From NCBI GenBank assembly GCA_012797735.1, contig JAAZOP010000458.1, positions 1-48,098 of the forward strand: DNA of 48,098 bases, read 5' to 3'. The DNA is from Myxococcales bacterium. GTDB taxonomy: Bacteria > Myxococcota_A > Polyangia > DRWM01 > JAAZOP01. Of the stretch, positions 1 through 48,098 are shown one piece after another; the first letter of the stretch is position 1, and the number at the start of each line of letters is the position of its first letter. Made by a program: the position numbers and the translations under genes. The notes under the pieces are model-generated. The model searched no databases and had not been told where the DNA came from. It saw nothing but the letters and a program-made list of their open reading frames with translations.

Positions 1-1
1 C

Positions 2-901
2 GTCCCCGGCAAGCCGGCGACCCGCCCGCCCGCCGCGGCGCCCGCGCCGAAACCCCCGCTGCCCGGCGAGACGCTGCTCCCGCACGTGGCGAACGACGCG
101 ACCCTCGTCGCCGTCGTCTCGCTCGAGCGCCTCGAACGGACCGCCCTGTGGAAGCAGCTCGCCGCCCGACCTCCGCGCGCCGCGGCGCTCGAGGTCGTTC
201 GCAACCTCAAGCTGGTCTGCGGCATCGGGTTCGAGGATGTGCGGACCGCGCTGCTCGCGGTCGGCGGCGGACCCGAGCAGATCGATTTCGTCCTGGCCGG
301 GAACCTGCCGCGCGACAAGTTCGAGGCGTGCACGAGCTACCTGCTCCGGCCCGAAGGCGGTCGGACGCGCGTCTCGACCGACGGACCGATCACCGAACTG
401 GTCGGCCGCCGGACCCTGCGGCTCGCCTGGCCCGCCGACGGCGTGGTCGTGCTCTCCGCGCGCCCGGAGGCGGACGCGGAGTGGTTCCGGGCGCGAGCCG
501 CCGGACGGGCGTCGGTGCGCGAGCGTCCCGAGTTCGTCGCGCTGTTCGAGGAGATCGACCGCGACGCCGCCGCCTGGGCGGCCGCCGTCCCCGCCGGCGG
601 CTGGAGCCGGCTGCTCGAGGGCGGCGGCAAGGCGAACGGGTTGGCGCTCGCGATCGAGGTCGCCGAGACCGCGGTCGTCCGGGCCGCGATCCACCACAAG
701 ACGCCCGGCGACGCCGCGAAGAGCGCGACCGAGCTGAATCGGACGCTGGACGAGTTCCGCGCCACCACCGTCGGCACGGCGTTGCTCCACGATGCGGCGT
801 TCGAGGCGCGGGGCAGCGACGCCGTCTTCGCGATGACGATCAACGAATCGATGGTGCTGATGGCCGCGCAGGGGCTGGAGGGGTTGACGGCGGACCGGTG
901 A
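2..901 (+). CDS. hypothetical protein, probably 5'-truncated by the window edge
   Basis: The frame is open from nt 2 (Pro/Ala-rich linker VPGKPATRPPAAAPAPKPPLPGETLLPH) straight into the listed 86..901 ORF. Composition is balanced, unlike the Arg/Pro-rich overlapping frames. Stop at 899-901. No domain recognised. Confidence 0.6.
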   Translation, partial: VPGKPATRPPAAAPAPKPPLPGETLLPHVANDATLVAVVSLERLERTALWKQLAARPPRAAALEVVRNLKLVCGIGFEDVRTALLAVGGGPEQIDFVLAGNLPRDKFEACTSYLLRPEGGRTRVSTDGPITELVGRRTLRLAWPADGVVVLSARPEADAEWFRARAAGRASVRERPEFVALFEEIDRDAAAWAAAVPAGGWSRLLEGGGKANGLALAIEVAETAVVRAAIHHKTPGDAAKSATELNRTLDEFRATTVGTALLHDAAFEARGSDAVFAMTINESMVLMAAQGLEGLTADR

Positions 902-1043
902 CGGCGTTGCAGGGTCCCGGGGCTCGACGGCGGGACCGGAGCGGCGCTTTCCCGGCGACGGACGGTCGAGGCGCGGCGCCCGGCGGGGCGCTTCCTCGAG
1001 ATGCAATGCGTGTGGTCCGGGTGGAGGACGGTGGGGTGCGCGG

Positions 1044-1553
1044 CTAGGCGCGGCTCGCCGCGGGCTCCGGCTGCGCCTGCCCCGCCCGCGCGCGGCGGTT
1101 CTTGAACATCCAGGCGCCGAAGGCTCCGCCGGCTCCGAGGAGCGCGGCGACGCTCACGACGTAGCCGAGTTGCCGGGCGGAGGCCGGCGCGAACGGCCCG
1201 AGGTCGTAGTGCGGGCTGATGAACGCGCCGGCCACCGCCAGCACGACGAGGGCCAGCGCCGCCCACGGCACGCCGCGGTGCAGGAACGCGAGCACCAGCA
1301 GGACGAGGCCGGCCAGACCGGCGATGCCGAGCAGCACGGCGCCGACCCGCATCCGGCCGGTGCTCTCGGCGAGCTGCTTGAGCGTGCCCGCCTCCGCGCT
1401 CGACCCCTCCAGCGCGGCGAGTTCGTCCTTGGCGTCGCCGAGCAGGGCGTCGATGTCCTTCGCGTCGGTCAACCCCCGGTACGTCGCCAGGAAGCCGAAG
1501 CCCGAGGTGGCCAGCAGGGCCAGGGTGGCAAGAACCAGCATCAGAATCCGCAT
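1044..1553 (-). CDS. small integral membrane protein (169 aa, about four hydrophobic helices)
   Basis: ATG at 1553 with GGAGG (complement of 1561-1565) 7 nt upstream. Helices: [81 protein letters not shown]. Only the last 169 codons of the 493-aa track ORF look coding. Confidence 0.75.
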
Positions 1554-1620
1554 CTCTCTTCCTCCTTCTTTTCTCGCGCCGCGGCCGTCCCGGCCGCTCG
1601 CCTCCATGCCGGCGCCGATG

Positions 1621-1637
1621 AGCATCCTCCGTGCCAG
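1621..1637 (-). promoter_or_regulatory. sigma-54 (RpoN) -24/-12 promoter candidate for the 1044..1553 membrane-protein gene
   Basis: The minus strand reads 5'-CTGGCACGGAGGATGCT-3', i.e. TGGCACG-N4-aTGCT against consensus TGGCACG-N4-TTGCW. GG-N10-GC spacing is correct. The site is intergenic, about 70 nt upstream of the ATG at 1553 and oriented toward it. Confidence 0.6.
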
Positions 1638-1677
1638 GGCGCAACCCTGCGGAAGAACGAGACGTGCGGGTGGCGGT

Positions 1678-1697
1678 GCGGGTCCGTCCGGACCCGC
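1678..1697. promoter_or_regulatory. inverted repeat, candidate enhancer (UAS)/operator site 1
   Basis: GCGGGTCCG-tc-CGGACCCGC, with perfect 9-bp arms. Lies about 45 bp upstream of the -24 element of the 1621-1637 promoter. Confidence 0.5.
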
Positions 1698-1709
1698 TTC
1701 GCGTCCGGG

Positions 1710-1729
1710 GTGGGTCCGCGCGGACCCAC
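1710..1729. promoter_or_regulatory. perfect 20-bp palindrome, candidate enhancer (UAS)/operator site 2
   Basis: GTGGGTCCGCGCGGACCCAC. Same GGGTCCG/CGGACCC half-sites as site 1, centres 32 bp apart (about three helical turns). Ends 48 nt upstream of the activator ATG at 1777. Confidence 0.5.
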
Positions 1730-1776
1730 TTGCGCTTCTCGGGCGCCCGCGGCTACGGTGCGGCGGTCGAGGGGCG

Positions 1777-3108
<1,332 letters not shown>

Positions 3109-3133
3109 GCCGCGCCGGCGGCCCGCCGCGGGC

Positions 3134-4771
3134 TCAGCCGGGCGCGGGACCCGGGCCGCCCTCGTTCCCCGCCCCGCCGGACGGCGTTTCCAGGGCCTCG
3201 CGCACGCGGGACAGGAGGGTCGCGCGATCGATCGGTTTCGGGATGACGGTCCCGGGGATCGGAACCTCCGGTCCGGCCCAGCGCGTGTCGTCGCCGTCCG
3301 GGGCCGCGTATCCGGACATGAACAGCACGCGCAGCGAGGGGCGGATGCGCCGCAGTCGCTCGGCCAGCTTCGGGCCGCTCATGCGCGGCATCAGCACGTC
3401 GGTGAGCAGCAGGTCGATCGGTCCGTCGTGCTGTTCCATCAGCAGCAGCGCGTCGCCGCCGCCCGTCGCGGACAGCACGCGGTAGCCCGCGGAGAGCAGC
3501 ATCCGCTCCGTGACGCGGCGGACGGCGGCGTCGTCCTCCACCAGCAGGATCGTCCCCTGGGAGGCGGGGACGTCCCGCGGCGGCGCGGGCGCGATGGGCG
3601 CCGGCGCCGGGGTCTCGCCGGTCGCCGGGAAGAAGAGGCGAAAGGTCGTACCCCGCCCCGGCGCGCTCTCCAGTTCGAGACAACCCCCGCTGCGGCGCAC
3701 GATGGCGTAGACGGTGGCGAGCCCGAGGCCGGTGCCCTGGCCGGGGCGTTTCGTCGTGAAGAACGGGTCGAACACCCGCTCCCGGGTCGCCTCGTCCATG
3801 CCGGCGCCGGTATCGCTGACCGTCAGCCGGACGTAGGGGCCGGGCGGGGCGACGAGCGTGCCGGCGGCGTCGGCGCCGAGGGTCACGTTCGCGGTGTCGA
3901 GCGTGAGGGTGCCGCCGTCGGGCATGGCGTCGCGGGCGTTCACGGCGAGGTTCAGGATCACCTGCTCCAACTCGCTGCGGTCCACCTTCACGCACCGCAG
4001 CCCCGGCTCCGTCGTGCGCGCGACCGTGATGTGCTCGCCCAGCAGCCGCGACAGCATCGACTCGAGATCCCGCAACACGTCGTCCGGGGACAGGATCTCC
4101 GGCGCCTTCGCCCGCCGGCGGCCCAGGGCGAGGAGCTGGTCGGTCAGGGTGGCGGCGCGCCGACCCGCCTTCTCGATCTCGACGAGGTCTTCGTGGAGCG
4201 GGTCGCCCTCCCGCAGCCGTTCCAGCGCGAATCCGGCACGGCCCAGGATCACCGACATGAAGTTGTTGAAGTCGTGCGCCAGTCCCCCCGCCAGGTGGGC
4301 GACGGCCTCCATCTTCTGCGCCACGCGGAGCTGCTCCTCGCTCCGCCGCTGCTCGGTGACGTCCAGAGCATCGACGACGACGCACAGCGGACGGCCGCCG
4401 GCGTCGCGCAACAGCGTCGCCGTCACGTCGGCCCACATCACCGACCCGTCCTTGCGGACGTACCGCTTCTGGAGTTGGAAGCCGTTCCGCTCGCCGGCCA
4501 TGAGACTGCGGACGTGCTCCCGGCTGGCGGCCAAGTCCTCCGGGTGCGTGATCCCGGCGTAGTCGCGCCCCGTCAGTTCCTCGGCGGTGTAGCCCAGCAT
4601 CTCGCACAGCTTCGCGTTGACGAGCCGCAGGGTGCCGTCGGCGGACGAGAGGGCGCGGCCCGTGGGCGCCTGTTCGAACGCCGCGCGGAACACCGCCAGG
4701 GCTTCCGCCTTGGACAGGGGTCGGTGCAGATCGCGCACGCCCACCTCCGCGGAGGACCCTAGACCTTGCAC
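3134..4771 (-). CDS. PAS-domain hybrid sensor histidine kinase (PAS - HisKA - HATPase - receiver)
   Basis: PAS ([30 protein letters not shown]). H-box [12 protein letters not shown]. ATPase boxes [27 protein letters not shown]-terminal receiver ILLVEDD...[14 protein letters not shown]. The GTG start at 4771 is uncertain (other in-frame GTGs lie just downstream). Confidence 0.9.
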
Positions 4772-4819
4772 CCTGCCGGCGCAAGGACGACCGAGTGTGC
4801 GACGAAGGCGACGGCGGGA

Positions 4820-5059
4820 CTACTCGCCCACCCGGTTCCCGCAGTGCCCGCAGAAGGCGAGCCCCGGGGCCAGCGGCGTGCCGCAGTGCGGACAGAAGAC
4901 CCTCCGCACGACAGGCGCGCCGGCCGCGGGGACTGCGCCGCCGCCGGGGGGCATGAGCGTCGTGCGCTTCGCCCCGCCCGGAACCATCTCGGCCCCGCAC
5001 GCCGCGCAGGCCGCCGCCCCTTCCTCATTCGCCCGACCACACCGGGGACAGTCCGCCAT
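4820..5059 (-). CDS. small double zinc-ribbon protein (79 aa)
   Basis: ATG at 5059. Two CxxC...CxxC pairs: CPRCG..CAACG and CPHCG..CGHCG. Confidence 0.6.
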   Translation of the reverse strand: MADCPRCGRANEEGAAACAACGAEMVPGGAKRTTLMPPGGGAVPAAGAPVVRRVFCPHCGTPLAPGLAFCGHCGNRVGE

Positions 5060-5169
5060 GGACCGCAGGCTAGGCGACCGGCGGGCGGCGCGCAACCCGG
5101 AAGTCGCCGCCGGCCGGCCGGCGCGGCCGTGGTCGGTGCTGGAGTCCGGCGGGGACGCGTGCTACAGGT

Positions 5170-6231
5170 TTGGAGTTCCGGGCGTCTCCGCGAGGGACCC
5201 CGGGAGGCAGGTGCGCCCTGAAGACCTGGGAGAAGATCAACGAACGCGTCCGCGAACTGCCGCCCGACCAGCAGCAGCAGGTGCTCGACTACGTCGAGTT
5301 CCTCCGGACGCGCGGCGCGCCCACGGTCCCCGCGCCCGGCACCGGCACATCCGCTTCGTGGCCGGGGATCCGGTTCGTCGCCGAGGAGAACCTGCAGGTC
5401 CGGGACGCGGATCGGCCGTCTTCGATCGACGATTTCCTCGTGCCGCCACCCCGGCGCCACGCCGGCCCGATCATCCTCGGCGTCGTCCTGCTCCTGGCGG
5501 TCCTCGCGATCGGCGGTTTCCTCTACTACCGCTACGTCTGGCCGGCGCCCGGCCCGGCCGACGACGCGGGCCCGACGCCGGCGACGACAGTGGACGCGGG
5601 GCCGGCGGTCGTGGCGACCCGAGCGGGGGAGACGGAGGAGGCGACCCCGCCCGGCGCGGTGGCCGGGGACACCGCGACGCCCGACGCGACGCCGCCCGCG
5701 GTTCCACCGCTCCGCCTGACGCTCGGGGGAGAACCCGATGCCGCCGTCCCGGCGACGCCGGGGGTCGAAGCGGGACCGGGGCCGGAGGCGGGTCTCCCGG
5801 TCCCCGGGCCGGAGGCGGGGGCGTTGCCGCCTCCCGCCGTGCCGGCGACTCCCGGGACCGGCACCGCCTGCACCGGGGCGCTCGAGGAAGCGCGCGGCCT
5901 CTGGCGCCAGCGCCGCCGGGACGAGGCGTTGCAGAAGCTGCGCGAGGCGATCGCCTGCGACCCGGCGAATCTCGAACCGCGGCTCCAATGGGGCCGCTGG
6001 TTCGTGGACTCGGCGTCGGCGCCGCGCAACCGCGAGGCGGTCGCCGAGGGCGCGGCGCTTCTGCAGCCCGCGGCGGAGGCGAACCCCCATCACGGCGAGC
6101 TGTGGTTCCACTACACGAACCTGCTGTTCGGCGCGCGCCAGCGCGAGGCGGCGCAGGCGGCGCGGGAACACTGCATGGCGATCCGCCCCAGCGACGAGTA
6201 CTCGGCGTCCTGCCGCTTCCTTCCGCAGTAG
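5170..6231 (+). CDS. single-pass membrane protein: DUF2281-like N-terminal helix, Pro-rich linker, TPR-like C-terminal domain
   Basis: WEKINERVRELPPDQQQQVLDYVEFLR resembles DUF2281. TM segment GPIILGVVLLLAVLAIGGFLYY. The C-terminus has helical-repeat character. Start is uncertain: TTG 5170, or CTG 5218 which sits 10 nt after GGGAGG (5202-5207). Confidence 0.6.
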   Translation: MEFRASPRGTPGGRCALKTWEKINERVRELPPDQQQQVLDYVEFLRTRGAPTVPAPGTGTSASWPGIRFVAEENLQVRDADRPSSIDDFLVPPPRRHAGPIILGVVLLLAVLAIGGFLYYRYVWPAPGPADDAGPTPATTVDAGPAVVATRAGETEEATPPGAVAGDTATPDATPPAVPPLRLTLGGEPDAAVPATPGVEAGPGPEAGLPVPGPEAGALPPPAVPATPGTGTACTGALEEARGLWRQRRRDEALQKLREAIACDPANLEPRLQWGRWFVDSASAPRNREAVAEGAALLQPAAEANPHHGELWFHYTNLLFGARQREAAQAAREHCMAIRPSDEYSASCRFLPQ

Positions 6232-6329
6232 GCCTCCCCGCGCGTGGAGCCGCCGGCCGCCGCAAGGCCGCCACCGGGGAGCGGACCGACCCGCTTTCGG
6301 GACCTGGCCGGCCGGCCGCCGTGCCCCCG

Positions 6330-6836
6330 TCAGCGCACGGAGCAGGTGCCGTCGACGAAACCGCACGTGTAGTGGGGTCGGAGCCCGTCGCTCGCGCAGA
6401 CGTACTTCGCCAGCGCCGGCGGCGAGGCGGACGGACGGCGGCAGACGATCGCCGGATCGACGTAATCGATGCAGTCGGTCGGTGCGACGGGATCCCCCAG
6501 ACAATGCTGGAGCAGGTTGCCGGTCTGCCCGGCGCGCGGGCCCGCGACGATATCGACGGTGATGCCGTCGGCGCGCAGGCGCACGGCGACGCACTCGGGC
6601 TCGGTGAAGCAGCCGCAGTTGCCGAGCGGCAGACAGAGCAGCCCGGTGTCGGGCGGGACGTCCGCGGGCGAAGCCGCCGTTCCCGGCTCCGCGTCCGGGC
6701 CGGCCGCGACGACCGGCTCGGCCGGGCGTGCGGCGTCGGGCTCCGGCACCGGTCCGGGTTCCGTCGCGGGGCCGCGCGGCACGCAGCACAGGACCAGGAC
6801 CAGACCGCCGAGGATTCCGGGCGCGCGCAGCCGCAT
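6330..6836 (-). CDS. small secreted Cys-rich protein (168 aa), possible lipoprotein
   Basis: ATG 6836 preceded by GGAAGGAAG. Signal MRLRAPGILGGLVLVLCCVP, Pro/Ala linker, then a C-terminal domain with about 12 Cys. Confidence 0.6.
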   Translation of the reverse strand: MRLRAPGILGGLVLVLCCVPRGPATEPGPVPEPDAARPAEPVVAAGPDAEPGTAASPADVPPDTGLLCLPLGNCGCFTEPECVAVRLRADGITVDIVAGPRAGQTGNLLQHCLGDPVAPTDCIDYVDPAIVCRRPSASPPALAKYVCASDGLRPHYTCGFVDGTCSVR

Positions 6837-7057
6837 CGTCGCTTCCTTCCCGGCGGCCGGCGGAGTCTCGCGGTCCGCCCTCCTCCGGACGCCCCGGATG
6901 TTTGTCGACTCCGCCGTGCAGGTCAAGCGGGGCGGCGGCCGGAGCGGGTGACGGAGCGGACGCGAGGGGGACGATTCGACCCCGGCCGCGAACCATGCGG
7001 CCGGGCGCTTGCCCGGACCGGAGGGCGATGCTATGGCCTCGGGTGGAGGCGCTCTCG

Positions 7058-7639
7058 ATGGACCTCGCCCCCTCCCTGCTGATCAGTGTCCCGCAGATGC
7101 GGGATCCCAACTTCGACCACTCGGTCGTCCTGGTGCTCGAACACGACGAGCACGGGTCGTTCGGGCTGGTCGTCAACCGCGAGACCCACCACTCGCTCGG
7201 CGAGTTCTGCCGCTCGCAGGAGATCGAGTACCGCGGGAGCCGCGAGGCGAAGGTGTTGTACGGCGGACCGGTGGGGCCGACGCAGGGGTTCGTGCTGTAC
7301 GGGGAGCCGCACGACCTGGCCGGCGAGTTCGCGGGGCGGGAGGTCGTCGAGCGGGGGGTGTGGTTCGGCGCGGACCTCGCGCTGCTCCGGCTGCTCGCGG
7401 GGCAGACCCGCACGCCGTATCGGCTGCTGGTCGGCTACGCGGGGTGGGCCCCGGGGCAGCTCGACGCCGAACTGGCGGCGGGGGCATGGCTGCCGCGGCC
7501 GGTCGACCCGGCGCTGCTGTTCCACACGCCGCCCGACGAGATCTGGCCGCGGGCGTTGGCGGACCTGGGGATCGAGCCCGGCGCGATCGTCGGGCGGGCC
7601 CTTTCCGGAAGCGATCCCGGCGATCTGTCGCTCAACTGA
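7058..7639 (+). CDS. yqgE: YqgE/AlgH family protein (UPF0301)
   Basis: MDLAPSLLISVPQMRDPNFDHSVVLVLEHDEHGSFGLVVNR matches the conserved YqgE N-terminus. Also has YGGPV and GYAGWAPGQLDAEL motifs. GGAGG lies 8 nt upstream of ATG 7058. Confidence 0.9.
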   Translation: MDLAPSLLISVPQMRDPNFDHSVVLVLEHDEHGSFGLVVNRETHHSLGEFCRSQEIEYRGSREAKVLYGGPVGPTQGFVLYGEPHDLAGEFAGREVVERGVWFGADLALLRLLAGQTRTPYRLLVGYAGWAPGQLDAELAAGAWLPRPVDPALLFHTPPDEIWPRALADLGIEPGAIVGRALSGSDPGDLSLN

Positions 7640-7699
7640 CGACCCCGTCGACGGCCCGCTCGCCCTACACCTCGCGGCCCGCCCGGCGCGGCCACCCGC

Positions 7700-7728
7700 T
7701 TGACAACGGGGGGCGCTCGGTCCATAAG
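7700..7728 (+). promoter_or_regulatory. sigma-70-like promoter candidate for the rpsF-rpsR-rplI(-dnaB) operon
   Basis: TTGACA (7700-7705) - 17 nt - CATAAG (7723-7728). This is one of the few AT-containing patches in the 235-nt intergenic region. Confidence 0.4.
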
Positions 7729-7874
7729 GCGGTTTCCCGTTGCGCCGGGGCGCCCGCGGCGGTTCGCGGGTGGGCCGAGAGCGCGACAACTCGTTCCGCC
7801 CCAGGTGGCGGGGCTATCCCGCCGTGCCGTGCGCGGCCCGGCGGGGAGAATCCAGGAGGAGGTCCGGGACCGGC

Positions 7875-8438
7875 ATGCTCACCGAATTCCAGAAGAAGCA
7901 TCAACGCGAGTACGAGACGATCTTCATCCTCGACCCGCGCGTACCGCACGAGATGGCGGAACGCGTGGTGCAGCGGATCCAGGACGTGCTCGAACGCCAG
8001 GAAGGACGGCTCGTGCGCGTGGAGTACTGGGGCAAGCGGAAGCTGGCCTACCGGATCAAGCGCACCGACTGGGGCTTCTACTACCTCGTCCGGTTCCTCG
8101 GACAGGGCGGCCTCGTCGCGGAGCTCGAGCGCAACTTCCGGATGCTGGACCCGGTGGTCCGTTTCCAGACGATCCTGGTGAAAGACGACGTCGACCCGGC
8201 GACCTACCAGATCCAGCCCGCGGACCTCGAGTTCCGGCTCGATCTGCTGGCCAAGGAGGCCGCGGAGCCCGTGGTCGAGCCGCAGGCGGACGCGAGCCTG
8301 ACGACGGCGCCGGACTTGGCGGCGCAGGCGCCGCAGGTCGAGGCGGCGAAGGAGGAGGGCGGCGGGAAGGCGGCGGCCGAGGCGGAGGCGACCGAGGCCA
8401 AGGCGCCGGACGGTGAGGAGCAGGGAGGTGCGTCATGA
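7875..8438 (+). CDS. rpsF: 30S ribosomal protein S6 with long acidic/Ala-rich C-terminal tail
   Basis: [11 protein letters not shown]...[18 protein letters not shown]...GFYYLVRF is the S6 core. AGGAGGAGG lies upstream of ATG 7875. 187 aa; the part beyond about aa 112 is a low-complexity E/A/P tail. Confidence 0.95.
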
Positions 8439-8779
8439 CGTTCCGGGACGGCGGAGCCTCGTACGGCGAGGGCGGGCGCGAGGGTGGACGCGAGGGCGGA
8501 CGCGAGGGTGGACGCGAGGGCGGACGTGAGGGCGGCGGGCGCGGCGGCAAGCGGCGCGGCGGCGGCCGCCGGCGGCGCGTCTGCCGGTTCTGCGCCGACA
8601 AGTCGCTGCGCATCGACTACAAGGACCCGTACAGCCTGCGGTACTTCATCACCGACCGCGGCCGCATCGTGCCGCGGCGCATCTCCGGGACGTGCGCCAA
8701 GCACCAGCGTCGCGTCACGCTGGCGCTCAAGCGTGCGCGCAACATCGCGCTGATGCCGTTCACGGTTTCCGGGAGGTAG
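8435..8779 (+). CDS. rpsR: 30S ribosomal protein S18 with repeat-containing N-terminal extension
   Basis: The ATG overlaps the rpsF stop (ATGA, 8435-8438). S18 core: [60 protein letters not shown]. Confidence 0.95.
8468..8539 (+). repeat. six tandem 12-nt units GAGGGYGGRCGY encoding (EGGR)5-EGGG inside rpsR
   Basis: Read directly and in frame: units at 8468, 8480, 8492, 8504, 8516 and 8528. Confidence 0.95.
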
Positions 8780-8785
8780 GCGGTC

Positions 8786-9229
8786 ATGCGCGTCATCCTG
8801 CGTGAGGACGTGCCCAAGCTGGGCAAGACCGGCGACGTCGTCAAGGTCAGCGACGGCTACGGCCGCAACTTCCTGCTGCCCCGCAAGCTGGCGGTGGCGG
8901 CCACCGAGACCAAGCTGCGGCAGATCGAGCACGAGCGTCGCGTGGCGATCAAGCGCCGCGAGAAGCTGGCGCGGGAGGCCGGCGCTCTGCGCGAGAAGCT
9001 CGAAGGGGTGGCGGTCACCGTCGCCAAGCGCGTCGGCGACAACGAGCGGCTGTTCGGGTCGGTCACGCCGGCCGACATCGAGCTCGCGCTGGCCGAGGAG
9101 GGCCACAAGATCGAGCGCAAGCGGATCAAGCTCGACGAGCCGATCCGGTCGCTCGGCGTGTTTCCCGTGCGCGTGACGCTGGACGCGGGGGCCGAGGCCA
9201 CGATCAAGGTCTGGGTCGTCGCGAAGTAG
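8786..9229 (+). CDS. rplI: 50S ribosomal protein L9
   Basis: MRVILREDVPKLGKTGDVVKVSDGYGRNFLLPRKLA is the canonical L9 N-terminus. GGGAGG lies upstream. Confidence 0.97.
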   Translation: MRVILREDVPKLGKTGDVVKVSDGYGRNFLLPRKLAVAATETKLRQIEHERRVAIKRREKLAREAGALREKLEGVAVTVAKRVGDNERLFGSVTPADIELALAEEGHKIERKRIKLDEPIRSLGVFPVRVTLDAGAEATIKVWVVAK

Positions 9230-9247
9230 CCGGGCGGCCGTCGTCCC

Positions 9248-10675
9248 ATGCCGCGCGGTTCCGAACGCAAGCCCCCCGCCAAGGCCGACCCGCGCGAGGT
9301 TCTCGCCCGGGTTCCCCCGCACGCCGAGGACGCCGAACAGGCCTTGCTCGGCGCCATCCTCGTCGATGACAAGGCCCTGCCCCTGGTCCAGGACGTCGTC
9401 ACCGCCGACGACTTCTATGTCGAGGCGCACCGGGCGATCTACGAGGCGATGGTCGATCTGTCGGGACGCGGCGTCACGATCGATGCCGTGACGCTGGCCG
9501 AGACGCTCAAGCAGCGCGGCCAGTACGACCGCGTCGGCGGCGCCGCGTACCTCGACCGGCTGATCGACGTCGTGCCCGTCTCCGCCCACGTCGAGGAGCA
9601 TGCGGGGCTGGTGCGGGAGAAGCCGATCGTCCGCCGGCTGATCCTGGCCTGCAGCCGCGTCGTCAGCGACTCGTTCGAGGACTACGGCGACCTGGACTCG
9701 TTCCTCGACGGCGCCGAACAGACGATCTTCGAGGTGTCGCGGCAGCGCTACCGCACCGAGACCGCGCACATCCGGCGCACGGTGAAGGAGGTCTTCACCG
9801 AACTCGACGCGTTGAGCCAGTCCTCCAAGGAGATCACCGGCGTTCCCACCGGCTTCCCGCGCCTCGACGCGATGACCGCCGGCCTCCAGGCTTCCGACCT
9901 GATCATCCTCGCCGGCCGCCCCAGCGTCGGCAAGACCTCCTTCACCCTCAACCTCGTCACCAGCGCCGCCAGCGCCGGCAAGACCCCCGTCGCCTTCTTC
10001 TCGCTCGAGATGAGCCGCCAACAGCTCGTCCGCCGCATCCTTTCCTCCGAGGCCGGCATTCCGGCGAACAAGCTGCGGACCGCCCACGGCCTGTCCCAGG
10101 ACGACTGGACCCGCCTCTTCATGGCCGCCGATCGCCTGAGCAAGATCGAGATGTACGTCGACGACTCCCCGCTCCTCACCGTCGCCCAGCTCCGCGGCAA
10201 GGTCCGCCGCCTCAAGCTCCAGCACGGCATCGGCCTCGTCGCGATCGATTACCTCCAGCTCATGCGGCCCACCCGCTCGTTCGACAGCCGCGAACGCGAG
10301 ATCGCCGAGATTTCCCGGAATCTCAAGGCGCTCGCCAAGGAGCTCGACCTCCCCGTCATCGCCCTGTCCCAACTCTCCCGCGACGTCGAGAAGCGCCAGG
10401 ACAAGCGTCCCGTGCTCGCCGACCTGCGCGAGTCCGGCGCGATCGAACAGGACGCCGACATCGTCATCTTCCTGCACGACCAGAACCCGCAACAGGTCGA
10501 TCGGACGCACCGCCAGGTCGAACTGATCGTCGCCAAGCATCGCTCGGGACCGACCGGCAGCGTGCCGCTCGTGTTCGACGGCGAGTACACCCGCTTCTCC
10601 CAGGCGGCCGCCCAGGACGGCGACATCGGGATCGCCACCGAGTTCACCCCGCCCGACGACGCCAACCCCTTCTGA
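9248..10675 (+). CDS. dnaB: replicative DNA helicase DnaB
   Basis: PPHAEDAEQALLGAILVD N-terminal motif. Walker A GRPSVGKTS. SLEMS, IAIDYLQLM, ISRNLKALAKELDLPVIALSQLSR, and the RESGAIEQDAD motif. 475 aa, no intein-sized insertion. Confidence 0.97.
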   Translation: MPRGSERKPPAKADPREVLARVPPHAEDAEQALLGAILVDDKALPLVQDVVTADDFYVEAHRAIYEAMVDLSGRGVTIDAVTLAETLKQRGQYDRVGGAAYLDRLIDVVPVSAHVEEHAGLVREKPIVRRLILACSRVVSDSFEDYGDLDSFLDGAEQTIFEVSRQRYRTETAHIRRTVKEVFTELDALSQSSKEITGVPTGFPRLDAMTAGLQASDLIILAGRPSVGKTSFTLNLVTSAASAGKTPVAFFSLEMSRQQLVRRILSSEAGIPANKLRTAHGLSQDDWTRLFMAADRLSKIEMYVDDSPLLTVAQLRGKVRRLKLQHGIGLVAIDYLQLMRPTRSFDSREREIAEISRNLKALAKELDLPVIALSQLSRDVEKRQDKRPVLADLRESGAIEQDADIVIFLHDQNPQQVDRTHRQVELIVAKHRSGPTGSVPLVFDGEYTRFSQAAAQDGDIGIATEFTPPDDANPF

Positions 10676-10824
10676 CCGATCGCCGTCCGAACCCTCCGCG
10701 CTCCGCGCGGGAACCGTCGACGCACGGCGCGCCGGTCGCGGCAGGCCCCGTGGAACGGACGCCGGACCGCCCGGAGACGACTTGACGCCGGGCGCCGCGC
10801 GGAGACAACGTCCGGGCCGCGACC

Positions 10825-12069
10825 ATGCGCCCACGACGGCCGGCGGCCGATCTTCCCTCCGTGCGCCTGCGGCGCGACGTCGTCCGGGCCGTGCGCGCCG
10901 GTCATCCGTGGGTCTACGCCGAGGCGCTCGCCGCCCCCCGCGGCCTCGCCGCCGGCGCGGTCGTCGATCTCCTCGACCCGGCGGGCCGCTTCCTCGCCCG
11001 CGGGGTCTGGGACCCGGACTCGCCGATCGCTTTCCGCGTCTTGACCCTGGACCCTGCCGAGCCGGTCGCGGCCGGGTTGGTGGCCGAACGCATCGCCGCC
11101 GCGGCCGCGCGCCGCGCCGAGCTGCTGGCGGCCGGGGATACCGACTGCTGCCGTCTCGTCCACGGCGAGGCGGACCGCCTGCCGGGCGTGGTCTGCGACC
11201 GCTACGGCGACACCGCGGTGCTCCGCTTCGACGGCGCCGGCCCGGCGGCGCTCCGCTCCTGGGTCGTCGAGGCGGTCCGGGGGCTGCCCGGCATCGGCCG
11301 GATCCTCGAACGGCCGTTCGGCCGGACGGCGCGCCGTCGCGGGCGACCGGCGTCGTTGACCGGGACGCCCGCGGAGCGGCCCGCGGTGGCACTGTGGGGC
11401 GCCCTGCCCGAGCGTTCGGGCGTCGTGCGGGAGCGCGGCCTGCGCTTCGAGGTCGACCTCTTACATGGGCACAAGACCGGTCTGTACCTCGACCAGCGCG
11501 AGAACCGCGCACTCGTCCGGGAACGGGCGGCCGGGCGGCGCGTCCTCAACCTGTTCGCCTACACCGGCGGCTTCGCCGTGGCCGCGGCGGCGGGCGGGGC
11601 ACGGTCGAGCGTCTCGGTGGAGCTGTCGCGGCCGGCGGCGGACGCCGCGCGCCGCAACCTCGCGCTCCACGGCGCGGACCCCGCGGCCCACACGGTCGAG
11701 CCGGGGGACGCCTTCGCCTGGCTGGAGCGGGCCGCCGCGGCGCGCCGGACCTTCGACCTGCTGGTCTGCGACCCGCCGAGCTTCGCGCCGAGCCGCGCCG
11801 CCCTCCCCCGCGCCCGCACCGCCTACCGGCGCCTCAACGCCGCCGTCCTGCAGCTGACCGCCCCCGGCGCGCTCGTGTTGACCTGTTCCTGCTCGAGCCA
11901 CCTCGACCCGCGGAGCTTCCTCGAACTGCTGCGCGCCGCCGCCCGAGACGCCGGACGGCGCGCGGCCGTCCGCGAGGTGCGCGGGGCGGGCGAGGACCAC
12001 CCCGTGGTCCCGTGGTTTCCCGAGGGCCGATACCTCAAGGCGGTGCTGCTCGAAGTCTCGTCGTCGTAG
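10825..12069 (+). CDS. class I SAM-dependent rRNA methyltransferase, RlmI/RlmK-like (PUA + MTase)
   Basis: N-terminal HPWVY PUA-like region. KTGLYLDQREN, NLFAYTGGFAVAAA (SAM motif I) and LLVCDPPSF (motif IV). Confidence 0.85.
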   Translation: MRPRRPAADLPSVRLRRDVVRAVRAGHPWVYAEALAAPRGLAAGAVVDLLDPAGRFLARGVWDPDSPIAFRVLTLDPAEPVAAGLVAERIAAAAARRAELLAAGDTDCCRLVHGEADRLPGVVCDRYGDTAVLRFDGAGPAALRSWVVEAVRGLPGIGRILERPFGRTARRRGRPASLTGTPAERPAVALWGALPERSGVVRERGLRFEVDLLHGHKTGLYLDQRENRALVRERAAGRRVLNLFAYTGGFAVAAAAGGARSSVSVELSRPAADAARRNLALHGADPAAHTVEPGDAFAWLERAAAARRTFDLLVCDPPSFAPSRAALPRARTAYRRLNAAVLQLTAPGALVLTCSCSSHLDPRSFLELLRAAARDAGRRAAVREVRGAGEDHPVVPWFPEGRYLKAVLLEVSSS

Positions 12070-12089
12070 GGCCGCGCCCGCCCGCGCGA

Positions 12090-13949
12090 TCACGATCCGC
12101 CCAGCACGATCTCCCGGAGCAGCGGCAGCGGAACGGCCCCTTCGCCCAGCGCCCGATCGTGGAACGCGCGGAGGTCGAAGGCGGCGCCGGCCGCGCGTTC
12201 CGCTTCCGCCCGGATCTCCCGCCAGGCGCTGACACCCAGGTAGTAGGCGCAGAGCTGGGTCGACGACAGCTTGGCCCGCCGCAGCTTGCCCTCGGCTTCC
12301 GCCCGCTCCTGGAACGTCCGCTCCGTCATCAGCGCCAGCGCCTCCTCGTCGCTCATCCCGCGGGCGTGCAGTCCGACGTCGAGCAGGACGTTGGCCAGGG
12401 AGCGCAGCTCCTCCTTGGCGTACGTCAGCACCATGCGCGGGTCGCGCCCGTAAGGCGTCGCGGCGAGCATCAGCTCCTCGGCGTAGGTCGACCATCCCTC
12501 GACCGTCGCCGGGTCGCCGTAGACGCTCCGCAGCAGTCGTCGCCAGGTGGGCGTGACCCGGTTCGCGTACGCGGAGTGCGTGAAGTAGCCCGGCACCGAC
12601 TCGTGCCACGCCAGCAGCCGCAGTTTTTGGCGGTTGTACTCCCGCAGTTTCTGTTCGACGCGCGCGTCGTCCCAGTCGTCGGGAATCGGCGTGATCCACA
12701 ACCAGGCCCCGAGCTGCGGCTCGAACGGCGGCGGCGGAACGAGCCCGCCGACCGAGTACAGGCCGCGCAGGAAGACGGGGGTGGGACCGAGCGAGAGGTT
12801 CTCGTGACCGGCGTGGGTGAACAGCGCTCCGCCGGCCAGGACGCCGTCGGTTTCTGCGAGGGTTTCGCGGACCGCGTCGAGCAGTCCGTCGCGGGGCACG
12901 CGGTCGGTTCCGATCGCGTCCAGCGCCGCGGCCAGCGCCGCCTGCTCCTCGTCCGGCGTCGGGGCCGTCGGGTCGGCCGGTCCCGGAAGGCCGAGCTCGG
13001 CGAGCAGCGGCAGCGCGGTCTGCAGCATCGCCGCACGTTTGGCCGCCAGCGCCTCCCGCGCGCTGTCCGCCAGCGCCTCGGGCGTCGTCGCCCCGTGGAA
13101 TGACAGCGCGAACTTGCGGGCGTAGCGCTCCGGGCCGAGACGCCAGGCGTCGTCCGGCGCCCGCCGCAGCCCTTCACGCAGGAAGACGTCCAGCTCGTCC
13201 AGCGCCGCCAGCGCTCCCGGCGCGGCCACCGCCAACGCCGCCGCCAGGTCCGCGTCCCCCCCGCACTCGTCGGCGATGAACCGGGGCAGCCGCTCGCGCA
13301 CCAGCTCGCGATTCCCCTCGTTCGCCGCCCGCGCCACCTCGATCCACACCGGCGGGGCGTCCTGCAGCGTCGCCCGCGCCCGGGCCACGTAGTCCGGCAG
13401 CCGCTCCAGCCGCGCCAGCACGTCCCGCACCCGTTCCGCCGGCGGGTCGTACGGCAGCAGCAGCGGGAAGGTCAGCGCCCGCCCGAGCCGCTCGACCCAC
13501 AGCGTCGGGTCGTGCAGGTGCGGCGCGACCTCCTCCCACGTCCACCGCTCCAGCGCCGCGGCGTCCCGCAGCAGTTGCAGGTCGGCCAGACCCTCCGGGT
13601 CCAGCGCCGCCGGCGCGACCCCATCCGCCAACCGCCGCTCGAAATCGGCCAGCGCGCCCACCCGTCGCGTCACGCTCTCGACCGACAGATCGTCGAGCAG
13701 CGTGTCGAGGTCGAGCGGCAGGTCGTCGGCGTCGCGGCCCCGGTGGTATCCCTGCGCCGTCGCCTGCGAGGGTGCGAACGTCATCGCCCCGACCACGAAC
13801 TCGGACGCCAACGCCCCCAGCCGCTCCAGCGATGCCGCGGCGTCCGGTCCCGGACCGCCGCCCGAACCGCCGCCCGCCGTCGTCGCGACCCGCGAACCGC
13901 ACGCCAGCGCGGCGAGCGGCAGGATCGCGAACGCGAGTCTTCGCCACAC
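12090..13949 (-). CDS. DUF885 family protein, probable lipoprotein
   Basis: GTG 13949 preceded by GGAAGGAGGGG. Signal LPLAALAC. WHESVPGYFTH matches the HExxPGH-type motif of DUF885, and the length (619 aa) fits. Confidence 0.85.
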   Translation of the reverse strand: MWRRLAFAILPLAALACGSRVATTAGGGSGGGPGPDAAASLERLGALASEFVVGAMTFAPSQATAQGYHRGRDADDLPLDLDTLLDDLSVESVTRRVGALADFERRLADGVAPAALDPEGLADLQLLRDAAALERWTWEEVAPHLHDPTLWVERLGRALTFPLLLPYDPPAERVRDVLARLERLPDYVARARATLQDAPPVWIEVARAANEGNRELVRERLPRFIADECGGDADLAAALAVAAPGALAALDELDVFLREGLRRAPDDAWRLGPERYARKFALSFHGATTPEALADSAREALAAKRAAMLQTALPLLAELGLPGPADPTAPTPDEEQAALAAALDAIGTDRVPRDGLLDAVRETLAETDGVLAGGALFTHAGHENLSLGPTPVFLRGLYSVGGLVPPPPFEPQLGAWLWITPIPDDWDDARVEQKLREYNRQKLRLLAWHESVPGYFTHSAYANRVTPTWRRLLRSVYGDPATVEGWSTYAEELMLAATPYGRDPRMVLTYAKEELRSLANVLLDVGLHARGMSDEEALALMTERTFQERAEAEGKLRRAKLSSTQLCAYYLGVSAWREIRAEAERAAGAAFDLRAFHDRALGEGAVPLPLLREIVLGGS

Positions 13950-14052
13950 GGTCGTCCCCTCCTTCCGTCCGGTCGAGGCTACGACGAGCGCGCGGGCGAG
14001 TCCAGGGAGTCCCGTGTCGGCCAGCGAAGTCCCGCCCGTCCCGCCCCGCCGC

Positions 14053-14853
14053 TCATCGCCGGACGGGACCCAGGTGCGTCACGTACCAGTCCCGACCCCA
14101 GTGGATCAGCACGCGGATCTCCACCTCGATCTCGCGCCGGCCGGTCCACGCGGTGATCCGGTTCCGCCGGCACGACCAGTACGGGATCCGGTTCCCCTCC
14201 CCCCCCTTCGGCACCCATTCGCAACGGCCGAACCGGAAGCGGCGGAACTCGAGCGCATCGACCCCGCCCAACTCCTCGCGCTTCGCGCGCAGGTCCTCCT
14301 CGAACCACCGCACAAGCCGCCGGTGGTAGGCCGCCGGGTCGGGCAGGTCCTTCAGGAGCGTGAACGGGCCGAGCGGGAAGACCAGGTCGCGGACCGGCGT
14401 CGGGTCGCCGGCGAGGATGGCCGGCAACAGCCGCCGGGCGAGCGCCTCGGCCGACTCCGCGCCGGGACGCTCGCCGCGCTCGCGGTTCTCGATCGGCACC
14501 TCGGGGACGGCCGGGGCACCGCCGGCGGGTCCGACGATCCCTCCTCCGGGCGGCAGGACGACATCGAGCGCCGGGCCCGCGTCGACCAGCGCGGGCGGCG
14601 AGGCGGCGTCGAGTGCCGGGCCGGCATCGGCGGGCGCGGGCGTCGCCCCCTCGCCCGGCTCCACGGGCGGTGCGGCGGCAGTGCGCTCCGCATCGCTTTG
14701 CGGATGCGTGGAGGCTCCCGCGGCGCGGGCGGCAGGGGCATCGTCCGGCCCCGATGCGGCGGCCGGAGCCTCTCGCTCGCCCCGGCACGCCGGGATCGTC
14801 GCCAGGCAGATCCCGAACGCGAGCATGGCGGCGGCGGATCGTGCGCGCTTCAT
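14053..14853 (-). CDS. hypothetical lipoprotein (266 aa)
   Basis: ATG 14853. MKRARSAAAMLAFGICLATIPAC lipobox-like signal, Pro/Ala/Asp linker with a DAGPALD direct repeat, and a folded C-terminal domain. No family recognised. Confidence 0.65.
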   Translation of the reverse strand: MKRARSAAAMLAFGICLATIPACRGEREAPAAASGPDDAPAARAAGASTHPQSDAERTAAAPPVEPGEGATPAPADAGPALDAASPPALVDAGPALDVVLPPGGGIVGPAGGAPAVPEVPIENRERGERPGAESAEALARRLLPAILAGDPTPVRDLVFPLGPFTLLKDLPDPAAYHRRLVRWFEEDLRAKREELGGVDALEFRRFRFGRCEWVPKGGEGNRIPYWSCRRNRITAWTGRREIEVEIRVLIHWGRDWYVTHLGPVRR

Positions 14854-15044
14854 CCGTCGCTTCCGTTCCGGGACGAGCCGGGCCGCCCCCGCGGCGCCCG
14901 GCCGTCTCGAGGGTCGTTTGTAGCGACGCGCGGCCGCCGGCGCAACCCGGCGTCGCCGCACGCCGGCGTCACGTTCTGCGAGCGCCCCGCGGAGGTGAGG
15001 CGCGACCGCCCGCGCCGGCGAACGGGCGCGGGGTCGCGGCGCCT

Positions 15045-15085
15045 CGGTGCATGACTTGCGGGATCCGGCCGGCATCTCCTAGAAT
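15045..15085 (+). promoter_or_regulatory. promoter region of the PSI-repeat gene; type ambiguous (sigma-70-like TTGCGG-N18-TAGAAT, or weak sigma-54-like cGGTGC-N5-TTGC)
   Basis: TTGCGG at 15056-15061, TAGAAT at 15080-15085. Alternatively GG (15046-47)-N10-GC (15058-59). The ATG is at 15138. Confidence 0.35.
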
Positions 15086-15137
15086 TCCTTCCGGCTTGGA
15101 TCCCAGCAGACCCGAGCCTGCCGGAAGGGAGGCCGAG

Positions 15138-17564
15138 ATGTCGAGATTCGCGGGTACCGGGCGCGCGAGGTGGGCGGCGGCCCTGGCGGGGGCCGCGCTG
15201 GCGCTCGCCTGTGCGCCGTCGAGCGACGACACGGTGATCCGGGACGTGCCGCGGGACGCGCGGGACGGCACGGACGACACGGCGACGCCCGACGGGTCGG
15301 TCCGCTGCGGGCACGACCGCGAGCCGTGCTGTTCCGGCTCGGGTTGCGGCCCGGGGCTGACCTGCGTCGCGGGCACCTGCACCGCCGCGGCCGCCTGCGG
15401 TCGCGAGGGCCAGCCCTGCTGTTCCGGGATGGCCTGCGCGGACGAACTGGTGTGCACGGGCGGCACGTGCGTGGCGGAGCCGGCGTGCGGAGGCGAGCGG
15501 CAGCCGTGCTGCGCCGGCGGCGCCTGCCGGTCGGGCCTGGTGTGCGACCGCGACACGTGCGTGCCGACGGCCGCCTGCGGGAGTCTCCGCCAGCCGTGCT
15601 GCTCCGGCACCGCCTGCGCCTCGGGCCTCGTCTGCACCGCGGGCGTCTGCGAGACGGCGCCGGCCTGCGGCGGGGCGCGCGAGCCGTGCTGCGGCGGCAC
15701 GGCGTGCAACGCGGGGCTGGTCTGCACCGGAGGGACCTGCCAGACGGCGCCCGCCGCCTGCGGTGCCCTCGGCCAACCCTGCTGTTCCGGTTCGACGTGC
15801 ACCGCGTCCGGCGCGACCTGTTGCGGCGGGGCTTGCGTCGACACGACGCGCGATCCGCGGAACTGCGGTTCCTGCGGCGCCCGCTGCGACGGGACCTGCA
15901 GCGGCGGCAGCTGTTCGAGCGCCTCCTGCGGCGCGGAAGGCCAACCCTGCTGCACGTCGGGCGACCGCTGCCGCGCGGGGCTGGAATGCAACGCGGCGAG
16001 CCAGTGCGTCCGGAGTTCGAGCGCCTGTTCCCCGGTGCGCGCGGCGTGCGCGGCGGCCTCCGAGTGCTGTTCGTCGCTGAGCTGCCGGGGCGCGCCGGAC
16101 GACGCGCAGTGCTGCGTCGAGGCCGGCGGCTCGTGCGCCTCGAGCCTCGATTGCTGCGGCTGGATGTCGTGCGTCTCCGGTCACTGCGCCTGCCAGGTCG
16201 GTTCCGACCTGTGCGCGGCGACCGCCGACTGCTGTTCGGGGTTGACCTGCACCGACGAAAGCTGCACGACCGGCTCCACGACCGACCCCTGCGCCGAGGC
16301 GAGGAGCTGCGCGGACTGCACCGGGCGCGCGAGCTGCGGTTGGTGCGGCGCCACGGCGACCTGCATGACCGGGGCTCTGGCCGGACCGACGGCCGGAAGC
16401 TGCGCCTCCGGCTGGAGCTGGTACGTCAGCTCCTGCGGCGCCACGACCGACCCGTGCGCCGCCAACACCGACTGCGCGTCGTGCAACTCGGTCGCCACCT
16501 GCGGCTGGTGCCGCGCCACCGGCACCTGCGCCACCGGCGGCAGCGCCGGCCCGACCTCCGGCTCCTGCGCCGACTGGGTCTGGTACGTCAGCGGCTGCTC
16601 GGGGTCCACCACCGACCCCTGCGACAGCCACGGCTCGTGCGGCACCTGCACGGTCGTCGCGGGCTGCGGCTGGTGCAACGACACATCGTCCTGCCGCACG
16701 GGGACGTCTTCCGGCCCGAGCAGCGGGTCGTGCGGCGACTGGGACTGGCTGTCCTTGCAGTGCGCCGCGGACGAGTGCGCGGGGACGTACGACTGCGAAG
16801 CCTGCACGGGCACGGCCGCCTGCGGCTGGTGCAACTCCACCTCGACCTGCATGAGCGGGAGTTGGGGCGGCCCGGCGAGCGGCTCGTGCGCCGATTGGGT
16901 CTGGTACGCGTCGGCCTGCGCCTCCGCCGACCCGTGCGACGACTCGTGGAGTTGCGAAGACTGCACCGGTCGGGCCGCCTGCGGCTGGTGCGCCGCGAGC
17001 TGGACCTGCATGACCGGTGGACCGGCGGGACCCGATGCCGGCGCCTGCTCCGACTGGCGGTACCGCTCGTCCGACTGCGTCACGACCGACCCGTGCAACG
17101 GCCACGGCGACTGCGCCACGTGCACCGCCGACTCCGCCTGCGGCTGGTGCGAGGCGACCTGGACCTGCATGACCGGCGGCTCGTCCGGACCGACGTCCGG
17201 GTACTGCTCCGACTGGCGGTACTACGGCTCGTCCTGCCCCGCGCCGCCCGATCCCTGCGACGTCCACTCGGACTGCGCGGCCTGCACCGCCGCCTCCGGC
17301 TGCGGCTGGTGCGAGGCCACCTGGTCCTGCCTCACCGGCACCTCGTCCGGCCCGACCGGCTCGTACTGCTCCGACTGGAACTACTACCCCGCCGACTGCG
17401 TCCCGTCCGACCCGTGCAACGACCACTGGAGCTGCACGACCTGCACGGGCGACTCGGCCTGCGGCTGGTGCGAGTCGAGCTACACCTGCATGACCGGCGA
17501 TTACTACGGCCCGGACGTCGGTTCCTGCTCCGACTGGCGGTACTACGACACCGAGTGTCCGTAG
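15138..17564 (+). CDS. secreted, extremely Cys-rich repeat protein: 7x 'QPCC' units + 8x PSI-like (plexin-semaphorin-integrin) units
   Basis: ATG 15138 after GGAAGGGAGG. Signal RWAAALAGAALALAC. Repeats are read directly from the translation (see the repeat features). 808 aa. Confidence 0.85.
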   Translation: MSRFAGTGRARWAAALAGAALALACAPSSDDTVIRDVPRDARDGTDDTATPDGSVRCGHDREPCCSGSGCGPGLTCVAGTCTAAAACGREGQPCCSGMACADELVCTGGTCVAEPACGGERQPCCAGGACRSGLVCDRDTCVPTAACGSLRQPCCSGTACASGLVCTAGVCETAPACGGAREPCCGGTACNAGLVCTGGTCQTAPAACGALGQPCCSGSTCTASGATCCGGACVDTTRDPRNCGSCGARCDGTCSGGSCSSASCGAEGQPCCTSGDRCRAGLECNAASQCVRSSSACSPVRAACAAASECCSSLSCRGAPDDAQCCVEAGGSCASSLDCCGWMSCVSGHCACQVGSDLCAATADCCSGLTCTDESCTTGSTTDPCAEARSCADCTGRASCGWCGATATCMTGALAGPTAGSCASGWSWYVSSCGATTDPCAANTDCASCNSVATCGWCRATGTCATGGSAGPTSGSCADWVWYVSGCSGSTTDPCDSHGSCGTCTVVAGCGWCNDTSSCRTGTSSGPSSGSCGDWDWLSLQCAADECAGTYDCEACTGTAACGWCNSTSTCMSGSWGGPASGSCADWVWYASACASADPCDDSWSCEDCTGRAACGWCAASWTCMTGGPAGPDAGACSDWRYRSSDCVTTDPCNGHGDCATCTADSACGWCEATWTCMTGGSSGPTSGYCSDWRYYGSSCPAPPDPCDVHSDCAACTAASGCGWCEATWSCLTGTSSGPTGSYCSDWNYYPADCVPSDPCNDHWSCTTCTGDSACGWCESSYTCMTGDYYGPDVGSCSDWRYYDTECP
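15306..16007 (+). repeat. about 30-aa six-Cys 'CG-x3-QPCC-x-G-x2-C-x2-GLVC-x2-G-x-C' units: six consecutive, plus one after a Stig1-like insert
   Basis: CGxxx[QE]PCC motifs at aa 57, 86, 117, 147, 177, 208 and 264. The insert carries CVDTTRDPRNCGSCGARC. Confidence 0.85.
16284..17561 (+). repeat. eight tandem ~53-aa (about 159-nt) PSI-like units, each with eight Cys and a CGWC core
   Basis: CGWC at aa 399, 455, 510, 562, 615, 668, 722 and 775. Unit pattern: DPC-x4-5-C-x2-C-x5-6-CGWC-x5-6-C-x2-G-x3-GP-x3-G-x-C-x2-W-x-Y-x3-4-C. Confidence 0.8.
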
Positions 17565-17581
17565 CTCGGGTCGCGAGGGCC

Positions 17582-17625
17582 CGGCGGCGGGTTCCTGCCG
17601 GACGCGGGGCCGTCCTCCGCCGCCG
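17582..17625. terminator. GC-rich hairpin between convergent genes (weak bidirectional terminator candidate)
   Basis: CGGCGGCGG (17582-90) pairs with CCGCCGCCG (17617-25), with an inner GGACG/CGTCC stem. No U-tract. Confidence 0.25.
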
Positions 17626-17651
17626 CCGGCGGCGCCGGGATGGGGGACCGC

Positions 17652-20018
17652 TCAGATCAGGCAGTCGGCCAGGCCGCTGGCCCCGTTGTTCCCCTCGAGA
17701 CACTCGGCGACGGCACCGTCCGGGTCGGACACCGCCTCGAACACGCCGTCCGCCTGCACCGGCGCCAGGCACTCCACCTCGGCGCACCGTCCGGGCGGCA
17801 CCGGGTCGGGCGTCACCAGCCGGCACAACTCCTCGCCTCCCTCCTGGCGGAAGATCACCGTCACGCCGGAATCGATCAGCGCGCCGCCGCGGTTGCACAC
17901 TTCGGCGCGGATCCGCGTGTTTTCGTCCTCGCAGACCGCCTGCAGCCGGCCGACGGTGAAGTCCGGGCCCGGCACGTCGGTCAGCGTGCCCTGCACGTTC
18001 TGGCGGAAGTTATTGAGGCCGCCGACCTCCCAGTTCCGCCGCCAGGCGCTCGTCCGCGGGATCGAACCGTCGTCCTCGACGTTCGTGACGGAGTACGCGT
18101 GCTGGTTCCAGATCGACCGCGAGGAGGCCCAGCGGTCGTGGGCGTCGCGGTAGATGCGGAGTTGCGGGACGCAGTCGAGGTGGCGGGCGCGGCAGACGTT
18201 GCCGGTGCCGGGCGTCCCGGCCAGCGGCGGCGAGCAGCCGAACGTCGCACCGCAGTCGGCGTCGGTCATGCAGCGGCAGTACCCCTCGTCGCACGCCCCG
18301 CCGGGGCAATCCGCCGCCGTGTCGCACCGCAGCCCCGCGAACAGGTCGTCCCACCCCGAACCGCTCGGCCCCGCGCAGTACGCCGGCGCGCACGGACCGC
18401 TCATCCCCACCACCATCTCGGCGGCGAAGTCGTTGTCCACGTCCGCGACGATCGGGTTCTCCTGCCAGGTGCTGGAGAAGCGCGCCTGCGAGAAGAGCAC
18501 GGCGCCCGTCGTCCCGTCGTACACCCGCACGTAGCACTCGTCGCCGTACACCACCTCGGCCATCCCGTCCCCGTTGAAGTCGAAGACGCTCGAACCGGTC
18601 CGCGCGGACGACAGGTCCTGCGACGGCTGCAGCCACAGCACCCCGCCGGCGACGAAGTCGTAGACCACGTAGTGCGACCCGAACGCGGCCCCCGCCTCGG
18701 GGAACCCGTCGCCGTCGTAGTCGGCGATCGTCGGCGGCCCGCCGCCGCGCGAGGGCGCGGTGTAGCTGCCGAGCACGGTGCCGCCGATGCTGAGCAGCGT
18801 GATCTGCTGCCCGTAGACCGAGACCACCTCGGGCCGCCCGGGCGCGTCCCCGGCGGCGGTCGGGAAATCGCCGAAGTCGGCCACCGCGGTCCAACCCTCC
18901 TGGCCGGGCCCGGCCCAGTACGGCTCGAGCACGAAGGCGCGGGTCGCCGCGTCCCAGCCCCACGTGGCCGACCCCGCCACCAGCTCCGGCACGCCGTCCA
19001 GATCGACGTCCGCGACGACCGACGGGTAGCCGGTCGAGCGGACGGGCCAGCCGGGCACGCTGGACAGCCGCAGGCCGTCCGCATCCCACACCCCGCCCTC
19101 GAAGATCACCTCGGCCCGCCCGTCGTCGTCGAGGTCCGCCAGCGTCACGCCGCTCCACAAGCACTGGCCGGAGCCGTGCAGGTCGAGCGATCCGTCGGCG
19201 AGGTGGCTGTGCCAGACGCGGACGAGCCGTCCGGCCGCGGGGTCCCAGCGGAACGCCAGCAGGCCGCCGGCCGCACCCGCCGCGACGACCTCGACCGCGG
19301 TGTCGCCATCGATGTCGCCGGCCGCGGGCGTGACGGGCGAGTTGAGCCGGTCGGCCTCGTCGGTGACCGCCGCCTGCTCGCGGCACGTCGCGCCGTCGAT
19401 CACCCGGAGCGTCCCCGCCGCCCCGCACCCGCGCGGCGGCCCCTCGTAGTACGTCGCGTCGGAAATGAAGATCACGCTCGGGCGGGTCGGCACGTCCGGC
19501 GCCGTCGCGATCCCCAGGTCGGCGACCAGCGGCGTGTGGAGGATCCGGTTGAACGTCGGCGCCGGATCGTCCGCCGGCGGGCCGTCCCACGTGCACTGCA
19601 GACCGGGGCGCACGGGCCCGGGCACCGCCGCGCGCACGCACGCCGGGTCGAACTCCCCGGGTCCCCACGGCACGCAGAAGCCTCCGACGCAGCGCATGTC
19701 GTCCTGGCACTCCGCCCCCGGCGCGCACGGAATCCCGGTGCCGCCGTCGTCGGCGTCGCCGTCCGCGCCCGTTCCCTCCTCGCCGGCGTCGCCGTCCGCG
19801 TCCGCGTCCGCGCCCACGACCGTCTCGCCGTCACCCGCGTCGGGCCGCGGCACGCAGCGGTTGCCGACGCAGATCCGACCCGGCCCGCACTGGTCCGACG
19901 TCGTGCAGCTCGACTCGCCGTCGTCGCCGCAGCCGATCGAGAGCACCGGCACCGCCAGCAGCGCCGCCCCCAGGCACGCCGCCGCCAAGTTCCAGCTTCC
20001 GCTCGCGTTCGCCGTCAT
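17652..20018 (-). CDS. FG-GAP/VCBS-repeat (integrin-alpha-like beta-propeller) lipoprotein with CARDB-like C-terminal domain
   Basis: ATG 20018 after GGGGAGGG. Signal LAVPVLSIGC. Six DxDxDG-type blades: DIDGDTAVEVV, DLDDDGRAEVIF, DVDLDGVPELV, DYDGDGFPEAG, DFNGDGMAEVVY, DVDNDFAAEMVV. C-terminus NRGGALIDSGVTVIF...CLEGNN. Confidence 0.85.
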   Translation of the reverse strand: MTANASGSWNLAAACLGAALLAVPVLSIGCGDDGESSCTTSDQCGPGRICVGNRCVPRPDAGDGETVVGADADADGDAGEEGTGADGDADDGGTGIPCAPGAECQDDMRCVGGFCVPWGPGEFDPACVRAAVPGPVRPGLQCTWDGPPADDPAPTFNRILHTPLVADLGIATAPDVPTRPSVIFISDATYYEGPPRGCGAAGTLRVIDGATCREQAAVTDEADRLNSPVTPAAGDIDGDTAVEVVAAGAAGGLLAFRWDPAAGRLVRVWHSHLADGSLDLHGSGQCLWSGVTLADLDDDGRAEVIFEGGVWDADGLRLSSVPGWPVRSTGYPSVVADVDLDGVPELVAGSATWGWDAATRAFVLEPYWAGPGQEGWTAVADFGDFPTAAGDAPGRPEVVSVYGQQITLLSIGGTVLGSYTAPSRGGGPPTIADYDGDGFPEAGAAFGSHYVVYDFVAGGVLWLQPSQDLSSARTGSSVFDFNGDGMAEVVYGDECYVRVYDGTTGAVLFSQARFSSTWQENPIVADVDNDFAAEMVVGMSGPCAPAYCAGPSGSGWDDLFAGLRCDTAADCPGGACDEGYCRCMTDADCGATFGCSPPLAGTPGTGNVCRARHLDCVPQLRIYRDAHDRWASSRSIWNQHAYSVTNVEDDGSIPRTSAWRRNWEVGGLNNFRQNVQGTLTDVPGPDFTVGRLQAVCEDENTRIRAEVCNRGGALIDSGVTVIFRQEGGEELCRLVTPDPVPPGRCAEVECLAPVQADGVFEAVSDPDGAVAECLEGNNGASGLADCLI

Positions 20019-20074
20019 CTCGCCCTCCCCGTGCGCGTCCGCGCCTCGCGCCGCCCGGCGCGTTGCGACGCGCC

Positions 20075-21238
20075 TCATTCCTCGGTCCCGAACACCGGCT
20101 CCCCCGCCGGCCACCGGCCGCCGCGGCCCCCGCCCTTGGCGCCGAGCCGCTCCCGCAACCGCACGCCGATCGCCGACACGTCCGCCGGGCCGTCCGGTCC
20201 GGACTGCACCAGCAGGCACGCCTGCGGCGGCTCGCCGTCCTCGCCGACCAGCGCCACGACCGCCTCGGGCCGGCGTTCGAGCACCGCGCCCGCGACCGCC
20301 TTGAGCAGGTCCGGGCCGGCGCCCGGCAGGAACCGCCCGAGCCGCGGACCCGGCGTCGCCGCCAGCTCGGCCGCCACGCGTTCCGCCTGCTCCGCCTCGA
20401 GCTCGCGCACCCGCCGCGCCAGCCGCTGTCGTTCGGCCTGCCACTTGTCCAGCACCGCGCCGAGTTCCTCGGGGCCGGTGCCCAGCCGCGCCTTGATCTC
20501 GGCCTCGAGCGCCAGCATCCCGTGCAGGCGCCGCAGAACCCGGGTCCCGGCGAGGAACCGCAGCCGGACGCCGCCGCGGGCGGGGGCGGCGTCGAGCAGG
20601 TGGACGAGTTGCAGTTCGCCGAGGCGCGCGACGTGGGTGCCGCCGCAGGTGTTGAGGTCCAGCCCCTCGATCTCGACGAGCCGCACGGGTCCGGTGTGCC
20701 CTTCGGGCAGTCCGCGGCTGCGCACCGGCAGCTCCGCCAGCGCCTCCGGCTCGACCCAGCGCGCTCGCACCGGCGGGTCGCGCCGCACCTCCGCGTTCAG
20801 CTCGGCCTCCCATGCCCGCAGCGTCGCCTCCGACGGCACGTCGCCGGTGACCTCGATCGCGGTGTATCCCTCGCCGAGATGGAACGCCGTCGTCCGCCGC
20901 CCGTGACGCTCGAGCAGCAGCGCCGTCAGCGCGTGCTGGGCGGTATGCTGCTGGCTGTGGTCGGTCCGGCGGTCGAGATCGATCTCGGCGACCACCGCGC
21001 GATCGGCCGGCAGCGGCCGCTCCAGGATGTGCAGCACCTCGGCGCCGCGGGCGCGCACGTCGAGCACCGGGACGCCGGCGATCGCGCCGCGGTCGGCGGG
21101 CTGGCCTCCGCCCTCGGGGTAGAACGGGGTCTCCGCGAGCCGCACCCAGGGCCGGCCGTCCTGCTCTCCCGCCTGGAGCACGCGGGTTTCGACCCGTACG
21201 ACGGGCGGCATCTCGAGGCACAACCGGCGTTCGACCAT
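20075..21238 (-). CDS. AlaX-type alanyl-tRNA editing protein (tRNA_SAD + DHHA1-like)
   Basis: FYPEGGGQPADRG, HxxxH (HSQQHTAQH) and CxxxH (CGGTH) zinc motifs of the AlaRS editing domain. C-terminal GGKGGGR-like motif (GAKGGGRGG). Confidence 0.85.
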   Translation of the reverse strand: MVERRLCLEMPPVVRVETRVLQAGEQDGRPWVRLAETPFYPEGGGQPADRGAIAGVPVLDVRARGAEVLHILERPLPADRAVVAEIDLDRRTDHSQQHTAQHALTALLLERHGRRTTAFHLGEGYTAIEVTGDVPSEATLRAWEAELNAEVRRDPPVRARWVEPEALAELPVRSRGLPEGHTGPVRLVEIEGLDLNTCGGTHVARLGELQLVHLLDAAPARGGVRLRFLAGTRVLRRLHGMLALEAEIKARLGTGPEELGAVLDKWQAERQRLARRVRELEAEQAERVAAELAATPGPRLGRFLPGAGPDLLKAVAGAVLERRPEAVVALVGEDGEPPQACLLVQSGPDGPADVSAIGVRLRERLGAKGGGRGGRWPAGEPVFGTEE

Positions 21239-21242
21239 GCGG

Positions 21243-23462
21243 TCACTCCTCGGGCAGCGCGAGGCCGAGGCGCCGGCGGAGGCGGAAGCAGGCGTCGCTG
21301 ACGCCGAACACGAGCAGTTCGTCGGCGCGGCGGGCGTCCGACAGATCCGGCGCGAAGGCCGGCATGCGGGGCAGCATCCGGGCGGCGGTGGGCAGGTCGC
21401 CGCACAGGAGCAGGCCGGCGCGGTCGCCGGTCAAGTCGACCGCGCGGAGCCAGGCCGCGAGACGACCGGCGGCGCGGCCGGCGAGGCGGCGCGCCGCCTC
21501 CCGCAGCAGCTCGAGTTCCAGCGGCTGGAGCACGGCCTGGATCCGCTTCGCGAGCGACTGCGCCTCGGGCGCGCGCGGCGCGTCGGCCCCGGGAGCGCCG
21601 ACCGCCAGCGCCGCATCGACCCACGCGGCCAGCAGCGGCCCGAACGCCCGCCGCTCGGCCGCCGCGGTCGCCGCCAGCAGGTACGCCACGACGTGCTCGC
21701 GGCGATAGGCCGCCAGATGCCGTCCCGCCACGAACCGCAGCTCGACGGGCGTGAGGCCGGCGAGGAAGTCCTGTCCGGCCACCGACGCCGCAGGCTCGGT
21801 CCCGGCGACGATCAGTCCGCCCGGCTGGTTCGACACGACGTACAGCTCCGGCAGCGCGACGCCGAGCGCCGCGCCGGCCGCCCGGAGCGCCTTGGCCAGC
21901 GCCAGCGGGCTGGTCGCGAGATCCTGCTGGTCCTTCTTGCGCAGGCCGACGGCCTTCGCCGTGCGGGCGCAGGTGCGCACGGCGGCGGAAGCCGTGGCCG
22001 CCAGGAGCTGCGACAGGTCGCGATCCTCGTCGGGATGATAGAGGTCGTCGCGCCAGGCGTCGGCGTCGAGCGCGCCGGTCGCGGCCAGCGAACCCTTCGG
22101 GCGGTACGACTCGTAGAACTGCCGCTCGGTGGGATCGGCGCGGTCGAGATGCACCAGCGCCGCACAGACGCACCACGTCTCGTCCACCCGGCCGGCGTCG
22201 CGCAGCACGGCGCGCATCGCGTGATAGGAGTCGATCCGTTTCGGGTCCGACCGCAGCAGCCGCTGGTGCTCGCGCACGGCGTCGCGCCAGCGATCGGGAA
22301 CGGCGGCGTACAGCCGCGCCAGCAGGTCGCGACGGGAGAGGTTCTCGGGCGCCAGTTCCAGCGCGCCGGCGTAGTAGTCGGCGGCCTTGGACACGTCGTC
22401 GAGCGGCCCGCGGGCCAGTTCGCCGAGCTTGACCAGCAGCGCCTCCCGCCGCGCCTCCGTCCCCGGAGCGGACAACCGTTCGAGCGCCCGCAGCCAGGTC
22501 CGCTCGAGCGCCGTCCAGTCCCGGGCGGCGGTGTGGATCCGTTCCAGCGCCGCCAGGCTCTCTTCGTCCTCCGGGTCCTCGTCCAGGACCCGCTCGAACG
22601 CCTCCACGGCCCGCTTCTCGTCCTGCAACCGGTCGCGGTAGGTCGTGGCGAGGAAGAACCACCAGGTGGCCCGCTTGTGCCGGTCGGACTCGTGCGCCAG
22701 CAGTCCCTCGCACGCCGCCACCGCCTCCGGCCACAGCCCCGCGTCGCGGCACGCCTGCAACAGCTTGAGATGCGCCGCCCGATCGCCGGGATCGATCGCC
22801 AGCGCTTCCTGGTAGAGGAGACAGGCCTGCGCGACGTCGTGCAGCGCGCCCAGGGCGACGTCCCCGGCCTCGAGCAGGTGACGGACCCGCTCCCGGCCGG
22901 CCAGCACGCCGGCCAACCGGCGGTGCGCCTCCACCCGCAGCGCGTGGTCGTGCGTCGCCGCCGCCAGCTCGACCAGCCCCTCCAGCGCCCCGCGATGCTC
23001 GGCATCGAGCCCCAGGGCCTTCTCGTACAGGTTGCGCGCCAGTCGCGGATCGTTCTGCGCCGCCTTGATCCGACCCATCCGCACGTACAGGCCGGCGCGC
23101 TCCCCCGGCGACAGCCGCCCTTCGAACTGGAACAGCACCGCCCGGAACTGCTTGAGCGCCGCATCGAGGTCGCCGGCGGCGAACGCGGCCTCGGCCTGCG
23201 CCCGCCCCGCCTCGGGCGAGTCGGCGGGCGTCATCACCAGCGAGGCGGACGACGGCGTGAGGAAGGCCGACGCCGACGACGCGGGCGGCGGCGACGGGGA
23301 CGACGGCGGCGGCCCACACGGCGCGGCGCCGGGCGCCGGCGGGTCCGGCGGCGGCGGCGTCGAATCGCAGACCTGGATCAGCGGCGTGCCGTCCTCCGGA
23401 CATCGTCCGCCGCCCGCGGGTTCCTCGAATCGACGCTGGCAGGTCGGGCAGATCGCAGGCAC
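21243..23462 (-). CDS. zinc-ribbon + TPR-repeat protein (739 aa)
   Basis: GTG 23462 is the only plausible start. N-terminal CPTCQ...CPEDG ribbon, Pro-rich linker, then multiple TPR-like helices (AEAAFAAGDLDAALKQF, NLYEKALGLD, LLYQEALAIDP, ...). The stop is 4 nt before the AlaX ATG. Confidence 0.8.
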   Translation of the reverse strand: MPAICPTCQRRFEEPAGGGRCPEDGTPLIQVCDSTPPPPDPPAPGAAPCGPPPSSPSPPPASSASAFLTPSSASLVMTPADSPEAGRAQAEAAFAAGDLDAALKQFRAVLFQFEGRLSPGERAGLYVRMGRIKAAQNDPRLARNLYEKALGLDAEHRGALEGLVELAAATHDHALRVEAHRRLAGVLAGRERVRHLLEAGDVALGALHDVAQACLLYQEALAIDPGDRAAHLKLLQACRDAGLWPEAVAACEGLLAHESDRHKRATWWFFLATTYRDRLQDEKRAVEAFERVLDEDPEDEESLAALERIHTAARDWTALERTWLRALERLSAPGTEARREALLVKLGELARGPLDDVSKAADYYAGALELAPENLSRRDLLARLYAAVPDRWRDAVREHQRLLRSDPKRIDSYHAMRAVLRDAGRVDETWCVCAALVHLDRADPTERQFYESYRPKGSLAATGALDADAWRDDLYHPDEDRDLSQLLAATASAAVRTCARTAKAVGLRKKDQQDLATSPLALAKALRAAGAALGVALPELYVVSNQPGGLIVAGTEPAASVAGQDFLAGLTPVELRFVAGRHLAAYRREHVVAYLLAATAAAERRAFGPLLAAWVDAALAVGAPGADAPRAPEAQSLAKRIQAVLQPLELELLREAARRLAGRAAGRLAAWLRAVDLTGDRAGLLLCGDLPTAARMLPRMPAFAPDLSDARRADELLVFGVSDACFRLRRRLGLALPEE

Positions 23463-23523
23463 GGCGGGAACTCTAACAGCCCCCTCCGGTCCGCTCAAGG
23501 CATCGCCGCGCAAGGGAACGAGC

Positions 23524-26331
23524 CTAGCGGTCGAACCCGCCCCCGTCGACATCGACGTAGATGGCGTTCGTGTAGGCGAACGGACCGGAGGAGGGGAGCG
23601 GACCCATCGCGCCGATGCCGGTGGCGAACACGTGGTAGAACGTGTCGCGCCTCGGCGCATGGACGACCTCGGTCGCCAGGCGGAGCACCTCGTCGATCGC
23701 GTCGCCGGCGAGGAGCGGCAACGAGAGCACCCCGCCGCCCGCCGCGGTATCCTCGGCCAGAATGCGCGACCCGTCCCGGCGCAGGTACAGCGGGCGGCCG
23801 TTGGCCAGCACGTGCAGCGTCGAGACGTCCACGCCGGGGACCGCCTCCACCTGGACGTACAGTTCCACCTCGGTCCCGCCCATCGGCACCACCTCCCGCG
23901 GCCCCATCGCCTCCTCGCCCTCGACCAGGACGCGCAGGAAGACGCCGTTGGACACGACGACGCGCCCCTCGCGAACCGCCGTCGTGACCATCTCCTCGGT
24001 CACCTCCCGCGGGTCGTCGACGCCGACACGCAGGTACGATCGGGAGTACCCTGCACCGCTGGGTCCGTGGACGTCGCTGGTCCCCATCGCCGTGATGTCC
24101 CATCCCAGCGCCAGGAAGCCGAGGTAATCGCGGAAGGTCGGCACCTCGTCCCGGCGGCCGCTGGACCGCGCCATCTCCCGGATCGCCTCGTCGGACTCGG
24201 CGGTGAGCTGCTCGATGCTGTCGAACGGCAACTCGCCGCCGTTGCTCGTCTCGATCGCCTCGAAGCCCGTCGTCAGCGCTTCCCGCCCGGTCTCCCCGGT
24301 GACCGGATCGAACTCGACCCAGGAGGTGTACGACAGCGAAGACCGCGGGTGGTTCATCATCACCACCGGCTCCGTCGGCAGGGCGCGCAGCTTGTCGTTC
24401 AGCGCCTGGGACGAGAGTCCGGCCCAGAACTGCGGGCCCCAGTTGCGGAGCGGATCGGCCGGGTCGTAGGGCATCGGGAAGGCGTTGCGGTGGCCGCCGT
24501 TCGACATCGGGGAGACCTCGGCGCCGATCATGCTGTGGAAGTACGCCTGCACGCCGAGGCTCTCGATGCACGGTTGGTAGTCCGAGTAGCCGTCGTGGTC
24601 CGTCGAGGATGCGTAGTCGAGCCCCTCGGCGACGGCGTCCAGGACCCGCTGGCACGTGTCGGTGGAGGAGTCGACGCTCGCCCGCGTGTGGACGTGGAAC
24701 TCGGCCCCGATCCAGCCGGAGGAGTCGACCAGCCTCCGCAACTCGGCCGTCACGGGTGCCACGCCTCCCTCCGGTACGGTCACTTCGAGTTCGACGAAGC
24801 CGTACTCCGGACCGCGGGAGACGGTCGCCCGATACCGGCCGGGCTTCACCGGGTACGTTCCCCGGCCGTCCGGCGTGTAGAGCACGCGATGCGCGCCCAT
24901 CGGCGCCACCTCGTCCGCCACCGGCCCGAGTTGCCGCTCGGGCGGTTCCATGTCGATCCCCCGGAAGACCACCTTCGCCGGCACCGGCGCTCCACCCTCG
25001 CGAATGTCCAGCGTCACGGCGCCGCGCGGTCCGAGGCCGAGATCGATCGAGGCCGTCGCGCCGGCGGCCAGCGCTCCGGTGACGGCACGACCTCGCGTGT
25101 GGCCGACCTTCGCGGCGACGAGATCGTAGGAGCCGGGCGGGACGACCAGCCGGTATCGTCCGTCGGCGCCGGTGATCGCCTGTCCGGCCGCCGTGCGCCG
25201 CCCCGGCTCCGCCCCCTCGGGGAACGCCACGACCGCCACGTCCCCGGCCGGACCGTCCGGACCCGTCACGGTGCCGGCGACGACCGCGTAGGGCGTGTCG
25301 AGCAACGCCAGGAGCGGCTCGACGGCGCTCGAGACCCCCCCGTCGCCGACCGACAGGTAACGCTCGAACGTCTCCGTACCGCCGCGCACCACGGTCACCG
25401 TGCGCCCGATGCCGCCGGTGATACCTTCGGTCGAGATCGGCGTGTTCACGGGTCCGTAGGGGGTGGCGTAGGCGTACGACACGTTGCGCCGCGGCTCCTC
25501 GGGATCCGTCGTCGTCGCGATCCAGCTCGGCTCGATGCCGTCCACGGGACCGAAACCGCCCTGCGGCGAGAACATCGTGTTCGTCGTCCCGAAGATCAGC
25601 ATGTCGCCGAACATCACGTCCGGGTGCGTCCTGGGACTCTCGTTGATCGCCTGCGTGCGAATCCGCAGCACGGTCGTGTCCGGTTCCAGGATGTAGTCGG
25701 TGACGATGCGGAACCCCTTCGGCGCCCCGGCCAGCACGTCGAGCAGCGGCATCATGCCGCTCTCCACGTCCACCCCCTCGAGCCGCAACACCGCCGGACG
25801 CCCGCCGTTGCCGTCGCAGAGCACCGAGATTCGTTCGACGGACTGCAACCGCCAGCCGACGACCGGAAACAGTTCCCGGAAGGTGTCCTGACCGGGCCCG
25901 TCGCGCTGGAGGTCGGCATCGAGCAGCGACCCGCCGAACAGCGAGTAGCCGATCGGCCGGCCCTCGTTGCCCTGGATGAGGAACGCCACCCGACGGTTGG
26001 CGAGCTTCCAGGCCCGGCCGACCTCGCCGTAGGCCCCCTCCCCGCCGATCAGATCCGCCGGCCGGGTCACCGCCCCGACCACGGCCTCCCCGTCGGGAGC
26101 AGGCCCTTCGAGCGGCAGGGGCGCCGGGCGCGGGTCACAGGCCAGCGGGTCAGGGCCGGTGTCCGCATCGGCGTCCGCATCGGCGTCCGCATCGGCGTCG
26201 GCACCGAGATCCTCGGCATCGCCGGTCCCTGCGGGGGCGTCGTCGGCGCAGCCCGGCGCCGCAAGCAACCCGGCCGAGGACACGCACAGCAAGAAACCCA
26301 GAACGACGCAGCAGGAAACCGCCCGTCTCAT
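23524..26331 (-). CDS. exported PHP-domain (CehA/McbA-like) metallohydrolase with carboxypeptidase-regulatory-like domain
   Basis: ATG 26331. Signal ...LLAAPGC. GTVTGPDGPAGDVAVVAF...GADGRYRLVVPPGSYDL (CarboxypepD_reg-like). PHP His/Asp motifs FHVHTRAS, SSTDHD, MNHPRS, GTSDVHG. Confidence 0.8.
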   Translation of the reverse strand: MRRAVSCCVVLGFLLCVSSAGLLAAPGCADDAPAGTGDAEDLGADADADADADADADTGPDPLACDPRPAPLPLEGPAPDGEAVVGAVTRPADLIGGEGAYGEVGRAWKLANRRVAFLIQGNEGRPIGYSLFGGSLLDADLQRDGPGQDTFRELFPVVGWRLQSVERISVLCDGNGGRPAVLRLEGVDVESGMMPLLDVLAGAPKGFRIVTDYILEPDTTVLRIRTQAINESPRTHPDVMFGDMLIFGTTNTMFSPQGGFGPVDGIEPSWIATTTDPEEPRRNVSYAYATPYGPVNTPISTEGITGGIGRTVTVVRGGTETFERYLSVGDGGVSSAVEPLLALLDTPYAVVAGTVTGPDGPAGDVAVVAFPEGAEPGRRTAAGQAITGADGRYRLVVPPGSYDLVAAKVGHTRGRAVTGALAAGATASIDLGLGPRGAVTLDIREGGAPVPAKVVFRGIDMEPPERQLGPVADEVAPMGAHRVLYTPDGRGTYPVKPGRYRATVSRGPEYGFVELEVTVPEGGVAPVTAELRRLVDSSGWIGAEFHVHTRASVDSSTDTCQRVLDAVAEGLDYASSTDHDGYSDYQPCIESLGVQAYFHSMIGAEVSPMSNGGHRNAFPMPYDPADPLRNWGPQFWAGLSSQALNDKLRALPTEPVVMMNHPRSSLSYTSWVEFDPVTGETGREALTTGFEAIETSNGGELPFDSIEQLTAESDEAIREMARSSGRRDEVPTFRDYLGFLALGWDITAMGTSDVHGPSGAGYSRSYLRVGVDDPREVTEEMVTTAVREGRVVVSNGVFLRVLVEGEEAMGPREVVPMGGTEVELYVQVEAVPGVDVSTLHVLANGRPLYLRRDGSRILAEDTAAGGGVLSLPLLAGDAIDEVLRLATEVVHAPRRDTFYHVFATGIGAMGPLPSSGPFAYTNAIYVDVDGGGFDR
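26161..26196 (-). repeat. three perfect 12-nt tandem units (GTCCGCATCGGC) encoding poly(Asp-Ala)
   Basis: Read directly. Part of the ADADADADADADAD linker of the PHP protein. Confidence 0.95.
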
Positions 26332-26524
26332 CGCTCCACCTCTGCCCCTTCTCAGGACGGTCGGGCCGAAACACCGGGGGACGTCCCGACCAGCTTGGAT
26401 CGAGCGTACTTCCCGTCCGACCGTTGGACAACCGCAGACAGCGGAGCGCGACGACCCGTTTCGGTCGTGCCTTCGCGCCGGCGGCACCGCCGCCGGCCGA
26501 CGGGCCAACGGCAGGGCGGCTGGA

Positions 26525-28138
26525 TCAGCGACCCCGACCCCGGCTTCGGCCCCGGTTGCCGCCGCCGGCGGGGGTGGTGATCACGGTGGGACCCGGCGGC
26601 CCGGCGGGCTGCACGACCACCGCGCCGGGGCGATCGCGGTCGCGGCCGTGCCCGCGACCCCCACCGCCCACGACGACCGGAGCGGGCGCTCCGCCGCCCA
26701 CGACGACGGCACCGCCGACGTGGACGCCGGGCAACCCCACCGTCACGGCCGGCGGCTTGACCACGACCGCGGCGCCGCCGCCCACCACGACGCCGCCGCC
26801 CACCACGGCGCCGCCGCCCACGGCGACCGTGGGAAGACCGACGACGATCGTCGGTTCGGGCGGCGTGACGACGACCACGCCGTGCCCGCGGCCGCGGCCG
26901 TGGTAGCGGACGCGCCCCTTGCGGTCCACCCAGGCCCCGCGCAACTCGACCAGCGTCGGGGCCAGCTCGGCGCGCATCGCGACCCGGGCCTGGACGGCCT
27001 GCTCCCAGGTCCGCAGGCGGACCCGGCGCGCCGGCTCAAGCCGCGCCTGGCGCGGCACGTAGACCGCCGGAACCCAGGCCTGGCGGGCCAGCAGGAAACG
27101 CGCCCGAGGCGTGTCGAGCACCACGAGCCGCTCGGGTCCGACCGCGGCGACCAGCACCTGCGCGCGCGTCGCGATGCGGGCGCGCCGGAGCTGGATCTGC
27201 GGCGCCCAGTACGGCTGCGCCTCTACCAGCAGCACCGGTGCTTCGATCCGCTCCGGCGCCTGGATATCGATCTCGTAGCGTTCGATCAGGTCGTCCGCCT
27301 GGCGGTCGGTCCAGTCGGCCCAGCGGTCAACGAGCACCGGCTCGACCTGGACGGTCTGGATGCCGGCGGCGGGCACGATCCGCACCGCCGCCGGGACGCC
27401 GGGCTCGGGGGGCGCGACGACCTGCACCGCATCGCCGGCGCGCACCTGCACGCGGCCGTCGAAGACCGCCACCTGCGACCCGTCCAGGCCGCCGCCGACC
27501 TCCACCGCGTACACCGTCCCCTGCACCTCGGTCGTCCCGGACGGCGTCGACACGCGGAACGAAGAGCCCTCGGCCGTGTTCGGGGCGGCGTGGATGCGAA
27601 CCGTGCCGTCCAGCACGGCGAGGTCGATCTCCCGTTTTTCGCCGTCGAACGACGCGGTGCGGATCAGCAGCTCGGTCATTTCGCCGAGATCGACCGCCGA
27701 CCCGTCGGGCAGGTCCAGTTCGGCCTGCGCCTCGGGCTCGACCACCAGCACCGTCCCCGGCAGGACCGTCGCCCCCTCGGCGACGGGATGCGTGCCGTCG
27801 CCGTCGATCGCCTGGACGGTTCCCTTGACGTAGCCGAGGCGCGGGGGCTGGATTTCGGTCGGCTCGTCCGGCGCGGCGGCGGCCTGGTCGCCAGCCTGGT
27901 CGCCGGGCGGTTGGCCCGTGCCGGCGGCGACCGGCTCGGCCGCGCCGCCGGACGCGGCGGATTCCGTCCCTCCCCCGGCCGGCTCGGCGGCCGGCGCCGT
28001 CGAGGGCTCGCCCTTGGCGAACGGGTTGGCCCCGCTCCCCGACCCAGCGGCCGGCTCGGCGCCGCCCTCCGACTTCTTCTCGCACGCTGCGGTCCCGAGG
28101 GCCAACAGCACGACCACGATTCCCGACAGATGCCTCAT
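26525..28138 (-). CDS. FecR-domain lipoprotein with Gly/Val-rich, RG-flanked C-terminal tail
   Basis: ATG 28138 after GGGGAGG. Signal VVVLLALGTAAC. FecR-like core GATVLPGTVLVVEPEAQAELDLPDGSAVDLGEMTELLI...LDGTVRIHA...FRVSTPSGTTEVQGTVYAVEV. Confidence 0.75.
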   Translation of the reverse strand: MRHLSGIVVVLLALGTAACEKKSEGGAEPAAGSGSGANPFAKGEPSTAPAAEPAGGGTESAASGGAAEPVAAGTGQPPGDQAGDQAAAAPDEPTEIQPPRLGYVKGTVQAIDGDGTHPVAEGATVLPGTVLVVEPEAQAELDLPDGSAVDLGEMTELLIRTASFDGEKREIDLAVLDGTVRIHAAPNTAEGSSFRVSTPSGTTEVQGTVYAVEVGGGLDGSQVAVFDGRVQVRAGDAVQVVAPPEPGVPAAVRIVPAAGIQTVQVEPVLVDRWADWTDRQADDLIERYEIDIQAPERIEAPVLLVEAQPYWAPQIQLRRARIATRAQVLVAAVGPERLVVLDTPRARFLLARQAWVPAVYVPRQARLEPARRVRLRTWEQAVQARVAMRAELAPTLVELRGAWVDRKGRVRYHGRGRGHGVVVVTPPEPTIVVGLPTVAVGGGAVVGGGVVVGGGAAVVVKPPAVTVGLPGVHVGGAVVVGGGAPAPVVVGGGGRGHGRDRDRPGAVVVQPAGPPGPTVITTPAGGGNRGRSRGRGR

Positions 28139-28222
28139 GCGAACCTCCCCTTCTCTCATCCCCTATCCTCCCGAGACGGCCGCATCTTACGCCGAACCGG
28201 GCCGTCCTTCCGGGTCCGGAGC

Positions 28223-29302
28223 CTAGACGTCATCGAGGTAGATCGCGACCTCGGCCTCCCGGACGTGCGTGTAGTCGAGGGTCACGGCGGTGAGCACGAT
28301 CCAGATCCAGCACGAGTGGGTGTCGCATTCGAGGTGGCCGACCGGGGAGGTCACGTCGCCGTACCACATCTCCTCGCGGTCGATGTTCGCGATCAGTTCG
28401 CCGGCGGAGCCGTCCCCGGCGTCGAAAGAGATGTTGGCGCCGTTGCCGAGCGTGCTGTCGTCGAAGGCGTAGACGAAGACGCTGACGTCCGTGACGCAGC
28501 CGGCGAGCAGCGCGTCGAAGCTCCAGCCGGCGTAGACGGTGGCGTCCGAGCCGGGGACGACCCCGGAGCTGAGGAGGATCCAGGGGGGGCCGAGGTCCGG
28601 ATCGGGGCTGATCACGTCGCCGAGCCAGACCATCTCGTCGCCGTAGATCGTGCCGAGCACCAGCCAGCCGTCGCCGCAGCGCGGCTGGCAGACGGCGTCG
28701 CCGCCGACGCAATCGTTGTCGAACCCGTCGCCGCAGATCTCGTCGGCGCCGGGATGGACCCAGGCGGCGGAGTCGTCGCAATCCGGGCCCCAGCAGCCGG
28801 CCCCCGTGCCGTAGCCGTCGCCGTCCTCATCGATACAGGCCGGGGGACACGGCAGGTCCCCGCCGTAGCAGTCGTTGTCGATCCCGTCGCCGCAGATCTC
28901 GCCCGCCCCCGGGCGGATCGAAGCGTCGGAATCGTTGCAGTCCGGCCCGCGGCACAGCGGCCCCTCGCCGTAGGTGTCGCCGTCGGCGTCGCGGCAGCGG
29001 GAGGTGTTGCAAGGGTCGTCGCCGCCGAAGCAATTGTCGTCGGTCCCGTTGCCGCAGATCTCCTGCGCGCCGGGGTTGTCCCACGGGTCGTGGTCGTCGC
29101 AGTCGAGGCCCGCGAACAGGCAGGCCGGGTCGGGCCGGGAGCCGTAGCCGTCGCCGTCGAGGTCCGGACAGCCGCCCTCGTCCCCGTCGCAGGCGGCGGC
29201 GCAGGCCGCGACCAGCGACAGGATCCCGAAGACCGGGCCGGAGCGCCGCTCCGCCGCTCCTCGGCGCCTCGACGTTCCCCCCGCCGGCCCGCGAGATTCC
29301 AC
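28223..29302 (-). CDS. lipoprotein with three MopE-like 'putative metal-binding motif' repeats
   Basis: Signal [12 protein letters not shown]. Three copies of D-x-DGDGYG...C..PDCDD.D....PGA.E.CGDG.DNDC.GGD..C. The C-terminal ~150 aa have no recognised domain. Confidence 0.75.
28688..29164 (-). repeat. three ~50-aa MopE-like metal-binding-motif units
   Basis: aa 47-205 of the 28223..29302 product, read from the translation. Confidence 0.8.
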
Positions 29303-29357
29303 GCCACGGCAGGATAGCCTCGGTCCCGAGGGTGCGGCAAGCGCGGATGCCGCCGAT

Positions 29358-29387
29358 TTGACACTGGCGCAAGGGGGCCGCTACGTT
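29358..29387 (+). promoter_or_regulatory. sigma-70-like promoter candidate for the Ser/Thr kinase gene
   Basis: TTGACA (29358-63) - 18 nt - TACGTT (29382-87), 30 nt upstream of ATG 29417. GGGAG SD at 29402-06. Confidence 0.4.
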
Positions 29388-29416
29388 GGGTCTTCCGGCC
29401 GCGGGAGCCGGCACCG

Positions 29417-31381
29417 ATGGAGTTGCAGGAAGGTTCCACTTTCGGCCCCTATCGGATCGTCGCCCGGATCGGGCGCGGCGGCATGGCCGAGGTGTACCTG
29501 GCGCAGCGCACGGGACCCGGAGGGTTCGCTCGCGACCTGGTGATCAAGCGCATCCTGCCGCACCTGGCGGAGGACCAGGAGTTCGTCCGGATGTTCGTCA
29601 ACGAGGCGGCGATCCTGGCCCGCCTCACCCATTCCAACGTCGCCCAGGTCTACGACTTCGGGCGGATCGATGACAGCTACTACCTGGCGATGGAGTATGT
29701 CCGCGGCACGTCTCTCGACCGCCTCCTCGCCGTGTTCGCCGGCGAGGGGCTGCCGATTCCGATCGCCGTCCGCATCGTCGCCGACACCGCCCGCGGCCTC
29801 GCCTACGCCCATCGCGCCACCGACGCCCTCGGCCGGCCGCTCGGGATCGTCCACAGCGACATCAGTCCGAGCAACATCCTGATCTCGTTCGAGGGCGAGG
29901 TGAAGCTGATCGATTTCGGCATCGCGCGCGCCGGCTCCCAGCACTCCGAGCACGGGGCGCTGAAGGGCAAGGTCCGCTACATGTCGCCCGAACAGTGCCG
30001 CGGCGAGAGGCTCGACGCCCGCACCGACATCTACTCCCTCGGCATCGTCCTCTGGGAAACGCTCACCGGCCGCAACCTGTACGACCAAGACCAGCCGGTC
30101 GAGGTGCTGACGGCGGTGCTGGAGCAGCCGACGCCGCCCCCGAGCGAGCTGCGCGCGGACGTCCCGGAAGCCCTCGACCTGATCGCCCTCCGGGCGCTCG
30201 AGAAGAACCCCGCGGCCCGGTTCCAGCGCGCCGAGGAACTGGCCCAGGCGATCGACCTGTTCATCGCCGAGCAGCGGATGCTGGCGAACCAGCAGGTGCT
30301 CGGCGAACTCGTCAGCAGCCGGTTCGCCTCGACGCTCGTGATCTCGATCCGCGACGAGGCGCCCCTGCCGGCCTCCCAGCGCCCGGCGCCCACCGTGCGG
30401 GCGGTGCCGGGCCTCCCGGCGGAGACGCCGCCGCCGCGCGTTGCGACGGGGCGCGAGGCGGCGACGGTGGCCGAGGTTCCGGCGATCCAGTCGCCCCGCA
30501 GCGCCTCGGCCTTCGAGGTCGCCCCGACCCTCGCCGAGACGCAGGGCCTGCCGCCGCCGGCCGCGACGCCCCTGCCCCCGCGCGTCTCGGCCTCCCCCTC
30601 CGCCGCGGCGCCCTCGACCTCCGTGCTCGTCGCCGAACCCCTCCGCAAGCCCGCGACCGGCGACTCCGCCGACCCGCGGCCGGTGGCGAGCGTTCCGGTC
30701 ACGGCGGCGCGGGTCGACGTGCGGGCCCCGGCGCCGGAAGGACTATCGGCGAGTTGGCGAAGCTGGAACCGCGGGACGCGCTGGGTCCTGGCCGCCGCCG
30801 TGCTGGCTGTGGTCGCCGCCTTCGCCTTCCTCGCCTGGCTCGGCATGCGCGATCACCGCGCGGCCGCTCCCGGAACCCGCGTCGCGGCGGGACCCGCCCC
30901 CGCGGAGTCCACCCAGGCCGCCCCGCCGAAGCAGGCCGGCCCGCCCCTGGCCGGCGACGCCCCTGGAGCGTCGCCGGACGCGGGCGGGGCCGATCCCGCC
31001 GAGGCCGCCGCCGCCAAGGAGGTCGACGCCGGACCGGCGGCTTCGCCCGAGGCGGGCGCGGTTCCGGTCGATGCCGCGGCCGGACCGCCCGACGCTCCGG
31101 CGGAGGCGGCCGATTCGCGGGACGCTCGCCGGCGCGACGGATCGGGCTTGCCGGCACCCACCGCGGCCTACGGCCGTGCCACGATCGACAGCCGTCCCTG
31201 GTCGGTCGTCTTCCACCGCGGCCGGCGGTTGGGCGAGACGCCCGTGATCGATGTCGAACTGCCCGCCGGCAACCAGCCGCTCGTGTTGATCGACGGCACC
31301 GGCCGCCGCTACGAACGGACCCTGCGCGTCCTGCCGGGCCAGCTCGTCCGCACCCGCTTCGACCTGCTGGAAGAGCCGTGA
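29417..31381 (+). CDS. Hanks-type Ser/Thr protein kinase, single-pass, with C-terminal PEGA-like domain
   Basis: GRGGMAEVYLA (G-loop), VIKRI (Lys), HSDISPSNIL (catalytic loop), DFGIAR, SPEQ. TM segment VLAAAVLAVVAAFAFLAWLG. C-terminus ATIDSRPWSVVFHRGRRLGETPVIDVELPAGNQPLVLID. Confidence 0.95.
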   Translation: MELQEGSTFGPYRIVARIGRGGMAEVYLAQRTGPGGFARDLVIKRILPHLAEDQEFVRMFVNEAAILARLTHSNVAQVYDFGRIDDSYYLAMEYVRGTSLDRLLAVFAGEGLPIPIAVRIVADTARGLAYAHRATDALGRPLGIVHSDISPSNILISFEGEVKLIDFGIARAGSQHSEHGALKGKVRYMSPEQCRGERLDARTDIYSLGIVLWETLTGRNLYDQDQPVEVLTAVLEQPTPPPSELRADVPEALDLIALRALEKNPAARFQRAEELAQAIDLFIAEQRMLANQQVLGELVSSRFASTLVISIRDEAPLPASQRPAPTVRAVPGLPAETPPPRVATGREAATVAEVPAIQSPRSASAFEVAPTLAETQGLPPPAATPLPPRVSASPSAAAPSTSVLVAEPLRKPATGDSADPRPVASVPVTAARVDVRAPAPEGLSASWRSWNRGTRWVLAAAVLAVVAAFAFLAWLGMRDHRAAAPGTRVAAGPAPAESTQAAPPKQAGPPLAGDAPGASPDAGGADPAEAAAAKEVDAGPAASPEAGAVPVDAAAGPPDAPAEAADSRDARRRDGSGLPAPTAAYGRATIDSRPWSVVFHRGRRLGETPVIDVELPAGNQPLVLIDGTGRRYERTLRVLPGQLVRTRFDLLEEP

Positions 31382-31388
31382 CGCGCGG

Positions 31389-33689
31389 TCAGTCCTGCAC
31401 GCAGTAGACGAGCCAGCCGCTGTTGAGCGGCCGGCCGTCGGTCGTCGTGGCCGACGGGAGCGAGGGGATGCACGCCACGACGTCGGGCTTCCAGGTCCCG
31501 CGCCCGGTGCTGCCGGCGGGGCAGCCGCCCGCGGCGCCCGTGCAGTCGTCGGAGGCGATGTACAGACCCTCGCGCGTCGTGCGCGAGCACAGTTCCATCC
31601 AGCCGCTGCGCCGTTCGGTGCCGTTCCAGGCCACCCCGGAGGGTCCCCCCACGCAGCTCACGCCATCGACCTTGAACGCCGCGCGCGAGGCGTAGCCGGA
31701 CGGGCACCCCACGTACGGTCCGCCGCAGTCGTCGCTCCCCGCCGCGAGCAGCACGTCGTCGGTGGGCGAGCAGAGCGTCATCCATCCGGCGTCCAGCGCG
31801 TAGCCGCCGTAGTCGCTGCCGGTGGATCCGGGGTCGCCGCACGGGATGCTGTCGACCTTGAAGCTGCCGCGGGGCGCGTAGCCGGGCGGGCAGGTGCCGC
31901 TGGTCCCCGTGCAGTCGTCGTAGCCGTGGGCCAGCAGCGAGAACCCTTCATCGGTGACGCCGTCGCAATCGTCGTCGACGAAGTTCAGCGTCTCGGCCGG
32001 CGGCGTGCAGGCGCTCCACGTGCAGGTCGCGGAGCAGGTGCGGGAGCCGATCGTCCCGCAGGAGGTCGTGCACGAGCCCGTGGACCCGCGCACGCAGGCG
32101 AACCCGTTGTCCGCGCCGCCGACGCAATCGTCGTCCAGCCCGTTGCAGACCTCGACCGGCGGCGTGCAGCCGCCCCAGGTGCAGGCGGTCGAGCAGATCC
32201 GCGTGCCGGTCGTGCCGCAGGTGGTGGTGCACGGGCCCGTGGCGTTCCGGCAGCAGCCGAAGTCCTCGTCGCACAGGCCGTCGCAGTCGTCGTCCGAGCC
32301 GTTGCAGCTCTCCGCAGGCGGCGCACAGGCGCTCCACGCGCAGCCGCCGGAGCAGGTCTGGCTGCCGGTGGTGGAACAGGTCGTCGCGCAGGCCCTCGTG
32401 CTTCCAACGCAGCAGGTCCAACCCTCGTCGCAACTCGTGTCGCAGTCGTCGTCCCGTCCGTTGCACAGCTCGGCCGGCGGGTTGCAGGGGCCCCAGCTGC
32501 AGCCGGGACCGCAGGTGCGCGTGCCGGACGTTCCGCAACTCGCGGTGCAGCTTCCGCTCGTCCCCAGCACGCAGCCGAACCCCTCGTCGGTCAGCGTGTC
32601 GCAGTCGTCGTCCAGGCCATTGCACGATTCGGCCGGCGCCGTGCAGCCGCTCCAAGAGCAGGCGGTCGAGCAGGTCCGGACGCCGGTCGTCCCGCAGCTC
32701 GTCGTGCACGTGCCGGTCGCCCCCCGGCAGCACTCGAAGTCCTCGTCGCAGGCGCCGTCGCCGTCGTCGTCGACCCCGTTGCACGCCTCGGCGGTGGCCG
32801 AGCAGACGCCCCAGGTGCAGCCGGCGATGCAGTTGCGCCGGCCGGGCGCCCCGGCGCCCGTGGTGCAGCTCTCGCTGGAGCCGAGCACGCAGCCCAGGCC
32901 GTCGTCCGCGGCGCCGTCGCAGTCGTCGTCCAGGCCGTTGCACGCTTCCGCGGGCGGCGTGCAGCCCGCCCCGGCCGGCGGTTCGCAGGCCAGCGTGCAG
33001 GAGCCGGCGCCGATCGAACCGCAGGTGGTCGTGCAGTGCACCGTCGTGCCGATCGCGCACCCGAAACCCTCGTCGACCGCCCCGTTGCAGTCGTCGTCCG
33101 CCCCGTTGCACGTCTCCGTGTCGGACGTCCAGCTGCACGCGTACTCGCACCCGGGCGCCCCGTCGAGGTCGCGCCAACCCTCGCGGCAGGCGAGGCCGCA
33201 CACGCCGTCGAGGCACGCGCCGTCCGCGTGGAGGGCGCCCTCGCAGGCATGGTCGCAGGCACCGCAGTGGTCGGCGTTGCTCCGCAGGTCGACACAGGAC
33301 GCCCCGCACAGCGTGAGAATCCCGGAGCAGGCCGAGGCGCAGGCGCCCTCGTTGCAGACCATGCCCTCCGGGCAGGCCAGGCCGCAACCGCCGCAATGGT
33401 CCGCGTTCGAGGTCGGATCGATGCACTCGTCGCCGCAGCGCACGCGTCCGGGCGGGCACGGCGGAGGCCCGTCCTCGACCGCGTCGCCGTCCGCGTCCGC
33501 ATCGGCCCCGTCCGCGTCCGCGCCGGTCTCGCCGGCGGGTCCGTCGGACGGGCCGTCGGCGTCGGCCGCATCGGCGCCGCCGGGATCCGGGGCGCCGGCG
33601 TCGTCCGGCATCCCCGTGCCCCCGGTGGCGCACGCCCCCGCCAGCAGCACCGCCAAGCCCCACCAGCCGGTGTCGACCGAACGACCCAT
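31389..33689 (-). CDS. secreted Cys-rich repeat lipoprotein: Stig1-like motifs, 8x MopE-like ~53-aa units, 3x C-terminal four-Cys modules
   Basis: Signal WWGLAVLLAGAC, D/A/G linker, CIDPTSNADHCGGCGLAC and CVDLRSNADHCGACDHAC motifs, then the repeats (see the repeat feature). The stop is 7 nt from the kinase stop (convergent). Confidence 0.85.
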   Translation of the reverse strand: MGRSVDTGWWGLAVLLAGACATGGTGMPDDAGAPDPGGADAADADGPSDGPAGETGADADGADADADGDAVEDGPPPCPPGRVRCGDECIDPTSNADHCGGCGLACPEGMVCNEGACASACSGILTLCGASCVDLRSNADHCGACDHACEGALHADGACLDGVCGLACREGWRDLDGAPGCEYACSWTSDTETCNGADDDCNGAVDEGFGCAIGTTVHCTTTCGSIGAGSCTLACEPPAGAGCTPPAEACNGLDDDCDGAADDGLGCVLGSSESCTTGAGAPGRRNCIAGCTWGVCSATAEACNGVDDDGDGACDEDFECCRGATGTCTTSCGTTGVRTCSTACSWSGCTAPAESCNGLDDDCDTLTDEGFGCVLGTSGSCTASCGTSGTRTCGPGCSWGPCNPPAELCNGRDDDCDTSCDEGWTCCVGSTRACATTCSTTGSQTCSGGCAWSACAPPAESCNGSDDDCDGLCDEDFGCCRNATGPCTTTCGTTGTRICSTACTWGGCTPPVEVCNGLDDDCVGGADNGFACVRGSTGSCTTSCGTIGSRTCSATCTWSACTPPAETLNFVDDDCDGVTDEGFSLLAHGYDDCTGTSGTCPPGYAPRGSFKVDSIPCGDPGSTGSDYGGYALDAGWMTLCSPTDDVLLAAGSDDCGGPYVGCPSGYASRAAFKVDGVSCVGGPSGVAWNGTERRSGWMELCSRTTREGLYIASDDCTGAAGGCPAGSTGRGTWKPDVVACIPSLPSATTTDGRPLNSGWLVYCVQD
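31941..33116 (-). repeat. eight tandem ~53-aa (about 159-nt) units E-x-CNG-x-DDDCDG-x2-DEGF-x-C-x2-G-x4-C-T-x2-CGT-x-G-x-R-x-C-x3-C-x-W-x2-C-x-PPAE
   Basis: E.CNG.DDD motifs at aa 192, 248, 301, 354, 407, 460, 513 and 566 (the last is degenerate: ETLNFVDDDC). Confidence 0.85.
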
Positions 33690-33812
33690 GACCCACCTCC
33701 GTTGAAAGAAGAGTAGCCGGTCGACGGGCGATAGACCACCCCGGAGCGTGTGGCGGCCGCTCCGTACGGTTGGCCCTTCCCTCCGGGCCGCAAGTTCCTA
33801 TACTGAGCGGTC

Positions 33813-35180
33813 GTGGGCAAGCGACCGTATCGTTCCGAGGAACAGACCAAGGTGGACCGGGAGGCCGCCGGCGGCCGGTCGCCCGAGCCGGTCCGCTGCT
33901 CGCTGTTCGTGATCGATGGACCGTCCTGCGGCCGTTCGGTGCGGGTGGGCCGCGACCCGGTGACGGTCGGCTCCGCCCCGGACTCGGACTTGGCCCTCGA
34001 GGACCCCACCGTCTCCCGCCACCACGTCACGGTCCAGGCGGTGCCCGGCGGGTTCCAGGTGACCGACCAGGGCTCGACGAACGGCACGTTCTACGAGGGT
34101 TCGCGGATCACGCAGGCGGTCGTCGGGCCGGGAGCGGTGCTGCGCGTCGGCCGGACGTCGCTCGTCCTGCGCCCGGACGACAGCGTGGAGGCGATCGAGC
34201 CGTCGGCGCGGCAGGCCTTCGGGGACCTGGACGGCGTGAGCCTGGCGATGCGCCGCCTGTTCGCCGTGCTGGAACAGGTGGCGCCGACCGACAGCACGGT
34301 GCTCGTCGAGGGCGAGACCGGCACGGGCAAGGAGCTGGTCGCCTGGGCGCTGCACCAGGGCAGCCCCCGCCGCTCGGGACCGTTCGTCGTCTTCGACTGC
34401 GGCGCGGTCCCGCGGGAGCTGATCGAGAGCGAGCTGTTCGGGCACGTGCGGGGCGCGTTCACCGGGGCCACCGCGGACCGGCCGGGGGCGTTCGTCCGGG
34501 CGAACGGCGGCACGGTGTTCATCGACGAGCTGACCGCGATGCCGCTCGAACTCCAGCCGAAACTGCTGCGGGCGCTCGAGTCGCGCGCGGTCAAGCCGGT
34601 GGGCAGCGATCACCCGCGCCCGGTCGACGTGCGGGTCGTGGCGGCGTGCAACACCGACATCGAGGCCGAGGTGCGGGCGGAACGGTTCCGCGCCGACCTG
34701 TTCTATCGCCTGTCGGTGGTCCACGTGCGGATCCCGCCGCTCCGCCGGCGGCGCGAAGACATCGCGCCGATCGTCCGGCGCATCCTGTCGCGGCTCGGAA
34801 TCGCCGACCCCGGACCGATCGAAGGCCCGAACCTGGAGCGGCTCACCGCGCACGCCTGGCCGGGGAACGTCCGCGAACTGCGCAACGTGATCGAACGGGC
34901 CGTCGCGCTCTCCGGCACCCGCGCGCCGCGGTTCTGCGACCTGCGCCTGCAGATCGGCCCCGCCGTGCAGCAGGAGGAGCTGCGGGTGCGCACGGAGTCG
35001 ACGTTCGCCGAGGCGAAGGAGGAACTGACCGCCTCGTTCGAGAAGCGGTACCTCGCCGACCTGATGGAACGCTGCCACGGCAATATCTCGCTCGCCTCGC
35101 GCGTCGCCGGCCTGGACCGCAAGCACCTGCGCAAGCTGCTGCGGCGGCACGGGCTGATCCCGGGCGGGGAGGAGGAGTGA
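33813..35180 (+). CDS. second sigma-54-dependent activator with N-terminal FHA domain (paralogue of 1777..3108)
   Basis: GTG 33813. FHA VSRHHVTVQAVPGGFQVTDQGSTNGTFYEG. GETGTGKE, GAFTGA, TVFIDELT. HTH NISLASRVAGLDRKHLRKLL. Confidence 0.9.
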   Translation: MGKRPYRSEEQTKVDREAAGGRSPEPVRCSLFVIDGPSCGRSVRVGRDPVTVGSAPDSDLALEDPTVSRHHVTVQAVPGGFQVTDQGSTNGTFYEGSRITQAVVGPGAVLRVGRTSLVLRPDDSVEAIEPSARQAFGDLDGVSLAMRRLFAVLEQVAPTDSTVLVEGETGTGKELVAWALHQGSPRRSGPFVVFDCGAVPRELIESELFGHVRGAFTGATADRPGAFVRANGGTVFIDELTAMPLELQPKLLRALESRAVKPVGSDHPRPVDVRVVAACNTDIEAEVRAERFRADLFYRLSVVHVRIPPLRRRREDIAPIVRRILSRLGIADPGPIEGPNLERLTAHAWPGNVRELRNVIERAVALSGTRAPRFCDLRLQIGPAVQQEELRVRTESTFAEAKEELTASFEKRYLADLMERCHGNISLASRVAGLDRKHLRKLLRRHGLIPGGEEE

Positions 35181-36100
35181 TCGGTCCCGTGCGGCGCCTC
35201 GCCCGCTTCCCGCCCCGCGGCGCGCTCGTCGCGCTGCTCGCCGCGACGGCGCTGGCCGCCGCCGGACGGGCCTCGGCGCGCGGCACCGGCCCTGACCCGC
35301 TCGGCCCCGCCTACGAAGCCCTCGACGCACTCGACTACGAAGAGGCGCTCCAACGACTGGAGAGCGTGCTGGCGCGGACCGACCTCTCCGCGGAAGACCG
35401 GAACCGGGCGTTGGAGATGGAGGCGGCCTGCCGCGTCTACCTCGGCGACCGCGAGGCCGCCCTCGCCGGCTTCGCCGCGCTGCACCGCCGCGACCCCGGC
35501 TGGCGGCTCTCGGACGACTACCCGCCGCGCGTGCGCGCCGTCTACGAAGAGGCGTTCCGCCAGCCGCGCGAACCGATCCGCGTGGAGATCCGCCCCCTCC
35601 CGGGACCTGCCGTCCGCCAGGGGGTGCTGACGGTCCAGATCGAAAGCGGCGCCGACGCCATCGACCGGCTGTGGCTCGTCGTCCCGCGCCCCGCCGGCGA
35701 AGAGGAGGTGCGCCGGCTGTTCGTCGCCGCCGGCCCGTCGTTCGAGGCGCGCCTGCCGGAGGACCTGGTGCGCGAGGGCCGCCCGATCGACTACGTGATC
35801 GAGGCCCACGCGCCCTCGGGCCACGTGCTGGCCCGGCGCAACGACCGCTGGACCGCCGAACCGCCGCCCGTGGAGCCGGGCCCACAGACCTTCCCGCCGG
35901 CCTTCCCGCCCCCGCCTCCTCCACCCCTGCCGCCGGACGACGAGGACGAGGTCGAACCCGCCTGGTACCAGAGCTGGTGGTTCTGGACGATCGTCGGCGT
36001 CGCGGCGGGCGGGGCCGCCGCCACGGGCATCTACTTCGGCGTCGCGGGAACCGGGGACGGCCCGCGCGACGGCAGCGGCGGAAACTGGGTGGTCTGGTGA
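35177..36100 (+). CDS. hypothetical exported/membrane-anchored protein (307 aa)
   Basis: The GTG overlaps the activator stop (GTGA 35177-80), with GGAGGAGGAG immediately upstream (alternative GTG at 35189). Signal ALVALLAATALAAAG, TPR-like helix pair, poly-Pro stretch, C-terminal TM WWFWTIVGVAAGGAAATGIYFGV. Confidence 0.65.
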   Translation: MIGPVRRLARFPPRGALVALLAATALAAAGRASARGTGPDPLGPAYEALDALDYEEALQRLESVLARTDLSAEDRNRALEMEAACRVYLGDREAALAGFAALHRRDPGWRLSDDYPPRVRAVYEEAFRQPREPIRVEIRPLPGPAVRQGVLTVQIESGADAIDRLWLVVPRPAGEEEVRRLFVAAGPSFEARLPEDLVREGRPIDYVIEAHAPSGHVLARRNDRWTAEPPPVEPGPQTFPPAFPPPPPPPLPPDDEDEVEPAWYQSWWFWTIVGVAAGGAAATGIYFGVAGTGDGPRDGSGGNWVVW

Positions 36101-36570
36101 ACCGCGCTCGCCGCCACGCTTGGCTCCCGCTCGCGCTGCTCGCCGCGACCTCGCCCGCGTGCGCTCCCGACCGCACGGCGCTGCTCGTCCACGTCTGCCT
36201 CGACGTGCAGGTGCCCGACGACGTCGTCTTCGTGCGCCTCGTCGTCGATCACGTGTCGCGCCCCGACGTCGCCCATGTGTTCCGCCTCCCCGCGGGCGCG
36301 CGGTTCGTCACCTTCTCGATCCGGCCGGGCGACGATCTGCTCGTACCGGAGGACTTCCTGCTCTCGGCCGTGGGACTGGACGCCTACGGTCACCAGCGCG
36401 TCGCGCGGACCGTGCGCACGTGGTTCGAGCCGGACGTCGACCGCGACGTGGCCTTGACCCTCGAGGCGGCTTGCCTGGGACGGAACTGCACGCACGGCGA
36501 GACGTGCCAGTCCGGCATCTGCGTCCCGATCCCGACCGTCGACAACTCGCGGTGCCCCGGAGAACCGTAG
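36097..36570 (+). CDS. hypothetical small exported protein (157 aa)
   Basis: The GTG overlaps the previous stop (GTGA 36097-100). Signal WLPLALLAATSPAC. C-terminal CLGRNCTHGETCQSGICVP knot-like motif. Confidence 0.6.
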   Translation: MNRARRHAWLPLALLAATSPACAPDRTALLVHVCLDVQVPDDVVFVRLVVDHVSRPDVAHVFRLPAGARFVTFSIRPGDDLLVPEDFLLSAVGLDAYGHQRVARTVRTWFEPDVDRDVALTLEAACLGRNCTHGETCQSGICVPIPTVDNSRCPGEP

Positions 36571-36586
36571 TTCGCGACCCGAAATG

Positions 36587-36635
36587 GAACCGGGGCTGCG
36601 ACCGGCGGGCACGACGCCGATCGCAGCCCCGGTTC
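36587..36635. terminator. long perfect hairpin between convergent genes (bidirectional terminator candidate)
   Basis: GAACCGGGGCTGCGA (36587-36601) and TCGCAGCCCCGGTTC (36621-36635) form a 15-bp perfect stem. An inner CGGCG/CGCCG stem caps it with a 7-nt loop. The leftward flank gives ATTTC on the minus-strand transcript. Confidence 0.5.
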
Positions 36636-36660
36636 GAATCGCGGGGCAGCGCGTCGTCTG

Positions 36661-37710
36661 CTACGAGGCGCACTGATCCCACTGGATCAGCGCCCCGCCG
36701 CCACAGCCGGTGGGAGCTCCGGCCGCGGAATACCAACCCTCGCTCCGGGAACCGACCGCACCGCACTCGGCCTCGGCCCCGTCGCACTGCGCGAAACAGA
36801 TCAGCCGGCCCGTGCACCCGTCGTACCACCCCTCGCTGCGGGTGCCGAGCGCCCGGCAGACCGGCTTGCATTCGGCCTCGGGCAGGCAGCACATCACCCC
36901 GACCAGCCCCTCGGGGCCGCACGGGTACTCCTCGGCGTCCGCGGGCGCCGTCCCCGCCGGGCAGGCGTCCGGGACCACCGCCACGCAGCTCCCGCCCGCC
37001 AGCTCGCACGGGTTGGGCGGGTTGTCGGGAAGGCAGCACATCAGCCCGAGCGCTCCGTCGGCACCGCAGGTGTATCGCGCCGCGTCCGCCGGCGTCGTCC
37101 CGGCCGGACACCCCGCCGGCGTCAGCGCCAGGCAGTTTCCCCCGGCGTCCTCGCAGGCCATCGCCGGCGGCGTGCAGTCGTACGCGCAGACGTTCGCCTC
37201 GCAGGTCCACAGCCCGAGGCACCGCGGCGTGATCAGGTTCTGCTCGGTGCAGTCGTCCGGCACCCCGCACCACGCCTCCGGGGACGCCGTCATGTCGAAC
37301 CAGGTGTCGGTGTACGTCCGGCGCAGGCTCAACGTCTCCCCGTCGAACGTGTAGGCGTAGCGACCGGCATCGCGGCCCGCGGCATCCTGGAACCGGATGT
37401 ACAGCCGATGCCCCGACCGCGTGTACTTGTACGTCCCATCCAGCGCCACTGGATAGCAGGGCGCCGCGAAGCAGTAGACCATCGTCTCGGAATGGAACGT
37501 CTTGTCGGTCTTCAGCACCAGGAGCGTGAACTGCCCGGCCTGCGCTTCCGCCAGCCGGAACGTCCCCACCGGACGCTCCACCCCGTCCTCCTTGCCCCGC
37601 AGGTCCTCCTCGTCCGGCAGCGAATCATCCGCTCCGTCCGCAGCCGGCGCCGTGCAGCCGGCCAGCAGCAACGGGATCCACCCGATGCAATGCATCCGTG
37701 CGCGAGTCAT
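36661..37710 (-). CDS. Cys-rich lipoprotein (349 aa) with internally duplicated modules
   Basis: ATG 37710 after GGGGAGGA. Signal WIPLLLAGC. Duplicated 43-aa unit C-E-x-AGG-x-C...CPAGT-x-PADA...MCCLP (aa 186-228 and 235-277). Duplicated C-x-A-x-G-x-RSEGWY. Confidence 0.75.
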   Translation of the reverse strand: MTRARMHCIGWIPLLLAGCTAPAADGADDSLPDEEDLRGKEDGVERPVGTFRLAEAQAGQFTLLVLKTDKTFHSETMVYCFAAPCYPVALDGTYKYTRSGHRLYIRFQDAAGRDAGRYAYTFDGETLSLRRTYTDTWFDMTASPEAWCGVPDDCTEQNLITPRCLGLWTCEANVCAYDCTPPAMACEDAGGNCLALTPAGCPAGTTPADAARYTCGADGALGLMCCLPDNPPNPCELAGGSCVAVVPDACPAGTAPADAEEYPCGPEGLVGVMCCLPEAECKPVCRALGTRSEGWYDGCTGRLICFAQCDGAEAECGAVGSRSEGWYSAAGAPTGCGGGALIQWDQCAS

Positions 37711-37769
37711 CGTTCCGTCCTCCCCGCCGGTGCGCTTCGAAGGCGCCGTCACCGGCGGCAAGGCGGCAA

Positions 37770-37786
37770 AGCAAGGCCCGTGCCGG
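37770..37786 (-). promoter_or_regulatory. sigma-54 (RpoN) -24/-12 promoter candidate for the 36661..37710 lipoprotein gene
   Basis: The minus strand reads 5'-CCGGCACGGGCCTTGCT-3', i.e. cGGCACG-N4-TTGCT against TGGCACG-N4-TTGCW. Spacing is correct. The site is intergenic, about 60 nt upstream of ATG 37710. Confidence 0.6.
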
Positions 37787-37950
37787 CCGGCCCGCACGAC
37801 GCGGTTCCGGAACGACTGGGAATTCGGTCGGCACCCGAGTCCGGCCTGGGGTCCGGAGCCCCCGGTCGGGGGGCGACATCACCCCACGGAGCATGCAGGC
37901 GCACGACACCCGCGAGGCGACCGGCCCGGAAGCTTGCATGCGGCGACCGA

Positions 37951-38895
37951 TCAGCCGGGATTGCGCGGGTCGTCACAGAACGACGGACCGCCGCCCTCGG
38001 GAGTGATGCAGGTCCAATGCCCGCACTGCCCCGCCCACGGACTCGTTTCGCCCTCCACCGCGTTCCACCGGCAGTCCCGCTGCAAGGAGCACGGCCGAGC
38101 GCAGTACAACACGGTGATCGTGGACCCCAGCACCTCGGCGGTCGCCGCGCGCGGAACGTAGCCCGACGGACACTCGAACCGCTCCGCGCTGCCGAAGTGC
38201 GGAATCATCGAGCAGACCGCGTCCGCGCCGTCGCACACCACCGCCATCCACGTGCAGTACCCCTCCGCCGCGCGGATTTCCAGCGGCCATCCGAACGCGC
38301 TCAAGGTCCGGAAACACGTGATCCGTGCGACTCCGTCGACCGGCTCCGGCACGGACTCGCACCCTTCGAACCTCCCGGCGCTGAAGTCGTAGTCGTTGCA
38401 GTCGGCGACGCACCGGCACGGCGCGCCGATGCCGTGGTCGTTGGCCGTGCACGAGGTGGTGCACTCGTCGAAGCTGTCCAGGTTCCCGTCGTCGCACGCC
38501 TCGCCCGGGTCGAGCCGACCGTCGCCGCACGTCTGGAGTCGCAGCGAGCAGTCGGACAGGCAGGCTCGCTCGAGGTCGCCGCCGCACCATTCGGTTTCGG
38601 TATCGCCGTCGTCGCACACCTCGTCCGGGTCGACGATGCCGTCGCCGCAGGCGGCCGGCGCGTCGGGTCGCCCGTCGGCCGGCGCGTCGTCCGATCCCCC
38701 GGCCTCGGCGTCGCCGCCCGCATCCGCACCGTCCGCCTCGACCGCCGCGTCGCCGCCGTCGTCGCCGCCGGTGCCCTCGACGACGACGTCCGCCTCGCCG
38801 GTCCCCGCATCGTCCGCCGCGGCCGACCAGTCGTGTCCGCAGGCCGCCCCGAGCGTTCCCCAGAGCGCGATCAGCCAAGCCTTCCTGCCGCGCAT
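37951..38895 (-). CDS. lipoprotein with two Myxococcus-type cysteine-rich repeats (CGDG..D.GE.CDDGN)
   Basis: ATG 38895 (GGGAGA upstream). Signal LIALWGTLGAAC, D/A/G linker, CGDGIVDPDEVCDDGD and CGDGRLDPGEACDDGN repeats, then an uncharacterised Cys-rich C-terminal domain. Confidence 0.75.
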   Translation of the reverse strand: MRGRKAWLIALWGTLGAACGHDWSAAADDAGTGEADVVVEGTGGDDGGDAAVEADGADAGGDAEAGGSDDAPADGRPDAPAACGDGIVDPDEVCDDGDTETEWCGGDLERACLSDCSLRLQTCGDGRLDPGEACDDGNLDSFDECTTSCTANDHGIGAPCRCVADCNDYDFSAGRFEGCESVPEPVDGVARITCFRTLSAFGWPLEIRAAEGYCTWMAVVCDGADAVCSMIPHFGSAERFECPSGYVPRAATAEVLGSTITVLYCARPCSLQRDCRWNAVEGETSPWAGQCGHWTCITPEGGGPSFCDDPRNPG

Positions 38896-39138
38896 GCCGA
38901 TCTCCCGCTTCCTGGGCGACATCATGAACGGTCCAGCGGCGCGCGTCCAGCCCCCGCGCCGCGCGGGAGCGCTCGAGCAGGGAGGCGCAAGACGCCTCCC
39001 GGCCGCTGGGTGCCCCGGCAAGACCGTGGTCCGGGACGGCGGAGTCGCGGCGGCATTCCGGCGTGGACGCCGCCGCCCGGCTCGCGTAGTCTGTCGCGAC
39101 GGCGAGCCGCGTCGCCCGCCGCGACGCGAGGAGCATGC

Positions 39139-40947
39139 ATGCCGGAACGGCACCGAACGCGAACCGCAAGCACCAGGTCCGTCCGTGTCGGGACGCCCAT
39201 CCTGCTGGCTCTGGTCCTGGCCGGCGTCGCCTGCCACGGCGACGATGCGACGACGACCGACGGCGGCGACACGGTCGACGCTCCGGCCTGCCCCGAGCTG
39301 TCCCCGTCCGCGACGACCGTCGGCGGCGAGACCTGCGCCGTCGAAGGGGCCTTCGACTGCCCGCACGCGGTGACCTGCGGCGGCGGCGGCGGGAGCGACA
39401 CGACGGAGCGCTGCCGCTGCGCGGGCGGCCGCTGGGTCTGCGGCATCGTGCCCTGCACGGCGCCCGAGGTCGGCGTGGCCCAGGGAGTGATCCGCGGCGC
39501 CGCCGACGGCCCGGTGTACCGTTTCCTCGGGATCCCCTACGCCCGGCCGCCGGTGGGCGAACTGCGCTGGCGGGCGCCGCAGCCGCTTCCGCCCGCCCGC
39601 GATCGGCTGGAGGCGCTCGAGTTCGGCCCCGGCTGCATGCAGACCCGCAGCATCATGACCGAGGCCGCGGTCCTCGACGAGGACTGCCTGACGCTCAACG
39701 TGTGGGCGCCGTCCGATCCAGGGCCGCATCCGGTGATGGTGTTCATCCACGGCGGCGGCTTCAACACCGGCGCCTCGTGCAACTCGATCTACGACGGGTC
39801 CGTCCTGGCGCGACGTCACGGCGTCGTCCTCGTCACCTTCAACTACCGCCTCGGCCCGCTCGGCTTCCTCGCCCACCCGCGGCTCACCGCCGAGGACCCG
39901 GCCCACCCGGCTTCGGGCGGCTGGGGCTTCGAGGACCAGCGGGCGGCGCTGGAGTGGGTCCGCGACAACATCGCCGCGTTCGGCGGGGACCCGGCCGACG
40001 TCACGCTGTTCGGGCAGTCGGCCGGCGGGCTGGCCGTCTGCGCGCATCTCGTCTCGCCGCGCAGCGCCGGCCTGTTCCGCCGGGTGGCGATGCAGAGCGG
40101 CCCCTGCTTCGAACTGTTCTCGACGCTGGAACAGGCGGAGGCGCAGGGCGAGGCGTTCGCCGCGGCGCTCGGCTGCGACACCGCCCCCGACCCCCTCGCC
40201 TGCCTGCGCGCCAAGCCCGCCGCCGAGATCCTCGGCGCCCTCCCGCTGCGTCTGGGGATGTTCTTTGGCGAGGGGGCGCTCTGGGCGCCGGTGATCGACG
40301 GCTGGAACCTCGCCGCCGAGCCGTCGCACGCGGTGCGGGACGGCGGCCCCCGCGACCTCGAAGTGCTGCTCGGCTCCAACGGCCGCGAGGGGAGCCTGAT
40401 CCGCATGATGACCTATCCCACCGGCCTGACGGCAGACGCCTACGAGGACTTCGTCGAGCTGGTCTTCGGGGAGCACGCCGCCGCGGTGCTGGACCGCTAC
40501 CCGGTCTCCGCCTACGGCTCGGTGGAGGACGCCCTGGACGATGCCATCGGGACGTTCGCCTTCGTCTGCCCGACCCGCCGCACCGCCCGTGCGCTCACCG
40601 CCGCCGGCGCGCGGGTCTACCTCTACCGCTTCCTGCACGCGCCGGGCTACCTGCCGTTCCCCGACATGGGCTCGTACCACACCGCCGAACTGCCCTTCGT
40701 CTTCGGCACGCCGCCCGCCGGACGCAGCTTCAGCCCCGAAGAGCAGGCCCTGGCCGACGCCATGGTCGGCTACTGGGGCCGTTTCGCCGCGGACGGCGCC
40801 CCGGGCGGATCGGGCGCGGCGGCCTGGCCGTTGCACGAGGCGGCTGCAGACCCCCACCTGAGCCTCGACGTGTTCGCGATCGGCGCCGCCGCCGGCTACC
40901 TCCCCGACGACTGCGACTTCTGGGACGCCCTGCCGGTCCAGCCGTGA
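39139..40947 (+). CDS. type-B carboxylesterase/lipase (PnbA-like) with lipoprotein signal and N-terminal Cys-rich module
   Basis: ATG 39139 after GAGGAG. Signal ILLALVLAGVAC. FLGIPYARPPVGELRW, EDCLTLNVW, FIHGGGF, and the nucleophile elbow GQSAGG. Confidence 0.9.
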   Translation: MPERHRTRTASTRSVRVGTPILLALVLAGVACHGDDATTTDGGDTVDAPACPELSPSATTVGGETCAVEGAFDCPHAVTCGGGGGSDTTERCRCAGGRWVCGIVPCTAPEVGVAQGVIRGAADGPVYRFLGIPYARPPVGELRWRAPQPLPPARDRLEALEFGPGCMQTRSIMTEAAVLDEDCLTLNVWAPSDPGPHPVMVFIHGGGFNTGASCNSIYDGSVLARRHGVVLVTFNYRLGPLGFLAHPRLTAEDPAHPASGGWGFEDQRAALEWVRDNIAAFGGDPADVTLFGQSAGGLAVCAHLVSPRSAGLFRRVAMQSGPCFELFSTLEQAEAQGEAFAAALGCDTAPDPLACLRAKPAAEILGALPLRLGMFFGEGALWAPVIDGWNLAAEPSHAVRDGGPRDLEVLLGSNGREGSLIRMMTYPTGLTADAYEDFVELVFGEHAAAVLDRYPVSAYGSVEDALDDAIGTFAFVCPTRRTARALTAAGARVYLYRFLHAPGYLPFPDMGSYHTAELPFVFGTPPAGRSFSPEEQALADAMVGYWGRFAADGAPGGSGAAAWPLHEAAADPHLSLDVFAIGAAAGYLPDDCDFWDALPVQP

Positions 40948-40997
40948 GCCGCTCCGGCGGGCGCCGGACGGTCCGCGCTCCGGCGACGGCGTGCGAA

Positions 40998-41025
40998 GCC
41001 GGCAGGTCCGGGACGCCCTGCCGGC
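40998..41025. terminator. hairpin between convergent genes (terminator candidate)
   Basis: GCCGGCAGG (40998-41006) - 10-nt loop - CCTGCCGGC (41017-41025). No U-tract. Confidence 0.35.
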
Positions 41026-41052
41026 CCGCCGGCGCCGTCTCCTCCGCCCGGC

Positions 41053-41739
41053 CTACAGGTCCAGCTCCTGCTGGCCCAGCACCAGCGAGGCCTTGCGGTC
41101 GCCGTTGCGCGCCCGGACGTCGTCCAGGAGCTTCGTCGGGCTGATTCCGCGGCGCAGCACCACCGAGTACACGGCCTCCTTCGCCTCGCCGCCCCGCACG
41201 GTCTCCAGCGAGATGATGTTCGCCTCCTTCGCGTACCGCTCGAAGATCTCGCCCAGCAGTTCGTCCGGATTCGCCTCCCCCGGCACCTCGACCAGCAGGA
41301 TCCGCTCGTGGACCACCTTGGCGAACACGCGCAACCGGCTGAGCAGCACGATCACGCCGGCGATCCAGATCGTCGCGAAGACCGCCAGCATGTAGAACCG
41401 CGTGCCGCAGGCCATCCCCACGGCGAGCGTCGCGAAGATGAAGCCGACGTCGCGGGTCTCCTTGAGCGCGTTGCGGAAGCGGATGATCGAGAGGGCGCCG
41501 ACCAGCGTGAAGGCGCGGGCGATGTTCGACCCGACGATCAGCATCAGCAGCGCCACCACCACGCACAGCAGGACCAGCGTGTGGACGAACCCCTGGGAGT
41601 ACGACACGCCCCGGTGGGTCGCGCGGTAGACGAAACCCATCACCAGCCCGAGCACGAAACTCAGTCCGAGCACCAGGGCGACGTCGAGCAAGGCGAAGGT
41701 TCCCGTGAAATCGGTCAGCTGGCTCAGAAAATCGTCCAT
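41053..41739 (-). CDS. DUF4956 family membrane protein
   Basis: ATG 41739 after GAGGAG. About 4 TM helices, with the characteristic GALSIIRFRNALKETRDVGFIFATLAVGMACG stretch, then a C-terminal soluble domain. Confidence 0.85.
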   Translation of the reverse strand: MDDFLSQLTDFTGTFALLDVALVLGLSFVLGLVMGFVYRATHRGVSYSQGFVHTLVLLCVVVALLMLIVGSNIARAFTLVGALSIIRFRNALKETRDVGFIFATLAVGMACGTRFYMLAVFATIWIAGVIVLLSRLRVFAKVVHERILLVEVPGEANPDELLGEIFERYAKEANIISLETVRGGEAKEAVYSVVLRRGISPTKLLDDVRARNGDRKASLVLGQQELDL

Positions 41740-42521
41740 CGCTCCTCGCTTCCTCGCCGCGCCACGGCCCGCTCGCCCCGCCGCGCGGCCTCGATCCGCC
41801 GGAGGCCCGCGGCCACCGACAGACAGTACTTGCTCACCCGCTGGAGCTGGCACTCGTGGCGCGCCACCAGCGACGTGGCCCAGTCGGGCACCCGGTCGTC
41901 GACCTTGATCTCCATCACCACCGCCGTCTCCGGCAGCAGCGGCCGGCAGCGCGCCGGCGCCGCCAGGTCCAGCGCGGTGGTCCGCCCCGCGACCCGCGTG
42001 TCGAACGTCAGCCGCATCCCCCGCTCGTACCGACTGCCGACGAACGCCCGCCGCCGATACGTCACGATGCAGGTCGGGCGCAGCCGCAGCGCGCGCACCA
42101 TGTACTGGATCTCCGAGCCGGCGGCGACGTCGGCGGCGTCGCCCCCCGCCACGGCGTCCCGGACGCCCGCGCAGTGTTCGAGCGCCGCGCGGAGCGGCAG
42201 GACGACCCGGCGCTTCTGCACCGTCTGGTTCATCCGCTGCTTGATCTCCACGAACGCCGGCGTCGTCTCGTCGACCCCCCGCACCCCCGGGTAGACGCGG
42301 ATGCGGAGCTTGCGCCGGTACCGCAGGCCGTCCAGCTTCGCGCGGTAGAAGTGCAGGTCCGGACTGTCGTAATACAGGCTGGTCACCCGGTACCCGCCGT
42401 CGGCGTCCGCATGTTCGTCCGGCGCCATGAAGTGCAGCAGGTCCCGCACCAGCGGCTCCACCTGCCGCACGTGCAGCACGTACTTCAGCTCGTAGCGGTT
42501 GAACCGGCGCACGGTCGTCAT
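41724..42521 (-). CDS. VTC-domain (polyphosphate-polymerase-like triphosphate tunnel) protein
   Basis: ATG 42521 after GGGAGGGGG. FNRYELKY (ExK tunnel motif), YRVTSLYYDSPD, RRKLRIRVY, FVEIKQR, VMEIK strands typical of VTC/CYTH-like tunnels. The 3' end overlaps the DUF4956 start by 16 nt. Confidence 0.85.
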   Translation of the reverse strand: MTTVRRFNRYELKYVLHVRQVEPLVRDLLHFMAPDEHADADGGYRVTSLYYDSPDLHFYRAKLDGLRYRRKLRIRVYPGVRGVDETTPAFVEIKQRMNQTVQKRRVVLPLRAALEHCAGVRDAVAGGDAADVAAGSEIQYMVRALRLRPTCIVTYRRRAFVGSRYERGMRLTFDTRVAGRTTALDLAAPARCRPLLPETAVVMEIKVDDRVPDWATSLVARHECQLQRVSKYCLSVAAGLRRIEAARRGERAVARRGSEERWTIF

Positions 42522-43090
42522 CGCGCCGCCCCCTCCCGCGGCTCGACGAACCGCAACCCCGCCGGCTTCCCGCCGCCCGCCTCCGCGAAATCGCCGCGCA
42601 CCACCAGCCGCCCCAGCACCGGCCTCGCCTCCGGGAGCGGCGGCAACGGCACCACGCACGACCGCGTCCCCGCCTCCGCGAACTCGAGCCGGCAGGCCGC
42701 GCCGCCGACCTCCACCTCGACCGCCAGCGGCCACGCCCGCGCTCCGCGCGCCTCCAGCGTCACCGGCAACCCCGCCTCCGGGCCGCGCAGCGCCAGGAAG
42801 TACGACACCGGCGCCGCGCTCCAGCCGCCCGCGGTCCGCGCCAGGTGCTTCCGCCGCTTGCCGCCCAGCCGATCCAGCGCCAGCGCCGGGTGCCGTTCGA
42901 TGCACCGCGCGAGCGCCGCGGCGTCCTCCTCCGACAGCTCGGCCACGCCCCGGTCGGCCCGCGTCAGGATCCACCACGCCCGGTCGAGGTCCGGCTGCTC
43001 CATCCCCCAGGCGAGGAAGACGGCCAGCCCGCCCCAACTCGCGACGAGCAGCACGAAGCCGCCGCCGGGCACGAACCGCCGCGCCCTCAC
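42518..43090 (-). CDS. hypothetical N-terminally anchored protein (190 aa)
   Basis: The GTG overlaps the CotH stop (GTGA 43087-90), with GGGAGGAG 6 nt upstream. TM segment FVPGGGFVLLVASWGGLAVFLAWG. Its stop overlaps the VTC ATG (ATGA 42518-21). No family recognised. Confidence 0.55.
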   Translation of the reverse strand: MRARRFVPGGGFVLLVASWGGLAVFLAWGMEQPDLDRAWWILTRADRGVAELSEEDAAALARCIERHPALALDRLGGKRRKHLARTAGGWSAAPVSYFLALRGPEAGLPVTLEARGARAWPLAVEVEVGGAACRLEFAEAGTRSCVVPLPPLPEARPVLGRLVVRGDFAEAGGGKPAGLRFVEPREGAAR

Positions 43091-45903
43091 GGCGACTCCT
43101 CCCGCCAGCGCCCCAACGCTCCGTCCAACTCGGCCCAGGCCGAGAGCCCCAGCGACGCGCGCAACGCCGGCAAGGCGTCGTCCGGCAGCGCCCACGCCAA
43201 CTCCGGCACGGGATCGAGCGCCCCGTCTTCGACGACCAGCCCGGCGCCGCAGCCCGCCGCGCGGGTCCGCTCGAGATCCAGTCGGCTGTGCCCCGGCCAG
43301 TGCTCCCCCGACACGCGCACGACGGCCGCCGTCCCGTCGTCGCGGAACAGGACATCCGCGAGCTGCACGCGCGAGCCCGCCTTGACCAGCAGGCCGGTCC
43401 GCGAACCGGCCGCCAGCACCCGCGCCGCGCGCAGCCGGCCCCCCGAGCCGACGGAGATGGCGTTGCCGCCGCAATCCAGGAGGCGCGCGTCGGCCAGGGT
43501 CACGTCGCCGCCGTTCACGTCGAGCGCCTCCTGGCCGGCGCCGGCGACGACCAGCCGCTGGATCGCCCCGAGGACGAACTCGAGGTCCACCGCGTCGCCG
43601 CGCGCCCCGCGGAATTCGAGGTCGCCCAGCAGCAGGCCCCGCACGTAGGCCGCGCGGAACGTCTCCGCCTGCTGCCGGCCGCCGCGGACCCGCCCGTGCG
43701 CCACCAGGACGGCCGAGGTGTCCTGGATGTCGATCGCGCTCGGTGTCTCCGCCAGCGGCACGGCGGGCGCCGTGGCCCCCTGCACCTCGAAGTGCGCGAG
43801 CTGCGATCCGGCCGTCCCGGGCCCGATCAACACCAGCCCGCCCCACTGCCCCTCCTGCGGCACGAAGCGGATCGGCTCCGCGGCGGTCCCGACCGCGAAC
43901 AGCGGCCCGCGGAAGATCAGCGAGGCGTCCCGCGCCAACTCCACGGTCGTCCCGGGAGCGATCCACACCGTCTCGCCCGACCGGAACTCGCGCGTCTCGT
44001 CGACCCGCACCGGACCGGGACCCAGCCGGACGAGCCGCCGCGGCTCGGCCGGCAGGCACCACGGGTGCAACGACGAGCGTCCCGCGGTTCGCCGGAAGGT
44101 CGTTTCCGCGCAGGCGAGCGGCACCGGCGGACCGCCGGCGCCCGGCGCCGCGGGTTCCGCCGTCCGCTCCTCGACGCCGCCCGTCACCAGGTTCGTCGCC
44201 CGGAGCCGCACCGCGACCGGCGCGCATCCGCCGGCGTCGATCCGGAAACGGTAGGTTCGGGGGTCGCTCCGGGAGACGACGTCGCCGCGGGTCGGGTGCG
44301 GCCGGCGCGCCTCGAGCGCCACGCCCGGGTAGAGCAGCCAGCCGGGCCGCGCCGCCTCGGCCGGCCGCAACGCGCCGGTCGCCGCCTCCGGGCCGGCGGC
44401 GTCGGCTCCCCCGGTCCGCACGGTCGCCAGCCGCCACCGGACCGGCGCGCAGTCCGCCGGCCATTCCACCGTCACCCGATCCATCCGATACCCGGCGTTG
44501 CCGTCGACGGTCGCCTCGAGCAGCACGGCGCCGTCGGGCGACGACCGGCGCGTCCAGGCGAGCCCCGGCCGCGACAGCTCTTCCAGCAGATACGCCACCC
44601 GCCGCTCGTATTCGTCGAGCCGCGCGGCCAGCACCGCCTCCTGGCGTTCCGCCGTCATCGGCCGGATCATCCGTTCGAGGTAGTTGTCGCCGCGCGGCAG
44701 CAGGTCGAAGGCGTCCCAGTACGGGTCGGCCGCCTGGTCCCGCGCCAGCTTCTTCACCGTCCGCCGGGCCCGCTCGCGGACCGCCGCGGCCGAACAGGAA
44801 CCGTGGAGCAGCCGCCACACCTCCCGGTTCCGCAACGTCAGGTACTCGGGCAGCTCCTTGAGCCGCAGCAGCAGCGGATGCTCGACGCGGTTCAGCTCCC
44901 GCGTGTGCTGCCAGCCGCGGGACTCCGTCGCCAGCGGCTCGAAGCGCCCCGTGACCGGGTCGAGTACCAGCCTGTGGTTGCGGCCGAAGTCCTGGCGGTC
45001 GACGCCGAAGACGACGTGGATCGCGTCGAGCAGCGCGAAGCGCCGCAGGTCGAGATGGTCGCGCGCGAAACGGGCGAACTCGACCTGCGAGCCGTCGCGG
45101 ACGAGCGCCAGGAGGCGTTCGAGGGGCGCGAGGTCGGCCGGGACGCCGCCCGGCACGGCATCGACCCGCTTCCAGGACCGCGCGTCCTCCCACAGCCGGC
45201 TGACGCCCGTTTCCGGGTCCGGCGTGGCGTCGTTGCCGGAGTACAGCGGCCCGGGCACCCGGTTGTTCGCGCGCAGGAGGTCCGTGTCCGGCTGCGCGAC
45301 GAAGTCGTAGATCCCCATCGGCGCGTCGTTGAACAGCAGCCGGACCGGAAACGCCGCCGGCGCGAGCAGCCCCTCGGCCCGCGCCGCGTCCAGCACCAGC
45401 GCCTCGTCGAACACCAGCGGCTCCGGGCTGTTGATCAGGTTGAACGTGGCGGTGCCCCGCACGAGCCGCCCGTCGAGCACGCGCACCTTCCACGACTTCT
45501 GCGGGTAGTCCCGGTGCCACGCCTCCTGCCCGCGCAGGCGAACCTGCACCCGGAACGGCTCCCGGTCGAACGACAACAGCCCCTCGACGTAGGCGCTCGG
45601 ACCCTCCGCGACATCGCTCGACGCCAGCGTTTCGAGTGCGGCCGCGCCGAGGGTCAACCCCACCGTCGGCAGGTCGCTCGAACGGGGCGGCGCGGTGTGC
45701 GCCAGCGACCGCAGGTCGCGGGTCAAATGATCGTGCAGGTGGAGCTGGAACAGCTCGGCGTCGAGCGGCCGGTCCTCGCCGGTCGCGCGGTCGTGCCGCA
45801 CGTGCTCCGCCAGCGCGGCGCCCGCGTACCACAGGAGCAGGAACAACGCCGGCGCGGCGGGCAAGAGCCCCGCCGAGAGCCGCAGGCGATACAGCCGACC
45901 CAA
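43087..45903 (-). CDS. membrane-anchored CotH kinase-family protein with C-terminal parallel beta-helix region
   Basis: CotH-like core (RVQVRLRGQEAWHRDYPQKSWKVRV, FNLINSPEPLVFDEAL, MGIYDFVAQPD, HRLVLDPVTGRFEPL). N-terminal anchor LLPAAPALFLLLWYAGAAL. C-terminal beta-helix-like turns (DCGGNAISVGSGGRLRAARVLAAGSRTGLLVKAGSRV). There is no in-frame ATG; the start is assigned to TTG 45903 (CTG 45906 is the alternative), so the start is uncertain. Confidence 0.75.
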   Translation of the reverse strand: MGRLYRLRLSAGLLPAAPALFLLLWYAGAALAEHVRHDRATGEDRPLDAELFQLHLHDHLTRDLRSLAHTAPPRSSDLPTVGLTLGAAALETLASSDVAEGPSAYVEGLLSFDREPFRVQVRLRGQEAWHRDYPQKSWKVRVLDGRLVRGTATFNLINSPEPLVFDEALVLDAARAEGLLAPAAFPVRLLFNDAPMGIYDFVAQPDTDLLRANNRVPGPLYSGNDATPDPETGVSRLWEDARSWKRVDAVPGGVPADLAPLERLLALVRDGSQVEFARFARDHLDLRRFALLDAIHVVFGVDRQDFGRNHRLVLDPVTGRFEPLATESRGWQHTRELNRVEHPLLLRLKELPEYLTLRNREVWRLLHGSCSAAAVRERARRTVKKLARDQAADPYWDAFDLLPRGDNYLERMIRPMTAERQEAVLAARLDEYERRVAYLLEELSRPGLAWTRRSSPDGAVLLEATVDGNAGYRMDRVTVEWPADCAPVRWRLATVRTGGADAAGPEAATGALRPAEAARPGWLLYPGVALEARRPHPTRGDVVSRSDPRTYRFRIDAGGCAPVAVRLRATNLVTGGVEERTAEPAAPGAGGPPVPLACAETTFRRTAGRSSLHPWCLPAEPRRLVRLGPGPVRVDETREFRSGETVWIAPGTTVELARDASLIFRGPLFAVGTAAEPIRFVPQEGQWGGLVLIGPGTAGSQLAHFEVQGATAPAVPLAETPSAIDIQDTSAVLVAHGRVRGGRQQAETFRAAYVRGLLLGDLEFRGARGDAVDLEFVLGAIQRLVVAGAGQEALDVNGGDVTLADARLLDCGGNAISVGSGGRLRAARVLAAGSRTGLLVKAGSRVQLADVLFRDDGTAAVVRVSGEHWPGHSRLDLERTRAAGCGAGLVVEDGALDPVPELAWALPDDALPALRASLGLSAWAELDGALGRWREESP

Positions 45904-45986
45904 CAGCCGGGACCAGCCGGGCCCGGCGCCCCAGCGCCAGGGCCGAAGGCCCTCGCCGCCGCCCGGCTCGGCGGACGTGTCGTCCG

Positions 45987-47306
45987 CTACACGTCCACCG
46001 CCAGCTGCACCAGCAGGCAATTGACGCTCTCCCAGCCGCCCGGCCACTCGTCGGGCGCCAGCCCGCCCGGCGTGCGCTCGAGATTCGGTTCCTCGCCCTC
46101 GACCCGCGTGAACTGCCCCTCGACCATCACCCGCACGTACCGGCCGAGCAGCAGGTTCACGCCGGCCGTGGCGCGCCACTTCCGCTGGGCCCGCTCCGCG
46201 ATCCGCGGCAGCACGAGCTCCCCGCGGAACACCGGCTCCAGACCCACGTCCCACTCGTCCGACAGCGCGAACTCGTACGACGCCTCGAACGTCACCGCCG
46301 AGGTCAGCGGCGCACCCTCGTACCACCAGTTCTCCCCGAGACTCGCCTCGACCAGCAGCCGCAGGTCCGCCGGCCGGAACATCGCGTCCGCCTCCGCCAT
46401 CCACCAGGAGCCCGCGAGCCAACCGAAATCATCGACGAAGGAGGGGTTCCGCTCGAGAACCTCCGGTTCGACGAGGCGCGGCAGGTCGGCGGTTTCCAGC
46501 GTGTCGAGCGACACGGACAGGCCGAAGGAGAACCAGTCCACCGGCCGCGCCTCGAGGCGCGCGCTGAGGTCCTTGAGCCCGTCCCCGCCGCTCTCGAGCA
46601 GCCCCTCGCCGGGACCATTGAACACGCCCACCGCGTAGTCCAGCCTCGCCGCGTCCCACAACCGTCCCGTCAGGGCGACGCCGAGGTCCCGGCCGCCGTA
46701 CCCCAGGCGTTCCACGATCCAGCGGTTGGCCAGCCCGCGGTCGATCGTGCGCAGGTTGCGCCGCGGCGTCCGCTCGATGCGCGAGAAGGACCGCTTGAAC
46801 TGCCCCGCCGTCACGCGCAGCCACCGGAACGGCGACAGCTCGACGTAGGCGTCCCGCAACAGGCCCCGGGCCGACCCGGCCTGCAGCAACTCCTCGGCCT
46901 CCAACTCCAGGACCATCTCGATCCAGCCGGCGGGCTCCCAGGTCGCCTGGAGCCGCGCCGTGTTCAGCAGGAACTCGTTGCCGGGGTCCTCGACGTCGTC
47001 CGTCAACCGCCAGAGCGCGTACAGCCGCCCCTCGAAATCGACATTCGTCCAGTCGATCTCGCCGGCGGCCGCCGCGACCTGCGGCAGGGCCAGCGCCACG
47101 GCGGCCGCCCACACCGGAGCGACGCCGGGCCGCGCGGACCTCTCCTGCCCGCCCCCTCGCCCTCCGGCCCGAAGCGCATCGCCTCGCGCCGCCCGTCGCC
47201 GCACCTCCGGGGATCCCCCGCGGCGTCCCGGACCCTCGCCCGACGGCGCGGTTCCGGGGACCGCTCCGCGGGACGCAAGTGTCGGACCCGCGCGAAAGAG
47301 CCTCAT
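45987..47306 (-). CDS. outer-membrane beta-barrel, phosphate-selective porin O/P-like
   Basis: LLRDAYVELSPFRWLRVTAGQFKRSFSRIE resembles the DAY..-..GQFK.PF..E signature of porin O/P. Alternating amphipathic strands, ending in an aromatic/aliphatic C-terminus. Start uncertain: ATG 47306 (GGAGGGAGG upstream), ATG 47321, or GTG 47114 directly before the signal WAAAVALALPQVAAAAG. Confidence 0.65.
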   Translation of the reverse strand: MRLFRAGPTLASRGAVPGTAPSGEGPGRRGGSPEVRRRAARGDALRAGGRGGGQERSARPGVAPVWAAAVALALPQVAAAAGEIDWTNVDFEGRLYALWRLTDDVEDPGNEFLLNTARLQATWEPAGWIEMVLELEAEELLQAGSARGLLRDAYVELSPFRWLRVTAGQFKRSFSRIERTPRRNLRTIDRGLANRWIVERLGYGGRDLGVALTGRLWDAARLDYAVGVFNGPGEGLLESGGDGLKDLSARLEARPVDWFSFGLSVSLDTLETADLPRLVEPEVLERNPSFVDDFGWLAGSWWMAEADAMFRPADLRLLVEASLGENWWYEGAPLTSAVTFEASYEFALSDEWDVGLEPVFRGELVLPRIAERAQRKWRATAGVNLLLGRYVRVMVEGQFTRVEGEEPNLERTPGGLAPDEWPGGWESVNCLLVQLAVDV

Positions 47307-47401
47307 CCTCCCTCCGTCCATGCCGTCCACGCCGCCGGCGCCGCGTCGCGCTCGCCGCGGTGCGGATCCGGCAGCCTCGACCGCGGGATTCCGCGGGTGG
47401 T

Positions 47402-48037
47402 CTACAACCCCAACGCGAACACGAGCCCCCAGGCGGTGCGCCCCGTCGCCTCGTCGAAACCCACCGGCCCGGGAACGACCGTCACGCCGGCCCCGCCCCC
47501 CACCTCGTCCGCCGACCCGCCGCAGAGCGCCCACAGCGGCGCCCCGATCAGGATCGAAGCGGCCCCGATGCCGAGCAGCGTGTAGCCGATGATCGCCTCG
47601 ACGCCCGTCTCCGACCCGCCCCCCTGGCCCAGCTCCGCCCCGAGAAAGATCGCGCCGCCGAGCAGCGACCCGATCCCGTTGTAGGTCAGGTGTTCGCCCG
47701 CCGCCAACGCCGTCTCGTTCGGCTCCCGGACCTTCCACGTCTGCTCCCCGCCCGTCGCCGCGACCACGAACTCGTGCGAGCCGACCCGGAACAGGTACGA
47801 CCCGTTGGGCACGCGCATCCGGCACGGCGTGCGACACGCGACCGTCCCGCCGCTCCCCGACCCCCGGCCCGACCCCGCCGCCGCCCCGACGACCGCCACG
47901 CCGGGCGCGTCCGAGACGAACACCAGCTCGGTGTCGCCCGACTGCACGGCCCGCCCCTCGCTCTCCAGCACCGTCGGCCCCGGGGGCCGGGGCGACGGCC
48001 GTTCGGCAGGCGGCCGGAAAGGAAGGCCAAGGCGCAT
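47402..48037 (-). CDS. hypothetical protein with PEGA-like module and C-terminal hydrophobic segments
   Basis: ATG 48037, with an in-frame TAA four codons upstream. CRTPCRMRVPNGSYLFRVGSHEF is PEGA-like. Gly-rich TM segments GIGSLLGGAIFLGA and IIGYTLLGIGAASILIGAPLWAL. Confidence 0.55.
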   Translation of the reverse strand: MRLGLPFRPPAERPSPRPPGPTVLESEGRAVQSGDTELVFVSDAPGVAVVGAAAGSGRGSGSGGTVACRTPCRMRVPNGSYLFRVGSHEFVVAATGGEQTWKVREPNETALAAGEHLTYNGIGSLLGGAIFLGAELGQGGGSETGVEAIIGYTLLGIGAASILIGAPLWALCGGSADEVGGGAGVTVVPGPVGFDEATGRTAWGLVFALGL

Positions 48038-48098
48038 GAACCAGGGCGGTTACGACGATTTGGGCCCGAGGATCGACCTGAGCGATCCCGCCCAGGAA

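Follow-up and report, generated by a model that had tools for sequence, protein, structure and literature searches.

Evidence for eight tandem PSI domains in a predicted lipoprotein of Myxococcota

Introduction

The plexin-semaphorin-integrin (PSI) domain is described as a unit of 50-60 aa with up to eight cysteines and a CxWC motif (PMC6374515). The literature treats PSI as belonging to receptors of animals and choanoflagellates, and our literature search for bacterial PSI found no paper. A gene on contig JAAZOP010000458.1 of a Myxococcales bacterium raises the question whether PSI domains also occur in tandem on a bacterial surface protein and, if so, how they are inherited and what they might do. 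The window, meaning the whole stretch of DNA analysed here, comprises 48,098 nucleotides. Existing automatic labels are 'Matrixin/Plexin repeat' (IMG) for one homologue of the product and 'M64 family metallopeptidase [Polyangia bacterium]' (NCBI) for another.

Results

Gene and product

The gene at 15138-17564 encodes 808 aa, of which 131 (16%) are cysteines. Its GC3 is 0.94, compared to 0.74 immediately upstream, which indicates that the frame is coding, and homologues of the 808-aa protein were found with a best E-value of 5e-213. The N-terminal …AALALA-C25 fits the pattern of a lipoprotein signal with lipobox, and the product is thus predicted to be a lipoprotein; the cysteine count is odd (131 = 1 + 130), with Cys25 as the odd one. 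An extracytoplasmic location is predicted from the N-terminal signal and lipobox Cys25, both read from the sequence, and from signals or MYXO-CTERM anchors on homologues. Scanning of 14700-17800 found no promoters or terminators. The ORF at 16181-17221 on the antisense strand got through a crude GC3 filter, but we dismissed it as a shadow ORF of the forward-strand gene. The product is made solely of small disulfide-rich modules, and the features are as follows (L036 is an orthologous locus in a related genome).

15138-17564, forward strand: whole gene, 808-aa cysteine-rich predicted lipoprotein, stop codon 17562-17564 (ORF and translation)
15138-15212, forward strand: predicted signal peptide with lipobox (…AALALA-C25), MSRFAGTGRARWAAALAGAALALAC, read directly, pattern fitted by eye
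15306-16016, forward strand: seven copies of a 30-aa six-Cys repeat, CGxxGQPCCxGxxCxxGLxCxxGxC (regular-expression positions aa 57, 87, 117, 147, 177, 208 and 264)
16017-16283, forward strand: two knottin-like modules (…CC…C…DCCGWMSC…C.C…DCCSGLTC…), read from the sequence
16284-16448, forward strand: PSI unit 1, aa 383-437; unit HMM 53.0 bits; orthologous to L036 unit 1 (84% aa identity)
16449-16613, forward strand: PSI unit 2, aa 438-492; unit HMM 52.5 bits; L036 unit 2 (82% aa identity)
16614-16769, forward strand: PSI unit 3, aa 493-544; unit HMM 56.0 bits; L036 unit 3 (75% aa identity)
16770-16928, forward strand: PSI unit 4, aa 545-597, begins DEC rather than DPC; unit HMM 49.0 bits; L036 unit 4 (79% aa identity)
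16929-17087, forward strand: PSI unit 5, aa 598-650; unit HMM 52.2 bits
17088-17249, forward strand: PSI unit 6, aa 651-704; Pfam PSI 26.8 bits alone; the unit modelled with AlphaFold and searched with Foldseek
17250-17408, forward strand: PSI unit 7, aa 705-757; unit HMM 55.8 bits; 77% nucleotide identity to unit 6, the highest between any two units
17409-17561, forward strand: PSI unit 8, aa 758-808; unit HMM 54.9 bits; the protein stops one residue past its last Cys

The earlier note, made from the sequence alone, had called this a pure array. That description holds for the C-terminal half, while the N-terminal 382 aa consist of other cysteine-rich modules. Tandem Repeats Finder reports a 90-nt period across 15409-15755, in the region of the 30-aa repeat, which gave no Pfam or NCBIfam match. 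The sixth copy holds a Stig1-like insert, 'DPRNCGSCG', and the Stig1 family (PF04885) was encountered in distant homologues only. Homologues sharing the knottin-like module carry precomputed PF07740 Toxin_12 matches, the window protein itself has no such match, and one homologue bears the MopE metal-binding motif.

The repeat array

The eight head-to-tail units proposed at aa 383-808 (nt 16284-17561), with eight cysteines each, are confirmed. Cut two residues before each first Cys, they are contiguous and measure, in order, 55, 55, 52, 53, 53, 54, 53 and 51 aa; the linkers are short, with only ~2-5 residues from a unit's last Cys to the following DPC. The CGWC motif occurs exactly eight times in the protein (aa 400, 455, 510, 562, 615, 668, 722 and 775), once in every unit, and 15 columns are invariant across the array: D1, C3, C9, C12, C18, G19, W20, C21, C27, G30, G34, P35, C40, W44 and C51. 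The cysteine motif given in the note was correct overall, except that the spacings it had as variable are fixed (x5, x2, x5, x2, x5) and that one unit, the fourth, departs from DPC; the array follows the subtype C-x5-C-x2-C-x5-CGWC-x5-C-x2-G-x3-GP-x4-C-x3-W-x-W/Y-x4-C. The period of ~159 nt is detected by Tandem Repeats Finder over units 4-8 only, with 72-76% matches. The units are diverged at the DNA level, as claimed, with pairwise nucleotide identities of 54-77%. A unit HMM scored 49-56 bits on all eight units and at most 1.4 bits elsewhere in the six-frame translation of the window, which excludes a chance origin of the units.

Identity as PSI

The units are almost certainly true PSI domains, as had been proposed: Pfam, the predicted fold, profile matches to the PDB and a reciprocal search all favour this assignment. 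At 51-55 aa, with eight cysteines and an invariant CGWC, they agree with the published description of the domain. PSI was the only Pfam family in the protein, even to E 10, and an NCBIfam search of the protein gave no match. Against a curated gathering cut-off of 23.1 bits, Pfam PSI (PF01437, plexin repeat) scored 25.9 bits for the whole protein, in eight stretches, and 26.8 bits for unit 6 alone, over profile positions 2-52 of 52. Among 76 related bacterial units, 67 match Pfam PSI singly (E≤0.01), the only other families matched being PSI_integrin (5/76) and PSI_PlexinA-B, and scores in bacterial relatives reach 80.7 bits.

The AlphaFold model of unit 6 (pLDDT 92.5) has two short helices and a beta-hairpin (H2-5, H9-13, E18-21, E26-31). 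Each of the 38 Foldseek matches of this model in the PDB was a plexin or a semaphorin (probability up to 0.97, TMq up to 0.67); their E-values were at least 0.08, which is not significant alone for so small a domain. A profile of the 76 bacterial units matched 12 PDB sequences, every one a plexin or Met PSI (best E 0.0017); with the eight units of the window protein as sole input, PDB matches were too weak to use (E at least 0.43). Cysteines 1-6 align column for column with the PSI domains of plexin-B1 and Met; the seventh follows the GP motif in the units and precedes it in plexin-B1. In Met PSI the disulfides are C1-C4, C2-C8, C3-C6 and C5-C7.

The domain is short and dominated by cysteines, and this, together with the weak Foldseek E-values and the shifted seventh Cys, could suggest a convergent bacterial repeat that merely mimics the PSI pattern. 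Such convergence is very improbable, as single units pass the Pfam cut-off across the full profile length, a profile built from bacterial units only recovers PSI proteins of eukaryotes (E 1e-49 to 1e-84), and the residues in common with eukaryotic PSI include non-cysteine positions (G-W between Cys 4 and 5, GP, and W-x-W).

Distribution in bacteria and eukaryotes

The bacterial-unit profile matched 2004 proteins among 1.84 billion; their division into bacterial and eukaryotic members by composition is approximate, since GC-rich eukaryotes overlap bacteria. A scan of prokaryotic species genomes with a degenerate DNA pattern gave 36 loci, of which 5 were chance matches, and indicated that the unit hardly occurs outside Myxococcota; a Micrarchaeota locus, L030, may reflect a binning error. 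No complete bacterial array found here is longer than the eight units of the window protein, a length shared only with the locus L009. The best matches of the bacterial profile are tandem PSI arrays of protists. They include Thecamonas AMSG_03689, a plexin-like protein with a RasGAP domain (E 1.6e-49 to the bacterial profile, 93.8 bits to Pfam PSI), and proteins of Ploeotia and Cavostelium were also recovered. The unit is common to several eukaryotic supergroups and Myxococcota. The description of PSI as a metazoan module was accordingly right about the link to animals and too narrow in restricting it to them, because these protists carry the same tandem subtype.

Neighbourhood, descent and selection

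The gene sits among rpsF-rpsR-rplI-dnaB, sigma-54 activator and FecR genes. Orthologues with shared flanks are present in three other Myxococcota MAGs; synteny covers the region upstream of the gene at L009 and extends through TPR and FecR genes at L001. Across related genomes, the array and the chromosomal region around it have been passed on together. That the gene is a eukaryotic contaminant or assembly chimera, given that PSI is typically eukaryotic and that one locus of the scan, in a Dehalococcoidia MAG, itself looks like contamination, is scarcely credible in the face of this setting and these orthologues, of a GC3 that matches the flanking genes, and of the encoded lipobox.

Units 1-4 are orthologous position for position with those of L036, and the dN/dS of this orthologue comparison is ~0.30. 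The array is under purifying selection. The earlier note had derived selection from divergence of the units; that argument from divergence alone does not stand, and its conclusion does, on the orthologue dN/dS and the positional orthology. Values between paralogous units (0.33-1.9) were set aside as unreliable, because the extreme GC3 bias compresses synonymous distances, and the orthologue comparison was used instead.

An FG-GAP lipoprotein gene (17652-19949) lies convergent to the PSI gene. An integrin-like pairing of the two was considered and rejected, as FG-GAP is absent beside the L001 and L036 orthologues. Pfam detected no integrin beta I-like or hybrid domain in the protein.

Discussion

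The units resemble the PSI domains of plexins, semaphorins, Met and RON (PF01437) in their size of ~50 aa, eight cysteines, central CGWC, GP and W-x-W motifs, and predicted fold of two helices and a small sheet. Unlike plexins, semaphorins and Met, the window protein lacks Sema, IPT, TM and RasGAP/kinase partners, belongs to a bacterial host, is predicted to carry a lipid anchor, and has eight directly tandem units with the seventh Cys after the GP motif. As PSI is its sole Pfam family, it is not a plexin or semaphorin and shares only the PSI module with them. With integrin beta PSI (PF17205) the units share conserved CXXC motifs, and a few bacterial units match that family; the match is weaker than to PF01437, and the window units have neither the long-range disulfide partner nor a hybrid or I-like domain. 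Closer are the protist arrays (Thecamonas trahens AMSG_03689, AMSG_01607 and AMSG_09601, Ploeotia vitrea, Cavostelium apophysatum), with the same subtype motif in head-to-tail arrays of 5-13 units. These differ in being uncharacterised eukaryotic proteins of type I membrane topology, in which TM segments are accompanied by cytoplasmic tails or by RasGAP, CUB or EGF partners, and their units are more diverse. The same PSI unit is also found within the phylum on secreted or surface proteins, where it comes after a matrixin, M64 peptidase or lysyl oxidase domain (matrixin-PSIx2-MYXO-CTERM, M64 peptidase-PSI, lysyl oxidase-PSI). There, 2-6 PSI units are accessory to a catalytic domain, whereas the window protein has none.

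The explanation that accounts best for these observations, and a reasonably probable one, is a surface or extracytoplasmic lipoprotein of Myxococcota whose eight-PSI array acts as a stalk, spacer or adhesion element. The specific function of a disulfide-stabilised surface stalk or adhesin, argued from analogy, is put forward more tentatively, at somewhat short of even chances. After export, the protein would be lipidated at Cys25, and the 130 other cysteines could form ~65 disulfides. The product would be a protease-resistant, beads-on-a-string stalk, with the PSI end (the C-terminal 426 aa) membrane-distal and projecting outward. At the cell surface or in the extracellular matrix, it would have a structural, spacing or adhesive role. 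In animal receptors, PSI is a compact spacer beside Sema, IPT and hybrid domains. The proposed role is likened to this, and also to the placement of PSI in the matrixin-PSI proteins of myxobacteria, where it lies between the catalytic domain and the MYXO-CTERM anchor. Since the window protein ends with the array, PSI here spaces no other domain off the membrane. A rigid array is unsupported, given that the AlphaFold model of four units was of low confidence (pLDDT 61.6, pTM 0.27).

Two other functions have to be weighed against a stalk or adhesion element. Each unit holds two CXXC motifs (C9-x2-C12 and C18-G-W-C21), 16 in total, and both are invariant in 8/8 units and in 76/76 related units, so that the array might act as an extracytoplasmic thiol-disulfide isomerase or oxidoreductase. 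The isomerase activity of the MET ectodomain depends on its PSI CXXC motifs, and these motifs are conserved in MET, RON, integrins, plexin A1 and SEMA4D (PMC9604360); for integrin beta PSI, too, they are reported to confer disulfide-isomerase activity. It would be unusual for a single lipoprotein to bear eight catalytic units in a row, and the neighbourhood contains no redox-related genes. In solved PSI structures the CXXC cysteines are held in structural disulfides, and with the cysteines locked in this way folding alone explains the invariance. We consider an isomerase unlikely. The cysteine-rich modules could also be pharmacophores rather than scaffold, as parts of a toxin, antimicrobial or metal-binding effector secreted by a predatory myxobacterium. 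This is favoured by the Toxin_12 (knottin) and MopE matches on homologues with the same N-terminal modules, and the window also encodes two further cysteine-rich MopE-type lipoproteins. The protein itself has no toxin-family or metal-motif match, even to E 10, its lipobox favours membrane tethering, and PSI units in relatives adjoin enzymes as accessory modules. An effector therefore appears less probable still than an isomerase.

A full, selectively maintained PSI array thus exists on a predicted bacterial surface protein. Its family, of roughly 2000 clusters, spans Myxococcota and diverse protists and joins PSI with extracellular-matrix-type enzymes such as matrixin and lysyl oxidase. The protein offers a tractable bacterial system for the role of PSI by itself, as scaffold, binding module or thiol isomerase, a value limited by the fact that 'Plexin repeat' is already the pipeline label of such proteins and that sequence alone assigns no function.

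The gene also adds one observation on genetic exchange between Myxococcota and eukaryotes. A speculative and rather improbable reading is that Myxococcota PSI, rather than being a stray acquisition, reflects an ancient exchange in which Myxococcota and early eukaryotes shared building blocks of extracellular matrix and adhesion, in its strongest version with Myxococcota as donors of eukaryotic PSI; related to it is the idea of tandem arrays as extracellular CXXC disulfide isomerases. Besides PSI, the blocks would include domains such as matrixin and lysyl oxidase, and entire domain arrangements are common to both sides, lysyl oxidase-PSI being an example. Mean unit identity is 44% for bacterial and 36% for eukaryotic units, and the greater uniformity of the bacterial units makes the pattern lean towards transfer from eukaryote to bacterium.

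Gene and protein architecture

The open reading frame at 15138-17564 (+; ATG at 15138, stop codon at 17562-17564) encodes a cysteine-rich product, with 131 cysteines in 808 aa. The frame has a third-position GC of 0.94, vs 0.74 just upstream, and homologues match down to E 5e-213. An antisense ORF at 16181-17221 is a shadow, having its third positions in common with the target frame. The window (GC 74%) is an ordinary Myxococcota-type chromosome segment with rpsF-rpsR-rplI-dnaB, FHA-sigma-54 activators, a Ser/Thr kinase, FecR, and TPR and FG-GAP proteins. The product is composed as follows.

aa 25, +: putative lipobox cysteine (…AALALA-C25), predicted start of the mature protein, read from sequence
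aa 57-293, nt 15306-16016, +: seven copies of a 30-aa six-Cys repeat, CGxxGQPCCxGxxCxxGLxCxxGxC, 90-nt period
aa 294-382, +: two knottin-like modules, from sequence
aa 383-808, nt 16284-17561, +: eight PSI units reaching the very C-terminus, from unit cutting and HMM

A low-complexity acidic linker follows Cys25, and one of the seven repeat copies carries a Stig1-like DPRNCGSCG insert. The N-terminal modules matched no Pfam or NCBIfam family. The cysteine count (131 = 1 + 130, 64 of them within the PSI array) fits full pairing of all but the putatively lipidated residue. The 30-aa repeat makes up entire proteins in many metagenomic sequences, some of low-GC type (homologues P0005, P0009, and P0012).

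CGWC occurs eight times in the protein at regular spacing. With boundaries set two residues ahead of each first Cys, the array divides into eight contiguous units of 51-55 aa and eight Cys apiece, with 15 invariant positions. In a six-frame translation of the window, the unit HMM scored 49-56 bits per unit and at most 1.4 bits elsewhere. Given these scores and the regular CGWC motifs, the eight head-to-tail units described in the earlier note are exact and far beyond chance.

Homology to PSI domains

The whole protein matched Pfam PSI (PF01437) at 25.9 bits, above the curated cut-off of 23.1, and no other Pfam family even at E up to 10. Unit 6 (aa 651-704) scored 26.8 bits by itself, covering profile positions 2-52 of 52. 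In A2, an alignment of 76 units taken from the target and homologous proteins, 67 units had an individual PSI match (Pfam, E<=0.01); the only other families were PSI_integrin (5 units) and PSI_PlexinA-B (1 unit). In a search of the full set of PDB sequences, the A2 profile gave 12 matches at E<=1, every one a plexin or Met PSI (best, plexin-B1, E 0.0017), with Cys 1-6 aligned column for column. The seventh Cys differs in position, lying before GP in plexin-B1 and after it in the bacterial unit. AlphaFold2 with A2 predicted unit 6 to form a beta-hairpin preceded by two short helices (pLDDT 92.5, pTM 0.76). All 38 Foldseek matches of this model in the PDB were plexins or semaphorins (best probability 0.97, TM 0.67, rmsd 2.3-3.0 A), at E >=0.08, which by itself is not significant for a domain of this size.

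Against 1.84 billion representative proteins, the A2 profile retrieved 2004 at E<=1e-3 and 70 at E<=1e-30, with eukaryotic proteins among the best matches. Thecamonas trahens AMSG_03689 (E 1.6e-49; Pfam PSI 93.8 bits) also contains RasGAP and is therefore plexin-like; further matches were two more Thecamonas proteins and proteins of Ploeotia vitrea and Cavostelium apophysatum. The protist units have the full bacterial motif, including G-x3-GP and W-x-W, and also occur in head-to-tail arrays. Family, PDB, fold, and reciprocal searches agree, and homology of the bacterial units with PSI, which had been proposed from the cysteine pattern, is therefore well supported.

The PSI family is already known and Pfam detects bacterial members; several target homologues carry precomputed PF01437 matches, and one is named 'Matrixin/Plexin repeat' in IMG. 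A full-text literature search found no paper discussing PSI in bacteria or Myxococcota, and neither bacteria, prokaryotes, nor Thecamonas appear in the principal survey of plexin and semaphorin evolution (PMC6374515). The target thus adds a bacterial member to a known family. Its predicted lipoprotein architecture, consisting entirely of cysteine modules, is unusual; together with L009, a groundwater MAG locus that also has eight units, it holds the longest complete bacterial PSI array among those examined here.

Distribution and domain partners

Genomes of 185,579 prokaryotic species, one for each, were scanned with a degenerate DNA pattern of the unit, which hit 36 loci, a lower bound because exact spacings are required. 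True units are encoded at 31 of these, nearly all in Myxococcota (Polyangiales, Polyangia, Sandaracinaceae, Nannocystaceae, and MAGs labelled 'Deltaproteobacteria' or 'Myxococcales'). Two loci lie outside the phylum. One, in a Micrarchaeota (DPANN archaeal) MAG (JBFLVJ010000009.1, L030:770-1345, +; locus GC 52%), encodes a 192-aa lipoprotein-like protein with a Pfam PSI match of 26.2 bits. The other, in a Dehalococcoidia MAG (L014:4099-4569, +; contig GC 42%), is a single eukaryote-looking unit that may be binning contamination.

Mean between-protein unit identity was 44% for bacterial vs 36% for eukaryotic units, in a sample biased by picking the latter with the bacterial profile, and the nearest neighbour was bacterial for 178 of 181 bacterial units. 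These values suggest a compact bacterial radiation as against an older eukaryotic diversity. In other Myxococcota proteins the PSI unit lies between a matrixin catalytic domain and a MYXO-CTERM anchor, C-terminal to an M64 peptidase or lysyl oxidase domain, or between other cysteine modules. Among homologues P0028, P0067, and P0072, the lysyl oxidase-PSI combination occurs in a high-GC bacterial-type protein and in proteins with eukaryote-like composition and membrane-type C-terminal tails. This combination may have passed between domains of life as a whole architecture.

History of the array

The closest relative, L036 on an uncultured Myxococcales contig, has ~81% nucleotide identity and seven complete units; P0001/L001, a 5'-truncated gene, has six. 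Units 1-4 match those of L036 position for position (84, 82, 75, and 79% aa identity; off-diagonal ~50-60%), with dN 0.147, dS 0.497, and dN/dS ~0.30 (~0.19 for the N-terminal part). This argues for an old array under purifying selection. Units 5-8 show cross-similarity, a sign that the distal half later underwent duplication or conversion. Within the target, any two units share 54-77% of their nucleotides, and Tandem Repeats Finder picked up the 159-nt period over units 4-8 only (72-76% matches). The earlier note had deduced age and selection from such divergence between units; both stand on the orthologue comparison, and the reason given does not.

Proposed role

The target would be an exported, lipid-anchored chain of ~20 disulfide-knotted beads with the PSI half distal. 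This placement and the very short linkers between units suggest that it serves the cell surface or matrix as a stable stalk or scaffold, or in adhesion. Animal receptors contain PSI as a compact spacer, and in the myxobacterial enzyme-PSI-anchor proteins it sits between catalytic domain and anchor. A four-unit AlphaFold model (pLDDT 61.6, pTM 0.27) was too poor to judge array rigidity.

A redox role for the PSI array, in which both CXXC motifs are invariant, is the leading alternative. We regard it as improbable, since in solved PSI domains the CXXC cysteines serve a structural purpose. CXXC-dependent disulfide-isomerase activity has been reported for the MET ectodomain and is likewise cited for integrin beta (PMC9604360).

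Neighbourhood

Other genes of the window include the following.

1210-3108, +: FHA-domain sigma-54 enhancer-binding protein
17652-19949, -: FG-GAP (integrin-alpha-like) repeat lipoprotein, convergent with the PSI gene
28223-29380, -: second cysteine-rich lipoprotein, three Cu-binding_MopE motifs (86 bits)
29318-31381: Ser/Thr kinase
31389-33690, -: cysteine-rich lipoprotein, 93 Cys, ~nine repeats of the MopE-like metal-binding motif 'CNGxDDDCDGxxDE'
33807-35180, +: FHA-domain sigma-54 enhancer-binding protein
38401-40947, +: type-B carboxylesterase (COesterase, 383 bits)
43087-46428: CotH-kinase-domain protein

The divergent lipoprotein gene upstream of the target is kept in L009, and the downstream TPR and FecR genes in L001. 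The FG-GAP gene, whose longer listed version (to 21221) is an over-extension, was not found adjoining the orthologues in L001 and L036, so an 'integrin alpha plus beta' pairing with the PSI gene is unsupported. The + strand ORF at 31924-33705 is a shadow of the 93-Cys lipoprotein gene. COesterase is a family better known from eukaryotes; the ~350-aa N-terminal extension of this protein had no family match. Two FHA-sigma-54 activators plus the Ser/Thr kinase and the CotH-kinase-domain protein in 48 kb are a regulatory load consistent with a Myxococcota chromosome.

Follow-up and report, generated by a model that had tools for sequence, protein, structure and literature searches.

Do genes for a stand-alone VTC domain, a DUF4956 membrane protein, a CotH-family protein and a porin-like protein, lying side by side in one bacterial genome, specify a single envelope machine, and if so, what would it handle? 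The question is raised by six co-directional ORFs, all on the minus strand, within positions 41053-48037 of a 48,098-nucleotide contig from a Myxococcales bacterium, the whole of which is called the window here. The six ORFs listed by an earlier note on this DNA are present (Table 1), as are the start/stop overlaps described there: GTGA (43087-43090), ATGA (42518-42521) and a longer one of 16 nt (41724-41739). These overlaps are conserved and not accidental; among related loci, that of the long CotH gene with the p190 gene recurs in 37/47 and that of p190 with VTC in 51/54, and VTC and DUF4956 are spaced by ≤30 nt in 70/80. A strong Shine-Dalgarno (SD) sequence had been credited to each gene. 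SD-like motifs precede the porin, p190, VTC and DUF4956 genes (4/6 starts), but not the first ORF or the CotH gene, which begins with TTG and has no such motif ahead of it. The hairpin said to close the unit exists as a GC-rich stem at 40998-41025, within the 105 nt that separate the operon from a convergent carboxylesterase gene. Its folding does not stand out from that of shuffled sequences (z = -1.3; 20 of 200 shuffles fold equally well), it lacks a T-tail, and a terminator scan did not pick it up.

Table 1. Features of the Myxococcales locus, with positions in the window
Feature	Position	Strand	Size, signature or basis
GC-rich hairpin	40998..41025	(-)	Stem seen; putative terminator
DUF4956 membrane protein	41053..41739	(-)	228 aa; Pfam DUF4956
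DUF4956 C-terminal beta-alpha-beta-beta-alpha-beta (ACT/ferredoxin-like) domain	41077..41307	(-)	AF2 secondary structure
DUF4956 residues 1-136, five predicted helices	41332..41739	(-)	AF2
VTC domain protein, stand-alone	41724..42521	(-)	265 aa; Pfam VTC
p190	42518..43090	(-)	190 aa; small, N-terminal TM anchor
Long CotH-family protein	43087..45903	(-)	938 aa; Pfam CotH
CotH right-handed beta-helix, residues ~620-895	43219..44046	(-)	AF2 model
CotH beta-sandwich linker domain, residues 448-581	44161..44562	(-)	AF2 secondary structure
CotH kinase fold, residues ~75-445	44569..45681	(-)	Alignment to B. cereus CotH
CotH N-terminal anchor/signal helix, residues 9-41 (...AGAALA/EH)	45781..45879	(-)	Sequence, AF2 helix
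Porin-like outer-membrane protein, distant Porin_O_P relative	45987..47306	(-)	Sub-threshold in Pfam; match is family-wide
Contig-edge ORF	47402..48037	(-)	211 aa; probably incomplete

Chance adjacency or mis-called ORFs would be the simplest account of such a cluster in a genome of 74% GC, where many long spurious ORFs are expected. GC3 in the called frames is 0.88-0.95, however, and all but one of the six ORFs are members of conserved families whose gene order recurs in dozens of genomes of several phyla; we consider this explanation next to impossible, and the census described below refutes it. We conclude that the genes for the porin-like outer-membrane protein, the long CotH protein, p190, VTC and DUF4956 form a five-gene operon, translationally coupled and shared by different phyla. 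The sixth ORF, which had been counted as a member of the cluster, does not belong to this unit: it was found only in the closest, 92%-identical relatives and has no Pfam match even at E ≤ 1. Only 46 nt separate its start from the contig end, and its match to a 380-aa homologue (L001) is confined to residues 168-380 of the latter; it is therefore probably incomplete. PEGA, a family also named in the earlier note, gave no HMM match even at E ≤ 1, and none of the six proteins matched the PADLOC anti-phage defence models.

The census covered 80 genomes from many phyla. The VTC and DUF4956 genes are adjacent in 76 of them, and a CotH gene adjoins the pair in 64; in seven genomes the pair has no adjacent CotH. 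The long form of CotH occurs in 45 genomes and is accompanied by p190 in every case (45/45), and where the flanks of long-CotH loci are ample, a porin gene is found in 21/28 and missing from 7/28. Both p190 and the porin thus travel with the core, as the earlier note had wondered. At 19 loci (Chloroflexota, Patescibacteria, Treponemataceae and others) a short canonical CotH follows DUF4956 directly; these short proteins have N-terminal anchors and intact D..NNYYLY..WD motifs, the metal-site WD being kept in those of monoderm loci. The earlier statement that CotH, VTC and DUF4956 recur together with no assigned function was right, and the trio has been published: CotH, a poly-phosphate polymerase and DUF4956 are accessory genes of Gram-positive pel operons, both in Streptococcus intermedius (SIR_1594/1593/1592) and in the C. 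perfringens NELoc-2 (bioRxiv 768473, Whitfield et al.; bioRxiv 2024.04.20.589940). The pel preprint reported no trio outside pel operons (bioRxiv 768473; bioRxiv 2024.04.20.589940); in our census, on the contrary, it is common outside them.

The identity of the VTC protein was confirmed. It consists of the VTC domain only, has no signal peptide and matches Pfam VTC (PF09359) over profile positions 1-232 of 235 (E = 9.8e-46; 156.6 bits, cut-off 23), and the family profile matches the catalytic domain of yeast Vtc4 (3g3q, E = 1e-5). K13, R73, R75, K94, Y155 and R157 align to Vtc4 K200, R264, R266, K281, Y359 and R361, and S230/K231 to S457/K458; E204-x-K206 would correspond to E426-x-K428 if a 4-residue loop deletion is allowed. 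The aligned catalytic residues, E204 included, are invariant among 27 homologues, and the tunnel is intact in this alignment. In yeast, the triphosphate- and metal-binding roles of the Vtc4 residues have been described, and K458 separates active Vtc4 from inactive Vtc2/3, which carry I/L there (bioRxiv 10.1101/2023.01.27.525886). As judged from the alignment, the bacterial protein retains all the residues that Vtc4 requires for polyphosphate (polyP) synthesis, including the lysine of active Vtc4, and is predicted to be a cytoplasmic Vtc4-type polyP polymerase homologue.

A different chemistry in the tunnel, either hydrolysis of polyP or triphosphate or transfer of phosphate or pyrophosphate to a lipid or glycan carrier, with DUF4956 presenting a membrane-bound substrate, is an alternative that we think unlikely. 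Hydrolases and cyclases are among the members of the triphosphate-tunnel superfamily. The RYELKY motif pointed out in the earlier note is present, and its N-terminal E-x-K is kept in bacterial VTC proteins where Vtc4 has T-T-K; the VTC-DUF4956 pair also often lies beside polyprenyl-phosphate-dependent GT-C (PMT_2) and GT2/GT4 glycosyltransferases. The best HMM is nevertheless VTC itself, over its full length, and conservation extends to every residue that polyP synthesis has been shown to need, among them the lysine missing in Vtc2/3.

The DUF4956 assignment was likewise borne out (PF16316, 65.5 bits against a gathering threshold of 30.6, E = 6.2e-18), and conservation spans the whole length of the protein in all phyla. 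It also matches Pfam MgtC weakly (PF02308, 25.0 bits, cut-off 31.4, E = 2.5e-5); some homologues carry a precomputed PF02308 match, and their JGI name is 'YhiD'. The AF2 model (pLDDT 76) places helices at residues 2-41, 49-69, 71-91, 95-112 and 116-136. The membrane domain contains an invariant basic motif, GSNIARAF..GALSIIRFRNA.KETRD, with R75, R87, R89, K93 and D97 invariant, which by the positive-inside rule would lie on the cytoplasmic face; the C-terminal domain is probably cytoplasmic as well. All Foldseek matches of the latter were ACT-like domains with E ≥ 5e-3, among them 2lqj, the C-terminal domain of MgtC. With the DUF4956 model, Foldseek returned no VTC chain, nothing at E ≤ 1e-3 and no channel-like structure, and comparison of sequence and fold linked the protein detectably neither to the VTC channel nor to any transporter of solved structure. 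As modelled, DUF4956 is an MgtC/YhiD-like five-helix membrane domain joined to an ACT-like domain. The 'split VTC polymerase/translocase' of the earlier note consequently stands by analogy, but not as homology to the 3-TM Vtc1/Vtc4 channel domain, to which DUF4956 is unrelated in sequence and fold.

These features bear on a less probable alternative, namely that polyP stays in the cytoplasm, with DUF4956 serving as an anchor or regulator of the MgtC kind that senses a metabolite through its ACT-like domain, and with CotH, p190 and the porin co-regulated but receiving no polymer. The MgtC/YhiD resemblance and the missing channel-like match would fit it; characterised MgtC proteins are regulators (of ATP synthase and PhoR) rather than channels, and cytoplasmic polyP was assumed, or favoured, by the S. 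intermedius authors (bioRxiv 768473; bioRxiv 2024.04.20.589940). It leaves unexplained, however, why, in many phyla, the pair nearly always comes with a gene for an outward-facing CotH, why the 4-nt overlaps of CotH with p190 and of p190 with VTC are conserved, and why the module is found in Patescibacteria, with their minimal metabolism.

The long CotH protein matches Pfam CotH (PF08757, E = 9.1e-11; 42.3 bits, cut-off 23.8), as the earlier note had called it, and the family profile matches B. cereus CotH 5jd9 (E = 9.2e-23). Its AF2 model (pLDDT 89, pTM 0.89) has four parts, an anchor, a kinase fold, a beta-sandwich and a polysaccharide-type beta-helix, and aligns with 5jd9 in Foldseek at E = 3.5e-14 and TM 0.79. 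Because it has an Arg-rich N-terminus, an acidic downstream stretch and an invariant Cys485/Cys560 pair, we infer that it faces outward. The same reasoning from N-terminal anchors and the positive-inside rule suggests that p190, which consists of an N-terminal TM anchor and a domain predicted to face outward, is periplasmic too, and the claim that both proteins are membrane-anchored is thereby supported. p190 has no match in Pfam, NCBIfam or PDB; its relatives number only 115 representatives among 1.84e9 proteins, they share the motif PSxGF-TM-WG..TP.LDRVW, and the gene is flanked on both sides by the conserved 4-nt overlaps.

Kinase activity was attributed to CotH in the earlier note; the fold and the catalytic Asp match those of CotH kinases, and the metal site is altered. 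D305 and N309 are retained in the alignment to B. cereus CotH, and of 32 long CotH homologues, 30 have D at the catalytic position and two have N. The metal-binding Asp, in contrast, is E327 in the Myxococcales protein, and across the 32 homologues this position reads N12/D11/S4/E3/G1/Q1, Asp being gone in more than half. In B. subtilis CotH both D228 (catalytic) and D251 (metal-binding) are essential (PMC7821199). Since the site is partly degenerate in the long subfamily, an active kinase cannot be assumed.

The beta-helix tail proposed earlier is present and carries a nearly invariant acidic cluster (D770, D773, E775, D795). Its Foldseek matches were a GH87 alpha-1,3-glucanase (1.6e-5), the P22 tailspike, AlgE6/AlgG epimerases, PL6 alginate lyases and pectate lyases, and PF13229 Beta_helix is annotated on several homologues; in the model it is of the polysaccharide-processing type. 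One CotH carries a CHB_HEX_C/Fn3_assoc domain. A glycan context recurs in unrelated lineages, in the form of pel operons, neighbouring glycosyltransferases, CHB_HEX_C/Fn3_assoc and the beta-helix. Among the scanned ORFs of the 48-kb window there were no pel or other EPS-synthase genes.

The Porin_O_P assignment of the remaining protein fell below threshold for the Myxococcales sequence itself (PF07396, 19.5 bits, Pfam GA 20.9) but 18/21 members of its family match at E ≤ 0.01 (best 3.1e-10); the family profile gave no sequence match to any solved porin in PDB. The protein has a signal peptide and a GQFKRPFS motif and is a candidate for the outer membrane. Its gene usually lies directly upstream of CotH; in some loci it is found downstream of DUF4956 instead. 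The family match to Porin_O_P might suggest phosphate scavenging and storage, in which the porin imports phosphate, pyrophosphate or polyP, VTC stores polyP, and CotH and p190 are accessory; in addition, OmpR-type regulators beside Chloroflexota modules score best against PhoB models. Those PhoB/PhoR scores are far under the NCBIfam cut-offs, however, no pst, pho, ppk or ppx gene is among the window ORFs scanned, monoderm lineages lacking a porin conserve the module just as well, and uptake gives no role to a glycan-type beta-helix or a kinase fold. We regard this explanation as quite improbable.

The reading that we prefer, at a probability of about 0.4, is that the locus is the diderm form of a widespread module in which VTC and DUF4956 are the core, CotH is a usual member, and membrane-coupled polyP synthesis serves an extracytoplasmic, glycan-directed CotH. 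VTC would dock on the basic cytoplasmic face of a DUF4956 oligomer and polymerise phosphate from ATP. The polyanion would then be passed across the inner membrane, and the inside-negative membrane potential would favour its export. In the ATP-free periplasm, an assembly of p190 with CotH and its beta-helix would use the polymer, so that a surface glycan is modified or bound, and the Porin_O_P-like barrel would let anionic species through the outer membrane. In this way the gene trio might bring phosphate polymer or phosphoryl groups to the surface of the cell. That polyP or another phospho-polymer is exported at all is something we purely infer.

Several observations weigh against this proposal. 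Deletion of single trio genes in S. intermedius left Pel production and aggregation unchanged in rich medium (bioRxiv 768473; bioRxiv 2024.04.20.589940); DUF4956 is unrelated to the VTC channel and its MgtC kin are regulators; the metal-binding Asp is lost in more than half of the long CotH proteins and is Glu in the Myxococcales one; the porin is absent from 7/28 loci with ample flanks; and seven genomes have no adjacent CotH. A bolder version, which we think rather unlikely, would make the module a third bacterial polyP route. VTC and the DUF4956 oligomer would then be a membrane-coupled synthase-exporter threading polyP out of the cytoplasm, the polymer being phosphoryl donor or cargo for CotH-fold enzymes that work outside the cytoplasm, where there is no ATP; p190, the glycan-binding beta-helix and the Porin_O_P-type barrel would, in diderms, complete an envelope-spanning machine by which surface polysaccharide is phosphorylated or polyphosphorylated.

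Among known systems, the pel accessory set shares with the Myxococcales locus an outward CotH, a cytoplasmic VTC with its catalytic residues and a membrane protein of TM and ACT parts. The order is CotH-VTC-DUF4956 there and CotH-p190-VTC-DUF4956 here; the Myxococcales CotH has 938 aa, with beta-sandwich, beta-helix and an altered metal site; two conserved partners, p190 and the porin-like protein, are additional; and the locus is not contiguous with pelDEADAFG. The five-gene Gram-negative (diderm) form of the trio appears to be undescribed.

The Bacillus CotH spore-coat Ser kinase (PDB 5JD9/5JDA) and the long CotH have an atypical kinase fold in common (Foldseek TM 0.79-0.80), with the catalytic Asp and the following Asn conserved in both. 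Bacillus CotH resides in the mother-cell cytoplasm, whereas the long CotH is predicted to be extracytoplasmic, has Glu at the Mg-binding Asp (Asn or Ser in most subfamily members) and is larger by ~500 residues, those of the beta-sandwich and the polysaccharide-type beta-helix; it probably acts on a glycan and not on a coat protein. OprP and OprO, of Pfam Porin_O_P, are phosphate- and polyphosphate-selective porins, and the similarity of the porin-like protein to them is weak and family-wide at the HMM level, the Myxococcales protein being sub-threshold. In MgtC/SapB/YhiD proteins and in DUF4956 alike, a multi-helix N-terminal membrane domain precedes an ACT-like one, which is cytoplasmic in the former and predicted to be so in the latter, and the weak Pfam MgtC match links the two; but DUF4956 differs in its sub-cut-off score, its own invariant basic motif and its strict pairing with a VTC gene, which MgtC lacks.

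In the eukaryotic VTC complex (Vtc4/Vtc3/Vtc1), a polyP polymerase is coupled to a membrane channel. Its catalytic tunnel domain is homologous to the bacterial protein, and the substrate- and metal-binding residues of the two all agree. Unlike the eukaryotic complex, the bacterial protein has neither SPX nor a 3-TM Vtc1-type (DUF202) domain, and its membrane partner is a separate polypeptide with an unrelated MgtC-like five-helix and ACT architecture. In both systems, there is a genetic link between the catalytic protein and a membrane protein, and by this analogy the logic common to the two is likely synthesis at the membrane face.

PPK1 and PPK2 are the enzymes credited with making polyP in bacteria, VTC being regarded as eukaryotic. 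The 265-aa VTC protein of the window matched Pfam over its full length (E = 9.8e-46), and a profile built from 27 homologues matched the catalytic domain of yeast Vtc4 (E = 1e-5). The catalytic tunnel residues are present: every Vtc4 position that could be mapped by alignment (see table) is invariant across the bacterial family, and E204-x-K206, likewise invariant, probably corresponds to Vtc4 E426-x-K428, given a 4-residue loop deletion. In Vtc4 the mapped residues bind triphosphate and Mn2+ and are required for polyP synthesis, and K458 is the residue lost in inactive Vtc2/3 (cryo-EM; bioRxiv 10.1101/2023.01.27.525886). Because the residues needed for polyP synthesis, including the K458 equivalent, are invariant, the bacterial VTC domain is predicted to be catalytically intact and of the active, Vtc4 type. 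A different chemistry in the tunnel is improbable with this residue set. The window protein has no signal peptide.

More than 960 VTC relatives were found in the protein collection, and at least 566 stretches of the genome collection encode one. The best 80 of these loci were kept, and six-frame ORFs of these genomes were searched with family HMMs. DUF4956 adjoins VTC in 76 of these best 80 loci, and three of the four exceptions are at contig ends. A Vtc4-like protein with an apparently intact active site is thus tied to a dedicated membrane protein in what should be hundreds of bacterial genomes, in phyla including Myxococcota, Chloroflexota, Patescibacteria, Latescibacterota and Actinomycetota as well as cyanobacterial relatives.

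DUF4956 (Pfam 6.2e-18; weak MgtC match, 2.5e-5) is the obligatory MgtC-like membrane partner of VTC, conserved over its whole length in all phyla sampled. Within its basic motif R75, R87, R89 and K93 are invariant and R96 nearly so. In the AF2 model (pLDDT 76) a beta-alpha-beta-beta-alpha-beta domain comes after five helices, and by the positive-inside rule the N-terminus would lie outside, with the basic motif and ACT-like domain in the cytoplasm. Foldseek matched the model solely to ACT/ferredoxin-like domains, including the MgtC C-terminal domain, none at E ≤ 1e-3 and no VTC chain among them; the family profile gave nothing significant against PDB sequences. Five 3-TM subunits make up the yeast VTC channel (bioRxiv 10.1101/2023.01.27.525886). 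Because of this different architecture and the lack of a VTC chain among the Foldseek matches, DUF4956 is not a homologue of the channel, and the earlier proposal of a counterpart fails as far as homology is concerned. These results bear on an alternative explanation, in which polyP stays in the cytoplasm and DUF4956 is a regulator. The missing channel homology and the regulatory nature of the nearest relatives, among the strongest arguments against an envelope-directed module, speak for it, and the authors working on Streptococcus intermedius, who likewise remarked on a similarity to MgtC/ACT, took the polyP to stay in the cytoplasm. We consider it rather unlikely, though the best placed of the alternatives; the CotH-fold protein adjoining the pair in most genomes examined, predicted to face outward, points the other way.

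Long CotH (938 aa; Pfam 9.1e-11) was modelled by AF2 (pLDDT 89.2, pTM 0.89), and its kinase fold resembles B. cereus CotH (Foldseek, E = 3.5e-14, TM 0.79–0.80). Invariant Cys485/Cys560 and the charge distribution around the anchor suggest that it is periplasmic. In the alignment to B. cereus CotH, D305 (the catalytic D228 of B. subtilis) and N309 are kept, whereas Glu327 occupies the position of the metal-binding Asp (D251); D228 and D251 are both essential in B. subtilis CotH (PMC7821199). Among 32 long CotH sequences compared, 12 have N at the metal position, 11 D, 4 S, 3 E, and one each G and Q. Whether long CotH is a competent kinase is therefore uncertain, and many members resemble pseudokinases; this degeneracy, too, is among the strongest arguments against an envelope-directed module. 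On the model, the beta-helix is of the glycan type, with Foldseek matches to GH87 glucanase, P22 tailspike, AlgE6/AlgG epimerases, PL6/pectate lyases and capsule depolymerases; Pfam at E ≤ 1 gave nothing useful for the isolated C-terminal part. Conservation of its nearly invariant acidic cluster (D770, D773, E775, D795) exceeds that of the kinase metal site; the helix may therefore act as an enzyme (lyase-, epimerase- or hydrolase-like) rather than serve for binding alone.

Long CotH was found in 45 of the best 80 genomes (Myxococcota and 'delta' MAGs, Latescibacterota, Aminicenantes, Desulfocapsa, Sericytochromatia/Cyanobacteria), and p190, the 190-aa protein, accompanies it in all 45. The p190 family is small (115 representatives in a set of 1.84 billion proteins, each roughly 180–200 aa long) and has no match in Pfam (even at E ≤ 1), in NCBIfam or, as a family profile, in PDB sequences; like CotH it is predicted to face outward. 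A Porin_O_P-related barrel co-travels in most diderm loci: it is present in 29 of the 45 long-CotH genomes among the best 80 loci, and in 21 of the 28 with ample flanks, though not in all, mostly directly upstream of CotH and sometimes downstream of DUF4956 (L038, L039, L042). The earlier porin O/P call stands for the family, 18 of whose 21 members match Porin_O_P (best 3.1e-10), but is weak for the window protein itself, which falls below the cut-off (19.5 versus 20.9 bits). The family, whose profile found nothing significant among PDB sequences, is best placed as a distant Porin_O_P relative whose phosphate selectivity is putative. Metagenome contigs carry this same five-gene block with VTC identities of 60–92%. 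A Desulfocapsa MAG (L021:5611-10732) has the order DUF4956, long CotH, a weak p190 match and VTC; since all genes are kept though rearranged, the linkage survives reshuffling.

Other loci vary the CotH component. A CotH of 480–680 aa is the only one in 19 of the best 80 genomes (Chloroflexota, Patescibacteria/Peregrinibacteria, Treponemataceae, Thermomicrobiales), following DUF4956 in 18 and lying upstream of VTC in L080; in the 16 short proteins examined the N-terminus carries an anchor and the D...NNYYLY...WD motif is intact. No CotH was detected in the remaining 16 of the 80, nine of them truncated contigs. Five of the seven untruncated ones were examined: in three, GT2/GT4 or GT-C (PMT_2) genes lie beside the pair, PMT_2 proteins being GT-C membrane glycosyltransferases that depend on polyprenyl-phosphate-sugars, and L076 has a P-type ATPase there. 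Nine of the 45 long-CotH genomes carry a second, short CotH, which is not found in L001, from the window's own lineage. Arylsulfotransferase and FGE-sulfatase genes lie immediately upstream of this region in L003, and together with the second CotH they hint that the locus serves surface-polymer modification more widely. The idea that long CotH proteins without the metal Asp tend to come with an extra short CotH was rejected, as inspection shows no pattern. Four VTC matches came from the plasmid collection, two of which were typed with the family HMMs.

Coordinates of the operon, its domains and residues, and features of the neighbourhood and of homologous loci (L numbers)
Feature	Location	Strand	Remark
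Edge ORF	window 47402-48037 (47402-48098, end)	-	
Porin-like	window 45987-47306	-	
Long CotH	window 43087-45903	-	
N-terminal helix, anchor or signal	CotH residues 9-41		...AGAALA/EH
Kinase fold	CotH residues ~75-445		
Beta-sandwich	CotH residues 448-581		
Right-handed beta-helix	CotH residues ~620-895; window 43219-44046	-	
p190	window 42518-43090	-	
VTC	window 41724-42521	-	
Vtc4 equivalents (alignment)	VTC K13; R73/R75; K94; Y155/R157; S230/K231		Vtc4 K200; R264/R266; K281; Y359/R361; S457/K458
DUF4956	window 41053-41739	-	
Carboxylesterase-family gene	window 39100-40947	+	convergent; COesterase, E=9e-115
Cys-rich repeat proteins	window 28223-29380, 37951-39000	-	MopE-type metal-binding motif; DUF4215
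FHA + sigma-54 activator (AAA+) paralogues	window 1210-3108, 33807-35180	+	two
Ser/Thr protein kinase	window 29318-31381	+	
PAS hybrid histidine kinase	window 3134-4819	-	
Second short CotH	L003:3876-5255, L008:2871-5102, L013:4042-5601, L017, L026, L033, L035, L039, L053		beside porin
GT2/GT4 or large PMT_2	L066:8971-10005 and 12095-13192; L072:5171-10366; L084:6723-9854		flanking pair; Chloroflexota, no adjacent CotH
VTC-DUF4956-short CotH	L087:7617-11036		Nonomuraea gerenzanensis
VTC-DUF4956	L088:7932-9403		Paenibacillus cellulosilyticus
OmpR-type response regulator + HAMP histidine kinase	L054:7675-9797, L060:5365-7496, L069:2353-4493, L074:7638-9751 (minus strand)		divergent; beside Chloroflexota modules

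The operon is conserved and translationally coupled. All six minus-strand ORFs of the earlier note are present, and so are its junctions (GTGA at the CotH stop/p190 start, ATGA at the p190 stop/VTC start, and a 16-nt VTC/DUF4956 overlap). Among related loci CotH and p190 overlap in 37/47, p190 and VTC in 51/54 (mostly by 4 nt), and VTC and DUF4956 are separated by at most 30 nt in 70/80. SD-like motifs stand before four starts (porin, p190, VTC, DUF4956); CotH, which starts with TTG, and the first ORF lack one. A hairpin does exist 3′ of the operon, but it has no T-tail and was rejected as a terminator, since its stability is indistinguishable from that of shuffled sequence (z = -1.3). The edge ORF, which starts 46 nt from the contig end, lies outside the conserved unit. 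It aligns only to residues 168–380 of a 380-aa homologue (L001:4135-5277), that is, to the C-terminal 213 residues, and occurs only in 92%-identical relatives; it has a tail that is Gly-rich and TM-like, is without family assignment, and the PEGA domain once suggested for it found no Pfam match even at E ≤ 1. NCBIfam has no family for the six proteins except a weak ExtI-porin match, and a defence-system reading was rejected with 0 PADLOC matches for all six.

The window is chromosomal (74% GC, with rpsF-rpsR-rplI-dnaB). Its FHA/sigma-54, Ser/Thr kinase and PAS hybrid histidine kinase genes are of a kind usual in myxobacterial signalling; synteny of the sigma-54 activator and kinase neighbours extends to L001, the closest relative, and not to more distant ones. 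Similar Cys-rich repeat proteins likewise flank the L001 operon. The end of the carboxylesterase gene lies 105 nt from the DUF4956 stop, and long ORFs on both strands at 37.4–40.9 kb are largely high-GC artefacts over this gene and that of a Cys-rich protein. Phosphate scavenging would be a further role for the module. The regulator/kinase pairs beside the Chloroflexota modules score best or near-best on PhoB/PhoR-like models, yet far under the cut-offs, and the window ORFs scanned include no pho genes, nor any pel, EPS-synthase, ppk or ppx genes; we hold this role to be the least likely of those considered.

An envelope-directed module is the reading we favour, tentatively and with a probability of roughly 0.4, because a kinase-fold protein in an ATP-free space is coupled to a putative polymerase of polyP, an energy-rich polymer, and a membrane protein. 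PolyP would be made on the cytoplasmic side of a DUF4956 oligomer and moved outward as a polyanion, for which the inside-negative membrane potential would be favourable; the p190/CotH assembly would use or bind it while acting on surface polysaccharide, and the barrel would pass an anionic species. Its strongest argument is the comparative coupling, seen in most genomes sampled and in many phyla. If the pair exports polymer, the ATP-free energising of extracytoplasmic kinase-fold proteins and the origin of surface-associated polyP or phosphorylated exopolysaccharides become testable. Such experiments are feasible, with culturable carriers (N. gerenzanensis, P. cellulosilyticus and, per the literature, streptococci) as possible hosts.

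The domain calls and the trio of CotH, VTC and DUF4956 are not new. The trio has been described as pel-contiguous accessory genes in streptococci, clostridia and bifidobacteria (bioRxiv 768473; bioRxiv 2024.04.20.589940), and it occurs in C. perfringens NELoc-2. Single deletions of the trio genes in S. intermedius left Pel production and aggregation unchanged, another of the strongest arguments against an envelope-directed module, and the authors reported no trio outside pel operons. Its recurrence, mentioned in the earlier note, is thus published; our literature search found no experimental function and no paper naming DUF4956 together with VTC. What appears new is that the trio is widespread and pel-independent, that the VTC-DUF4956 pair is its invariant core, that diderms have a five-gene form (long CotH with beta-helix, strictly co-occurring p190 and Porin_O_P-like barrel), and that the kinase site of long CotH is degenerate. 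Unlike the pel-associated trio, that of the window stands on a contig without pel genes among the ORFs scanned. Unlike Vtc4, its VTC protein has neither SPX nor membrane domain; if the pair exports polymer, the coupling of polyP synthesis to membrane transit would have been solved twice, with unrelated membrane parts.
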